From Sarea resinae (Eukaryota), in the NCBI GenBank assembly GCA_026026165.1, contig JAPEUD010000045.1, positions 1 through 64,000 on the forward strand: a DNA stretch of 64,000 bases, written 5' to 3'. Under the pieces are notes generated by a model. It was not told where the DNA came from. It saw only the letters and a program-made list of their open reading frames with translations, and did no database searches. The first letter of the stretch is position 1; every line of letters starts with the position of its first letter. A program made the position numbers and the translations under genes. This document shows positions 1 to 64,000 of this stretch, in pieces.

Positions 1-1278
1 CTGTGCGCTGGCGACGCCATCGAGCGCGTTCAGCAGGCCGGAGAAGGTGACGTTGGCGCCGCGGTAGCCGTCTTCGTCGGACTGGACGCGGCGGTTGGAG
101 AAGGCGGCGTCGATGTCTTCGAGGAGCACGATCGTCTTGGGCGGAACGATTGTAAGGAGATGGTTTAGACGGTCGTCGGTGAGTCCGCGCTCGCTGAGGT
201 TGATCAGCGCGATGTTGTAGTCTAGTTCCCCTGCGAGCGCCTGGATAAAGGACGATTTGCCCGTCCCGGGAGGCCCGTGTAGGAGGTAGCCTCGGCGGTA
301 TGGGATACCGCGGTCGTAGTACCACTGTGCAGAGCCCATGAAGTCCTTGACGTCCGCGACGACGCGGTCTTTGATGCCCTTGTCGAGGATGACGGAGCCG
401 AGGGGTCTCTTTGGCCGCGGGTTGCCGAAGGGTTTCCATTCGGTGCCCCAAGCAGAATATATAACCGTCTTGCCCTCCTGAAGCTGCATGGCAAGCTGGT
501 GGGCCTCGGTGAAGAGCTCCTCAAAGATGTGGCGGTCGCGGTAGAGGGTGGTGAGAGTCACGGTTTCCCAGGGGGAACCGGACTCGAGCGTGAACGATTT
601 CGTATCCCGCGCGCGGTCGACGGCGAGAAATGTGTTCTTGTAGCGGAGGACATGCTTGCCGGGTCCCGGGATGAGGAAGAAGCGCGTATGGAGGGAGCCA
701 TTGGGACGAGTGACATTCTGTGTTTTCATGGAGAGATGGTGGAGGCCGGGGGTGAAGCGGCGGATGAGGGATGCGATGACGCCCGGGGGCGCAGAGGGCG
801 TCGTATTGTTTGCGGCGGCGGCGGCACGTTCAGAGGCTAGGACGGCGGTGTTGGAGAGTTGGGCTCGCTGATATTGTGACATCCAGTGGAGGAACCACTC
901 GTAGGCGGCATCGTTGCGGCTGATCTCGACGTCGACGAGTAGCCGGCGACGCAGGAGACTTGCGCCGCGGCGAACACCACGCTGGCCAATGGCCACAAAT
1001 GCACCCACGCCGGCAAGACCGAAACCCTAGGTAGTACTCATCAGCACAGTATTGAATTTCCATTCAGATCCAAGACGTACAGCGGTGAAGAAGGGATTCT
1101 CTTTCAATTGCGAGAGAATGCCTCCTCCTGCTCCTCCGCCGGACTGGCCGGCGCCCATCTGCTGCAGCATCGTCTGTCTCGGCGAAGCGGCGCCATTGTT
1201 GAAGGTTTGAGGAGGAACAGAAGACGGAGGCCGTATAGTCTCAGAATGAGCTATAGGTGGAGGGATAGTCTGGTCCAT
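1..1278 (-). CDS. BCS1: Mitochondrial AAA chaperone BCS1 (complex III Rieske protein assembly); 3' end outside window
   Basis: Exon 1 1278-1081 (...LKENPFFTA), GTACGT..CTAG intron 1080-1027, then GFGLAGVG...LLRRRLLVDVEI; Walker A GIPYRRGYLLHGPPGTGKSS, Walker B VLLEDIDAAF, VTFSGLLNALDGVAS at the window edge. Confidence 0.95.
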
Positions 1279-1803
1279 GCCAGGTCGACTTGATCACCGA
1301 ACCATTCTCTTTCGTGGTGATGATTATTTTGTTGGACCTCGATCTTTCGTCTTGTGTCTCTGTCGCACGTCTGATCTCGAAATCTTCCGGCGACGGACTG
1401 ACGTAGTTACGCCGCTAACCCAAAATGGCAATATCAAAAGATCCGTGATTGTCAAAACTCCACCACTCCAAGAAGAGCAAAAATGGGTTTGGAGATCGAA
1501 ATGAGAACCACGTTATACCTGAAGAGCTTGGTGTTCAATCTTCCAAGACAGGTTATCATCGATCTAGACATCTAATTGAATCCAGGACTCGTTCATCACC
1601 ACGCCGCTCGGTTGCATCTGATCTGCGTGCCCTGACAACGAAATCTCCCCATAAGCCGAAATGGACACGAATGCACCATGAGAATGGTCCACCAGTACTG
1701 GTAGCGGTCTTCTCCCTGACATGAAAACGCAGTCAAGGTGCCTGATGAAGCCGGCATCGTCTCCGCAATATCTGAATATCATCACACCAACTCACCCGCA
1801 GCA

Positions 1804-2693
1804 ATGACCTCCGCAGCTGCAGCAATGTCCTCCTCCGCGGCACCATCACAACCGCGCCCTCGTTCCCTAAAGGACAGAGGTGCGTCCATCATTTCGTGCA
1901 CGCCACTATTACAAGAGCCTCTCGTCCCAAAAGCAAGCATGCTAACAGCAAGGGGCAGGACAGGCCGCCTCGAACAGCTAATCCTAATCCTTCTCTCCTG
2001 CATCTTTCTAGCCGCTTTTACGCTCCTCGATACGTGAGTCGATCCAGCTCGGATGCCACCAAAACCATCAGAGAGGCAAAAAAAGCTAAGCCCAAAACCC
2101 AACTTCCGGACCGTCCAATTTAGTCCTCGAAAAGCCACCTTCTGCCTAACAGCAACAACGCACTACACGCACAAGCGCTCGCTCGCGCGCAGCGTGGCCC
2201 TCGCCGCCTTTCCAACGATCGGCTACGGGTGCAGCTGTCCGCATGCCACCTCTACAGCATCCCCATCCCCATCCCCATCCCTATCCCTATCCCCAACGGC
2301 CTGGTTCCACGGCACGCGAACATACCTCTTCGGGGCCGAGCGCGCCACATGCACGCCCCACACCTGCCGCCTAACCAGCATCTCGAGCGTGCTGCTCGCC
2401 CTGACCGCGCGCCTCCTGCGCGTCATCTGGCACGGCGGCTTTCCGGTGCGGTTTACCTCGAGCCCGCCGCACGGCAGCAGGAGCTGGGACCTCGACTTCG
2501 CTCGGACGCCGCCGACGGTGGTCCTGGGCTTGTCGAGCGCGCCGTTGGCGATGCTCTTCGGCGGCGTCAGGGAGGCGGGTATGGTGCCCATCGCCTCTCG
2601 TTCGGATGCCAGCTTGTGCACCGTTTGGTGATAACGTTGGCGTGTTCGGCCTCCTCTGTTGAGGGCGTTGCGGAGACGGCAGTGAATGAATGA
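1804..2693 (+). CDS. Possible small spliced membrane protein (hypothetical; structure uncertain)
   Basis: Donors GTGCGT (1880) and GTGAGT (2034), CTAAC branch sites (~1942, ~2146, ~2371), hydrophobic segments LILILLSCIFLAAFTLL and ISSVLLALTARLLRVIW; no family recognised, 3' end unclear. Confidence 0.25.
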
Positions 2694-2730
2694 ACGAAGT
2701 CGGGATTGGTTCTGACTAGCGCAGATCAAT

Positions 2731-2732
<2 letters not shown>

Positions 2733-2763
<31 letters not shown>

Positions 2764-2781
2764 GGGGGGGGGGGGGGGGGG
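2733..2781 (+). repeat. Poly-G tract (G30-T-G18)
   Basis: Read directly from the sequence. Confidence 0.95.
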
Positions 2782-3223
2782 CTTAGCCAGCTTGGTGGCG
2801 GTTGAGGCAGCCATGCTCAGGCGCTTGATCATACTATTGGCGCCTGGGTGAAATTGTGGCGAACATGAGAACAAACATGTCATTTGGTCCTAGGCCCAGT
2901 CCTTAGAAGGCGGAGTAAGATGAGGCCCTTTCTAAATGCTCCTGGCAGATTTAGACCATCTCGATCAATCCTGGTTGATGAGAGGCCCAAATAAAGAGAT
3001 ACAACGTTCGATTTTTCTATCTAGCATTCCAAGATCGGTCTATGAGGTTAGGGTATTATTGTGGACCATCGTAGCCAAGGGAAAAGAAAAGGGGGCCGAA
3101 AGAGAAACCCAAGTCGAAGCCGTAGCTGCAACTACCCTATCCAATGCAAGCTCTATCCTAGGAAACAAAAAGGGAAATAGACCCATCCATGCATCCATCC
3201 ATAATATCCATAATATGCAAGAA

Positions 3224-5119
3224 TCAATATCCGCGATCACCGCAATCCAACAAGCTGCGACTAGCCACGAAGCTAAACCCACCAAATAAGTCGCCCTCGG
3301 CACCGGCGATGGCCATGCCGCCACTGGCATTGCCACCAGAGACCCCACGTCCACCACGGCCCTCCAAGGCCTCGGCAGCCATATCGATGCCGCTGCGCGC
3401 AACGACAGGCGACACGGCGAGATCGGTAAACTCGCGGCTGAAGTTCTCCGCGAGCTCGGGATCGGTGATGATGGGTCGAATCGGGGGCTCGAGCTCGCGT
3501 CTGCCGAGCGCCTTCCAGTCGATGCGTTTGAAGAAACGATGATTCTTGATCGTCTGCAGATCCTTGGGCATGTTGGCGCCGAGACGCTTAGTGGGTTCCT
3601 TGCGCAGCAGCCGCGTCAGGAGGTCCTTGGCGTCTGGTCCGAGGAAGTAAGGGAGGGCCAGTTTCTGCTTGACGATCTTCTCTTGCATCTTGGCGTGGTT
3701 GTTGGCGGTGAAGGGCGGGGCGCCCGTGAGCAGGTCGAAGCCCAGCGCGCCAAAGGACCACCAGTCTACTGCTGTGCCGTAGGGGAGGCCTTGGATGACT
3801 TCCGGAGCCATGTATTCGATGGTGCCGAGGATGGACTTGCAGTGGTTGTTATTATTCTGGTCGTCGTCGGACTCGACCGCCACCTTGCTGAGTCCAAAAT
3901 CCGTGAGCAGGAGATGGCCCTCAGAGTCCAAGAGGCAGTTCTCCGGCTTTAGATCGCGATAGACGACGCCCACGTTGTGATGGAGGTGCTCGAGTGCAAG
4001 AACCATCTCGGCCATGTAAAAGCATGCTACTTCTTCGGTGAACATGCGCTCCATTGCCAAATGGGTGAAAAGTTCGCCGCCTTCTGCGTATTCGAGGATA
4101 AGATACAACTTCTCGTGGTCTTGGAAAGCGTAGTACAGCTTCACGACGAAAGGATGACGGTTGACGCTCTCGAGGATTACGCGCTCGGTCTTGGTTTGCT
4201 CCACCAACTTCTTATGCACCGTCAAGGACGCCTTGCGGAATTGCTTCTGGGCGTACAATCTGCCGGTTTCCTTTTGCTTGACGAGGATAACGGTCCCGTA
4301 GGTGCCTTTGCCGAGACAGCTGAGCGGTTCAAAATCGTCGGCGCTCATTTTGCGTGCCAGAGATGTGCGATCGGGGGTAGCGGCGCGCTCGCCAATATCA
4401 GCGCTGACGAAATCATGCTCGAGAGGGATTTCGTAGCTAGTCATCTCGGCTGGATCGTGATCACTCATCGTCCTTGGCGTGCTGTTCGCACGGCTCGAGC
4501 TTGTGGACGACTTGGACGACTGTTTGGCATCCGAAGCAGCCTTTGACGATCTCTTCGACTCGTTCTCCAGATTGAGCGTGTCGAGCTGCAAAGCAAGGGC
4601 GCTGAGCCCACCACTTTGAGAATATGAAGTCATCGGTCGCAGATCTGGACTGTTGATTTCGCTGTCAATGCCGTTGAACCTCGAAGCCAGCTTCGGATTG
4701 CTCGTATTCGAATGGTCGGAATCATCGTCTCCAGAAGTCACCGGCGTAAAGCCTCGGACAGTATTCAGAGCCGGTGCGCCCATCTTCGCGGCCATCTTCA
4801 TTGCACGCTTCTTCTTCCTCCCAGCCTTTCCTCCAGCCTTTGGTGTTAGTGGCGTTTGCGCAAAATTACTCGTGGTCGTGGGCGCAATAGGTGCATCGAC
4901 TTGTTGAGCTGGGTTATCTGGTCGCGGCGAGCGCGAGTCCCCGCGCGTCAAATGCAAAGCCGGCTTCGTATTGACAGGACTTCCTCCAGCAAATCCAGGT
5001 GAAATCCAAGATTCGTCACGAGATGGGCTCCGCTGCCGCGAAGACTTGGGGGTCTTCACTGCGCCGTCTGCATCGGCAGGAGCCGAGAAGTGCTGGTCTG
5101 CTGAATCAAAGGCGAACAT
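3224..5119 (-). CDS. psk1: AGC-family Ser/Thr kinase, p70 S6 kinase-like (Psk1/Ypk3 type)
   Basis: GKGTYG, YAQK, YRDLKPEN, DFG, GTIEYMAPE; AGC C-tail with hydrophobic motif FGGFSFVA; first ATG at 5119 (MFAFDSAD); apparently intronless. Confidence 0.9.
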   Translation of the reverse strand: MFAFDSADQHFSAPADADGAVKTPKSSRQRSPSRDESWISPGFAGGSPVNTKPALHLTRGDSRSPRPDNPAQQVDAPIAPTTTSNFAQTPLTPKAGGKAGRKKKRAMKMAAKMGAPALNTVRGFTPVTSGDDDSDHSNTSNPKLASRFNGIDSEINSPDLRPMTSYSQSGGLSALALQLDTLNLENESKRSSKAASDAKQSSKSSTSSSRANSTPRTMSDHDPAEMTSYEIPLEHDFVSADIGERAATPDRTSLARKMSADDFEPLSCLGKGTYGTVILVKQKETGRLYAQKQFRKASLTVHKKLVEQTKTERVILESVNRHPFVVKLYYAFQDHEKLYLILEYAEGGELFTHLAMERMFTEEVACFYMAEMVLALEHLHHNVGVVYRDLKPENCLLDSEGHLLLTDFGLSKVAVESDDDQNNNNHCKSILGTIEYMAPEVIQGLPYGTAVDWWSFGALGFDLLTGAPPFTANNHAKMQEKIVKQKLALPYFLGPDAKDLLTRLLRKEPTKRLGANMPKDLQTIKNHRFFKRIDWKALGRRELEPPIRPIITDPELAENFSREFTDLAVSPVVARSGIDMAAEALEGRGGRGVSGGNASGGMAIAGAEGDLFGGFSFVASRSLLDCGDRGY

Positions 5120-6113
5120 GATCGCAAAGTGCAAAAGTATGACTAGGACCTAGGTCATACAAAGTAAAGATGTCCTGCGGACTAGGTCTGTCTCGCAGCG
5201 GATCAGTGACTCGGTTTCCAAGTGCCTTCACAACATCGGCGTCACTCACTGTAACTCTGTCTGGTCTCTTTTCTTCTTCACGAGTTTACCGTCCGCCCAT
5301 TCAGGACGGACCCGACACCGATAGCCAAAGCAGCGATGCAGAGCCTGCAGCTGCTTCGGATATTCTAGCACCCAACGTTGGAAGGACAAGAGCTGATGAC
5401 AGGTCGCAGTCGCTGAAAACCGGATAGGACAAAGAGACGGACGAGACTGAGAAGCGTGATCCCTCGGTGTAGCCCATGAATGATACTCGTCGGAGAATAC
5501 TGTGGGTGTGATATGCCGCCTCGATAGGAAGACGGGCAAAATGAACTGAAGTTCTGGTAAATGTGGTATTATGTGGCAGAGCTGGTGAATGGTTAATGAT
5601 GTGGAGTGACCGGTTTGGTTGTGTGGTTTGGAGGAAAAATAAAATCCGGAATTTGGAGGGAAGAAGCGGAGGACAGGACGAATGTTACGTATTGGACATG
5701 GGGCTGAACGGCCGGCTGAGCTGAATGCCCTCGGTTCCTCTCAGCGACAAACTAAACCAGATGCGGTCGACACGATGGTCACATCGTCACAACTGAAGAC
5801 ATGGGTTGTATCCTCCAACATTATCATCATTCCGTCATCTGAGAAGAATTTTGCTTTTCTATTTGCTCATCGTAGCTCGACTATATATATTACTAGAGAG
5901 AAAACCATCAATTAATCTATGCGCCTTGGTGCCCGTCGGTTTCCCACGGTCGACGCACGCATGCGAGAGAGGGAAAGAAGTGAAAGGAAAATCAAAGATA
6001 ATGTCCAGAGCTAGAGAGACTCGCAAGCAGCCGATGCGCAATGCAAAACCAAACAGCAAACACCTATCATACACAAACGTATCCATCCCATCGTTCCCAA
6101 TTAGACATTCCAA

Positions 6114-9100
6114 TCAGATCACGAGCATCCCAGCGAGACCCGCGAGAGCGAATCCAATCATGCCCTCAGGCCTCAATGCACCAGCTGCACCGGTAAAGGG
6201 AAGGATGGAACTCGTGGGGATGAGCGCACCCGTACCTGTCCGGCTGTATGTGCTGGCCAAGGTTGTAGGACCAGCAACTCCACTGAGCTGACCACCGGGG
6301 TTGACACTGACTGCAGCTGCTGTGCTGGTTGCACCTGCAGGAGCAGCTGTCGGGCTACCAGCAGCAAGGCCAATACTTGAGCTAGAGCCAGTGCCAGTGG
6401 TGAATTGGACTTGCGGTACCGTAATGGCAGTCGAAATGATCGAGGTGGTCGAAGATGAGGGGATGACCGAGCCAGAGCTTGGACCGGTTGTTTGTGTACA
6501 CGGAACAGTAACAGTTTGCACAATATTAATCGTCGTGACCGGAGCCGGTGTAGCAGCGGCGGAGCTGACTGGGGCGACACTAGATCCAATGGCAGCAGCG
6601 GTACTGGTTCCAGCAGGGGCCGAAGCCGGTGTCGATGGTGAAACGGGGCCGATGGTGATCGTAGTCGGGATGGCAGTGATGATGCCAGGGTTCGAGCTAA
6701 TCTGAGGAGCGCAGATACCAGCCAGGTAGGACAGGGCCGATGAGACCTCTTGTGAGTCCGCTCCCCACGATTGCACACAGTTGATGACGTTGGTCGTAAA
6801 GTTTGATTGTGAGCAGTAGCACGAGCTGTCTGAGTTGTCATTGCAGCCAGTCTGGAATATCCAGGTATTGAGACACTTGGGAAGGACGTCTGGGCAAGAT
6901 GGAGCTGGCGACGAAGATGCCGGAACAGTCGAAGACACCACGGAGCTGGCAGGTGAGGTGGCGACGGGAGAAACGCCTGATGGGCTTGAGCCTGCTGGAA
7001 CGGTGGCCGTAGATGTTGGCTTCTCGGTGCATCGGGTGCAGATGGTAGAAGTAGACGTGATGATGACGGTAGACACAGATTGGCTGGTCTGCACCGAAGT
7101 CACCGTGCCGGAAGTGACAGTGTTGGTCACTGGGCAAGTCGTCACCGAAGTCAAGACAACAACAGTCGTCAAGCTCTCAGATGGTCCAGGAGCAGTGGTA
7201 ACAGCGACTGGTGAAGAGCCTGCGGGTGTAGTGGCAACAGGAGAGACTGTTGAGAGGGTAGACGTAGAAGTAACGAGGACGGTAGACACAGATGAAGTGG
7301 TCTGCACAGATGTTACGGTGCCAGATGTGACGGTGTTGGTTACCGGGCATGTAGTGACCGAGGTCAGAACAACGACAGTCGTCAAGCTTTCAGACGGAGC
7401 GGTGGTCACAGCAACGGGAGACGAGCCTGCAGGAGTGGTGCCGACGGGAGATACACTCGATCCTGCTGCCGATGAAGAGGGCGACGAGCCAGCTGAGGTA
7501 CCCACAGGTGTCGAGGTGACAACAACAGTGCTCTTACCGGCAGGAGACGTGGCGGGAGACGTGGCGGGAGACGTGGCAGGAGATGTTGCAGGAGACGTTG
7601 CGGCCGATGAAACGGGCGAAGTCGCTGGAGATGTGGCTGCAGACGACGCTGGGGACGACGCCGGAGACGACGCCGGGGACGATGCGGGGGATGAGCCCGC
7701 AGACGAGCCTACAGACGAGCCAGGAGTGGTGCCTGCGGGAGTTGAGGTGGGCGACGTTGTGGCCGTGCTAGCAGAAGGAGATCCGGCCGGGGTAGATGTA
7801 ACAGTCTCGGTTGATCCGGAAGGCGTGGATGATGCTGAAGGGCTCGGAGAGCTTACACCGGCAGGTGTCGAAGATACCGGCAAAGATGAAGCCGAACCAG
7901 TAGCAGAGGTCTCCGCGGCTGTGACGGGGCAGATGGTCGTAGAAACGGCAATGACCGACGTAACGACAGTGGTGGAATGTGCTGGGCAGCTGGTGACAGT
8001 TGCGGCACAGCTAATGATAGTCGAGACCGAGGTGCTGTAAACAGTGGAAGTAGTCAACGATGGTGCTGTAGTGGCCGCAGCAGGAGTTGTAGAGCCAGAT
8101 GAGCCTGATGCGCCACTTGAGACTGGAGCTACAGAGCTGGGACCGGCGGGAGTGGTGGACTTCTTCGTAGAGGGCGAGCTTGGGCCAGCAGGAGTGGTTG
8201 ACTTCACTGAAGTGACCAAGGTCGTGCCAGAGCCAATTGCGGTGCTCCCAGATGCAGCAGGGACAGAAGACTTCGGGGTAGATTTGGGACCGCCTGGAAC
8301 ACTGGAAGCTGTGCCAGAGCCAACTGGCGCGCTTCCGGTCCCGACAGGGACAGAAGACTTCGGGGTAGACTTGGGGCCGCCCGGAACGCTAGAAGCTGAG
8401 CCAGAGCCAACTGCGGTGCTCCCGGATGCAACAGGCACAGAGGTCTCCGGGGTAGACTTGGGGCCGCCTGGCACACTGGATGCTGTGCCGGATGCAGCGG
8501 TAACGGGGCAGACAGTTGTAGAAAGGGCAATGGTAGAAGTGACCACGACGGGGCTTGTCCGAGCGGGGCAGTTTGGAACGGTAGCAGCACAGCTTGTGAT
8601 CGTGATCTCGGTAGTAGTGTAGACTGTCGAGGTAGTCCATCCAGCGGTGCCAGTGCCGGTATAGCCAATGGATGAGTTTCCACTGGCTGCAGCAGTAGGG
8701 GTAGTAAGAGAGAGAGCACCGCTTCCGCTGGCACCACCGCTCTCACCAGCACCACCTGAGCCACCCGCTCCTCCAGTAGCTGTTGCACCACCGCCGACAC
8801 TGTAGCCACCTGAGAGGCTGGCACCGCCGGCAGCACTGGCTCCGCCAGTAGCCGTGGCACCGCCGCCAACACTGTAACCACCGGAGAACCCAGCGCCAGC
8901 ACTTTGGGAGTAACCGCCACTGCCGCTGCCACTTCCACTTCCGCCAATGGAGAGGGAGCCGCTTCCACCGGAACCAGCTGAGCCCGTCGCGGCAGGGGAG
9001 CAGTCGAAGCCAATGCTGAATATACCGAGGGAGCAGCTAGCGGAAGCGGAACCGCTGATGGCAAACCCTACGGATTGAGCACCACCACATTGGGAATTGT

Positions 9101-9652
9101 AGACAGTAGAGCCGCTGGCAGAGCAGGGGCTGACATGCTTGCAGACGGAACCATCAGGCATGCCATAGTGGAACTCAATATCAGTGTCGACGTCAACAGA
9201 TACTTCCAAGGTTGTGATCGAGAACGAGTTATCCGACCCGCACGAGATCTTTGGGCCGCTGTCCGCATTGCTGCCCACGGATCCAGAAATGCACTTGTCC
9301 TATCCGAATATCAGTATCAAGTCTGTGTCCCTCAATCGTCAAAGCGTACCTGAGATCTTTTGTTCAGAGCATCACGCTTGCCAAATCCATTTTGGCACTG
9401 GAAGCCCGAGAAATCGAGGCCACCATAGGCACTGAAAGAGCCGGTGGCGAGTGCGCTCCAGTCGAAGCCTGATTTTTGTTCCGCATTGCACGTGTTGTTG
9501 GTGTTAGAAGGGCAAGAAAACGATCCAGCATTGGTCCAGCCCTATCGAGAGGTCAGCGGGGCATCAGTACGGATCATGGAGAGGTAGCGTACAGTAGCTG
9601 CGGCCTGCTGAATGGCTAGGCCAAGAGCAAAGAGAGAGATAGTAGTCCTCAT
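6114..9652 (-). CDS. MAD1: GPI-anchored Ser/Thr-rich adhesin with CFEM domain, MAD1-like
   Basis: Signal peptide MRTTISLFALGLAIQQAAAT; introns 9592-9542 and 9349-9300; MAD1-type N-domain (FSCPSNTNNTC..GFDWS..EFHYGMPDGSVCK..QCGGA); CFEM (CPDVLPKCLNTW..GCNDNSDSSCYC..NCVQSW..LAGIC); hydrophobic GPI-signal C-terminus. Confidence 0.85.
8250..8500 (-). repeat. Intragenic 87-nt (29-aa) tandem repeat, about 3 copies (SSVPGGPKSTPKSSVP...)
   Basis: GAYTTGGGRCCGCCYGG recurs at 8281, 8368 and 8455. Confidence 0.85.
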
Positions 9653-12600
9653 GTCGAAAAGCAATGAAATGCGTCGGCACTAGGCGTGCGAAGAGATACG
9701 AGGAAACTCGTGTATAACTTTTTGGGTCCCGGAGCAGAATGTATAGAATATCGACTTGTCTTTGGAAGATAGAAAAGAGAAGAGACGTTGAAGGAGAGCA
9801 AAGAAGCGAATGACTTTGGCTCTCTAATCCGGTCTGCTTGAGAGAGAAGGAAAGAGAGAAAGACGTGGAGAGATGAAAACGGAAATGGAAAGGTAAATGA
9901 AAATAGAGATGAAACTTGGAGAATGAAGCCCACGGCGGGGCGGCCATGATGTTTATACATCATGGCACCGAGGGGAGCCAGTCCATCAGTCCGTCAGTCC
10001 GTCAGTCCGTCAGTCAGTCAGTCGTCAGTCGGTCCGTCAACGAGGTGCAGGGCATGGACATCCTGGTTTGATCCGAATGGGCAAGATGGGTCTTGCCATG
10101 CATTGACGGTGCTCAGGAAGGATTCGAATTGGGAAGGCGAGAAACGATTTGTCGCGCGCCTTGGCCATGGAAGGATGTTCGTTGGACAGGGTGTCGAATC
10201 GGGCCTCCCCCGCAGCAGGTGTCTTCCTCCTGTCTGCAGCAGTCAATCCAATAACAGCGAAGACTCCCTGACCGTCTCTCCGTGTCTGGAGGCAGACGGA
10301 TGCTACAGAGGCTCCCACGCCCCGCCGTGCTCTACGCTGCTTCTTGGAACCTTACGATGCGGCCGCTGGTGGGCTGGTTCGAGGCAGAAGTGGAACCCCC
10401 CGGGCGTCTCGCGACGTCCAGGATGTGAGAATTGGAAACGGGGCCATGTCAGAGGTCGACCTCGGTATTGGACGAGCACGACATGGATGCCAATGGATGT
10501 GCAGGCGACACATTGTACACGTCCGTACAGCGTCAAGAGAGAGCGGCAAGCGGGTGGGCGTGGATGGGCGTGGATGGGCGTGGGTGCAGCGGAGCGAGGA
10601 CACGATGAAACTTGTGGGCATGGCTCTTCTCAAGCGAACGAATCCATTCGACTCTCCACGCCAGCCCGTCGAGCAGAGATGGAGCCGATGGAAGCCAATC
10701 GAGCCAATCGAGCAAATCGAGCAAATCATCCGCCGCCTAATGCAGGAACATCCAGATCCCAAACGGGCCCTGGCCCGCTGGTCTCCTGGGTCAGGGAGGG
10801 CCAGGGATGGCGAGGGATGGCCGGGGCACGATCCATCGCGATACGGATGCTAGTGGGTTTGAACACGCCCAAAGCGGAAGACTCTCGACACTTCGAGGCG
10901 GTACGAAGTACTATGTACGAAGGGCGAGGTGACTCTACCTTAGGACTACAGAGGTACCTCCACTATCAACCGTCCGGCGATTCGCGCAAGGGCTCCAAGT
11001 CGGGCCCGAAAGCGCCCTCCAGCTGGCCTCGGTCATCGTCGCACCAATAAACCCGGGAGGGAAAAAATAGATCAGTAGATGATATTGGCGCCCTGAAGGC
11101 CTTCCCTGATGGTCGATCCATCTCTCTCTCGTCCGCTACATCTAATTCGGGATACTAAGGTAGTGACTGCCAGACTGCCAGCCTGCAAGCCAGCCAGCCA
11201 CTTAGCCGGTGTGAAGTCGATACGAGCCAGGCCAGATTGACACCTCCTCGTTCCACACGTGCTGATCCATCATGTCGTGAATGTCAATAACGTTTATCCA
11301 CGTATCGACGTATCGACGTATCCGTACTCCCATCTGCACCATCGTCCATCGCCTGAGCGGCTTCGAGGAAAGTCGCCGAGAGAGCAATCTCTTTGAAACG
11401 CGCGTCAAGAACCTTGGAAGTCTTCAACGGCCCCCCCCCCCCCCCCAATCACCACGGCTGATTGTCCTCGGTCACCGCAAAAAGAACAGAGCTACGCAAC
11501 CTAGCCATTCAGAGACATCAACTACTCCGTACTCTGTGCCTCACCTACCTTTTGCTCTTCCTACCTTATTTGCCTACATTGGTAGCTTCTGTTAGATAGT
11601 GGCAATCAACTTTTCCTCTATCAATTCGTCTGACTTGATTCGCATTCCATCCTTGGGTGAGTAATGACCCCGCTGGAGCTTGCAAAGCGTATGCGCAGCG
11701 ATGGGAGACGGGAAGACCGGGCGGTTGTGTTCCTGCGTTCGCTCCGGCTATGGCTTGCTTGCCAGAGCTGCCCAGTGGTCAGTGCCGTCGTCTGTCTTGG
11801 TCGGGCAACGCTATCCGAGTCCGGTCCCTATTGGGAACGGGGGTCTCCAGTCATCCTACAGTACGGAGTACATACTAAGGTCGCATCGACATCGACTCTG
11901 GTCTGTCCATTTGATGCCATCCATGTACTTGTCCGTGTCCTTCCTCAATGGATCCATCTTCACACGGGCCTCAGGTCACCACGCGTACTCCGTACGCTAC
12001 CTCGTGGATTCGTAAGAATTAGCCTACCGAGTATGGTATACATGCTGGTGCATCTCGTGCTTGTTTGGTCGATCAGATCCTGGTCCGCCAAGGTTCATGC
12101 TGACTCTATTCTCGGCCATCTCTCTCCTGACGCCTTGACGACTCGTCGTTTCATGACCTCTATCTACCATCTTTGCGTCTTCTCGAACGAAGCTGCACGG
12201 TCCATTTTCTTCTGACCCGCGTTGGAGGGGCACGGCTCGAACCCTTGGGGCTGTGCAGTCCGTCCTTGAAATTACTCGTTCTCATCGTGGATGGGAAAGG
12301 TTCGTGGGAAGATGCAGTTCCTGAAACGGCAATGCTTCGGAGCACATGGCTGCTTTCAGATCGTCGAACACACACACTCCCTCTCTCTCCCCGAGGCCTA
12401 GGCTAGACCCTATATACTGCGATTGCAACCAAGGTATGATGCAGTGAGCTTCTCCTACTATAGTACTAGTCCCGATCGGATGAGACTACCTTACTGCATC
12501 GATTCTAGCACAGACATGGGGTTCATCTCCCTCGGTTCGAATGAGGTAAGAGGATTATCCACGGCACAGCAGAACAGAGCATCGTAGCACTTCGACCATG

Positions 12601-13273
12601 CAATGCCGCTCATGCCCAGGCACCATCCATATCGATGGCCAACCCTTTTTGGTGCTGCAGCTTAGAAGAGCCCTGTGCATATTACGAACTTTCTCTGTAG
12701 CATGCCACTGGGCTGCATTGGTGCAGCACCGGTGACAGAACGGGCTTCTTCTCCACCAGCCTCCTTGGGCGGCGCCGAACGGCTTGGTTTTACGCATTTA
12801 CGCATTTACGCATTTACGCGTGCTCTTGGCCGGTGTGCCGGAAAGGCGTCGGTGTTGTGTTTGATGCTTCGAGAACGTGGCTAGACGGAACTTCCCTTCA
12901 CGAGCATTGGATGGGACAATAACCACGCATCTGGGATCAATACTCTTTACCTACGGAGCACTCCGTACGGATGCAGGGGAGCTTCTCTTTGATAGGTTAG
13001 CTGCTCGAATCCATTCTCCCATTGCAGTCGACTGCAGGGTTACACCATCAATGCCTACGGCAGTGCTCGTAGAGAACTCTCAGTTGTGCTTCTTCAGTCA
13101 TCATCACGAGGCAGATGGCGTCGGCCAACAAGATATTCACGTCGCGCTTCACGACATGAACGTTGTGGCACTGGAGGAGAAGAATCATCAAAATTTGGCT
13201 GTCTCGCAAGGCAGACTGAACGGTCTGAAAGATTGCGGGCGGAGTATGCGGCTTCTGGAAAGAAGATGGCATG

Positions 13274-16200
13274 CTAAATGTGCTCGGCATACTCTAGCAC
13301 GACGCTTTTAGGCTCCACAAACACCCCCAAAGGCTTGTAGACGATCTCATCGTACCCGAATGCTGCTGGGCCGCCGATTTCCAGACCTCGAGCCGTGTCG
13401 CTCCATCTTGGCGAACAGGTTATGCCCAGCACGATCACTTTCAAGCCATATCGAAACTCCGGCACGCCCAGTGCTTTGCCCGATTGCACATCCAGTACCG
13501 AGATCAGATCCGGAACTGAGGCGATGTACGTCTCCGTGCCATCGTCTGCTACGTGTTTGGCATAAATGTTCTCATTTTTGAATGGAATCTTCAGAGCCCC
13601 ACCCGCCACCATGGAGCTCATCAAGTCAGCTTTGCCCTCTTCTTCCTCGGCGGCGATGGGTACGATCGTGATCTCTCCATAGGAGTGGCCCTTCAATAAT
13701 CGTCTCTCGACAGCCGTGATCTTACCCCGAAACAAGATCTTCGCAGTAGAAGGGCCACCAATCTCTTCGATGATCTGTTCAGCTACATGGCTGATAGTAT
13801 TCTGTGTTCGAGACCGAGCGATACACCGGCCAATACGCCAGGCAAGAGACATAGTATTCATCACAGCATATTTGCGGACACGGTCTGTCGTGGTGGGTCT
13901 CGCTGCCATTCCCACTCGAGATCCCATCTCGGAGCAAGCGGCGCGAAGGGCACGATCGACGATTTCATCATCTGGGGCTTTGGACATGATAAGATTCTTG
14001 CCGTCGCCGGAGGCAATGGCGCATGGCACAAGTTGACCGGTTTCATGGACACAGAGGGTCGTTTGCCAGTACGTGGGATACGCTCGTCCCATCCAGTCGG
14101 CGTCGACGACTGGTCGATCGAAATTTTTCGAAGACCCCCATAAAAGAGGTTGTAATCCATTCCCTCCCCCAATCTCCAAGCCCATGACGGCATCGAATGA
14201 GTCGTGGCGCAGATAATCCATCAGCTCGTGAGCAGCATCGATTGATTCGCTGGCACCTACTCGCTCTACCGAGACAGCTGGCGAGCCCATGTGGCCACCC
14301 CCTATTATGCATCAGCAGCTGTATGATTGAATCTCGGGATTAGTCCAAAGAAGCCTCACAGTATATGATCGCATCGTCTGCCAACGCAGAGCTATCGACG
14401 ACTCTCATTACATAGCCTTCCCGTATCTGATCCCGAAGTTGGATGAATTCAGCGAATGGCGAACCGCCTCCTGCGCAGCCGAGCACGTAACAGCCGTCGG
14501 CGAGCCAAGTAACATCTCTTTCAGATATTATCCATTCCGGTATACCTGTTTGTCTGTTGTGGATGACTTTCGGTCGATATGAATCAATATCGACAGGTGT
14601 TTGAACGGGCCCTGATGATGGCTCGAGTTTCTGTATCTCTTCTTCGAAGGAGTCATCTGGTTCTTCTTTGTCCATCTCAGTGACAACTTGATTTGTCGAT
14701 AGCTCCCCAACTGCTCGGACGATGATTCGCACTTGATTAGCCATGTACTGCAATGGAATCGCGTCTACTTCCACTATCTTCACGGTGTTTCTTTGTGCTC
14801 CTGCCATGACAGCTCGCTCTATTGCCAGAGACTTGACGCGATCTGTAGCCTCCAGTACTGATTGGTGAGCTGTCTGTTGAACGTGGTCCACAGTCGCCCC
14901 CACATTGGCAATGGCGGCTCCCACAGCATTTGCAACTTCGAAGTACGGTGGTCGTGTGACTTCTGAGACTCCTGGAATATCCTCCGGTGCGATGATGGAT
15001 CCACCACCGACGAGCATAAGCGGTAAAGGATCCGGAGAGTTCTTCATGATATCGATTACTCCTGTCAAAAGAGACTTGATCGTGTCCTGCGCTTTTGACA
15101 CGGTAGCACTATCAAGGTCCAGCTCTGAAGAGGCGCCTTCAATCTTTGCTCCTGCGGCAATGCTAATATCCGTGGCGGTGAGTGCATCCCCTCCGAAAGC
15201 CCTTGCTTTCTCCGAAATAAAATGGCCTACGGAGTCTGGACCGACAGTGACGTTATCCTCCTTTACACGAACAATGGAACCGCCGCCCAAGCCAATGGAC
15301 TCCAAATGCGGCATACTATAGTTGATCCTCACTCCAGCTACGGTCGAGTATGCAGAGGCTTGACGTGGAAATCCAGACGACAACAAGACCCCACAATCCG
15401 TCGTCGTCCCACCAATATCCACGACAATGGTCGAGGTGCTGTCGCCGTCCTTTGGGCCGCTCAGCAATCCGCCCAGAAAGGCAGCGCCCCGCATGGAATT
15501 TGTGGCGCCAGATGAAAACGTCCGAATTGGCAATCGAGCCGCCTCCCCAGCTTCGACAAGCGTGCCATCATTCTGCGTGAGAAAAAGGCCGCACCGAAGC
15601 CCTAGCCCCTTCATGACGCTCTTCAATGCTCGAATCGTCCGCCTCGCAAACTTCATCATCCCCGCGTTTAGGATCGCAGCGTTCTCGCGCTCGAGAAAAC
15701 CCAAATTGGCGACTTCGCATGAACAGACCACATCCGTACCGCTGGGCATCTGTCGCAGAATGATATCGCGGACTTGATACTCTTGCTTGAAAACTTCATC
15801 GATGGGCGAGTAGACCCCCGCCACCACGACGGCAGATATGCCCTTCTCGCGCAGGACGGCACATTCGCGGACCACCTGCTCCTCTACTACGGGCGCCTCC
15901 TGCGACCCGTCCACGTGCAGCCCGCCATCGACGAATCCGTAGTACCCACACAGGATCGCTTTCAACTGAGGGGAAAAGTCGGAGAAGGGAGGCACCTCGC
16001 GCGTGAAACTGCGACTGAGGCGGATGATGCCCACGGGACTGAGCCGGCGCGTGTCGTGCTCGATCAAGGCGTTCAGGAAGTGCGTCGTCCCGATCGAGAG
16101 ATGTGAGATCTGCTCCGAGGCGGCGGGGACGTGTGCCGAGCTGAGGACGTGCGCGATGGCGGTCGTGATTCCGGGCGTTATGCTCGGGTGCGTGGTCGGC

Positions 16201-16364
16201 GTCTTGTGGGTTGCGAGGATGGCGGGGTTCGATGGAGTGGCGGTGGCGGAGGAGTTGGACGTGGAGGTGGAGGGGGGCAGAGCGAGCAAGACGGCGTCGG
16301 TGTTTGTGCCTCCGACGTCGACGCCTAGGCGGAGGATAGGCTGCGTCTGGGATGAGGTGGACAT
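13274..16364 (-). CDS. Hydantoinase A/oxoprolinase-family protein fused to a C-terminal DUF917 domain
   Basis: ATG 16364; GVDVGGTNTDAV, IGTTHFLNA, VVDIGGTTTD, IGLGGGS, VANAVGAA; intron 14359-14302 joins IIY-W-GGHMGSP; DUF917 motifs LGCAGGGSP, LEIGGGNG, DADWMGRAYP, PFKNEN, SVPDLI. Confidence 0.9.
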
Positions 16365-16994
16365 CTTTTGAGTTACATGCGACGCTAGAAGTGTGAAGAC
16401 AGAAAGAAGTGAGAAGGACAATGGCGCGGAGAGAGAGGAAAGTTGGAACCGAGTAGTAAAGATGCAATGCAAGAGAGGACCAATTATTAAATCAACGCAA
16501 GTAGAAAATCCGCTTCGATAATCGTGAATCTGATGATCTGAAACCTTGTTTCGAACTTCCTTTTCGTATTCTTGCCTTCTTTTTTTCTTCTTTTTGTTCT
16601 TTTTTGCGTTTTTCTGCGGCGAGGCGCAGAACAAAAGGTAAGGTGTTCTACTATGCTCGAGAACAGCCAATCCAACACGGGAAAATGAACGGATAGATAG
16701 ATATATAGTAGTACCAACCCCTCCCCGTCCTCTGCTTTTTCTTCTCCTCCTCCCGTCTTTCCAGCTCCAGCTCCAGCTCCAGTTCTAGCACCCTCTACTC
16801 ACAGGCGCCAGACTACCCTCCTCTTCTTAACTTATTTAATTCTCATCTACTGTCGCTGTTGGTCTAACCGCCTCATCTTACCACATCTCACCACCCCTGT
16901 TATTCCTTATTTCTTATTCCTTGATCCCCTGATCTCGTTTGCTCGATCGTGGTCGAGAGGAGTAACGGATACGGGATACGGGATACGGGGGGCG

Positions 16995-17270
16995 GACCGG
17001 GGGGAAAGTTGCCTTTTTCCCTTCTGCGGGATGAGACGAGACGAGCGATATATGTTGTGGTGTTGTGGTGTTGTGGTGTGGTGGTGGTATGGGCTTTGTT
17101 GATATTGCGAAAGAAGGAGAAGAAGAAGAAGAAGAAGACGAGAAGAGGAAATATAAGAGGAGAAGAGTTCCTAGGAACTAGAAGAAGAGGAGGAAGGAGA
17201 TATAAAGGTATCGGTAACTCGACATCCCATCCCATCCACATGTGCCTGTCTATCTACGTGCATATCCGCG

Positions 17271-17307
<37 letters not shown>

Positions 17308-17500
17308 TTCTGCCGGTGCGCCTGTCTGTCTGTGTGCCCCGCATCAAGCTTATCGGCCCCTCCCCCCCTTCCCCCCGCGCCCCGCCCCGCCCCGCCCTCC
17401 CCACCCTCCCGACCTCCCCCCTGGCCAACCACTATCAATGAACACTACATCAATGATCCCACTCACCATAATCCCCCACCGACCTGACCCCTGACCCCCG
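16995..17500. repeat. Microsatellite/low-complexity patch ((GAA)n, (TGTC)n, C-rich runs)
   Basis: (TGTC)n at ~17271-17302, (GAA)n at ~17118-17138, C-rich 17356-17420. Confidence 0.8.
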
Positions 17501-17559
17501 ACCCCTGACGCCAAGGTCGTGTCAAAACACAAACAACACAATATCTCCCTAGCACATAG

Positions 17560-18530
17560 TATGCAAGATATATGTATGTGCGAAGATATATGTACAAATA
17601 TATGTACGAAGATACCGTACTAATGTAGCCGAACAAACACAAACTAATGCATGCATAGACCCAGGGGTATTCCGAAGTCCCTTAGGTAAGGTAAGGTAGG
17701 GTAGAGTACCTAGATTAGAGAGCGCTCTCTTTTGTGGGTTTTGGATTTTTCATCTAGAGATAGCAAAACCCCCTGCTGGTGATAGCGATGCTGATGATGG
17801 TGGTTATTGTGGTGGTTATGGTTATGGTGAAGCTTTTATTAGTAGTATATACCTAGTATCACTGTATCGCTAATACTGACCCCCTGCCCGCCTGTTGCCT
17901 GCTAGCTTGCCTGCCGCTCTACGATCCAAGATGCAAAATTGCAAAGACAGAGGCAGATATATACTCTAGAAGCTAGTTCTCTCTATTCCTGATTCGGGTT
18001 TCCCACTACTTCTTCATCTTATCCTATCTTATCTCGACAAATACCACTAATAAACAGACATCTTTACCCTAATCTAGATACCTATCTAGGCCTCTAAGTC
18101 TCTATCTGTTTGTTTAATTATACTGTTAACTAATACTATTAATGCTATTAATACTAATTAACTCTTTTGATAGTTATCATAAATAATATCTGAGAGTCTT
18201 CCCTTACGTTTTTCTCTATTTATAAGAGAGTAGAGGAGGATAGAAGGGAGAGATAAAAGAGACAAGGGTTCATGTAACTTGGGACGGAATTTTCTAATAC
18301 CTACCTATTTACCTGTTACCTGTTACCTGTTATTTGCTAATTATCTATTAATCGCTATATATCTGCTAGTATATAGTAAGGTAGGTAGTATAGTATAGCA
18401 TAGTAACAGAAGAGTTCACAGATAGAGGTTGTATGCCTTGCTTGCTATCTACAGTAGGTAAGGTAGGTTGGCTTAAGTTAGAGGATTAGCAAAGGGTCTA
18501 GGGTAGTCAAAACGAGCTAGGGTAGTCGAA
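17560..18530. other. AT-rich, TpA-rich RIP-like island
   Basis: No ORF of 60 aa or more across it; dense TA/TAG/CTA and visibly few CA/TG; composition estimated by eye. Confidence 0.55.
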
Positions 18531-18702
18531 GGATCTGGTGACTAGGTATGCACCTAAACAAATGCGAATGCGAATGCGAAGGAGGAAAAGAAACAGTATA
18601 GGACTGGACGGGACGGGACGGGATGAGATGGAATGGAATGGGTGTTCTGGCTCTGCTGGGCTTGCTTTTTTTTTTCTCGCCTTCTTTCTTTCTTTCTAGG
18701 AA

Positions 18703-18704
<2 letters not shown>

Positions 18705-18735
<31 letters not shown>
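18705..18735 (+). repeat. Poly-G tract (G31)
   Basis: Read directly from the sequence. Confidence 0.95.
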
Positions 18736-18736
<1 letters not shown>

Positions 18737-19041
18737 GGTAAATGCACGATTGCATGATGGCATGCTTGCAAGGGTCGATTTGCATGTTTATGGTATCGAA
18801 GGTGATTATAAAGGAGGTTGCCAGGCAGGGGGTCTTATTATGTGTAGATATCTCATCATGTCGAAAGGCATTGCGAGTCACGGTCTACTTTGGGGGGGAA
18901 AAAGGATATTATACTCGTCTATCGAGTCAAGAAGTCGCTGATAGCAGAGAAGCTGACGATCAACTGATCAATATCAAATAACAGCACGTAGCTATCCAGG
19001 AAGAGTTCTCGACAAGAGCCATATATGGAATGTGAAGAGCC

Positions 19042-20367
19042 CTAAAGCCGGCGACGTCTCAGGACGGCATCGATAGACACGACGATCGTGTTCGCCAGCT
19101 CCAAGACTTCGGCCTCGCTGATGATGAACGGGGGCGCGACCATGAAGGCATCTACAACGGACGAACAAACAAGGACGGCAACCCCCCTCTTGAAGCACTC
19201 ACCCGACACATCCTCTGCCAGCGCACCGCCCGAATATTCGGCACCCGTCTTGCCAAAGCTCACGGCCTGGAATAATCCCAGCCCCCGGATCTCGATCTCG
19301 ACTTCTTTCGGCAAGCCGTTTCGGATGGACGAGACAAGAAGTTGCCCCCTTTTCACTACGTTCTCGAGCAAGCCATCCCGCTTGATGACTGTCTGTGTTG
19401 CTAACGCCGCCGCACACCCGATGGAGTGCCCTTGGTATGTCTGGCCATGCACAAAGGGGCTCGTCTCAGACGCTTTCAGGATCTCGGCGTGGACTTCTTC
19501 GGAGACCAAAACTGCGGAGATCGGCTGGTAACCTCCACCAAGCCCCTTCGCATTCGCCTGAAGGTGAGGCGCAACACCACCAAGACTTTGCCACGCGTGG
19601 AATGTCCCCACTCTTCCCATGCCACACATGACTTCGTCGAAGATCAGCAGGATGCCGAATTCCTCGCAGAGCGACTTGAGACGCGGCAGATAGTTTCGAG
19701 TAGCCGGAACACATCCTAAACTCATGCCCACGACAGGCTCGACGATGATGGCCGCGACCGTATGCGGACCCAGTTCTTGGATCTTCTCTCGGAACTCTTC
19801 AAGCAGCCTATCCTCGTACTCGGCTTCATTTGCTCCATGGCCACCGTCACGCGAATAGAAGCACGGGCTGACGTGATGGAACGTCTTGCTCAACATGGGC
19901 TCATATGGGGCGCGTCGATCCGGATGAAATCCAGCAGCCAACGCACCGAGCGTGTTCCCATGGTACGAAGACACTCGGCCGATGACGTTGACTCTGGCGT
20001 CTTCAGCCCGGGAGAGATGAAACTGTCGCGCGATCTTGATCGCGCTCTCGACCGCCTCGGCGCCCGAGGAGAGAAACATGACCTTTGCGAAGGCGCCATG
20101 GCTCTGGTCCAGCAGGAGGTCGGCGAGCCGCTCGGCCGCCGTCGAGGTGAAGAAGGCTGTGTGTGCGTATGCCATCGTCTGGGCTTGCGCAACGATGGCT
20201 TCTATGACCTCGGCATGGCCGTGCCCAAGACACGATACCGCAGCTCCGCTGCAGCCGTCGAGGACCCTTCTTCCGTCTGCCGTGTGCAGGTAGACGCCTT
20301 TTCCTCCTGTTGCTGGAGGGTAGGCCTTGGAGAGCGACCGGTGAAAGATGGACGTTTGGGGAGACAT
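19042..20367 (-). CDS. Class III PLP-dependent aminotransferase (intronless)
   Basis: ATG 20367 (MSPQTSIFHRSL); DGCSGAAVSCLGHGH, SSGAEAVESAIK, SYHGNT, IVEPVVG, LIFDEVMCGMGRVG, PLP lysine in NAKGLGGGY, HGQTYQGH. Confidence 0.92.
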   Translation of the reverse strand: MSPQTSIFHRSLSKAYPPATGGKGVYLHTADGRRVLDGCSGAAVSCLGHGHAEVIEAIVAQAQTMAYAHTAFFTSTAAERLADLLLDQSHGAFAKVMFLSSGAEAVESAIKIARQFHLSRAEDARVNVIGRVSSYHGNTLGALAAGFHPDRRAPYEPMLSKTFHHVSPCFYSRDGGHGANEAEYEDRLLEEFREKIQELGPHTVAAIIVEPVVGMSLGCVPATRNYLPRLKSLCEEFGILLIFDEVMCGMGRVGTFHAWQSLGGVAPHLQANAKGLGGGYQPISAVLVSEEVHAEILKASETSPFVHGQTYQGHSIGCAAALATQTVIKRDGLLENVVKRGQLLVSSIRNGLPKEVEIEIRGLGLFQAVSFGKTGAEYSGGALAEDVSGECFKRGVAVLVCSSVVDAFMVAPPFIISEAEVLELANTIVVSIDAVLRRRRL

Positions 20368-20633
20368 GTTGGTGACCGATTTGATTGATTCGAGAGCTGT
20401 CGCCAAAAAGCGAGGGAAACAGGAAGAGAGAGAAAGTAGCGGGTGCGAAGTGATGTGTAGAAAAGACAAAATGCAGATTTCAAATGCAAGCTTGAGCAAG
20501 AAACGAACGACGTTTATATAGCCATCCATCCTTCCATCCATCTATTCATTCACTCATCTATCCATGCCGTCCATGTCATCCCGCTCGTCCGTTCCGCTGT
20601 GAGTGTTCGTAACCGTGAAACATTTCATGTACC

Positions 20634-20744
20634 ATGACGCCCTTTAAATGGGACCCGTACACGACGGCTTTGAAATCAAGTCGGGGAAATGACGCCCTCG
20701 CGAGAGTAAGATGACGCCCTCGAGTCGACAAAATGACGCCCTCG
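20634..20744. promoter_or_regulatory. Phased array of ATGACGCCCT(CG) elements upstream of the aminotransferase
   Basis: Copies at 20634, 20689, 20711, 20733; the last three are exactly 22 bp apart with unrelated spacers. Confidence 0.6.
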
Positions 20745-21787
20745 AGAAAGGGTACCTGATAGCTGATTCCTCATCTGCACCCCGCGCTGGGGACCCGCCT
20801 TATACATACATGAGCGTGAGCAGGACAGTGACATTGCTAGTACGTACGCCGAATCAATTGCTCACACCCTACTAACTCACTACCTGCCACGAGGCGGAGA
20901 ACTGGATGACATCCTATCTCATGTGTGCTGATTAGAATTGGTATGCTTTGGTTTGTCGGGTGTCAATGGATGTTGGCATGTATTTCGTACTCGAGTATTG
21001 CAAAGTATCTTCGTGTACATACAGCATTTTTTTCCTTGGTTGAAACGGGTGTCGATCGAAGCTGCGAAGAAAACATACTGAAACGGAGCAAGCAAGCACG
21101 CATGCATGAAATCTAGTCAAGCCATCATATATCTCGTAATCAATGACAAGCAGGCCAAACACTCATTGAAATTGGCCAAGATGTCCCGTATTTTTGCGTC
21201 CATTCCGCTATATACTATGCCGAGAAATCCCAACCCCCACCCGTCTGTCCGTCCGTCTACACCTGCAAATGCAAAGGTCGCCAGTCCCAGGAAACGAACA
21301 ACCCAAATCAAAGGTAAAAAAGCACACGAAGAAGATAAAAAAATTTGAGGGAAAAGAGAAATGTTTTTCGTAATATGGATGATATGAGATGGATGACCTG
21401 TCCCCGATCCCACCCAGCCAGGCCTTCAGACCGCATCATCTACCCGTATGTCCCTTTCTCTAGCCTCCCCGATCGATCCGTCCCATCCATACCTTAGGTT
21501 CGTGACGTCGTTAAATTTGAAAGAAGAAAGATGAGTATAAAGGTTTGCGAGGAGTTCTGAATATTCCCTGTATAGCACATATCGTCGCCTCGCCCAGAAA
21601 AGGGGACATGCAACCGCGGACAGACGAATAGTGCGAGATAGCCAGATGCAAACGCCACCCACGAGCCAAGCCCAACAAGAATTTTCTCCCGTCTAAACAA
21701 TCCAAGTGTAGAATAATAGATTTATAAAAAGAGTAGCGATGAGCAGACCTGTCGTATTTGCAGGGTTTTTGAGTTACATCGGGTTCA

Positions 21788-24328
21788 TCATCTGCGCAGA
21801 TGGATTCGCCGCAGCGTAGACTTCGATCGATCCTTGAACGCGCTACTACCATCATCTGCATTGTTCCTCGTCTTGGGCCTGACAGCACTAGATTTAGCAC
21901 TCAGTTTCGCCCTCTCCTCGGCATATAGAGCCCGTCTCTCCTTTCTCCGTTGCTCAATGGTCTCCTGACTCAGATGACCGAAGCCATTCCTCCGCCGAAA
22001 ACACGCTTCCATGAGCGCGTTGGCATCAATAAGCCGACGTGGGATGGTCTGCACGACTTGGAAAATCTCCATGGGATCATTGACAGCTCTAATTTCGGGC
22101 TCGCCAACTTTAAAGATGGCAAGGGCAATTCGGAAAAGCGTCTTGCTTCCCTCATAGAAAAACGAATCCCAAACGCGGAGGGTAGTCTCGATAGGTAAAG
22201 TGCCGATAAAGCAGCTCATGAACCAGGCAGTGGTGCAGAGAGTAATGGGCGGAAGCCGGGTGCTGGTTCTACCGCTTCCAGCAGTGCCGTCAAGCTCGCC
22301 GCCAACTTTGGTCCAGATCGTTGGCATGGATTCTTTGATGCTGATCATAAGAACTCCAAGATCGACATTTGCACCTTCGAGGTTAACTTCATGTGTGCCA
22401 GGGAGGTAGATTTGCGTGATTATCTGCATCATCCAGAATGCCTTCTCTTCTTCCATAAAGAGTAGAAGAAGCCCAGCGAGGAAGTTGAGCGACTGGCAGT
22501 ATCCGATCTTTGGGTTCTGAATTGAGAAAGCATGGAGGACCCGCCGCAAAGACTTCAATATGGGCGTCTCCGGCTCTTCATCTTTAGGAACATCCAGATC
22601 ATCAGCGCTCGTCGAATCGGGCTTGAATCTGATGTTGTCCGGGAAAGTTCGATGCAAGTCGCGCTCAATTAGCTCCTTGTCTCCTTCACTCATCTGTCCA
22701 GTCTCTGCTGCTTCCATCAGGCGTCGATAAAGCCCCGCATTCTTCTGCATAAGCTTATAGCCGCCTGCATACCAAAACCAGGCAGCTCCGCGCCATTCGG
22801 GGGGAATACCCTTCCGGATAAAGCGTTTAACTTTGTTAGACTTGGCCGGGAAGCGAGTAGGATTGTCGGTGGATAACCCAGATTCTTTGAGGAAGGTCGT
22901 CCATTTCGACTTTCGTCTTTCCAGATGGGCCAAATACCCTCCTTCCCAAGCATTGTACTGTGCCAAGGTCACATACTGAGTGGCTTTCTTGAAGCCATAG
23001 CGGTCTCGAGGTTCTTTCGGGATCGCTGCAGGGAAGCCCACCTTTGCAGGCTCCTTTGTCGGCGCATGTTTCATTGCCGGCGATAGTGGTGATGGTGGTG
23101 GTGGTGGTGGTGCTGCTGCTTCTGTTGCTGGTTGCCGTCCGATATCGTGACCAGGAGGCTTATCAATTATAGGCGCTTTCGCTGGCTTTTCGGTACTGTT
23201 CGAACAATTGGAAGCACCCGCTAGCGCAGTGGTGGATTCGATCGTCTGAGTTGGCTCCTGCGTCGGCTGCCGATCATCTATTGGAACTCCGTCCTGAGGC
23301 GTAGTGTCTTCTCCATGGCTGCTCCAATCGTCCGTGAACCCATCCGCATACATTCCTATAGCATCGTCCACGCTCATTCCCTCATCCCGAATCTCTGGCT
23401 CTTCATTCGCGAAATCACTTGTTGAGCTACTTCGCGTCAAAACACTGCTCCTCTCTGTACCACTGGTCTCCAGATAGCTTGAAGCCGTGGTCATGGCTGA
23501 TCGTAGACTTGATCTGACCTCGTCGTTATTACGTCCATCCTGCCACAAGAGAGGCTCGCGCCTGAGAGAGAAGTGGTTGCTGTTTCGAGGGCTCGGCCCT
23601 CTTTCAGATCGCCAATTCAGAAGAGGTCTGCGCGGAGTCCGAACAGAGCCGTAGTCCGGGACGGACGCCATAGAGCGCAAGGGATGTGGTATAGGAAGAG
23701 AATGTTGTGACGAGGTGGATGCGCCTCTATCTCGTGACAGAGGTGAGGTCAATTGTGTAGCTGAAGATGAATCTTTTTGCAAGGTCACGGGTCCGGGTGA
23801 TTTACGGAGAGGTCTCGATCGACTCCGTTGTTGCAGTGACGCATTACTCAGTCGGCGCGGGCGTCCTCGAAATGCGGTCTCAGTTGGAGAAGGAACCTCC
23901 GGAGTCAGCCTTCCTGTGGGTGTCAGGGAAGGGCTAATGTTCCCACTCTGCAGACGTGATTCCTCCGGTTGTAGCCTTTCACTGGAAGCACCTAGTAGGG
24001 GAGACGGCGGATGAGCACCGTTCGTACCTTCGGACCTGAGAGAACGGTCCTTTCGGCCCCGCGATTCCAACTTCCCAGCTCCTCCCGTAGTATCAGGTTC
24101 TAAAGGCGGTTTATAGGCGATATAAGTCGGAGATCTTGGTATCGTGCCATGCGTTGGTGAACGCGGCATTCTCGAGCTCACTGAAACAGCTGAGGATGGA
24201 GAAGTATCAATATTCGCAGGCGGATGTAGGACGTGGTTGTTCGGGTGTCGTTTCGTTCGTCGAGTAGCAATCCCCATACTCCCACCAACGGGCGGTTCTC
24301 GATCTCCATTCACCATGTCCATCTTCAT
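21788..24328 (-). CDS. GYP3: TBC-domain Rab GTPase-activating protein, Gyp3/Msb3-like
   Basis: RDRYGFKK, KRFIRKGIPPEWRGAAW, IERDLHRTFP (R finger), IGYCQSLNF (Q finger), LPIETTLRVWD; long disordered N-terminus; exact start uncertain. Confidence 0.88.
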   Translation of the reverse strand: MKMDMVNGDREPPVGGSMGIATRRTKRHPNNHVLHPPANIDTSPSSAVSVSSRMPRSPTHGTIPRSPTYIAYKPPLEPDTTGGAGKLESRGRKDRSLRSEGTNGAHPPSPLLGASSERLQPEESRLQSGNISPSLTPTGRLTPEVPSPTETAFRGRPRRLSNASLQQRSRSRPLRKSPGPVTLQKDSSSATQLTSPLSRDRGASTSSQHSLPIPHPLRSMASVPDYGSVRTPRRPLLNWRSERGPSPRNSNHFSLRREPLLWQDGRNNDEVRSSLRSAMTTASSYLETSGTERSSVLTRSSSTSDFANEEPEIRDEGMSVDDAIGMYADGFTDDWSSHGEDTTPQDGVPIDDRQPTQEPTQTIESTTALAGASNCSNSTEKPAKAPIIDKPPGHDIGRQPATEAAAPPPPPPSPLSPAMKHAPTKEPAKVGFPAAIPKEPRDRYGFKKATQYVTLAQYNAWEGGYLAHLERRKSKWTTFLKESGLSTDNPTRFPAKSNKVKRFIRKGIPPEWRGAAWFWYAGGYKLMQKNAGLYRRLMEAAETGQMSEGDKELIERDLHRTFPDNIRFKPDSTSADDLDVPKDEEPETPILKSLRRVLHAFSIQNPKIGYCQSLNFLAGLLLLFMEEEKAFWMMQIITQIYLPGTHEVNLEGANVDLGVLMISIKESMPTIWTKVGGELDGTAGSGRTSTRLPPITLCTTAWFMSCFIGTLPIETTLRVWDSFFYEGSKTLFRIALAIFKVGEPEIRAVNDPMEIFQVVQTIPRRLIDANALMEACFRRRNGFGHLSQETIEQRRKERRALYAEERAKLSAKSSAVRPKTRNNADDGSSAFKDRSKSTLRRIHLRR

Positions 24329-25943
24329 AGTGCCGCGAGATAGCAAACATGAGCGTCAGATGATGTCGTCGCGAAGAGGCTCCTCCACATGAATCTGTGA
24401 CCAGGGCGTCAATTGAAACCTGAGAGGGAGCTACCCGTGCGAGATGAAATGGTCCACCTCGACCGGACGGGCGGCTAATGGATGCCGCCAAGAACAGGAC
24501 TCTTCTGAGGCTTTGCAATAGGACAATGTCCAAGCAGCCATAGGTGAGCTCGTCGGACAGATCTGCTATGTCGATCGGCCAATCGTATTCAAGAGAGAGG
24601 GTCTGCAGCAAGGCAGGCGGAGGAAGGGAATGATGGCAAAGATTGAGAAACTGGGTTTGGTTTCAGCAGCTGAGCGACGACATGATGTGTAGAAGAGTCG
24701 ACATGGGGGTCGTTGGGGGAGAAGAGAGCTCGCGAGCGAGCAAGCAAGCAAGCAAACTCTCAAGCAGGTCGGTCGATCAAGCTGATCAGATCGGTCGAGT
24801 CAATCAAGCAAGCAAGCAATCAATCAATCTCAAACGCGAGCAAGATCTGATTGGGGTTGCCCTAATAATGTAGGGTTCTCGGGAGTATTGGTGGTGGTGG
24901 TGGTGGTGGTGATTGTTGATTTCCACAGGGAGGTAGAGAGGTCAAGTACGGGTACCACAGAAGTATACAGATGTCTGAGGCAATCCCGAATACCGGTAGA
25001 GTCAAGCAAGGTACGAATACGGCCAACCTCGAAGCCGGCATTCAGGTATCTACTGCACAGTACGCTGCTCCGTGGACATAGATGGGTACAGACCTAGAGT
25101 ATGAAATACTTCGTCGGTACCCGACTCTGCCCACTCCCTACGAGTCCCCCGTTTGCCTGCTTTGACCCCCGTTACGCTCCCGTCTCACGCTCGTACACAC
25201 TCCCTGTCAACACTCCCTGACTCCTGCGTATTCGTACTTCATACACGCGGAACAAACCTTGGAAGTCAAAGCAATCGAAATTACCTAGCCGGAGATTACG
25301 ATTACACTCAATGCACCACTCACTCCCCAAACACAATAGTCCTCCGTACCATGGCTTTGCATTGATACCACTGCACAGATCTATCGTGCTCGATGGTCTT
25401 GTTTTTCATCGGTTCCAAGCAAAAAGAGACGCCCCAGATCTCTGATACCGTACAAGGGGGAAATGAGATACATGCGCCGAGTATATGCTTCTCTCTCGCT
25501 TTCCCAACAGCCATGGTGAAGGTATGCGTGCCACATTCTTCTGCCGATTCATAAATCATCATCATTGGTCACTACATCCTATCCGAGACCCCTGAATCCG
25601 CCCTGATTCCGGGAAGGATTAGGGCTTTATCTCGATGCTTGCAACCCGACAACGCGTGAGATACGCGTTGGAGATCGTATCTTTTCTACATGCCATTGTG
25701 CTGATTCGCAACCGCTCCTCGACTGCGGATCCAACTCTATCTGCCACGGGCTAATGCTTGCTCCGGTCATCGTGCTTCTCATATCGCCCGATCTTCATCC
25801 GGCTATCTAAACGTTCGAGTCGGTCATCATCACAGCACAAACGCAATGGCCCATGCATCTGCCTTCGTAACACCATCGATTGTGTAACCCCTCATCTGAT
25901 GTCGTTCGTATCCATGGCCAGAGCTATCCTCCCGCTCAGCTCA

Positions 25944-26558
25944 CTAGTTGGCGTACTTCTTCACCCACTCCCGTGCTATCCTATCAAACTCCTTTCGGTC
26001 GTTCTTGAATTGCTCCGCAATGCTTGTCTCGACCGCGTCGTCGGGGTTCGGCTCCACCAGAAGATTACGCGCCGCATTGAGCACAGCGGTAAGCTTGCTC
26101 GAAGGCTTCCACTCGTCGCTCTTCAATATTCCTATGCACATCGAGCCCTTATCATCGTTGCTGACGTTTGGATGGTAGATCTTCGTTTGAAAGTTGATGG
26201 TGGGTGGCTTGAAAGGGTAATCGATGGGGAGATCGAGCTTCAATCTAAATACGCCGCCCTGAATATTGTCGATGAGTAAAGACTACCGTCTCGCGCAGTC
26301 ACAGTGACCAACCTCATATGGAGAACCTTCGGGACCATCTAACAAAATCTGCCACTTGAAGAGATCATTCTCGTTGATAGGCTCCGCCTTGACGACTCCC
26401 GTAGGAGGGTCTTTGGTAATTTCCGCGAGTTCCTGGCCAAGTAATCAGTTATTACTGCTCGTTAAGCGGCTTGCAATTATCGTCCCAACATCGACACGAA
26501 CAGCGGACTTGGGCATGAATACCTTGGTAATTCGTTTATTCGCTGTTCCTGACATCAT
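25944..26558 (-). CDS. Ubiquitin-conjugating enzyme E2 (Ubc4/5-related)
   Basis: Introns 26522-26433 and 26312-26259; KRITKELAEI, GPEGSPYEGGVF, YPFKPP, KIYHPNV, catalytic Cys in SMCIGIL, EWKPS, EPNPDD. Confidence 0.93.
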
Positions 26559-28133
26559 GGACGTAGAAGTATGCGCAACGCTGGAACCTGGAAATGCGAC
26601 GAAGACGTAGAAGAAACGATACTTTTCGGAGATCTGGATGACGAAATCAGAGCTAGAAATAGATGTAGACGTCTGAGGGCAGCGGTTTGGCTTTATTGAC
26701 GCTCCAGGGCTGCTGTGAATACTTGAAACCCGACGGGGAAGCATCCCTGCCCAATTGGTCGACATGGACGCCCGAAGCGCATTCTACGGGTGGCCGATCA
26801 AGCCAATCCCTCCATCTCCAACACGACCAACTTCCAATTGCCATTTCGAGATGGCGATCCAATGAGTCTCAAAACTTCTGTAAGGGAGACATGAAGAATA
26901 CAAGGCTCGTCTTTCTTGGCGCCGGAAAGATCGAAGTTCCTGTGTTGACTAAGCTGGAGTAGATGAATCTATATCGGCTCATTTTGTCGATGACCTACTC
27001 TATTCTTAAAAGTCCTTCGGTGTCATCAGCATCAGCCCATTGAGATCAACACAGGAAGCGTTTATCAAGAATGTTCTCATCCAAAGATTTCCGTCAGCGC
27101 ATTTTTCCAATCATTCCTTTACCAGTTCTTTCTGCTTTGGTAAACAGTTCTTCTTGAGCTGAAACCGCTTTGCGGGCCACTTTGTGCGATTATGTGTGTG
27201 GACGTCACATAGAGATCTGTTCGTTGTCGGATCTCTAAAAAAACCAAGGACCGAATTATACAGAAAATATACCATTGATCATGCTATTTCGATCAATGTG
27301 CCAAGTTACCGATACCTCTTTACATATATCAGCTGCTTTACATCCGATTCACTCCTTCTCTTGGTCTCATTTGGATCTTTACTGTATTGCAATTGAACCA
27401 AGCCGTCCGGCGACCTTCGAATCAGCGTCGAATTGGCACTGCACTGCAGCAATTCAGGTTGTAAGCGAGCGTTCTATTCTTGGTGTTTGCTAAATTCAAT
27501 GTTCCTTGCCTTACTCGGTACTGTACGGAGTACCTGGTCGGTATGGTGGGTATTTCGGAATGCTTAGGTGCCCCCCAGGGCTCCAGGGCTGTGAAGAACA
27601 GGAGTGTGGGGAAGAACCAATCGCCGCATTTTGGTCTTTATTGACAACAACAACATTGGCTTGCCATTCGTTCCTGCATTTTTCGATGGGTCCGAACTCT
27701 GCGGATGGACATCATGCACGGGATCATCCACCATCGGGCTTGCTATCGAGGATGAGTCACATGATAAGAATGGCTGTGCAATGTGAGGAATGAGAATGGA
27801 TGGCAGGTGGACCCTTCCAACACCGGCCCAGGATGCGTGATTGGGCCCCGGCGGGCCCCCACACGTGCACATCGATATAGGTGTCGCGACCGTTTCCCAT
27901 CTTCTCTTCCTCTCTTCTTCTCTCTTCCTCACGCTTCCCTCAGAGCCGCCGAAACCTCAACGCAAGAATTCGCATTGGATTCTCGCCAAGACTTCAGGAT
28001 TCCCTCCTTGAGAGTGCACCTCTTCTCGGCGGGCTGTCCTGAAGGCTTCCGGAGCTCCCTCATGCAACGCGCGTCACATTAACCGTCAACGCTCGCTCTC
28101 AGCGTGCCCTCCGCTCGTTTCGATCTCGACAAG

Positions 28134-29074
28134 ATGTTTAAACGCTCTTTTGCTTCCAAGGATCGTGCGGGCAAGGCGACGGCCAAGTCGACGACCAAGT
28201 CGAAACGGTCCTTTCGTGATCATAACAAGCAGAAGTTGCTGCAGCAGAAACTAGACAGCCCGCCTGTTGGCAGGTTCGTGTCGCTTGTAATGTTTCCAGA
28301 TTTCTGCTGATATTTCTCGCAGCACACTGACAAGTCCGATCATTACGCTCGTAATCGGAAGGGAGCAGCGTCTTTTCGCAGCCCACGAGGATGTCCTTTC
28401 GCTCTCGCCTTTCTTCAAGGCGGCATGCAGAGGCCAATTTCTCGAAGCCAACACTCGTCGCGTCGACCTTCCAGACGAAGAGCCCGAAGCCTTTTCCTGT
28501 GTCCTCGAATATCTATACAAGGGTGACTATTATCCCCGTCTGCTTCACGATAAGAGACGCAACTCCTGGGTATTGGAGGACTCCCAGGACCAGATAAATG
28601 GTGGTCGCGGATGCGTTGAGCCTACAACAGACATCTTTGGTGTTGACGGTCCAGTCCTAAGAGACACCGTCATCTATTGCTACGCGGATAAGTACGGCCT
28701 GGAAGAGCTGAAACGTTTGGCTCTACGAAAGCAAGGGCTGCAGAGCGGTATCGAATGTGCCACGGTCCTTCGCTCCGCTCGCTACGCGTACGATCAAACA
28801 CCAGACACGGACTCCCGTCTCCGTGCTCATTATCTTGCCCTGATTATCCGAAGTCGCAAGACTTTCAAGAGGAGTGGAACAATGCAGATGGAGATGGAAA
28901 TCGGTGGTAAAATGTTCTTCGATCTGTTCGTGGCGATGTGCAACCACATGGATGACATTGTGGACATTAGGCACGTCCATACTTCTCTTTCGCCCTTGTG
29001 CTGACTCTTTCTATGCTCTAGTCGAGCATAGCTTACCGTTAAACAGCAACAGCCGATCTCCCAAAACTATCTAG
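28134..29074 (+). CDS. Fungal BTB/POZ-domain protein
   Basis: Intron 28274-28322 joins to TSPIITLVIGREQRLFAAHEDVLSLSPFF..LPDEEPEAFSCVLEYLYKGDYYP..YCYADKYGLEELKRLAL; proposed GC-AG intron 28971-29046 before the final SNSRSPKTI*. Confidence 0.85.
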
Positions 29075-29842
29075 GTTCACATACTGTCACAGCAGAGACG
29101 AGCTCGGTGAAAGACTAAGGGAGTCGAACCAGAATGTGCAGGAAATCAAGCAACCGAGCCTGCTGGACTTTGCTTTACTGCGAAATCTCCACTTCTCAGA
29201 CCTTGAGGTCGGCCAATTTTGGTTATTGTAACCCCCTCCACTCTTTGATCTCCTTGATCATACCCAGTTTCGGTTGAAGGGCGTTATTTGCTTACATGAA
29301 TCCCACTCCCGATCGATCGAGGGAGGAGAAGCGGGGGGAGCTCGGTTCAGCGATTGATTCGCTTTGCTCACTTCTTGATTTCCTCTGTCAACGCCTGTCA
29401 TTGATTTGCTATGCGGCGGCCTTGATGTGAAGCTAGATATCATCTATGCTTCCGGCTGCGCACCTCGTGCTAATCAGGAAATATAATGAGAGATTTGGCC
29501 ACCTCGAATACTTCTTCTGCAAGGAGTGAGCGATAGTCAGGTAGATGACGAGTTGTTGATGCCCATCTTCATCGATGGAAGATTCGGCCAGGAGAACCTA
29601 AATCTCTGTTGGTGAAGTCTACCGGATTGCGCTACGTTATCGCTAGCACATGTTTACATCGAAACGATACTTCCCCAGAAACAATGACGTAAATAGATAC
29701 GCGAGAAATGTGGCGTCGCTATCAATCAGGTTGTGGCACCTCAAACACCATCATCACCTTTATCCTCCTGATCTTTCAATCCCTCATCTAATCCTACAAT
29801 CCTACAATTCTACAGCTACCAGACTCTCAAACACTAGTTGCC

Positions 29843-31247
29843 ATGCTCGATTATTTTTCCCTCAAGAAGGCCAAGAGGCAGCAACCGACCCGTCGCAGAT
29901 CATCAGCCCCAGTGCTTACCGACGAAGACCAAAAATGGCTCGAAAGATTGGCTGCCGAAGGAACGCCACCCGAGCTACCTGAACGTCCGATAGTGCTCAA
30001 TGATGGCCAGGCGGTGACTGGAAAGGATGCTCAGATTGCGCTGATGGATGGAGCGCAGAAGGTTCCTTTACCCGAGACACCTGAAGAGGGCGCAGTTCCA
30101 GCGGCTGAGGACACCGATGCGGGAAATGGTAAAGGAAAAGAGGTCGAGAAGGAGAAGACCAAGAAGAACCGATGGTCTTTCATACCTGGAATCGGCTCCA
30201 AGAAGGTTTGCTGCCGAGCCTTTGAACTAGGGTTTACGACTCACGATTTCAATAGGACAAGGACAATCAGCTAGCTGCAGCCGACCTACAGAGTGCCGCA
30301 GCCGCAGTCAAGGCTGGCGAAGATATTCCGGCTCAAGAAGGCAAGCTGAATTATGATCGAAAGCCGTGTACATTGCTGATGTCATCTAGCTGCTAAGGAA
30401 CAAGAGGACATGGGTAAAGTTCTCGATAATCTCAACTTAGCTGCCATCAACAATCGCGTCTTCAGTCTCTCGGACGAGTCGCAGAACATTCTCAAAAAGT
30501 TCAACCAAGTTCTCAAGGATCTCATTAACGGCGTCCCAACCGCCTACGATGATCTCGAATCGCTACTCAAGAATTCTGACAAGCAATTGCAAGGCATGTA
30601 CGGACACATGCCGCCATTTCTACAGAATCTTATCAAGTCACTCCCGACAAAAATGACAACCACCCTGGCACCGGAGATCCTGGCTGCGGCGGCCGAGAAG
30701 CAAGGGTTAAGTACCAGTGCGGCAACCGCCAAGGCACAGGCGGCTGGTGTTGACGTCGAAGGACAACCTAAGAAGAAGTCCAAGATCCCAAGCTTGAAGT
30801 CTTTGGTCACCCAACAAGGAGCTGTGGCCGGCATGTTGAGATCGATTGTGAGCTTCCTTCGGCTTCGATGGCCGGCGTTCCTTGGAAGCACGAATATTCT
30901 TCTTTCCGTGGCCGTCTTTGGTAAGAAATTACTCCTCCACACCCCTTTTCCATCTAACTGACCACTTAGTCCTTTTGTTTGTGTTCTGGTACTGCCATAA
31001 GCGCGGAAAAGAGGTCCGGTTGTCTCGTGCTGACGCAGAGAAAATCCTGGCCGGAGATTCAGAAATCGGCGGGTCAGAGCTCGGCACATCGGCAGGCGAC
31101 AGCAAAGCAGGACCCAGCGATGAAGCGGAGGCTAGCACTCACTCAGAATCCACAAACGTCAGCGCCTCCAGAGCCGGTGTGTCCGCTCCCTTATCTGACC
31201 CCGCGCAAGTCCCTTTGCCTGAGGGCGATTTGGAGATGACGAAGTAG
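29843..31247 (+). CDS. Conserved fungal hypothetical protein with a C-terminal TM helix
   Basis: Introns 30206-30255, 30341-30389 (GC-AG) and 30921-30969 give one continuous frame: LDNLNLAAINNRVFSLS..LKDLINGVPTAYDDLE..VFVLLFVFWYCHKRGKEVRL. Confidence 0.8.
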
Positions 31248-34045
31248 AAGGGCAGCGAGACTGATAGCTGACGTCAACGGACGGAGCAGGCGAGGGCACG
31301 CGTTCACGGGAGGGCGTGATATGGGGAACCCAAGGAGTAAACAAAGTACACGAGACACGAGACGTAAATGGACGGAATGAAGCACACGCGGTATTGCGAG
31401 CACCTGGATTGGCCGAAGACATCTCTGATGGAAACTCTGAAGCAAGAATGACTACCCAACCTATACCTTCACCTCCAGCCCAAAGTGAAACGAACGGCGT
31501 CGAAATCTCACAAGAAAACTCCCCTGCAATCTCTACCTTTGATCTCCGCGAAGAGCCACCAACGTATGGATTTGTGCTCAATCGCAAGCAACGAGAACAT
31601 GACCGACAAAGGCGACTGCGCCAGGCGCGAAATCGGCGGAATAGATGGGATTATGCGCCTTCGAATGCGCCGCTGGAAAGTATGGAGAGTTGCGTAGTTT
31701 CTTGATGGCGTCTCGTTTCTTTTCACGAATGCGTTTTCTACTACGATAGGTCAACGGGGCGTTTCTTTAACTAGGTGTAATGCAGATAGGACATGTTCTC
31801 CTCTTCTTTCCTTTGTCTATGCTTTCGTTGGACAGGCTATTCAAAATGTTGTTCTTTGGTTTTGGTTGCTCCCTGGAGATTGCTTGGTGTCTTTAGTCGG
31901 GACGGAAAACCAAAGCAGGAAGATGGGATAGGAGGAAGGGGCTGGAGCTGGGTTGCACGGACTGGTGTGGCGGATTTTACTTTCTTTTTTAAACCTAATG
32001 ACGGCACGACTGAGCAATAATATTCGTATGAGATAACCTAAAGCATGCAATCCAAGAAGCCATTGCATATCTGCTGCACGTATCTGCTAAGACGTCAGAT
32101 TCGCAGGGTCACACTCTGCAAATCTCATAGACAGCCAGACGGACAGTAGATAGCTATACGAGCTGTCGTTCAGTATGGAAGCTGTCTAGATTCGGCACGC
32201 CTGCTTGCCGAAGAAGCAATAATACAACAATAGCCCCATTCATGCGTCCGAGAGTTCAGTCAGACAGGGCGCTCCAGCCATTGACGTCGAGAGCAGGCCA
32301 GAGGGCGCAGGAGAAAGCCACTGCCGCGGGCACCACTATTTCTCGCAGATCGCGTCTACAGTGTCAGTAAGGATATCACGGCTACTACGATTGGCAGAGA
32401 AAGCTGGCCTTATCTGTGTCGGTTCAACTGTTTGCTACCTACCTGTTAGGCGCCCTGATGTGCTTTTTTTCTCTGCTGGATGGATTGGATGTTTTCGCTT
32501 GCATACGTCCAGACAAGACACCCTCTTCCTCGTTGAAGCAAGATCGCCGTTGATAGTCCGAAGCGTCGCTCCTCCGTAAAACGCGAATCCGGTCCGTGTC
32601 GTGTCAACAGACAAAAGCCAAAACGTCCGTAGCAAGGGTTTTTGCATTCATCGTCAAGCAAGCAAGCAAGCAAGCATTCGACTCCGGATACTGCTCCCCG
32701 CCCCCCCTTTCCAGTTTCCCCCCCCTGTGGTGATGCCGCGGCAGTGAGTGCAACGGCAATGACTGGCTGACTGGTCACTCTAGCTCCTCCAAGTTCGTCT
32801 GTGATCGGCTTTGTTGCGTTGGAGGACGTGAGCATTGAGTCGTGACTAACTCTGCTAGCTACGAAAAGGGTAAGGCGGGCGGAGCAGCCTCCGAGGAAGG
32901 AGCGGAGGAAGCGAGGGAGCGAGGCAGAGAGGAGGGCGGAAACTAATGTCGGTTGGATGATCCCGACCTGTAGCGGGTCTTCTGCTAGCGAGAAAGGCAA
33001 GCTTTTTTTGCTCCCTTTTGCCCAGGAGACCAACGGAAGCTAAGCTACGGTACTATGTCCGTTGTCGAGCAAAAATGCTTGGAGAATAACGTTGCAGGTG
33101 CCCCGTGTGTATGCACTCCACATGTCAAACTGGGGGCCGTACAGTAGTCGTCGCTCTCGCTCTACACTTTCCCTTACCACATATACACCGCACAGACTCG
33201 ACAGCTGGAGCAGAGCGGGGAATTTGACGTTCGAAGGAGGTGAGGGGGGGAGCTGGTGTCTATCGAGTATCGGCCGATGGGTCATCGAACGCAGCATGGT
33301 GAGGTATTTTCGAGGCGGGCCACTATTGACTTGTGTTACTGCCGCCCGTCCTCACTTACGGACTGCATTGGATGGATGTTTGTCGTATTTCACCGCATTG
33401 TGGAACATGTACAGCGGAAGAGGGAGAGGACGAGGCAGAGAATTGGATAAATTGACGTGGAGACCGAACCGAGCCCAGCCGAGCCGCACGACCTGCAGCC
33501 ATGTAACGCGGCTGTCATGGAAAACGACGGATGCCGTCGAAGTTTCTTCTACCGAGTACTACATACTCTCGATGTCGAATGTCATGTTACTCTCGATCAT
33601 GTCACGATATCCGCAGCTCTCGAATGGTCGAGCTGTCTCAGCAGCAAGTGGTGGACAGAGGCTGTCGCGCATGTGATGGACAGAGACTTGGGCATCGGTG
33701 ATGATGTCCACAGGCAAGGAGAGGAAGAGGGTCGGAAATGGGAATGAGATGTGGCGTTGCAGGTACCGTGAAAGGGAAGCCGCGACAGGGCGAGACGGGG
33801 ACACGGAAAAACTGACGAGGATGGGATCGAGATTTATTCGAGGATCTGAGAGGCAGCGGCGGAAGGTCCGGGAGCTTGTACGACCTTCGGCTCCGAGGAC
33901 CAGGACAGACGGGTACGGGGTCTGTGGTCGACGAGGCTCGGCGCCGAGGAGAAGAAGGAAAAGTCCGTCGGGGCGCCAATCAGATCGTCGATGGCACTGG
34001 GTAAGGCCATCCTGATCTTGATCTGCCGTGTGGGACGTCGGACGG

Positions 34046-34110
34046 CATGACTCGCCATGACTCGCCATGACTCGCAAGGACAGTGCGGGCGCTGGGCGGC
34101 CATGACTCGC
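34046..34110. promoter_or_regulatory. CATGACTCGC x4 (three tandem plus one), TGACTC bZIP-type cores
   Basis: Copies at 34046, 34056, 34066, 34101. Confidence 0.4.
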
Positions 34111-34863
34111 GAGCCGGTGGCCGGGGGGGGGGGTGTTGAAGCTGTGTCAGCAGTACGAATGCTCTCACCACTGCCAACGTGGTGAGAATTGGGTTTTAGG
34201 GCTTGGGGCGGCCTGTGGGCGGCCTGTGGGCGGCCTATGCGACGCGAACGGTAAGCTTTCGGTAACCCATCCGGACCTTGTCATTGCTCTACCTCCCCCG
34301 GGCCCCTGCCCCCAGACTCAAACTCATGATTCCAGGATCCGGTCTTACACGCTAGCTCCAAGGACGCCGTTAAGCCTCTGGAGGCGTTGAAGCCTGCCGT
34401 GGACACGCCAAAGGGCCAACACGCTAGCACGATCGACATATCTATCCCCAGATGAGAAGAAACCTACCGTCCCTAATCTTCCGGGTCACCTCATGTCAGG
34501 CCCTGTTAGACCCGAAACTGACTGTGTGAATTTTCTATCATTTGCGACATGGCCCCATCCCATCTCAGATCGTGCTCTGATAGCAGGCAAACCCGTCGGG
34601 TGCGAAATTTGGCAGTCAGAGCTTAGCATGAGGCTCTCAGGCGACTTTCGGCTCCGAGGGGAGGGGGGAGGGAGGAGGACGCGGACGAGGGGGCCCTTCT
34701 GAGCCTTCTGTTTTCTTATAAGAGCGGATGTCTGTTGGCAGGACCAGACTTTCTTGACCATCCTCATTCAAACGACAAACGATCAACGACGACAAAAGAA
34801 CTCTCTCTCACATCTGGCGCATCTTCTCTCTAGTTGCCAAAACATCCCTTTTCCACAGCCAAG

Positions 34864-35787
34864 ATGTTGGGCTTCAACTCTATGAACCGCTTCCTGGACG
34901 TCCAGGCGGCCAAGCTGGCCAAGTCCCGATACCTCTCTGCCCATGCCTTCCAATACTGCGGTGCCTTCTGCGGTGTCATGTGCTCGCTGTTCTTCTTGCT
35001 GGCCTTCGTCGCGGCTGGCTTCGTCAGCCCCATCAAGCCCTGGTGGAATGCCGAGCAGACGGCCCACCACTACCAAACACATCTTACTGGCGTCCGCGGC
35101 GGTGCTGCCCTCCTGGTCGTGTCCGGCATGTTCTACCTCCCATTCTCAGCCTGCATCTCTTCTCAGATGCGCCGCATCCCGAACCTGCACTACGCCGTGC
35201 ACCAGCTGCAGCTGGCCTCGGCCGCCGCCGGTATCTTCACCTTCATCCTTCCCGGCATCATCCTGGCTGCGACTAGCTACCGCCCTTACCGCAATGTCGA
35301 CATCACTCAGATGTTCAACGACTTCTTCTGGATCTGCGCGCTGATGCCGTGGCCCACCTTCATGGCACAGAATTTCGCCTTCAGCTACGCCATCATCCTG
35401 GACTCGCGCCCGAACCCGCTCTTCCCCAAGTCGCTGTCCATTGTCAACATCGTCGTGCCCTCGCTCTTCACGGGCGCGCTCGGCATCCACTGCCACAAGA
35501 CGGGCGCGACCGCCTACAACGGCGCCATGACCTTCTGGGTGCCGGGCGCGACCTTCTGCGTCCAGCTCGTCGTCGACGCCTACTTCCTGTGGCGCGCCAT
35601 CCAGACCGAGCCCGAGGGCGGCGAGATGGTCGTCGACATGTTCCCCAACAAGATCCCCAACGCCGGCCTGGCCGAGAAGGACCTCGAGTCCGGCGCGTCC
35701 AACGGCAGCGGCAGCGACGAGCCCATTCACGACTCCGCCGCCAACGGCACCACCCACGAGCCCGCCGCCACCAACGGAAAGATATAA
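34864..35787 (+). CDS. Intronless multi-pass membrane protein (about 6 TM), resembling bacterial DUF4386-like proteins
   Basis: ATG 34864, TATAAG at ~34717, strong C-ending codon bias, hydrophobic helices, motifs ISSQMRRIP, TSYRPYR, NDFFW..MPWPTFMAQN, PLFPK, YNGAMTFWVP; family assignment from memory. Confidence 0.8.
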   Translation: MLGFNSMNRFLDVQAAKLAKSRYLSAHAFQYCGAFCGVMCSLFFLLAFVAAGFVSPIKPWWNAEQTAHHYQTHLTGVRGGAALLVVSGMFYLPFSACISSQMRRIPNLHYAVHQLQLASAAAGIFTFILPGIILAATSYRPYRNVDITQMFNDFFWICALMPWPTFMAQNFAFSYAIILDSRPNPLFPKSLSIVNIVVPSLFTGALGIHCHKTGATAYNGAMTFWVPGATFCVQLVVDAYFLWRAIQTEPEGGEMVVDMFPNKIPNAGLAEKDLESGASNGSGSDEPIHDSAANGTTHEPAATNGKI

Positions 35788-36229
35788 TCTCTTCGCTGCG
35801 TCATCCACACACTCGCGCAGGGTTGGTTGCGGGTTTTCGATTCGATTGAGGGAGTGGAGAGGGGGATGATGAAGATGTTACGCCCGTGATTCTTTAATGA
35901 TTTGTTGATTCTTTCCTTTTCTTATGATATCCCAGGGGCCGGAGGTTTTATTGGAGCGAGGAACGGAGAGAGGAAGGAAAAACTTCACTAGAAGAAGAAG
36001 AAGCAGAAGCAGAAATCTGTCTTCTAGACTCACGATCTTTACGATGATAGCGACTTATCACCAACATCAAATACACAAATTAATCTAATACTATATACCC
36101 GATCATACGAGACCAGCAAGTGAAGGGAATGCAAGAGAATCTAGTGCATCTGAGAGAAATTCAAGCCTAGTTTGCTTTTGCTGTTGCTTGGCTTTGCTTT
36201 GTTTGCGCGCTTGCTTGCTTACTTGTATA

Positions 36230-36960
36230 CCTTACTTGCTTATTATTATACCTGCGTAACTAATACTCTAGCTTTTATTGCCTAGGTACCTTAGGTAGCT
36301 TAATTACCTTGTACAGCTAAACGTCAGCGTACCTCTTCCCTCTCCTCTCTCTTTACTAGGCCCTTGTACTGTAGATATATATACAACTAAAGCGTATCTT
36401 CTCTAATCTCTATAGAACTCTCTATACATTTATAAAGCATATCTAAGATACTCTTATACACACTTCTAGATATATCTCTACCTACCTAAGTAATCTTAAA
36501 AGTACCTAAGCGCTTCTTTACTCTTTCTCTATATCTTATTAAGTTCTACTAGTCTCTCTTCTCTAAGACTCTTCTCTAAGTTAGTAGTGTAGGAGTTAGG
36601 AGTTAGGAGATAGAAGTTACTAGAGATAGTAGAGTAAGGTAAGGTAAGGTAAGGTAAGGTAGAGTAAGGTAATAGACTAATTTTTATGTATCTACTCTGT
36701 ACTAGAGAGGATGTAGAAAGAGAGAGAGAGAGAGAGAGTAGCTAGGTAAGGTAGGTAGTAATACAGTGAAGATAGAAGAAGTAGAGGGTAGGATAAGATA
36801 AGATAATACAATACAATACTCTAAGGTAAGATGAGATACGATAAGATACGATAAGATAGCATAGAAAGGCGGAAGGGAAGAGAAAGGAAAAGGGATCGAA
36901 AGAAAACAAAACAGAAGAAGACAAAAAGAAACAGAGAAGGAGCTAATGTACATTTTATAG
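36230..36960. other. AT-rich, TpA-rich RIP-like island with (GTAAG)n and (AG)n
   Basis: Dense TA/CTA/TAG, near absence of CA/TG over long stretches; lies between converging 3' ends. Confidence 0.6.
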
Positions 36961-37161
36961 AAAGGTACCTGGACGGTAATGACGATGAAGATGCATCATC
37001 TCAACGCGACGCTCACGGTCTATTGATCCTTATCCCTCTATGGTACTAACGACAAAGACGGGGAAATTTCCTGTATCGAAACACTACGACGCCCGGGCAA
37101 AAACCGAGCTCCTAAGCGCTCATGCTATGCATGCCATGCCGTGCTGCATGCATACCACGCT

Positions 37162-38874
37162 CTACGCCGACTTCGCAGGCCATTCGGTGCGCTTGCGAGC
37201 GCGCACGTAAAAGTTCAGGGGCCGGATGAGCTGGAACTCGGGGTCGTACTCGATGGCCTCGTACGAGGTGCGCACGAACTCGTAGCGATAGACGAGCTCG
37301 GGGAAGAGGATCTTGGCCTCCTGCAGGGCGAAGTTGAAGCCGATGCAGCCGCGCGGGCCGGTGGCAAAGGGCAGGTACGAGCACCGGTGCCGGTTCTTGA
37401 CCGCCGCCGTGTCCCATCGGCCCGTGTCGAACTTGGTCGCGTTGTCCCAGTATTTCGGGTTCGTGTGGATGGCGTAGAGGGCGGGGACTAGCACGGCCTC
37501 CTTGGGCAGCCGCCAGCCGCCGGGTACGATCACTTCTTGCTTCGTCGTGCGGCCAGGCTGGAAGGATGGGTTGTGGATCCGCTGACTCTCCTTGACGAAC
37601 TTGTCGAGGTAGCTCAGCGACGCGACGACGTCGGGGCTCCAGGTTGTTTCGTTGTCGATGCCGTGGTCGACGAGCTCTTGGAGCAGCCGCTCTTGCTCGC
37701 CGGGGTAGGTGACGAGGGAGTAGAGCAGCCATGATAGCAGCGACGACGTCGTTGTGAAGCCGGCAGCCGTCATCACCACCATGTTCGGGATCGCGAGGCT
37801 CGACGGGAGCTTCTCGCCTTTCTCGTCGACGGCCCGGTTCATGTAGTCGACGACGTTGCGCGCCTGGAGGGCCGCCTCGTGCAGAGGAAGATCCGATGCG
37901 CCGGGGACGGTGGCGTTGTTGACCGCATCCATGATGAACGCGTATGTCTCCTGCTGGACCTCCTTCAGCCGTTTCGGGTCACCGAAAGGTAGCTTCTTGT
38001 ACCATTCGCCACGCGATGAGATCCTCTTGTTGAGGGCAAGGAAGTTAGCAATAGACACGACGGCGGGGTGCATGGGCGCGTCGGGGCTGTCGAAGTGGCC
38101 AAAGTCCATGCCGAGCGCGAATTTGCCGATGGTCTGAGACGCCAGCTTGAGCATGTACTGGTAGACGTTCCACGACTCGCCGGCCGCGTCGAGGGCGTCG
38201 AAGACCGGGAACGAGTTGCGCACCGTCTGCTGCATGAGCGGCGTATAGTGGCGAACGGCCTTGGGGCTGAGACAGGGCGGAATGAACTTATGGGCCAGTT
38301 TGAAGTTCTCGATTTCGGTGTCGCAGAGGAAGATGGCCGAATTGTCCTTGATGCCGTACAGAGGGTGGGAAGGCGTGATGTTCTTGGTAAAATAGGCCGA
38401 TTCGCTGAAGGCGAAGGCGGCGACTTCGGGCTCGTCGGTGAGGTAGACGACCTTGCCCATGGCATTAGTCTTGATGACGGTTCCGTACTTGTGGAATAGC
38501 CGTGCATGGTTGCCTAGGTGGTCGGGGAAGATCTCGTAGTAGTTGCCCACAAAGGGAAGTCCGGGCGGGCCGGCAGGTTCTCGTATCGGCATTCCGTCTA
38601 CGGTGATGCCAATAGGTGTTTGGGAATCAATGGCGTCAGCTGTCGATTCAATGGGCGTATCTGAACCTTGGAATGCAATTCCTGTGACCTCATGTTAGCT
38701 GCTGGATGACCAGTATTCTGGGGTAGGAACCAGTATCGTACCAGAGGGTTCGATGATATGGAATTCATCGCCGACTGTCTTTTGTAGAGCTTTGAAGTCC
38801 TGACCCGGATTCACATCGATGGAGCGATTCGTCGAAGATTCCAACCCCACGAGGTGGAATTGTTTGGCGACCAT
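37162..38874 (-). CDS. Cytochrome P450, CYP505 clan without fused reductase (CYP540/CYP541-like fatty-acid hydroxylase)
   Basis: ATG 38874 (MVAKQFHLVG), intron 38741-38682; GPPGLPFVGN, I-helix AAGFTTT, K-helix KESQR, heme motif PFATGPRGCIG; no N-terminal TM anchor. Confidence 0.9.
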
Positions 38875-39044
38875 CTTCGATAGGATTGCCTGTCCGGAAG
38901 CGGTAGTGGCTGCTGAAATTTAGAGCGGGCTTCAATCCAGGGTCGAATGCAGAAGGACGCTGATGGAGAGTCGAGATGGACGACTCGACCATGTCTGATA
39001 TATGTCGTTCTTCATCAAGGCAAGAACCTGGCATCCATGGACTG

Positions 39045-39691
39045 CCGAGGTATCATCCAGAAAGTGACTCGTGCGGAGCGCTAGAAAGCGTCAGCATCGT
39101 CATCTCTGATAGTCATGGGGCTCTGCTTCTCTGCCCGACCTTCTCAGCATGGTCCAGAAGATGGTTGCCGTGGCTTGGGTCCGCCACCCGATTTTAGTCC
39201 GGGCTCACGGGAGGGATCCATGAATGAATGCATGGACTATCTACGCCATCATCGAGGTGGATAGGAATGTCTCCTCCCCTACCACTGTCGTCTACTCGGA
39301 AGCAGGCTCCTGGACAGGAAGCCATCCGTAGCTGGAGGTATGTATGGAGGTTGTGCTTCCCGTGACATGCTTGCGACATTATCAATTTATAAAGAAGGTG
39401 TCAGGGTTCAACGGCTGCGAGTTAGCGGGCTGTCCGAGAACCCGGCAGTGTTGAATTTCGACTGATCGGCAATCGATCAACGTCGTCGTCGAGCTGTCTA
39501 CTCCGTAGTGCCGGCCAACGTCAGAATTAGGGTGCGGCACCTGTGGATCGCCACGACTAGCCCCGGTGATCGCCCCCTATTCTCGTGGGGGCCCCGACCG
39601 AGGCTTCTCCTCTCTCCTCTCTCCTCTCTCCTCTCTCCTCTTCTCCTCAAATCTCCTCTTGGGCTACAAAATAATGACTACCGAGCCTCGG
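39045..39691. promoter_or_regulatory. Three CCGAGG/CCTCGG (FarA/Ctf1-type) sites in the P450-b5/b5R divergent promoter
   Basis: CCGAGG 39045-39050 and 39598-39603, CCTCGG 39686-39691 (inside CCGAGCCTCGG). Confidence 0.45.
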
Positions 39692-40004
39692 CAACTTGGC
39701 TTCTTGCATGATGGCATACCGGCAGTCGAGAAAGTTTACTGTCAATATCCAAATGATGACATTCTACTCGACATAGAAGCGCGGCCTTTTGTCTCCTCGC
39801 GAGATGAACATTAATAGAGACCCTCCGATTGGAGAGGCATTTAACCTAGCCTGTTACTTTCTGCTTGGATTTGACTGAACGTCAATTTTTTTATTTCTAC
39901 TCCCTCAGCGTTCTTCGCGAATTTCTGGCAGACGACAAACTGTCAGCTCTTCTCTACATTGTTCGTCTAGTTTTCGTTCTGCTACACTACTTCGCCTTGT
40001 CGCA

Positions 40005-41539
40005 ATGTCGGAGACCTACTCCCTTGAAGAGGTAGGAAAGCATACGTCTCCGGACGATCTCTGGATAATCATCCACAACAAAGGTACGCATGCATCGTCA
40101 GTGTGTAGTTGATGTTTTAAAGCTAACATATATTATAGTCTATAACATATCGACATACCTCGAGGAGCACCCGGGTGGTATCGAGGTCTTGAAAGAATGT
40201 GCGGGTGCTGATGCTACCTTCGCATTTGAAGATGTTGGACATTCGGATGACGCCGTGGAAAGGCTGGCGGATTTCCTTGTTGGCGAGCTAGCAGATGAGG
40301 TAGGCTGTCTCACCGTCCACGGTGACCATCTGCAATGCTGACAGGCAGTGATTCCAGCATCGACAAGAGAATGTCGAATTCTATCGTCCGACATACGAAA
40401 AAGTCACGGCCGTCCCAATCCTGAAGACTAAGACATCGATATGGAAGCGATTGGAACGTCTGGCCGTCAAGCTTCTAGCTGCTGGAGCCCTTGGAACGGG
40501 CATCTACCTCGCTCGGAATGGCTTTGGTCAGGGTTTCTCTGCACTTCAGATCGACGGCCTGAAGCAGTGGATCCCCCACGGCCTCCCTCGTCCAGCTGGG
40601 GGCTTTTGGCAAGGCTATATCAGCTCTACTTTGGCATCCGCTGTCGTGGTGTTCGCTGGTGGAAACTACCTGTACAAGTCCCTGAACGAAGTCCATGATT
40701 TCCAGAAGTTTCCTGCCCACAAGCGCAGTGATTATACAATTCTCGTAAAGAAGTCAACAAGGGCTCTCAAGGGAGCGTCCGCTGCTCCACCGGTCCTTGA
40801 TCCCCGCACTTACCGGAAATTTCCACTTGCTGTCAAGGAAAAGCTCTCGCCCAACACGTATCACTTCGTCTTCGATCTCCCCACGAAGTCCTCTGTTCTG
40901 GGACTGCCCATCGGCCAGCATGTCGCTATCCGTGCCGATATTGGCGGTCAATCGATCAGCCGGTCTTATACACCCGTTTCCAATGATACGGATAAGGGCG
41001 TCCTCGAAATGGTGATCAAAGTCTACCCGAATGGTTTGCTGACGAACTACCTTGCTTCCTTGAACGTCGGTGACAAAGTCGAGTTCCGTGGCCCGAAAGG
41101 GGCCATGAAGTACCACAAAGGTCTTTGCAAGCACATCGGCATGATAGCGGGTGGTACTGGCATCACTCCTATGTACCAGCTCATTCGCGCAATCTGTGAG
41201 GACGAATCCGACAATACCACCGTCAGCCTCCTCTACGCCAACAACACGGAAGAGGACATTCTTCTCCGAGCACGATTAGATGCTTGGGCGAAGAAGTACC
41301 CGAAGAAGTTCAAGGTTTGGTACGTCTTGAGCCAGGCGCCCACGGGGTGGCAATTTGGTACCGGCTTTGTCACCAAGGACCTGATCAAGGAGCGACTACC
41401 TACACCGTCCCCCGATTCCAAGATCATGCTCTGCGGCCCTCCCGGCATGATCAATGCCATGAAGACCAATCTAGATCAGTTGGGATTCACAACGCCTGGG
41501 GCCATCTCCACGGCCAGCGACCAGATTTTCTTGTTCTAG
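40005..41539 (+). CDS. Cytochrome b5 / NADH-cytochrome b5 reductase natural fusion
   Basis: Introns 40084-40138 and 40300-40357; b5 heme ligands EHPGG and VGHS; two hydrophobic linker helices; reductase motifs [31 protein letters not shown]. Confidence 0.93.
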
Positions 41540-42581
41540 CGTGGCGATTTCCGTGTGCCTGCATATAGATGGCCGTATTCTGATTCATCTTTTCCTTGAG
41601 ATAGATTGTCGTCTCCTGTTGTATGCATTACTGTATAGATTAGATTGGCCTTTGTTGTATATCAGAATCAGATATTCTTGTGACAGGATCCATGAGCCAA
41701 CATTGTCCACATCGAGAGGCTTGGAAGGAAGACGGACTTCATAGATAATCAGGCTGTGTGTGGCGTTCGATGGGAATGCAAGGGATACAACTGCCGGTCC
41801 CTGCCGGGTGGCTGTCGATAGACGAGCCCAGGGGGTCACGGTAGATGGGCCGTGACTGCGTGGGGGCCGACGGGGCCCCTCCTCCAGCTCTTGCACCGAC
41901 TCGCTTCGAGTCTACTCCGAGCGCGACGGAGATTCTTATTTCCAGCCTCTGACAGCTGGAGCGGCGGGCACTACGAAGCTACTACGTAGTACATGCACTT
42001 CCATTCCATCGACAACCTCCACTTTCTCCATTCTTCTCCATCTCCTCCGCCTAGTATTGTCATCCGGGCACGGCTAAGGCATCAACGATTTGCCGTTACT
42101 CTTGAAATATACCGAGGTTCGATTCTGTGGTGTTCATCCTTTGTTGTTCTTCGAGGATCGCCCTCACCCGCGAGGCTCGACGGCAAATGCTGGTACGGAT
42201 TTCGGATCGGCCTTCTAGCTTCCACCGTCTACCGAAGTTCCCATGATGACGAAGCTCTGCTTTGGCGACATCGCTGTCGGATCTGCTCTGGAAAGTCCCT
42301 CAGACGGCGTCGACGAGGGGCCATCGCTCAGGCTACCTTGCATAGCCGGCCATGGATCTACGATCATGGTGCATAATCGACATCCAGGACATGCCGGCCT
42401 CGCAGCATCCCAGGGGCTTAGCCGTCTTATAAAGTCGTGTCTATCCACTGTGTGGAGTGACTGAAGCAAGACATAAGAATACTATATATTCCCTCACGCA
42501 ATCTATCGCTCTCGAACTCCCATCCTCTATCCCTCGACCTCTCTCTCACTTTCCATCGGATCGACTGTAAACATAAAGCAT

Positions 42582-44432
42582 ATGGCTTGGACAGCACCCG
42601 TGACCGACGACCGCTCAGTCGCCATTCTGGGCGCGGGCGTGCTTGGCCGCCGCATCGCCACAATGTGGGTTGCTGGCGGATACAACGTCAATATCCGAGA
42701 TCCCTCGGCCGATCAGCGAAATGCCGCCCTCCAATATGTCAAAGAGAATGCGCCTCCACGTGCGGCACAGATTGGCAGCAAGAAGTTGGGCCATGTCCAG
42801 GTCTTCGAAGATCTCGCGTCAACCGTCAAGGACGCTTGGCTGACGATCGAAGCGGTTCCCGAGGTGTTGCAATTGAAGATCGACACGTTTGGCGAACTCG
42901 ACTCCCTCGTTCCGGATGATTGCCTCCTCGCTTCAAATTCCTCGTCCTACAAAAGCAACGTGATGCTTTCCAAAGTGAGACCAGGAACCCACGGCAGGGT
43001 CCTCAATATGCATTACTTCATGCCGCCAGATCTCCGAGTGGTGGAATTAATGACCAGCGGGTCCACCGAGCCGGAGATTTTCCCGTTTCTGATGGATGTC
43101 TTGAAAGGCCTCGAAATGTTCCCCGTGACTGTTCGCAAAGAATCGACTGGTTTCCTCTTCAATCGAATCTGGGCTGCCATCAAACGAGAATGTCTGCTTG
43201 TCCTCGCAGATGGAGTTGGCACACCGGAAGATATCGATGCCATTTGGCATGAGATGTGGGATAATTCGAAGGTCGGGCCTTGCGGTTTCATGGACCAGGT
43301 TGGCCTCGATACTGTTGCCTTTATTGAGGGCCACTACATCGATGAACGTCACTTAGACTCGCGTGCGAGAGATTTCGTGCGGTCCGAGTACGTCGAAAAG
43401 GGAAAGCTAGGGAATAAATCAAACCTTGGTGGGCTGTATCCTCCTAAATCGGTTGCGAATAGACAGGCCAACGGAGACACCAACGGACACGGAACCGGGC
43501 ATAACACAGTGCCTACGCTTTATTTCCTCGATATTGGAGTGGGGAATCTCGACGCACCTTTTTCGTCAGGACGTGTACTTTCTGGCGCCGCTGACGGGCG
43601 GCCGCTCAAGACTCTGGTCCACTCCGAAGCTGCACCAGATGGCGTCGATGTTTGTAGAGACACCGGACGCTTGTATTGGACCAATATGGGAGTCCCACGG
43701 TCAAATGACGGCTGCGTGAAGTCTTGCGCCTTGGATGGCTCTGATGTGCGCACTATAATCCCCGTCGGCGCAGTTCACACGCCCAAAGAGATTGTCGTGG
43801 CCAATGTATCCAAGAAGGTGTATTTCTCGGACCGCGAGGGCCTGCGAGTGATGCGCTGCAATCTCGACGGTAGCAAACATGAGACCCTCATCCAGACGGG
43901 TGATTGGCAAGACCCAAGCCAAATGGCGGATCCGACCCGATGGTGTGTCGGCATCACGGTCGACGAAAAGCGGAGGAAGTTCTACTGGACTCAAAAGGGC
44001 CCGAGTAAAGCGGGCAAGGGCCGTATCTTCAGGGCCAACATAGACATACCCGCCGGCCAGAGCGCCACCGATCGCACGGACATCGAAGTGCTGTTCTCCC
44101 ACCTCCCGGAGCCCATCGATCTCGAATTCGACAAAGCAGCAGAGATGCTATACTGGACCGATCGCGGCGAAATGCCGTACGGCAACAGCCTCAACCGCGC
44201 CTATGTCGGCTCGTCCAAACCCGCGGCGACGACCAAGTTCGAAAAGACGTATGGCTATACCATCCTCGCGACCGGGCTGCACGAAGCCATCGGCCTGAAA
44301 CTTGACACGGTGAACAAGCACATCTACGCTTCTGATCTCGGCGGGTGCATCTACCAGTTCGACCTGGATGGCTCGAACCGGGTGAAGATGTATGAGGGCC
44401 AGGGCGCCTACACCGGCCTCACCTTTGCATAG
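42582..44432 (+). CDS. 3-hydroxyacyl-CoA dehydrogenase fused to a YWTD (LDLR class B-like) six-bladed beta-propeller
   Basis: GAGVLG, IEAVPE, ASNSSS, NMHYFMPP, GFLFNRIW; then blades LYFLD, LYWTN, VYFSD, FYWTQ, LYWTD, IYASD; intronless. Confidence 0.9.
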   Translation: MAWTAPVTDDRSVAILGAGVLGRRIATMWVAGGYNVNIRDPSADQRNAALQYVKENAPPRAAQIGSKKLGHVQVFEDLASTVKDAWLTIEAVPEVLQLKIDTFGELDSLVPDDCLLASNSSSYKSNVMLSKVRPGTHGRVLNMHYFMPPDLRVVELMTSGSTEPEIFPFLMDVLKGLEMFPVTVRKESTGFLFNRIWAAIKRECLLVLADGVGTPEDIDAIWHEMWDNSKVGPCGFMDQVGLDTVAFIEGHYIDERHLDSRARDFVRSEYVEKGKLGNKSNLGGLYPPKSVANRQANGDTNGHGTGHNTVPTLYFLDIGVGNLDAPFSSGRVLSGAADGRPLKTLVHSEAAPDGVDVCRDTGRLYWTNMGVPRSNDGCVKSCALDGSDVRTIIPVGAVHTPKEIVVANVSKKVYFSDREGLRVMRCNLDGSKHETLIQTGDWQDPSQMADPTRWCVGITVDEKRRKFYWTQKGPSKAGKGRIFRANIDIPAGQSATDRTDIEVLFSHLPEPIDLEFDKAAEMLYWTDRGEMPYGNSLNRAYVGSSKPAATTKFEKTYGYTILATGLHEAIGLKLDTVNKHIYASDLGGCIYQFDLDGSNRVKMYEGQGAYTGLTFA

Positions 44433-45808
44433 AGCGCCGAGTCTTTTTTTTTCTTTCTTTGTTTTCGTCCGCTTCTCTCTCCTTTTTTTCTTTCTTTTTT
44501 TTAGACTTGATTTGGGGGGCTTTTCTTGGGTCTCGGGCGTCTCATTAGAAAGTAGCTTTAGAAGTCTCAGGGTTTAGAACTTCGGACATCTTGCCGCGCT
44601 TGTCTCTATGCAAAGCTGCCCTTCTCTTCGAGTCGTGTCGTGTGATGTGATGTCATGTAATGAGCCTAGCCCAACCAAGTCATCAAACAGCGTTGTCGCA
44701 ATCGACGAAGCTGACTGTCTTGGGTGGCGATCATGATTCATGGACTGATCCTCCCTTATCCATACCACAAATAGACCTCTTCCCCTTTCCCGCTTTGACT
44801 CTCCTCCCCTACTAAACTCTACATATCGTGCCTTGTGCTGCACCACCACCACCGCCACCTCTACGTACCGCCTGCCCTGAGACCATCATCCGGGCCTGGG
44901 CCTGGCGTATCCCCTTTCCCCCCTTTCACCTTTCCCATCCATACATGTACCCCCTTTCACCATTCACCTTTCTTTCCCCCTTTCTCTCACCCCCAGATCC
45001 GCCCGCTCCAGAAATACAAAAAGCCAATTTCGACTCTACTCATCGTACGGCCCTTGGTTGATAGTCTGACACGCTGATACGCGAACCGATTGACACCTTG
45101 GCACGCTGACACGCTGAATCGCTGAAACGCTGTTCTTTATCCGTGACCTGGGGAGACGGGGGGGGAGTTGGGGGTGGGGGCGTGGATCAAGCTGGACCGG
45201 ATCGCACCGGATCGGATCGGAGCGGATTAGTGGTCAATTTATCCGTCATCGGCCTATCGGTCTCTCGGTCATCGGTCATCCGTCGTCCGTCGTTCGGTTC
45301 ATGGTTCATTGTTGATCGGTCGTCGGTCATTGCTGGGATTTGTGGTAGGGAGGCTAGGTATGTGGTATAGGTATACTCCGGAGTAGTGTAGTAGAGTTGG
45401 GGTGGGGGTGGGGGGAAAGGGGGATAGAGGGGCGGGGGTTGATGGATGGATGGATGGATTGATTGATTGATTGATTGATTGTGGGTAGGGGTTGGGTAGG
45501 GGTTGGATGGGTAGGTTAAGGTTTGGGCAAGGTTTGGGCAAGGTTTTGTTTTGTGGGAGGGGTGATGGATGGATGGATGATGGATGGATGGACGATGGGA
45601 GGAGGGGGAGGAAATACTACGCAGTAGTGGTATACGCGCTGTGTACGAAGTAGTTCTAGCAGTAGGAGATCACTACCTTAGTCACTAGAGTATCAATAAG
45701 AATAACTGTTTATTTGGAAACGCACGACCTATCCGACAAGGACTCTCATACATAGAAAAAACCCCTTCCCGAAAAAGGAAAAACCAAAACACCCCGTAAT
45801 GGCCTCCC

Positions 45809-48800
45809 TCACACATCCTGCTTGCCCTCCTCCTCCTCCTCCTCTCCTTGCCCGTCCTCCTTCAGCACCGCCGCATTCACCAGTCTCGACTTACCCGCCA
45901 CGACACCGGCGACCGCCAGGAGCGAGCCGTTGCCCAGCAGTTCGAAGACGGGCACGTCGGCCTTGACCTCGCGGAAGAGCCAATTGCGCAACTCGACGGC
46001 CACGAGCGAGTCGACGCCGTACGCCGACATGGGCTCCGACGCGTGCAGGTCCTCGAGCGGGATCACGAGCATCTTGGACATTTTGGCAATGAGGGCATCG
46101 CAGATGAGAGCGGCGGCGTCGGCGACGGACTCGGCCTGCCTGAGCAGGGCAGGGAGCGTATCGGCCCCAGTGGCGCCGCCCTCGCCGTTGCCGTCCGAGC
46201 CCTGGTTCCGGTCGAGCTGGCGCAAGTGGCAGAACTTGATGTCGTGGAACCAGAAGGGCACCTCGGTGTCTTGCTTGACGGGGCTCGAGTCCACCATGCC
46301 TTGCGTGCCGAGCCCCGTGATCAGCTGGCAGCTGTCCTGGTCGCGGAACGAGCGCGTAAAGGCCGTTTTGACCATGGCAAGGAACTCGTCGTCGCGGATC
46401 CCCAGGAAGCCCCAGCGCTCCAGGTTGCCGGCCACGTTCTGGTTCTCGGCCACGAACCCGACTGAGAGAATCATCCCGAGGTCGATCGTCACGGCAGGGA
46501 GGCCGCGCGCGGTGCGGTAGTGCGCCATGGCGTCTTGGAAGGTCGAGGACGCGGCGTAGCTGGCCTGACTGGACGTGCCTACCGTGCCGGCCGTGGAGGA
46601 GAACATGACGAAGAAGTCCAGGTCAGACGGCGACGAAAAGCTATTGTGTAGATTCCACGTGCCGTCGACTTTGGGTCGCAACACATCTTGATACGCTCCA
46701 TGGCTCATCTTCTCGAAAATCGAATCCTGGGGAAATTTTTAGCTTTTTGTTTCCGGTATATGATAATTTTTCTTACCTTGAGTACCATGCCTCCGTGCAC
46801 CACGCCTCGAATCGGCGGCATCTCACGACGGCTCTGCTCCAGGGCCTTTGCAAGGTCACCGTCGCTCGATACGTCGCATCGATAAACAGCAACATTCACC
46901 CCGAGGTCCTTTAGATCCGAAACCAGGGCACGAGCACTCTCACTCGTGGCGCCGTTTCGTGAGAGGAAAATGAGGTTCTTTCCCCCGTTTTTGGCCATCC
47001 ACTTTGACAATGCCCTGCCTAAGCCTCCCAAGCCTCCAACGAGAAGATAAGAGGCATCTTCTCTGAGCTGCATTTCATTTGGCGGCCGGGGGATCACCTG
47101 GTGACGAATTAGCACTGACTTGGTCAAAAGCAGGATTTGGGCAAGATATCACTTTGACGATATCATTGTCGTTCGACTTGATGACTAGCTTCCCAAGATG
47201 CTTGCCGGCTTGCATGAATCGAAACGCGTCTTCCATGTTGGCAGTGCTGTACGCCGTAACCGGCTTCACGGGCTCGATTGTTCCCTTTCGAAGGAGATCC
47301 ATGACATCGGAGAAGATCCGGCCGGCCAACTCCTTTCGCTTTCGGAAGACGAGAACCATGTCGACCGATGCAAATTGGACGTTCCTGCTGAATATCTCCA
47401 TCTCCAGCCGAGAATTGAGTTGGAAGTCGCGCTTGCCAATCTCCACAAATCGACCAAAAGGCGCGATACAGTTCCACGTTTCGCGCAATAAGTCACCAGC
47501 CAGGGAGTTCAGGATAACATCCACTCCCTTGTTGTCAGTCATGCGACGGACCCCTTGAGCAAAAGAAGCGTCTCGGCTTGAGAAGATGTGGTCCTCCGGA
47601 ATACCATAGTTTTCCATGATGAACTTTTTCTTTTCGAGTGTGCCAACCGTTGTGAAGATTTCTGCCCCAATTATCTTTGCCAAAAGAATTGCTGCCTGTC
47701 CCACACCTCCGGCGGCGGCATGAATGAGGATTGTCTCACCCTTTTGAAGATGGGCAGTATCGACGAGAGCATAGTACGCCGTGGTGAAAACGATAGGCAA
47801 AGAAGCAGCAATTTCAAAAGACATGTCGTCGGGAAGCTTTTGAGCCCAGATGGCAGGATATCGAACGTAGTTTGAAAAAGCTCCCAAGGCAATGCTGGAG
47901 ACACGATCACCAACTTTGACATTTGTGACGGCGCCGCCTACCTCTTTGATTATTCCGGAGCATTCTACACCGAGAGGGTTGCCGACGATCTGGCCCATAG
48001 TCACCATGATGTCGCTGAAGTTAATACCAGTCGCTTTGACTTCGATTTCCACCTCATCCTCTCCAAGAGGCCCAGACCTAACAGGATCATCGATGAAGCG
48101 AAGGGTATCAAGCAGCCCAGGAGCGCCGATATCAATTTTCAGATCACGTCCAGGTTGCTTGAAAGACTGCAGGATCGAATCGGGTGGCTGAGTCTCGGCG
48201 TCAATGACCCGGTCCATTTCGACGTCGCCTAGTATTCGCGGAATCTGAAGCCTGCCGTGTCTCTCGGCAAACTCTAAATCGCAATCTTGGTTGTTATCTG
48301 CATCAGCAAACGAGGTTCCATACAGCTGGGAGATTGTCTTGACAGCTTCCTCATTAGACAAAGAGTCTGTCGTGTCCAAGTCAAGGGTGATGAACTTGAT
48401 GGCATGATTCTCCGTTCGAATTGAACGAGCCAGACCAGAGATCAGGTTGGCTTCGGGGGCTTCTCCATTGATCGAGCCACCACGAGTGACCCACAAAACA
48501 CCTCTTGCTGAGGAGAACATGCGCCGCAAGCCTTCAAAGTGAGTTGCACTAATCCCATGAAGGAACGGCCGAGAAAATTCACCCAAAAATATACAGACTT
48601 TGCCTGCCACTTCAAGGTCAGAATCCCCAAAGGTTTGTATTCCCGGCACCGCACCCGTCAAGGTCTGTACGCTGAAGCTCAGGGAGATCATCAATTGGTC
48701 GGGTATATCGCCGTTATGAATGATGATCGTCTCAGGAAAGTCTGGCGTCGAAGGAGCAACAGCCGTTGTAGCAAGAACACTGTAGAGCTTATCCTCTTCA

Positions 48801-51800
48801 TCGGGATAATCCTGGAGGCAAACATCCAAGCCAGAATACTGAGTTCGATGTAGTAGATTGTCCCATTGGTCTTCCGTCAACGTAGGTCCATGCGTGCGGC
48901 CCTCCTCGGCACCTGAGAATGGTCAGCCATAATGAAAAATAAGAGCGCACAGCGATACATACCAAGCCACCATCCAGGAAGTGTTCCGAAGAACATCGGT
49001 ACCCGCATGAGAGAACGAGTGATTTCCATGAGTATGAGCTTGCCTCCTGGCTTGAGCAGCTTTCGAACATTGGACATGGTCACTTCCATGTTCGCGGTGG
49101 CATGGAGTACGTTTGCAGCGATAATCAGATCATACTTGCCATGCTCAAAACCTTGCTCACTCGGCTCGTTCTCGACGTTGAGTCTCTTATAGCTGATCAG
49201 GTTTCCCCAAGGCTTAAAGTTCTCTTGCGCCTTTTCAAAGAACCCGCTTGATATATCGGTAAAGTCGTAATGGGAGAAGCGCGGATATTTGCCTTCGTAC
49301 CCTCCCAACGTTTGCAGTATTGGAAGCGTCGCTCCACCCGTCCCAGCACCGATCTCCAGTATTTCCAAACTGGGTCGCTTATGTGCAAGTTTGTCGATGT
49401 ATGCTGCCATATGCTCATAAGTTCGATCTCCTCCAAGAGAATCCCGATATAGCGAATACAGGAGGTCATCCTGCAACATCAACTCCAGAGCGTCGATTTC
49501 CTTTCTCATGATTGGAGCAAGCTTTTCACCCAGGCGACAGATTGCCAGACCTTCAGTGCCAGACTCCCTGACATTTTCTAGCAGCGCTTGTTTCTCCTCG
49601 CGGCTAGCCTTGAGCCATTGAGCGCTCTGGTGTGGTAACATTCCTTTCTCAGCGAGATCAGATCGGCCTTTCATCCAATTGTAGAAAAGCCGATGATGCC
49701 ATTCCATCTGGTCAAGATCAAATTCAGTAAGAGCTGAGAGAGCAGCCTGTATGTGATACAAGCAAGCGGCTTCTATATCGCCAATCAAGGCAGATTCAAT
49801 CGGATCACTAGCGCGGCCTGGAAAGATCTTCTGGCTATCTCCGACTTTCAAAGAATCCACGTCATCATCGAAAGCCAATTTGAAGCAGAGCCTCCTTGGA
49901 TCTGAGCGCTCTCCTGTAGCCATCTCGTTGGTGAGCGAAGCACATTTCAGTCCTTGAACTTCAATTACGGGCAATGGGTGGCCACCAGCATCCCCCGTGA
50001 CAGTGATATTCGCTTCCGCATTTCGAGATCCTTTGAATTCTCCGAGCGCGCAAACTTTCAGGTGTGTTCCAGGCTTGTGTGAGATTTTGCTCGAGACGCT
50101 GAGCTGTTTGATGAAAACAGGTACCATGGGGGTCGTCATGTCAGCACCGTGTTCAGAAAGCGCAGGAAACATAGACTGCAGCGCGCAATCGAAGACCGTA
50201 GGATGGAGAAGATAGGGATACTCAAAATTATAAGGCATGAAAGAGGCAGTATCCGGAATTGAAATGGTGGACAGAGATTGACCTCGTCCGCCACGACTTG
50301 CGATGAGATTGCGGAAGCAAGGTCCATACCGTAGCCCGAGCTTGTCGAAGGCTTCATACAAACAATCGATTTCGACCGACTCGAGACCAGCAGATTCGCA
50401 GGAGGAGATGATATCCTCTACCAGCCTGATCGCCTGCTCGCCTTCTAAACCTCCATCAACCTCTCCGGTTTTCGCACCGAACACCGCTGCCACCAGGCCT
50501 CGGCAATGCTCGCTCCAGCCCTCCTGCTTCGAGAAAGAAAAGAGACGGAACTCATGCCATATCTCGGACGATTCGAGAGAGCTGGCATTAAAAGGGCGAA
50601 GGGAAAACAAAGTCTCCACTCCTTCAGGTGTTTCCGGAACCACTAAAGCTTTGCTGATGCTGATCTCGCGCAACTTAAAGCTTGATATGGTGTGAATCCT
50701 AGCGACTTCCACCTGACGCATGGCCTCGATCGCCATGATCATCATGCCCGCTGCAGGATATAAAGCGGCGCCCTGAATATTATGGTCTCTGATCCAAGGG
50801 TTTTCGGACACGCGGAGAAAGTTCCTCCAGCGTGGCTCCAATTGGTTGAAGTCGGTCACAGGGGCTCCCAAAAGGTCGTGGCGGGGAGCGGGACGGAAGC
50901 GGTAGTTTGTGCTTAGCCTTGATTCCTGCCAGTGCTTCGCAGAATGATTCCACGGGTACGAAGGCAGATCGACCAGTAGTTGTGGAGAGTATTTGGGACC
51001 GGTATTGACTGCTCCGAATTTGATAGAATAGCCTTTGACGAACAGAGAGCTCGCAAGGTCTAAGACTGTCTGAGTAGCATCGACCTTTCTTCTGAGACAT
51101 GAGAGGTAGAAAATGTCTGCTTTCTTAAAATTATCACCGGCGAGAATTTGCTTGATGGGCCCTTCAAGTGCAGCGTGAGGCCCGATCTCGACCAGGCCAT
51201 CAACGTTCGGCTTTGAAGAGCGTCCACGACGTTTGCCTGCCTTGCTTTTCTCGAAGCACATGCTTTCCAGAGCGTCTGAGAAGAGCACAGGGGAGACCAT
51301 GTTCCCGACCCAGTATGCACCGTCAAGCTCGCCAACCGATGTAAGGTTCCCATGAACTGAAGAATGGAATTCAACGTCCCTAGGAGTTTGTAGCTTAAGG
51401 GTCTCCAAGGTCTTCAGATAGTCCGCAGCAATCTCGTGCATATGATGCGAGTGGTATGCGACCCCAATCTTCAATTTGCGATTGAAAATCTTCTGTCCCT
51501 CAAGCTTTTCCTGAAGCTCATCTATCGCACTGCTGTCGCCTGAGATTGTAACACTCTTCGGACTGTTGATGCAGGCAATGACAAGTTTTCCGGAAGTTAC
51601 TTGCGATATATAGGTTTCTGCCTCTTCACTGGACAGACCAACAGCAGCCATCCCACCAGAGAGGTGAGGAAGCTCCGACATCTTGGAGGAAAGAAGCCCT
51701 CGGTAGTAGACAATTTTCACGGCGGATTCAAGAGAGAGTGCGCCGGCAGCATAGGCCGCAGCAATCTCACCGCTAGAATGGCCTATCACTGCCGTCGGGT

Positions 51801-54238
51801 GTACTCCCCACGATGCAAGGAGATCAACCAAGGCGACTTGAATAGCAGTGCAGAGCGGCTGACTGATGGATGGGGCATTCACATTGGTAATTTTCTCGTT
51901 TCGGAAAAGCTCCTCTGCTTTCTGTTAGACCCGAATTCGGAACCAAACACGAAAAGTGCAGCACAAACCGATTAGAGACCAAGAGCCAAGCTCCGATACG
52001 CATTGGTCCGCCTGGGTCAAAGACTTCCTGAATATGTCATAGGCCCCGAATAACTCTTTGCCCATACCAGCCCATTGCGCACCTTGGCCAGTGAAGACAA
52101 ATCCAAGCTTGGGAAGTTTAGACGCCCGAACGGCTTTAAGCTTACCAGCCTCGAGTATCTCTGCCAGCTCATCGGTCGAAGCTGCAACGGTAGCCATTCG
52201 GACAGGTAGAATGGACCTACGCTCATTCAAAGTAAACGCAAGGTCGGACAGAAGGTTCGGCTCCGCTTCATGAGATTTGATATATTCCAAAACATCGGCA
52301 GCTACCCTCTTGCAAGCGCCATCGTCATTCGCAGTAATAGTGAAGGCTAAACGCCGCCTGTCTTCCTCCGTGACGATGAGCGGTGAAGAAGGTTGCACCT
52401 GCAAAGTCTTTGCCAAAGGGTATCTGCATCGCAGTCCCCGCGAAGATATGTAGTTCTCTGCATCGTCTAAGATGATGTGCACATTCGAGCCGCCGTAACC
52501 AAAACTGTTGACAGAGGCCCGTCGAACGTCTGTCGACGGCCAGGGAATGAGCTCCTGAGGGATCTACGAGGCATGTCAGCTGTGGCAGCTCTAACCCTAA
52601 CCCTAACCCTAAAACAGATCTCAGGTCGAAAAACAAAAAAGAAATGCAGACACAGACCTTGAGCTTCCAGTCATCAAGAGGAATGCGGCTGTTCGGCTTT
52701 TCAAAATTGATGTTGGGTGGGATGAAGCCCTTCTCGAGTGCAAGGGTAGCCTTGATGATGCCTCCCAGTCCGCTAGCTCCCTCCAAGTGGCCGACGTTAG
52801 TCTTTACCGAGCCGACGTACAGCGGGTGATCGGCCGGACGGCCCGGCCCGAAGACGGCGCCGATCGCGCCCGCCTCGAGGGGGTCGCCCGCCTGGGTACC
52901 GGTGCCATGTGCTTCGAAATAGTCCGTCTGGAGGGGATCGAGCCCGGCGTGGTGGTAAGCTTGCTTGATCAAGGCCTCCTGGGCGTCTTTGCTCGGCAGC
53001 GTGATGCCGGTTGTGCGCCCGTCGCAGTTGGTCGCGCTTTCGCGAATAACGGCGCGGATCGTGTTTCCGTCGCGCAGAGCATCTTCGAGAGGCTTGATGA
53101 CTAAGCTGGCAACTCCTTCGCCGCGGCCATAGCCGGAGCCTCGGTGATCGTACATGTACGACTTGCCGTCGGCCGAGAGAAAGCTTGAGCGGTCAGTTCG
53201 AAGATCCAAGAGCAACATCTCATATTCGCATTGTTGCTTACTTGAGCAGGGTCATAGCAATCAGAATATCTGGACTGAACATGGCATTCGTGCCGCCAAC
53301 GATCGCCTGCTTGGACTCCCCTGTTCTCAGACTCTGGCATGCCAGATGCAAGGCCGTCAAGCTGGCCGAGCAAGCCGTGTCGATGCTGATACTGGGACCC
53401 TTGAGATCGAAGGCGTACGATACCCGATTGGACAACATGGCCATGCCGTTGCCAGTCCCTTGATAGACAGGGCCCGTCTCAGGGTCGCGCGTACTCAGCT
53501 CCGCATAGTCGCGATTGAAGACACCAGTGTAGACACCAGTATCACTTCCGACTACCTGTTCCATGGGAATGCCAGCTGGTAAACGATTAGTCAATCCGAT
53601 GGACCAGTATCTGCGTATCATTGCTCACCATTCTCCAATGCCTCGTAGGCCGATTCAAGCTGCAGTCTGTGTTGTGGGTCTATAGCCTGAGACGGTTAGT
53701 GAGCTGAGAGCCCCATGAAACCATGCAACAAAGGGGAACTTACCTTGGCCTCGTTGGGAGAGATGCCAAAAAAAGCTGCATCGAAGCAGGCGAGGTCTTC
53801 CTTGAGAAAGTGTCCTCCTCGGACGTTAATCTGTCACAAGAAGCGTCAGCACCTGCTAGACACCGTCACACTAGCGATGCCGACGGTCCTGATGGGATTA
53901 CTGACGGCACCGTTACGAGTCGGATCGGGATGCCAGAACGCCTCGAGGTTGAATTTATTGTCTGGTATCTCGCTCCACGCACTCTGCCGCTCAGCGACCA
54001 ATTTCCAAAGCTTTTCCGGATTCGTGGCTTCGCCGGGGAAGCGACAGCTCATGCCTACAATGGCTATGGGCATTGTTTGGTCTGCGACGAAAGCACCAGC
54101 GCCATTGGTGCTCCCGCCGGTGCTTCCATTGGTATGTCCATTGATGTGTCCATTGGTGTCTCCGTTGTTCAAGGCGGAGGCCCCGTTCAGGTGCTTGGAG
54201 CCAAGGTCGTTAGTCGAAGATTCTGTCATAAGAGGCAT
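45809..54238 (-). CDS. Highly reducing iterative type I PKS (KS-AT-DH-cMT-ER-KR-ACP), 10 exons
   Basis: [106 protein letters not shown]; nine GT-AG introns restore the frame. Confidence 0.95.
52591..52612 (+). repeat. Interstitial telomere-type repeat (CCCTAA)~3.7 in a PKS intron
   Basis: CTAACCCTAACCCTAACCCTAA inside intron 52657-52564. Confidence 0.7.
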
Positions 54239-55234
54239 GTTGAATACAGAAAAAAGATGGCTCTAGGAAGAATTGATATAGTCAAGAAATAAATAGATCT
54301 AATCTAATAGCTTGAACCCCTTAGCGATGTTCAGAAGCCCTTTTCCTTTATAGATATTAGGAGTCTACAAAGTTGAGCCGGCCGCAATCACGTTCCTTTC
54401 GTAGCCTTCCCTCTGCCTCTTTGCCTGCCGTCCAATGTTGACTCCTCACGAGAACCGGCCGTGTTGATCTGGATCATCTCATTCGAGTCAGCGCGCTCAT
54501 TCTGCAAGCCAGCACGCCTAGCGAGCGCGTAAAGGGTAGTGTTGATATTGACCCTGTCCATATCGACTTGGTGCTATAGACGGCCCGTCTGCAACGGCGC
54601 TGGGCGACGGATCCCTCCTAGTGCTGAGGGACTTTGCAACATTCGGCATGGATCTGAAGGGATCCTGGAGCTTAGCAGAGACGCCACAGGCGGGGCTTCG
54701 AGCCCGGGCTCTACTCCGGCATAGGTGTTTTAGTGTGCTGCGCAGGGTCCCGTCGCTTAGGGCTGGCTGGGCCCCCATCCCCCACGTCGAGCGACATCCC
54801 ACTGATCCCAGGCCAGCTGTCAGCCCCGCATATGCACGCCGGCAGGATGATCATCGACGATCATCGACGATCGCCCTTATCATCATCCTAGGATTTCAGC
54901 CAGACGTCGCTCTGCCGCTTTGCGCCTCTGAGGCACCGCGAGCTGCATGGGGAATGTGGGAACGAATCCAGTCCACCCCTTTCGGCTCGCATCCTTTGTT
55001 GGACTTGGACGAGGCGCTGCGTTGGGGGCCAAGGACAATTACGGTCCGGCGAGGCGTTTTCTTTCATGGGATTACTCGCGCTCTTGGCGTAGTTTACCTT
55101 GGGCTAGCTTTATCATCCCCATCAATCTATCTATCTCCTTGGCACGATTCACGGCCCTCGTCTTCACCTTCATTGCCAGAGGCCATCTGAGCACTTGAGA
55201 CGGTCCCAAATCCTCTCATCCACTCCATACGACC

Positions 55235-56937
55235 ATGGCCACGACCTCTATTCCTCAGCTGAGGATACTGTTGTTGGTGACGACGGGCGGATTTACTCAT
55301 GCAGGTCAGTATCTTCCGGCCCGTCTCCGGCCCGTCCCACGAGAGGGGAAAGCTGAACGGCGTATCTGTGCAACATAGCGCCCGTGTTGGAGATTGGAAA
55401 AGAACTTGCGGCTCGCGGGCATCACGTCGAGTTTGCCACCTTGAGCGGCCAGGAGAAATGGGCAGATGCCTATCCTTCCCTCAAGGGCGTTCGCCTCTTC
55501 GGACCCGCGGTGCCCGAAAAGGAACTCGAGGCTCACTACACCAGAATGTACCGATGGGACACCAACTTGGGCTTTGGAGAGGTCATGAAGTCAAAATACC
55601 TTTTTGATTCGTACTGGACCGACACCTATGTCCACCTCAAGGAGATTGTTCAGAACCCGGAGAGTCGACCAGATGTTATCATCGCCGACTTCTTCGCCGA
55701 TGCCGCCAAGGACATGCTGGTCGAGTTCAATGTCCCCGTCGCCATGGTCTGGCCACAGATGCCATATCTGATGGTGCCATGCTCGTACATTCCCGGCCAG
55801 CCTGGGCTGCAGGTGGACTTTACTCTGACGTCCGAACATGCGTCCATGTGGTCCCGAATCCGCAATGAGTTGGTGGTCTTTTGGGCGTTGCCGCAGATCA
55901 TCAGGTGGGCAATGTGGACGAAGAACATGAGACGAAGAGCGGGCGTGAGCTACAGTCCTCCCACAGGCCCAAAGCCCCCCTATCTGGTGCTGGTCAATTC
56001 ATTCTTCGGCCTCGAATCCCCCAAAGACCTGCCTCCCCTGGTGGCTTCTGTCGGCCCGATTCTCCCCGAAGAATATCCAAGCCTCACGGAACCATACTCG
56101 TCGTTTCTCGACAGCCACAGTCGCACGATTTATGTCGCTCTAGGCACCCACCTCATCCTCCCAGAGGATTCCGTGATCAAGATCACTCGCGGCCTCATCG
56201 CCGCTCTCGATGAAGGAACCATCAACGGAGTCATCTGGGCCGTGGGAAAAGACGAGCGGCGCCACTTCAACCGGACGCAGACCTACCATCGCGAGAACGG
56301 CGCCGACGTCAAGATGGGCGACATGCTCGACGGCGCGCACGCGCAATTCCTCTTTTCGGTCTTCGCACCGCAACGCGCCATCCTCGCGCACGCGCACACG
56401 CGCATCTACCTCAGCCACGGCGGCGGCTCCAGCGCCAACGAGGCCCTCTTCCACGGCAAACCCGTGCTCGCGCTCGGCATCTTCTTCGACCAGCTATGCA
56501 ACAGCGCGCGCCTCGTGGCGGCCGGCACCGCCCTCTCGCTCGCCAAGTTCCACTTCTCCTCGGCCGAGATCCGCGACAAGATCCACGCGCTCGTCGTCGA
56601 CGAGACCGGCCTCTTTGCGCGCGACTGCGAACGCATGCGCCGTATCGCGTGCGTCGCCGCCCGCCGCAAACGCCTCGCTGCCGATCTGGTCGAGGAGTAC
56701 GTCTACGATCACCAGCTTCGTTTCGTCGATGATGATGACGACGATGCCGGCCCCAGAGAGGTGCGTCCCATGCATCTCCAGACGGCCGATATGCGCATGT
56801 CGGCTTTCAAGGCGCGGAACTGGGATCTCATGGCCGTCATGGTGGCGGGCTCGGCGGCTCTGGTGACGTCGACGTGGGTGGTGGGTCGGTTCGCCTGGGC
56901 GCATCGGGGACTTGTTGCAGGGTATTTTTTTCTCTAG
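55235..56937 (+). CDS. GT1-family (UGT-like) glycosyltransferase with C-terminal membrane anchor
   Basis: Intron 55305-55378; TTGGFTHAAPVLEIGKELAARGH (catalytic His), IYVALGT, signature FAPQRAILAH..YLSHGGGSSANEALFHGKPVLALGIFFDQ; hydrophobic C-terminus. Confidence 0.92.
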
Positions 56938-57328
56938 CTAACTACCCGTCTAGGGTACTGAGTAAATTTTTGTTTTTCCTTTTTTTTTTCTCCACGATCT
57001 GAATGCAAAGTATCACCTTGATATTCTGACGCTTATGAAGTAACTAACAATGCCAACATGATACTGTTTGACTTGAAGTTTTTGTGATTTCAGTTGTAAA
57101 CTCCGATCGGTGACGGGTCTGGAAAGACATTTATAGTGATATCATCCCTATAGCCCTAAGATTCTATGATCAACTACCTCCACTCCAAAAAAAGCACCAT
57201 GTTATCAATCTCTCTATAATCTATACTCCTCTACCCTATCCCATCCTATCCCTCCCCCCGATTCCTTTCCCCTATCTCTCCCCCCTCCCTCCCTCCCTCC
57301 CTCCTCCCTGCCCCAGCCTTCACACAAC

Positions 57329-58566
57329 TCACCCCCCCAACCCCACCCTATCCACCGACGCCCTCACCGCCTCAGCCATCAACCGCGTCATCTGCACGTC
57401 CGCCGGCACGGTATGGCCCAGCGGATGGCTCAGCAAGACGGCCTTGTCGGGCGCGCACAGCGCGTGCAGGCCCAGGCTCTCGGCCAGAAAAGCATCGCGC
57501 GCGCCCACGATGTGGGTGGTGGGGATGTCGATGCGGTAGGGGGTCGGGAGGGTGGTGAGTAGGGCGTTAGGTTTCGGGGTGGATGGCGGGGTGGGGGTGG
57601 TGGTGGGGAAAGGGGGGGAAGGAGAGGGCGAGGGATGGTTCTCTTCTCGGATGGCCGTCGTGCTGGTGCGGGTGCGAGCACTGGTATCATGCTCGTCCTG
57701 CAGAGCCTTAGCCGTAGCCTCAGGACCAGAGCCACACTCCGACCCCAACTCTGACTCCGAACCCCACCCAGACGAAGCAGCAGAACCAGCGCTCAGCCTA
57801 CCCCGTCCCCCATAATCAAACGGTCTTGAGCCGCACACAAAGACCGCAAAGCGAAAGAGCGCATAGGGCGGCTCGAGCGGGCACTCGCGGGCGTGGTGGA
57901 GCAGGATCGAGGCCGCGAGCGCGGCGCCCTGCGAGAAGCCCAGCACGCCATCAAAGGGGCCGTCGTCGGCGATGATGGCGTGGATGAGGGCGTGTGCTTC
58001 GGCGACGGTGGAGAGGGGTGGGGGCGCGAATGAGGAGGGGGTGGTGGTGGTGTTGGTGGGGGTAGGGGTAGGGGGAGGTGAGAAGGGGGTTGGGTAGTAG
58101 GTGTAATAGGGCCCGGGGAAGAGGGCGGCGATGCCTGTGGTGTCGTATAGGAGGGCAGGGTCAGTTTTTGGGGGCGGAATTCCAGGGGCATGGGGGTGTG
58201 GAGGGGGAAAAGGGGGTGATGCCACGGTTCGAGGTCAAAGACGGGACAAGACCCAAATGGACAAATGAAGCCAACGAAAACGACAACACAGCAGCGGAAG
58301 AGGAAGCCATCCACTCACCAGGAGCAGCATCGCATTCGACCTCGCCGTCCACAAACTCAAAGGTCGACACGCCGTCTTTGGCGATCTCGTGGCACAAGGC
58401 CGCTGTTTTGAACCGCACGATCAGAATTGCAATATCGGTCTGGTGTGCATTTGCTGTGAAGGATTTCTTTTCAGGGTTTATGATAAGGGAGGGGAATGGA
58501 CAGACCTGTCTGGATCTTTAGTATACTCGCGCTGGTGCCCGCGCCATGCAGGCAGAGAAAACGCAT
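57329..58566 (-). CDS. FSH1/DUF341 serine hydrolase (LovG-type trans-acting thioesterase/acyltransferase)
   Basis: MRFLCLHGAGTS; introns 58505-58403 and 58318-58135; GPFDGVLGFSQGA (Ser), IPTTHIVGARD (Asp), HPLGHTVP (His). Confidence 0.9.
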
Positions 58567-60429
58567 GTTTCTTTCTCTCGATGGCGATGTTTATGGCCCC
58601 TTCTAAAGGAGGAATAAAGAGAAGAGAGAGAGAGAGAGAGAGAAAAAGTGAGGTCTTTGATAGTTGTTTTTTTCTTGCCTGTATGACGACAATAGGGTGT
58701 TCTTGTGACGTGCTTGATTGGCTTCGTCTGATCGAGGGAACGTCAGGGGGAAAGACAGAGGAGGGGAAATGAGAAGAAGGGAGAGAGCGAAGAAAAAAGA
58801 GGAAAGGAAGAAGAACTGTCAAGCTCTACGCTCCTCAGACAAGGCACGACAAGACAAGCCCACAAAGTAGTAAGGTAGGTAAGCAGCAAAAACCTCAGAT
58901 CTCTTCTACTAATCACGATACCTCCCTTACCTACGTAGCTATGTGGCCACCTTATCCAACCGATCCACCTTATCTATCTACATGGATAGACGTAGCTCTA
59001 TCCTGACGCCCCTCAGGGTATACTGCAGTCGTCAGGCATTTCTGACCGGTGGCGCGGCCGCGGCGTTGGCGCTGGCGCCCATTACCTTCCATGTCAGCTA
59101 GACGAACGTTAGTGTCCCGTCTACCCGTCCGTCCGCCCGGTTATCAGCGATCATGTCGCCAAGGTAGACGCTAGACGCTAGACGCTCGACCCCGGACTTG
59201 GGACCCTGGATCCCTTCCGAGCCCTGGCTAGACAAATAATCGCCGATCGGACCCCGGTCTAGCAGGTCGATCATCTCGTATTCGCAATGTGGTCATCCCG
59301 GATCGCACCGCTGGTGGTGGTGGTGTCGTTGTTGTTGCGTTGTAGGTTGTACCAACATCGTCTGCAGCATCGTCTGCAGCATCGTCTGCAGGCGGTAAGG
59401 CGAAAGAAGAGACGGCATCATGAACGTATTGAATTCTGCCCCTATCGATCGGATCTCCCATATCTCCCTGTCCGACCTACCTCCAAAGTCAAAAATCACG
59501 TACAGGTAGATAGCCACCGAGATCAAACGAGACGGCGGTGCCACACCGATACAAGAGATAGACAAGGTAATTAGATGGTGGATCATCCTATCTCGAGAGA
59601 CTAGCTGAAGCAGACTTCACTCAACCCAGAAGGGAAACGGGTCATGTCTTCCCCCCCGTCGAGATCTCAGGAATACTGTTCTCCTACGGCCAACCAAGCA
59701 AGCCCTCCGAACCACCAAAACAACATCTCAACCACCATCCCCCCAACATCCTCCTCTTCCCCCCAAGAAACGGCTCTACCGGGTGATTTTCGGCCCTGTG
59801 GCGCAGGGCCGCAGTCGGGTATAAATCCGTTATCCGACGACGCCGGGACTCGAACCCCGGCCGAAACCGAAGTGGCGAGTCTCGGACGCCGACAGATAAC
59901 CCTTCACGCCATCTGCCTCCGCTTGGGTGATGGATGGGGTGGTTAAAGTGGGTTATATGGGTGCCTGCAAAAGGTGAATGTGGAGTTGGGTCGGGGCAAA
60001 GGGTGAGTACAAGTATACCCTCCATCTTCCTACCCACTGGTCTTCACTTATCTTACAGAGGGACCGTGAGCAGCGTCTACGCAGTCTCACCATTTCAAAG
60101 GAAGCGCGTCGAGATCTGCTAGCCTATCGTAGTATTGTCCATGCACTTTTACAGGGTCTCGGACGGACAGATAGATGGGATAGATCTTAACGCATATAGC
60201 TTACAGGTCCAGGCTGAGGCTAAGAGCGCCATGATATCAGAAACGGGTTATCTTGATAGCCTATGTCGTACGATTTGTGCCCCTGCGCTATGCTTGCCGC
60301 CCTCCCACCCTTCCTCCCTCCCGTTGCCGTCCTTCCGTCTCACCTCGTCCCGTCTCACCTCGTCCCGTCTGATCGTCAGCCAGTTTCGTTTATCTGCATA
60401 CGAATTGCGCCACTACAGCTGTTCGTATT

Positions 60430-62637
60430 TCAGCTCAAGGTATGCCGCAACGATATGCCGTATTTCCAAAACGTCCCCAGTCCCACAACAAAGGAGAGAG
60501 CCGCCGGGATAGCCATGACCCACATCTGCTGATCGTAGGCGTACGAGAAGGCTTCACGGACCCTGTTCGCGTCATCTTCGGAAAGATTGCTGGGCCGGAC
60601 CGCTGAATGCAAGAGGCCCGACACCTCCTGCGGCGGCAGGAAATCAAGCTTTTTTGGCAAGGAGTTGTGCAGCAGCGCGGCGCAGACAGCCACGCCTATG
60701 CACCCGCCTAGCGTACGCAATGCGTACGTCGAGCTTATGATAATGGCTATGCGAACGAGATATCAGAATGGGCCCAAAATCTGCACGGTATATGTTGCCA
60801 CATAAACAAGGAAGGAGATGCTTGCGCTTACCGTTATCGTCATCCGAGACCTTGGCGCGCGTCAAGATCATGAAGACGGGCATCATCAGGCCAAATCCGC
60901 AGCCAACTATCACCTCGAAGCCGTATTGCTCGGGAGCTGCTGATTGGGTGGCCGGAAGCGTTGCCAACAGACCGGTCCCCACTGCTTGTAGTACAGCTCC
61001 CGTCACCAACACAGGCTGAGACCATCTGAGGTGTTTGCTGCACATGGCTCCTGAGAGGCCGGCGGCCACGGCGGAGGAAAGCAGCATCGGCAGGAGACGT
61101 ATACCAGCCATTGACGAGGAGACATCGTTGACTTGTTGGTAGCGCTGAGGGAGGTTGATGATCGTTGCATAAAACGGGAAACCCATGAAGAAGGCGGAAC
61201 TACGTAGACAGTAAGCTGCAGTCTGCGACGGGATGTGAATTGACTGGAGCTGGCGCCAACCATTCGAGGCCGACTCACAGCAGCAGAAACATGAGCACAG
61301 GCTTCCGCAATAGCCGTAACGGAAAGACTGGATCCACCGATGAGAATTGGCCCAGCTCATATTCGAAGGATGCGAATAGGATGAAGCAGGAGACCCCCAC
61401 TGTCAGACATGCAATCACGATCGCGCTGTCCCACGGATTGGTGTCACCACCAGCTTCGAGACCGTAAACAAGCAAAGATACTGCCGTTACCGATAGCAGG
61501 GAGCCGACAAAGTCCACGCGGGATATTTTAGCTAGCGTAACTGACGTGTCTTTGGATGCTGGTAATGTTGGGAAAAGTATCAGCGCTGATACCACCGCAC
61601 CAGGGACGCTGATTACAAGTTATCAGTACAGCCAATGACAGCATCAGGTAGGGACTTACTTCAGTAAGAATATCCATCTCCAGGAGCCGTGGCCGGTGAT
61701 GATCCCGCCAAGAACCGGGCCTAGAATGTTGGCCAGAGCAAAGACGGAACTAAGGATCCCAGAATATATCCCAAACAAACGCACCGGCACAACGTCCGGG
61801 AATGTTATCATCACGATGGAATACAGTCCCGACCCACCGATGCCCTGGAAAGTTCGAAAGATGATACTAGATTGCGGCCACTTAGAGTTCGAGTACTAAG
61901 TTTTGGTCATGTTGGAAACTCACAGTTGGACCATGCTCTGAGAGGCCCCGCATAATCCCGAAAAAAGGGCGAAAATGAAAAGAGCCACAAACAAGAGGTT
62001 TCGGCGACCGAAATTGTCGCTCAGCCTGGCAAAGATGATCAGAAAGGCTGTGGCGTAGTATCGCGGGACTTGGTCAGCAGAAAGCTTTAGCCTTCGAGTC
62101 ATTGAACCGGTAACCGTACCGTTGTAGGTTACCAGATACATGGTGACCACCCAATTCGACCGTTCCAGATCCTGGAAGTGCGTGGCAATCTTCAGCAGAC
62201 TCGTAGCGATGATGGTCGTCTCCAATGCGGAAAGGAACAGGGCCAGCGACATCCTAAGCCGTCATTGCACGACCTAGACATGACAGACGTGGAGAGCAGA
62301 AACCAACCCTAAAACGGCAATATGCAGTCGCAGACCATAGACCACAAGCGGCCCGTCTCGAAAACCTTCTTCTGTGTCGGTTGAAGGGCGACGGTCAGGG
62401 CTCTCAGCCGCCGCGGCTGGACGCTCAGGCAACTCCATGCTGGGGGGCTGCGGGTGGCCGTTGTAAGTTGCTGGTTGTGGTTTGAGGGTATCGTACCACT
62501 GGAGTATACGATGATGATTGTTCGTTCTTCGAGCTGGCCGCTCTCTTTTTCATAGGAGACTCTTTCTCTCCGACCAGGCTCTTACTGGCATTGCACAAGG
62601 AGGTCCCATCTTTCGCGCTCTTGGATTCCATCGTCAT
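60430..62637 (-). CDS. MFS drug:H+ antiporter (DHA2, 14-TM type), multi-exon
   Basis: LFLSALETTIIATSL, RLSDNFGRR, FRTFQGIGGSG, GPVLGGII..WRWIF, INLPQRYQQVN..AGIRLLP, RTLGGCIG; start at 62637 or at the downstream ATG 62438. Confidence 0.88.
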
Positions 62638-63648
62638 GCATTGACCCCCGTCGACTCACTGGCGGCACCGAAGTGCTGCGGGCTGTCGTGTCAACTGTCG
62701 TCCAAAGCACAGATAAGCGTTGGTGTGCAGGGTAGGGACCGGCGCAGGGACCAGGGCAGGAAGTCGGCTACAAGCTACAGCTCTATTGCCTGTCGCCCTG
62801 TACTATGATAAGACGCCAAATATAAGCTTACTTTGGCTAGCATGTAGCGGGCGCGGATCAATGAGACGAGACAGGCATCGCTGTTGGCTCGTGCACGTTG
62901 TCAACACACGTGGCGAGTATGGGGAATCGCTACTAACCCCCACGGGGCAATGCGCATTAGCACGGCAGGGATGGTAGGGGATACAAGTTCAACCATCACC
63001 AACATCTCACTCGCCGTCAACCCCAAGCCACTCGAGTCGACATCCTTCTCAAAACAGCTGAGCTCTATGTCATCTCACACGCCTCCCACAGGGGAACAAC
63101 GTCTCGTTGCGTATGAAGCTTCTGGTGGCGTTAGGATCCGCGTAAGGTTTGAAAAGCGCTTCTCCCCCGTGTCGTGCATCCTGCATCCTGCATCCTGTAT
63201 CCCGTATCCAGTAGCCAGTACCCAGTGTCCTGTGTCCCGCTGGAGCGAAACGCGCGTTCGCGCCTTATCGAGATCGAATGTTCGTCGTACACCGTATACT
63301 CATTCTTGCGATTGAGGAGATATCGGCCATGCGGAGACTGAAGCTTTGGGGTGTCGATAATGCGGACGGCCTGCAGATGTCGTATGCAACCTCCTACCAC
63401 GACACTGGATGGCGGGAAATGGCCTGACCCAAGCGCATAGGGTCACTGTAGCATAGAGCAGTGCAAATGCCACTCGGCCACGGTCAGATATCATGGAGTT
63501 GTCCTAGCTGCCGTACTTTCCCCCTTTGCTCAGTTGACTTGACAAGTTAAGCACAATCCAAGAGTAGTCGTACACGCCAGTCAGTCAGTCGCTTCGACGA
63601 TCTCTTTTCCTTTTTTCTTCCATACTTATGCCTGATTGAACGGTGAAG

Positions 63649-64000
63649 ATGGCACATAACGCAATTGACGAAAAACCTCTCCGCGTTGCTGTCATCGGAG
63701 GAGGTCTGGCAGGGCTTATCCTGGGTCAAGCCCTAAGGACGAACCCTCGAATAAAGGTGACGGTCTACGAGAGGAACAAAGAGCCCGTTGACCGCCTGGA
63801 CGGATTCAGGATCATTGTTCCCGACGAGGTCATGGCCGCGATCAAGTCTGCCATCCCCGAGGACGTGGCCGAACACCTCAATCCCAGCATTGGGGCTCAG
63901 CATGCCGGCGGACAGCAGATGTACTTCATCACCGAGCTCGGCGATATCATCTTCTCGCATTGTCCCAAGCACGTATTGAAATCGGCGTCTGTCTCCCGTT
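63649..64000 (+). CDS. FAD-dependent monooxygenase (partial, runs off the window)
   Basis: MAHNAIDEKPLRVAVIGGGLAGLILGQALRTNPRIKVTVYER: GxGxxG Rossmann start, frame open to the window end. Confidence 0.8.
   Translation, partial: MAHNAIDEKPLRVAVIGGGLAGLILGQALRTNPRIKVTVYERNKEPVDRLDGFRIIVPDEVMAAIKSAIPEDVAEHLNPSIGAQHAGGQQMYFITELGDIIFSHCPKHVLKSASVSR

Follow-up and report, generated by a model that had tools for sequence, protein, structure and literature searches.

A Sarea resinae gene trio that probably copies the CYP540A2/CBBR/betaHDH fatty acid route of Aspergillus nidulans, and its neighbouring membrane protein gene

The closest described system is the cluster of Aspergillus nidulans (AN8919-AN8921; Kojima et al. 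2025, PMC12462446), in which the cytochrome P450 CYP540A2 is accompanied by a cytochrome b5/b5-reductase fusion (CBBR) and a 3-hydroxyacyl-CoA dehydrogenase-like protein (betaHDH). Clusters of this type number 714 in ascomycetes, and the published table of trios contains no row for Sarea or Zythia. CPR supports only 5.5% of CYP540A2 activity, the ratio of NADH oxidation to P450 reduction is 3.3, and the P450 step proceeds at near 0.009 per s, compared with 12 per s for the dehydrogenase. The substrate that the A. nidulans betaHDH oxidises is the (R)-3-hydroxy acid in its free form; a CoA-transferase adds the CoA later. A transcription factor resembling AN8918 lies beside the cluster in 115 of 167 strains and is optional; the Saccharata trio appears without it in Table S3 (PMC12462446).

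The window analyzed here, a 64,000-nucleotide stretch of S. resinae DNA, contains these three genes and a gene for a membrane protein, all with intact reading frames at 34864-44432, in agreement with the initial annotation. The features discussed below are the following (sites and regions carry no strand):

33887-34659: three TCGGC(T/G)CCGAGG sites (33887, 33938, 34648) upstream of the membrane protein gene, each holding a CCTCGG core; putative Zn2Cys6 sites
34864-35787, plus strand: membrane protein, 307 aa, intronless
36000-36900: AT-rich island between the membrane protein and P450 genes, GC about 0.37, RIP-like dinucleotide bias
38874-37162, minus strand: cytochrome P450 (CYP540A by sequence identity), 550 aa, single intron at 38682-38741
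38875-40004: divergent P450/CBBR promoter, with CCTCGG at 39045, 39598 and 39686
40005-41539, plus strand: CBBR (b5/b5-reductase fusion), 473 aa, introns at 40084-40138 and 40300-40357
42582-44432, plus strand: betaHDH (3-hydroxyacyl-CoA dehydrogenase-like domain plus YWTD propeller), 616 aa
45809-54262, minus strand: highly reducing polyketide synthase (PKS), KS-AT-DH-cMT-ER-KR-ACP

The locus resembles the A. nidulans cluster in encoding the same three proteins with the same domain layouts, the likeness of betaHDH resting on its layout and on homologues, with AN8921 itself outside the alignment. The P450 and CBBR genes are likewise oriented head to head, and their starts are separated by 1130 bp, which confirms the 1.1-kb divergent promoter noted earlier. 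The genome contains a single CYP540, a single CBBR-type and a single betaHDH-YWTD gene, i.e. one copy compared with two in A. nidulans. Unlike the A. nidulans cluster, the trio has no AN8918-like transcription factor: its position is occupied by the DUF4386-like membrane protein gene, and a polyketide cluster adjoins the other flank. Neither a Zn2Cys6 motif nor a Fungal_trans match was detected in the window (an intron-split motif could escape such a search), and the factor part of P0144, used as a proxy, had no match anywhere in the genome. The AT-rich island, with a TpA/ApT ratio of 1.84 (0.63 window-wide) and a (CpA+TpG)/(ApC+GpT) ratio of 0.57 (1.22 window-wide), is probably a decayed repeat.

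A P450 is assigned to a subfamily when its identity to a named member exceeds 55%. The window enzyme, identical to database protein P0067 (550 aa; NCBI name Sarea resinae), shares 59% identity (326/549, local alignment) with A. nidulans CYP540A2 (P0467), or 60.6% over aligned positions, and on this sequence criterion it belongs to the CYP540A subfamily, the comparison being with CYP540A2 and leaving CYP540B4 outside. It had been annotated as an anchorless P450 of the CYP505 clan. The first part of this description holds, since the highest 19-residue hydropathy within the first 100 residues is 0.39, which predicts a protein without an N-terminal anchor. The second is corrected to CYP540A, a family placed by one classification in its own cluster, apart from clan 505 (PMC3505482); CYP540A2 and CYP505A8 have also been called related (PMC12462446). 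The enzyme has the related fatty acid-hydroxylating fold of CYP505 (P450foxy) and CYP102 (BM3), with BM3-type matches at E values of about 1e-21 to 1e-25. It differs from both in containing no fused CPR domain, a separate b5-type partner taking its place, and, by analogy with CYP540A2, in a predicted hydroxylation at carbon 3 instead of a subterminal position.

Like CYP540A2, the window P450 lacks an anchor and carries an extra N-terminal domain, of about 80 residues, ahead of the P450 domain. Its key residues are T355 (the I-helix Thr), S417, C490 (heme motif) and Q528. T363, S431 and Q542 of the A. nidulans enzyme are all identical here, S417 and Q528 corresponding to the carboxylate-binding Ser431 and Gln542; among 120 homologues, the Ser is present in 108 and the Gln in 116. 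On the P450 side of the reductase-docking interface, all 10 mappable positions named in the A. nidulans study are identical or retain their charge.

CBBR is composed of Cyt-b5, FAD_binding_6 and NAD_binding_1 domains. The b5 heme ligands (H37 and H61) are followed by a linker with two mildly hydrophobic segments and by an NADH-cytochrome b5 reductase domain, and the best solved relatives are enzymes of the latter type. At WYTLDRAP, human b5 reductase has an aligned Asp with a role in the choice of NADH; the window CBBR has Ser in its place, as does the Stemphylium CBBR. The suggestion that such a fusion may act as an NADH-driven P450 partner finds support, by analogy, in the published A. nidulans system (PMC12462446). 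The betaHDH, rightly recognized earlier as a dehydrogenase-propeller fusion, comprises a 3-hydroxyacyl-CoA dehydrogenase-like domain (with H144, E155 and N194) joined to a YWTD/LDLR-type propeller.

The trios of Saccharata proteae and Pseudogymnoascus contain the closest relatives of the P450 (70%, Saccharata) and betaHDH (61%). The two genes are two gene numbers apart in all four genomes that name both (S. proteae and three Pseudogymnoascus strains). The Saccharata cluster, like the window trio, lacks the transcription factor.

It is very probable that the P450, CBBR and betaHDH genes constitute the genome's single copy of the published route, and that the membrane protein gene is a lineage-specific neighbour. 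This reading is based on gene structures, orthology, residue conservation and the conserved P450-x-betaHDH order, the chemistry having been demonstrated for A. nidulans only; by analogy, we infer that the substrates in S. resinae are the same. CBBR would accept hydride from NADH onto its FAD and then pass single electrons via the b5 heme to the soluble P450, in which S417 and Q528 would bind a free medium-chain fatty acid by its carboxylate while carbon 3 is hydroxylated, yielding an (R)-3-hydroxy acid. With NAD+, betaHDH would convert this free acid into a free 3-oxo acid, and a CoA-transferase whose gene lies elsewhere would then direct the 3-oxo acid into beta-oxidation. The net reaction would be the conversion of fatty acid and O2 into 3-oxo acid and H2O, with NADH recycled in a 1:1 balance on paper (stoichiometry), and the pathway would provide a cytosolic, CoA-independent entry to oxidation that lowers the level of toxic fatty acids.

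The 3-oxoacyl-CoA step proposed in the initial annotation was misplaced, as the A. nidulans dehydrogenase uses the free (R)-3-hydroxy acid and the CoA-transferase acts after it (PMC12462446). For this reason an acyl-CoA ligase is not needed and its absence is expected; indeed, no AMP-binding domain was found among the 128 window ORFs scanned, as had been stated. Two CoA-transferase loci are present in the genome, both outside the module, and judged by eye both products seem to carry mitochondrial presequences, which leaves no evident counterpart of the cytosolic transferase in the A. nidulans scheme. The A. nidulans report that the initial annotation cited does exist, the likeness of the window P450 to CYP540A2 (59%) is upheld, and since that report already includes the dehydrogenase (PMC12462446), the three genes form a described unit rather than a new inference. 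With three of the four genes copying a published route, and the fourth found beside the trio in none of 11 other fungal species, the finding is mostly ordinary. This copy nevertheless adds a lineage outside the table of PMC12462446 to a recently described and unusual P450 electron chain.

The fourth gene encodes a protein with six long hydrophobic helices and a disordered tail (model pLDDT 94.7). Its DUF4386-like family (1,588 representatives at E<=0.001) is common to scattered ascomycetes and Actinobacteria, and D153, Q116, R140, R104 and D180 are near-invariant. Pfam gave no family at E<=0.001, PF14329 (DUF4386) included, and NCBIfam gave nothing; PF14329 is matched weakly by 10 of 74 relatives (best E 2.5e-5). 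DUF4386 and related actinobacterial membrane proteins are the closest known group, with Atlas look-alikes at a feature score of 0.93 and TM values of 0.92-0.93. Foldseek returned no match at E<=0.001, and the best Z scores in the fold comparison (10.3 and 10.0; designed barrels, a GPCR) are within the generic helical-bundle range. Literature searches for DUF4386 and for six locus tags of homologues returned nothing. Binding of heme or metal was rejected, as no His is conserved in 134 relatives. The domain was found fused only to a DUF1214 protein (P0263); the long P450 models P0493 and P0144, considered as possible fusions, do not contain it. In a FastTree phylogeny (midpoint root; direction of transfer not given), 21 fungal-labelled rows, the labels of P0207 and P0259 being a guess, are separate from the bacterial rows.

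The membrane protein is not a conserved fourth component of the module, because its gene adjoins neither CYP540 nor betaHDH in any of 11 other fungal species, judged by gene number, accession or contig (listed paralogues only; Pestalotiopsis and Seiridium account for 7 of the 11, and Aspergillus unguis is outside the count). As a general rule, its role as a component, proposed in the initial annotation together with a check on the conservation of all four genes, finds no support. No trio matches were found around 37 other loci of the membrane protein, and none of its 66 matches is named from Saccharata, Pseudogymnoascus or Cladophialophora.

There is a smaller chance, which we consider rather low, that within the Sarea lineage the protein is a co-regulated fourth member, serving fatty or resin acid import, transport of the 3-hydroxy or 3-oxo product, or an Asp153-dependent step. 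CCTCGG, given as a FarA/CTF1-type core motif in PMC5068947, occurs in all three module promoters: three times upstream of the membrane protein gene, three times between the P450 and CBBR genes and once upstream of betaHDH (42112). These 7 occurrences compare with 2.8 expected (P about 0.024), and 8 further window regions of promoter size contain none; however, the membrane protein promoter alone (3 vs 1.2 expected; P 0.14) is not significant. Of the 37 genomic copies of the longer motif TCGGCNCCGAGG, three sit in the 780 bp preceding the membrane protein gene, but it was these three sites that served to define the motif. As a marker of a fatty acid regulon it was rejected: most of the remaining 34 copies fall in coding sequence, and the 75 ORFs examined in their vicinity include no beta-oxidation gene. 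In 13 of 19 bacterial loci, the genes closest to the relative of the membrane protein include beta-oxidation genes, although the loci are themselves related and the count stands without a background rate. One paralogue in this genome follows a P450-SDR-P450 run, and GC3 is high in both the membrane protein (0.89) and P450 (0.82) genes. Against this, the RIP-like island separates these two genes, and reconstitution of the A. nidulans chemistry succeeded with no protein of this type present (PMC12462446).

The promoter sites and bacterial neighbourhoods are weak hints of a local link. For the trio chemistry the membrane protein would be dispensable; it would most likely act within the membrane, as an Asp-dependent enzyme or a carrier, with a hydrophobic lipid or terpenoid-type acid as substrate or cargo, and its gene may be fatty acid-induced. 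That in this resin-dwelling fungus the trio lost its local regulator and gained such an induced protein for hydrophobic acids, dependent on a buried Asp153, from a family that in Actinobacteria resides in lipid-catabolic islands is a tentative scenario, to which we give limited credence. If the protein did act with the trio, a function could be assigned to its family, some 1,600 clusters for which a clear solved fold is lacking, and it would be the first that can be tested; the protein itself would be a novel type of membrane enzyme or carrier.

The 3′ end of the PKS gene lies about 1.4 kb downstream of the end of betaHDH, with no gene between them. This PKS gene is absent from the initial annotation. 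Its companions encode a UGT, an FSH1 hydrolase, an MFS protein, a FAD monooxygenase and an acyltransferase, and this polyketide/glycosyltransferase cluster is probably separate from the trio. Published work on polyketides of Sarea or Zythia amounted, in our searches, to one passing co-occurrence. Recruitment of the trio as tailoring or precursor-supply enzymes for this cluster, e.g. to provide the 3-hydroxy or 3-oxo acyl portion of a glycolipid, appears improbable. Points in its favour are the adjacency of betaHDH and PKS, the unusual P450 substitutions, and LAM1, a 3-hydroxyacyl-CoA dehydrogenase-like gene that PMC4112212 describes as part of a Cochliobolus PKS locus; one betaHDH homologue is labelled LAM1-like. 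The trio, however, is a unit in hundreds of genomes and the sole copy in this one, the free-fatty-acid-binding residues of its P450 are kept, and the CCTCGG of its promoters is absent from the PKS-UGT, FSH1 and MFS regions.

The window P450 departs from the family consensus at 45 positions, including M348 and A350 of the I-helix, as well as C164 and F171. Many of these substitutions are common to enzymes of Saccharata, Pseudogymnoascus or Cladophialophora, which are not, to our knowledge, resin specialists. We have little confidence that the trio, working as in A. nidulans, has branched or terpenoid conifer-resin acids or their breakdown products as its natural substrates, even though the identical P450 comes from a genus stated, in PMC7451776, to fruit only on resin and some departures are in the I-helix; identity to CYP540A2 is 59-61%, and S417 and Q528 are kept. 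In a quick tree of 47 rows, none of them a named CYP540B, CYP505 or CYP541, the window enzyme occupies a branch separate from the Aspergillus enzymes, and because of this position and the 45 departures its substrate or preferred chain length may differ from theirs. By analogy with CYP540A2, it may offer a divergent soluble P450 for making (R)-3-hydroxy acids, a useful but incremental addition.

The four genes proposed in the initial annotation were all found with intact reading frames, and a highly reducing polyketide synthase (HR-PKS), left out of that annotation, has its end approx. 1.4 kb beyond the last of them:

34864-35787, + strand: membrane protein gene (307 aa), without an intron
38874-37162, - strand: P450 gene (550 aa), with a single intron of 60 bp
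40005-41539, + strand: b5/b5-reductase fusion (CBBR) gene (473 aa), with two introns
42582-44432, + strand: dehydrogenase-propeller fusion (betaHDH) gene (616 aa)
45809-64000, continued in positions 1-3600 of locus L018: PKS cluster (HR-PKS with a methyltransferase domain, UDP-glycosyltransferase, FSH1 serine hydrolase, MFS transporter, FAD monooxygenase, TRI-like acyltransferase)

The P450 and CBBR genes are oriented head to head, with their starts 1130 bp apart, and the P450 lacks a hydrophobic N-terminus, in agreement with the anchorless enzyme and ~1.1-kb divergent promoter described initially. An identical database protein of 550 aa (P0067) carries the NCBI source name Sarea resinae. In line with the earlier remark, none of 128 scanned window ORFs contained an acyl-CoA ligase domain. 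The ~3.6 kb upstream of the membrane gene (31200-34800) contain no recognisable gene, and at 13274-20541 a hydantoinase/oxoprolinase-S-Me-THD fusion gene adjoins a class III aminotransferase gene.

The P450, CBBR and betaHDH genes are another copy of an already published system, plus one membrane-gene neighbour. CYP540A2, CBBR and betaHDH of Aspergillus nidulans were described as a single cluster by Kojima et al. (2025; PMC12462446); the report mentioned in the initial annotation for CYP540A2 and its fusion partner therefore exists, and includes betaHDH too. According to this paper, (i) CBBR passes electrons from NADH to CYP540A2, which hydroxylates free C7-C12 fatty acids to (R)-3-hydroxy acids, (ii) CPR with NADPH gives 5.5% of the CBBR-supported activity, (iii) the free (R)-acid is the substrate of betaHDH, with NAD+ as the oxidant, and (iv) a 3-oxoacid CoA-transferase is proposed for the later addition of CoA. 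It counts 714 clusters across 662 strains of ascomycetes, and the complete trio in 167 strains; Sarea and Zythia are absent from its cluster table, and its text does not refer to any membrane protein or transporter. Our search, whose coverage mostly lay outside subscription papers, found no further literature on CYP540A2/CBBR.

Judged by sequence, the window trio is orthologous to that of A. nidulans. The two P450s (the A. nidulans protein is database entry P0467) are 59% identical, and T363, S431 and Q542 of CYP540A2 correspond to T355, S417 and Q528 (numbering in PMC12462446 equals database numbering + 8). Of 120 P450 homologues, 108 share S417 and 116 share Q528, and all 10 mappable residues of the P450-side interface are identical or keep their charge. 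In all four genomes naming both, the gene numbers of the P450 and betaHDH homologues differ by two. The nearest relative is Saccharata proteae (P450, 70%; betaHDH, 61%), whose trio is tabulated in PMC12462446 without a transcription factor; the window trio is similar in this respect, since neither a Zn2Cys6 motif nor a transcription factor domain turned up anywhere in the window. CYP540, CBBR-type and betaHDH-YWTD genes are each present once in this genome. The window P450 departs from the family consensus at 45 positions, including M348 and A350 of the I-helix, and branches with Saccharata, Pseudogymnoascus and Cladophialophora in a quick tree. The window and Stemphylium CBBRs carry Ser in place of an Asp of human b5 reductase that has a role in NADH choice. 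These features count against a function identical to that of the A. nidulans trio. The initial assignment to the CYP505 clan was loose: CYP540A2 is called related to CYP505A8 by Kojima et al. (PMC12462446), whereas CYP540 is a cluster of its own in PMC3505482.

The CBBR linker (40352-40800) contains mildly hydrophobic residues 114-132 and 167-185 (hydropathy 1.32 and 1.21; 1.94 in the Stemphylium homologue). These segments may be what is left of the b5 and b5R anchors, in the form of a membrane-touching hairpin; CBBR is treated as soluble in PMC12462446. P0455, a 1069-aa protein model of Stemphylium lycopersici, joins CBBR and betaHDH; this could reflect the merging of two gene models, and a true fusion would unite NADH producer and consumer in one protein.

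By orthology, electrons would pass from NADH via FAD and the b5 heme to the P450, and the proposed NADH-driven partnership of the fusion with the P450 finds support in the A. nidulans CBBR (PMC12462446). Fatty acid would be converted to (R)-3-hydroxy acid and then to free 3-oxo acid, with CoA attached last. The 3-oxoacyl-CoA step proposed earlier thus had the order wrong, and the lack of an acyl-CoA ligase is to be expected. Two CoA-transferase loci are present in this genome, both away from the trio, and both enzymes have apparent mitochondrial presequences (judged by eye). With one NADH used and one formed, the route would be redox-neutral on paper. Since the text of PMC12462446 speaks of regeneration for the assay system only, and gives a ratio of NADH oxidation to P450 reduction of 3.3 and rates of ~0.009 per s for the P450 step vs 12 per s for betaHDH, a closed NADH cycle between the two enzymes is at most possible.

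The membrane protein, originally included as a module component, is not a conserved fourth member of the trio. Its gene adjoins CYP540 or betaHDH (by gene number, accession or contig) in none of the 11 species naming homologues on both sides of the comparison (four Pestalotiopsis, three Seiridium, Grosmannia clavigera, Aspergillus carlsbadensis, and Cirrosporium and Thelonectria, both scored through betaHDH only); the comparison covered the paralogues among the matches listed, seven of these species are close kin, and A. unguis is outside the set. Moreover, tblastn with the window P450, b5, CBBR and betaHDH gave no match in 37 loci: 32 from metagenomes (5 fungal by GC and identity; long flanks in only 2), four stretches round two paralogues of this genome and one beyond the window.

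A local functional link between the membrane protein and the trio is rather unlikely. In its favour, CCTCGG, the FarA/CTF1 core (PMC5068947), has three copies upstream of the membrane gene, three in the P450-CBBR intergenic region and one ahead of betaHDH (7 vs 2.8 expected; P ~0.024, 500 Markov samples), with none in 8 other promoter-sized regions, including those of the PKS cluster; however, the count in the membrane promoter by itself is not significant (P 0.14). A longer palindrome common to the three membrane-promoter sites has only 37 genome copies, these three included, but the pattern was derived from the same sites, and the remaining 34 mark no fatty-acid genes. Furthermore, an AT-rich island with RIP-like bias (36000-36900) separates the membrane gene from the P450. 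TAAGG and GA simple repeats are also located there. Among the nearest genes of 19 bacterial membrane-protein loci, beta-oxidation genes occur in 13, a 540-aa flavoprotein in 10 and a P450 in 1 (raw counts, 111 of 124 ORFs scanned; the loci are related, three being from one assembly). The family therefore accompanies lipid catabolism in general, which leaves some room for a local link. This bacterial neighbourhood looks like an undescribed lipid-catabolic island. Recurrent neighbours in loci L051-L069 and L023-L045 are the 540-aa flavoprotein, an APH-like kinase, DUF7064, TetR regulators, beta-oxidation genes and COX3/COX4-like small membrane proteins, with a Rieske dioxygenase or AveC-like protein in some.

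The PKS gene is followed by those of the UDP-glycosyltransferase, FSH1 hydrolase, MFS transporter and FAD monooxygenase, with the acyltransferase gene lying beyond the end of the window. The cluster is apparently biosynthetically complete, with no pathway regulator seen in 45809-64000 or L018:1-3600, and its product is probably a polyketide that is both glycosylated and acylated. Recruiting the trio to tailor this product would not be unprecedented, given that LAM1, a gene resembling those for 3-hydroxyacyl-CoA dehydrogenases, is part of a PKS locus (PMC4112212), but the wide conservation of the trio as a unit, its single copy in this genome and the presence of CCTCGG in its promoters, with none in promoter-sized regions of the PKS cluster, argue for two neighbouring units.

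The membrane protein has 66 close matches, all named ones being from scattered ascomycetes; a profile search yielded 1,588 family representatives, and actinobacterial look-alikes were found. DUF4386 is matched weakly by 10 of 74 aligned members. The structural model (pLDDT 94.7) has six long helices, and fold searches gave no clear match to a solved structure. D153 (96%), R140 (97%), D180 (94%) and Q116 (93%) are conserved across 134 relatives, which share no conserved His; this pattern would fit an acid-catalysed membrane enzyme or carrier. Several of the closest fungal homologues are from Lachnellula, Mytilinidion resinicola, Lophium and Grosmannia, which we take to be conifer- or resin-associated fungi (a plain observation). 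A second paralogue in this genome (57%; L014:1525-9901, contig C54, ~348-357 kb) directly follows P450, SDR and P450 genes on one strand, and CCTCGG occurs three times in the intergenic region upstream of this paralogue. The third (36%; L016-L017, contig C105, ~101-121 kb) has GST, FSH1 and SDR genes as cluster neighbours, together with a non-reducing PKS that carries a reductive domain. On a fungal-looking metagenome contig, a gene with a MerB (alkylmercury lyase) domain (L037:4477-5568) is located near a membrane-protein homologue.
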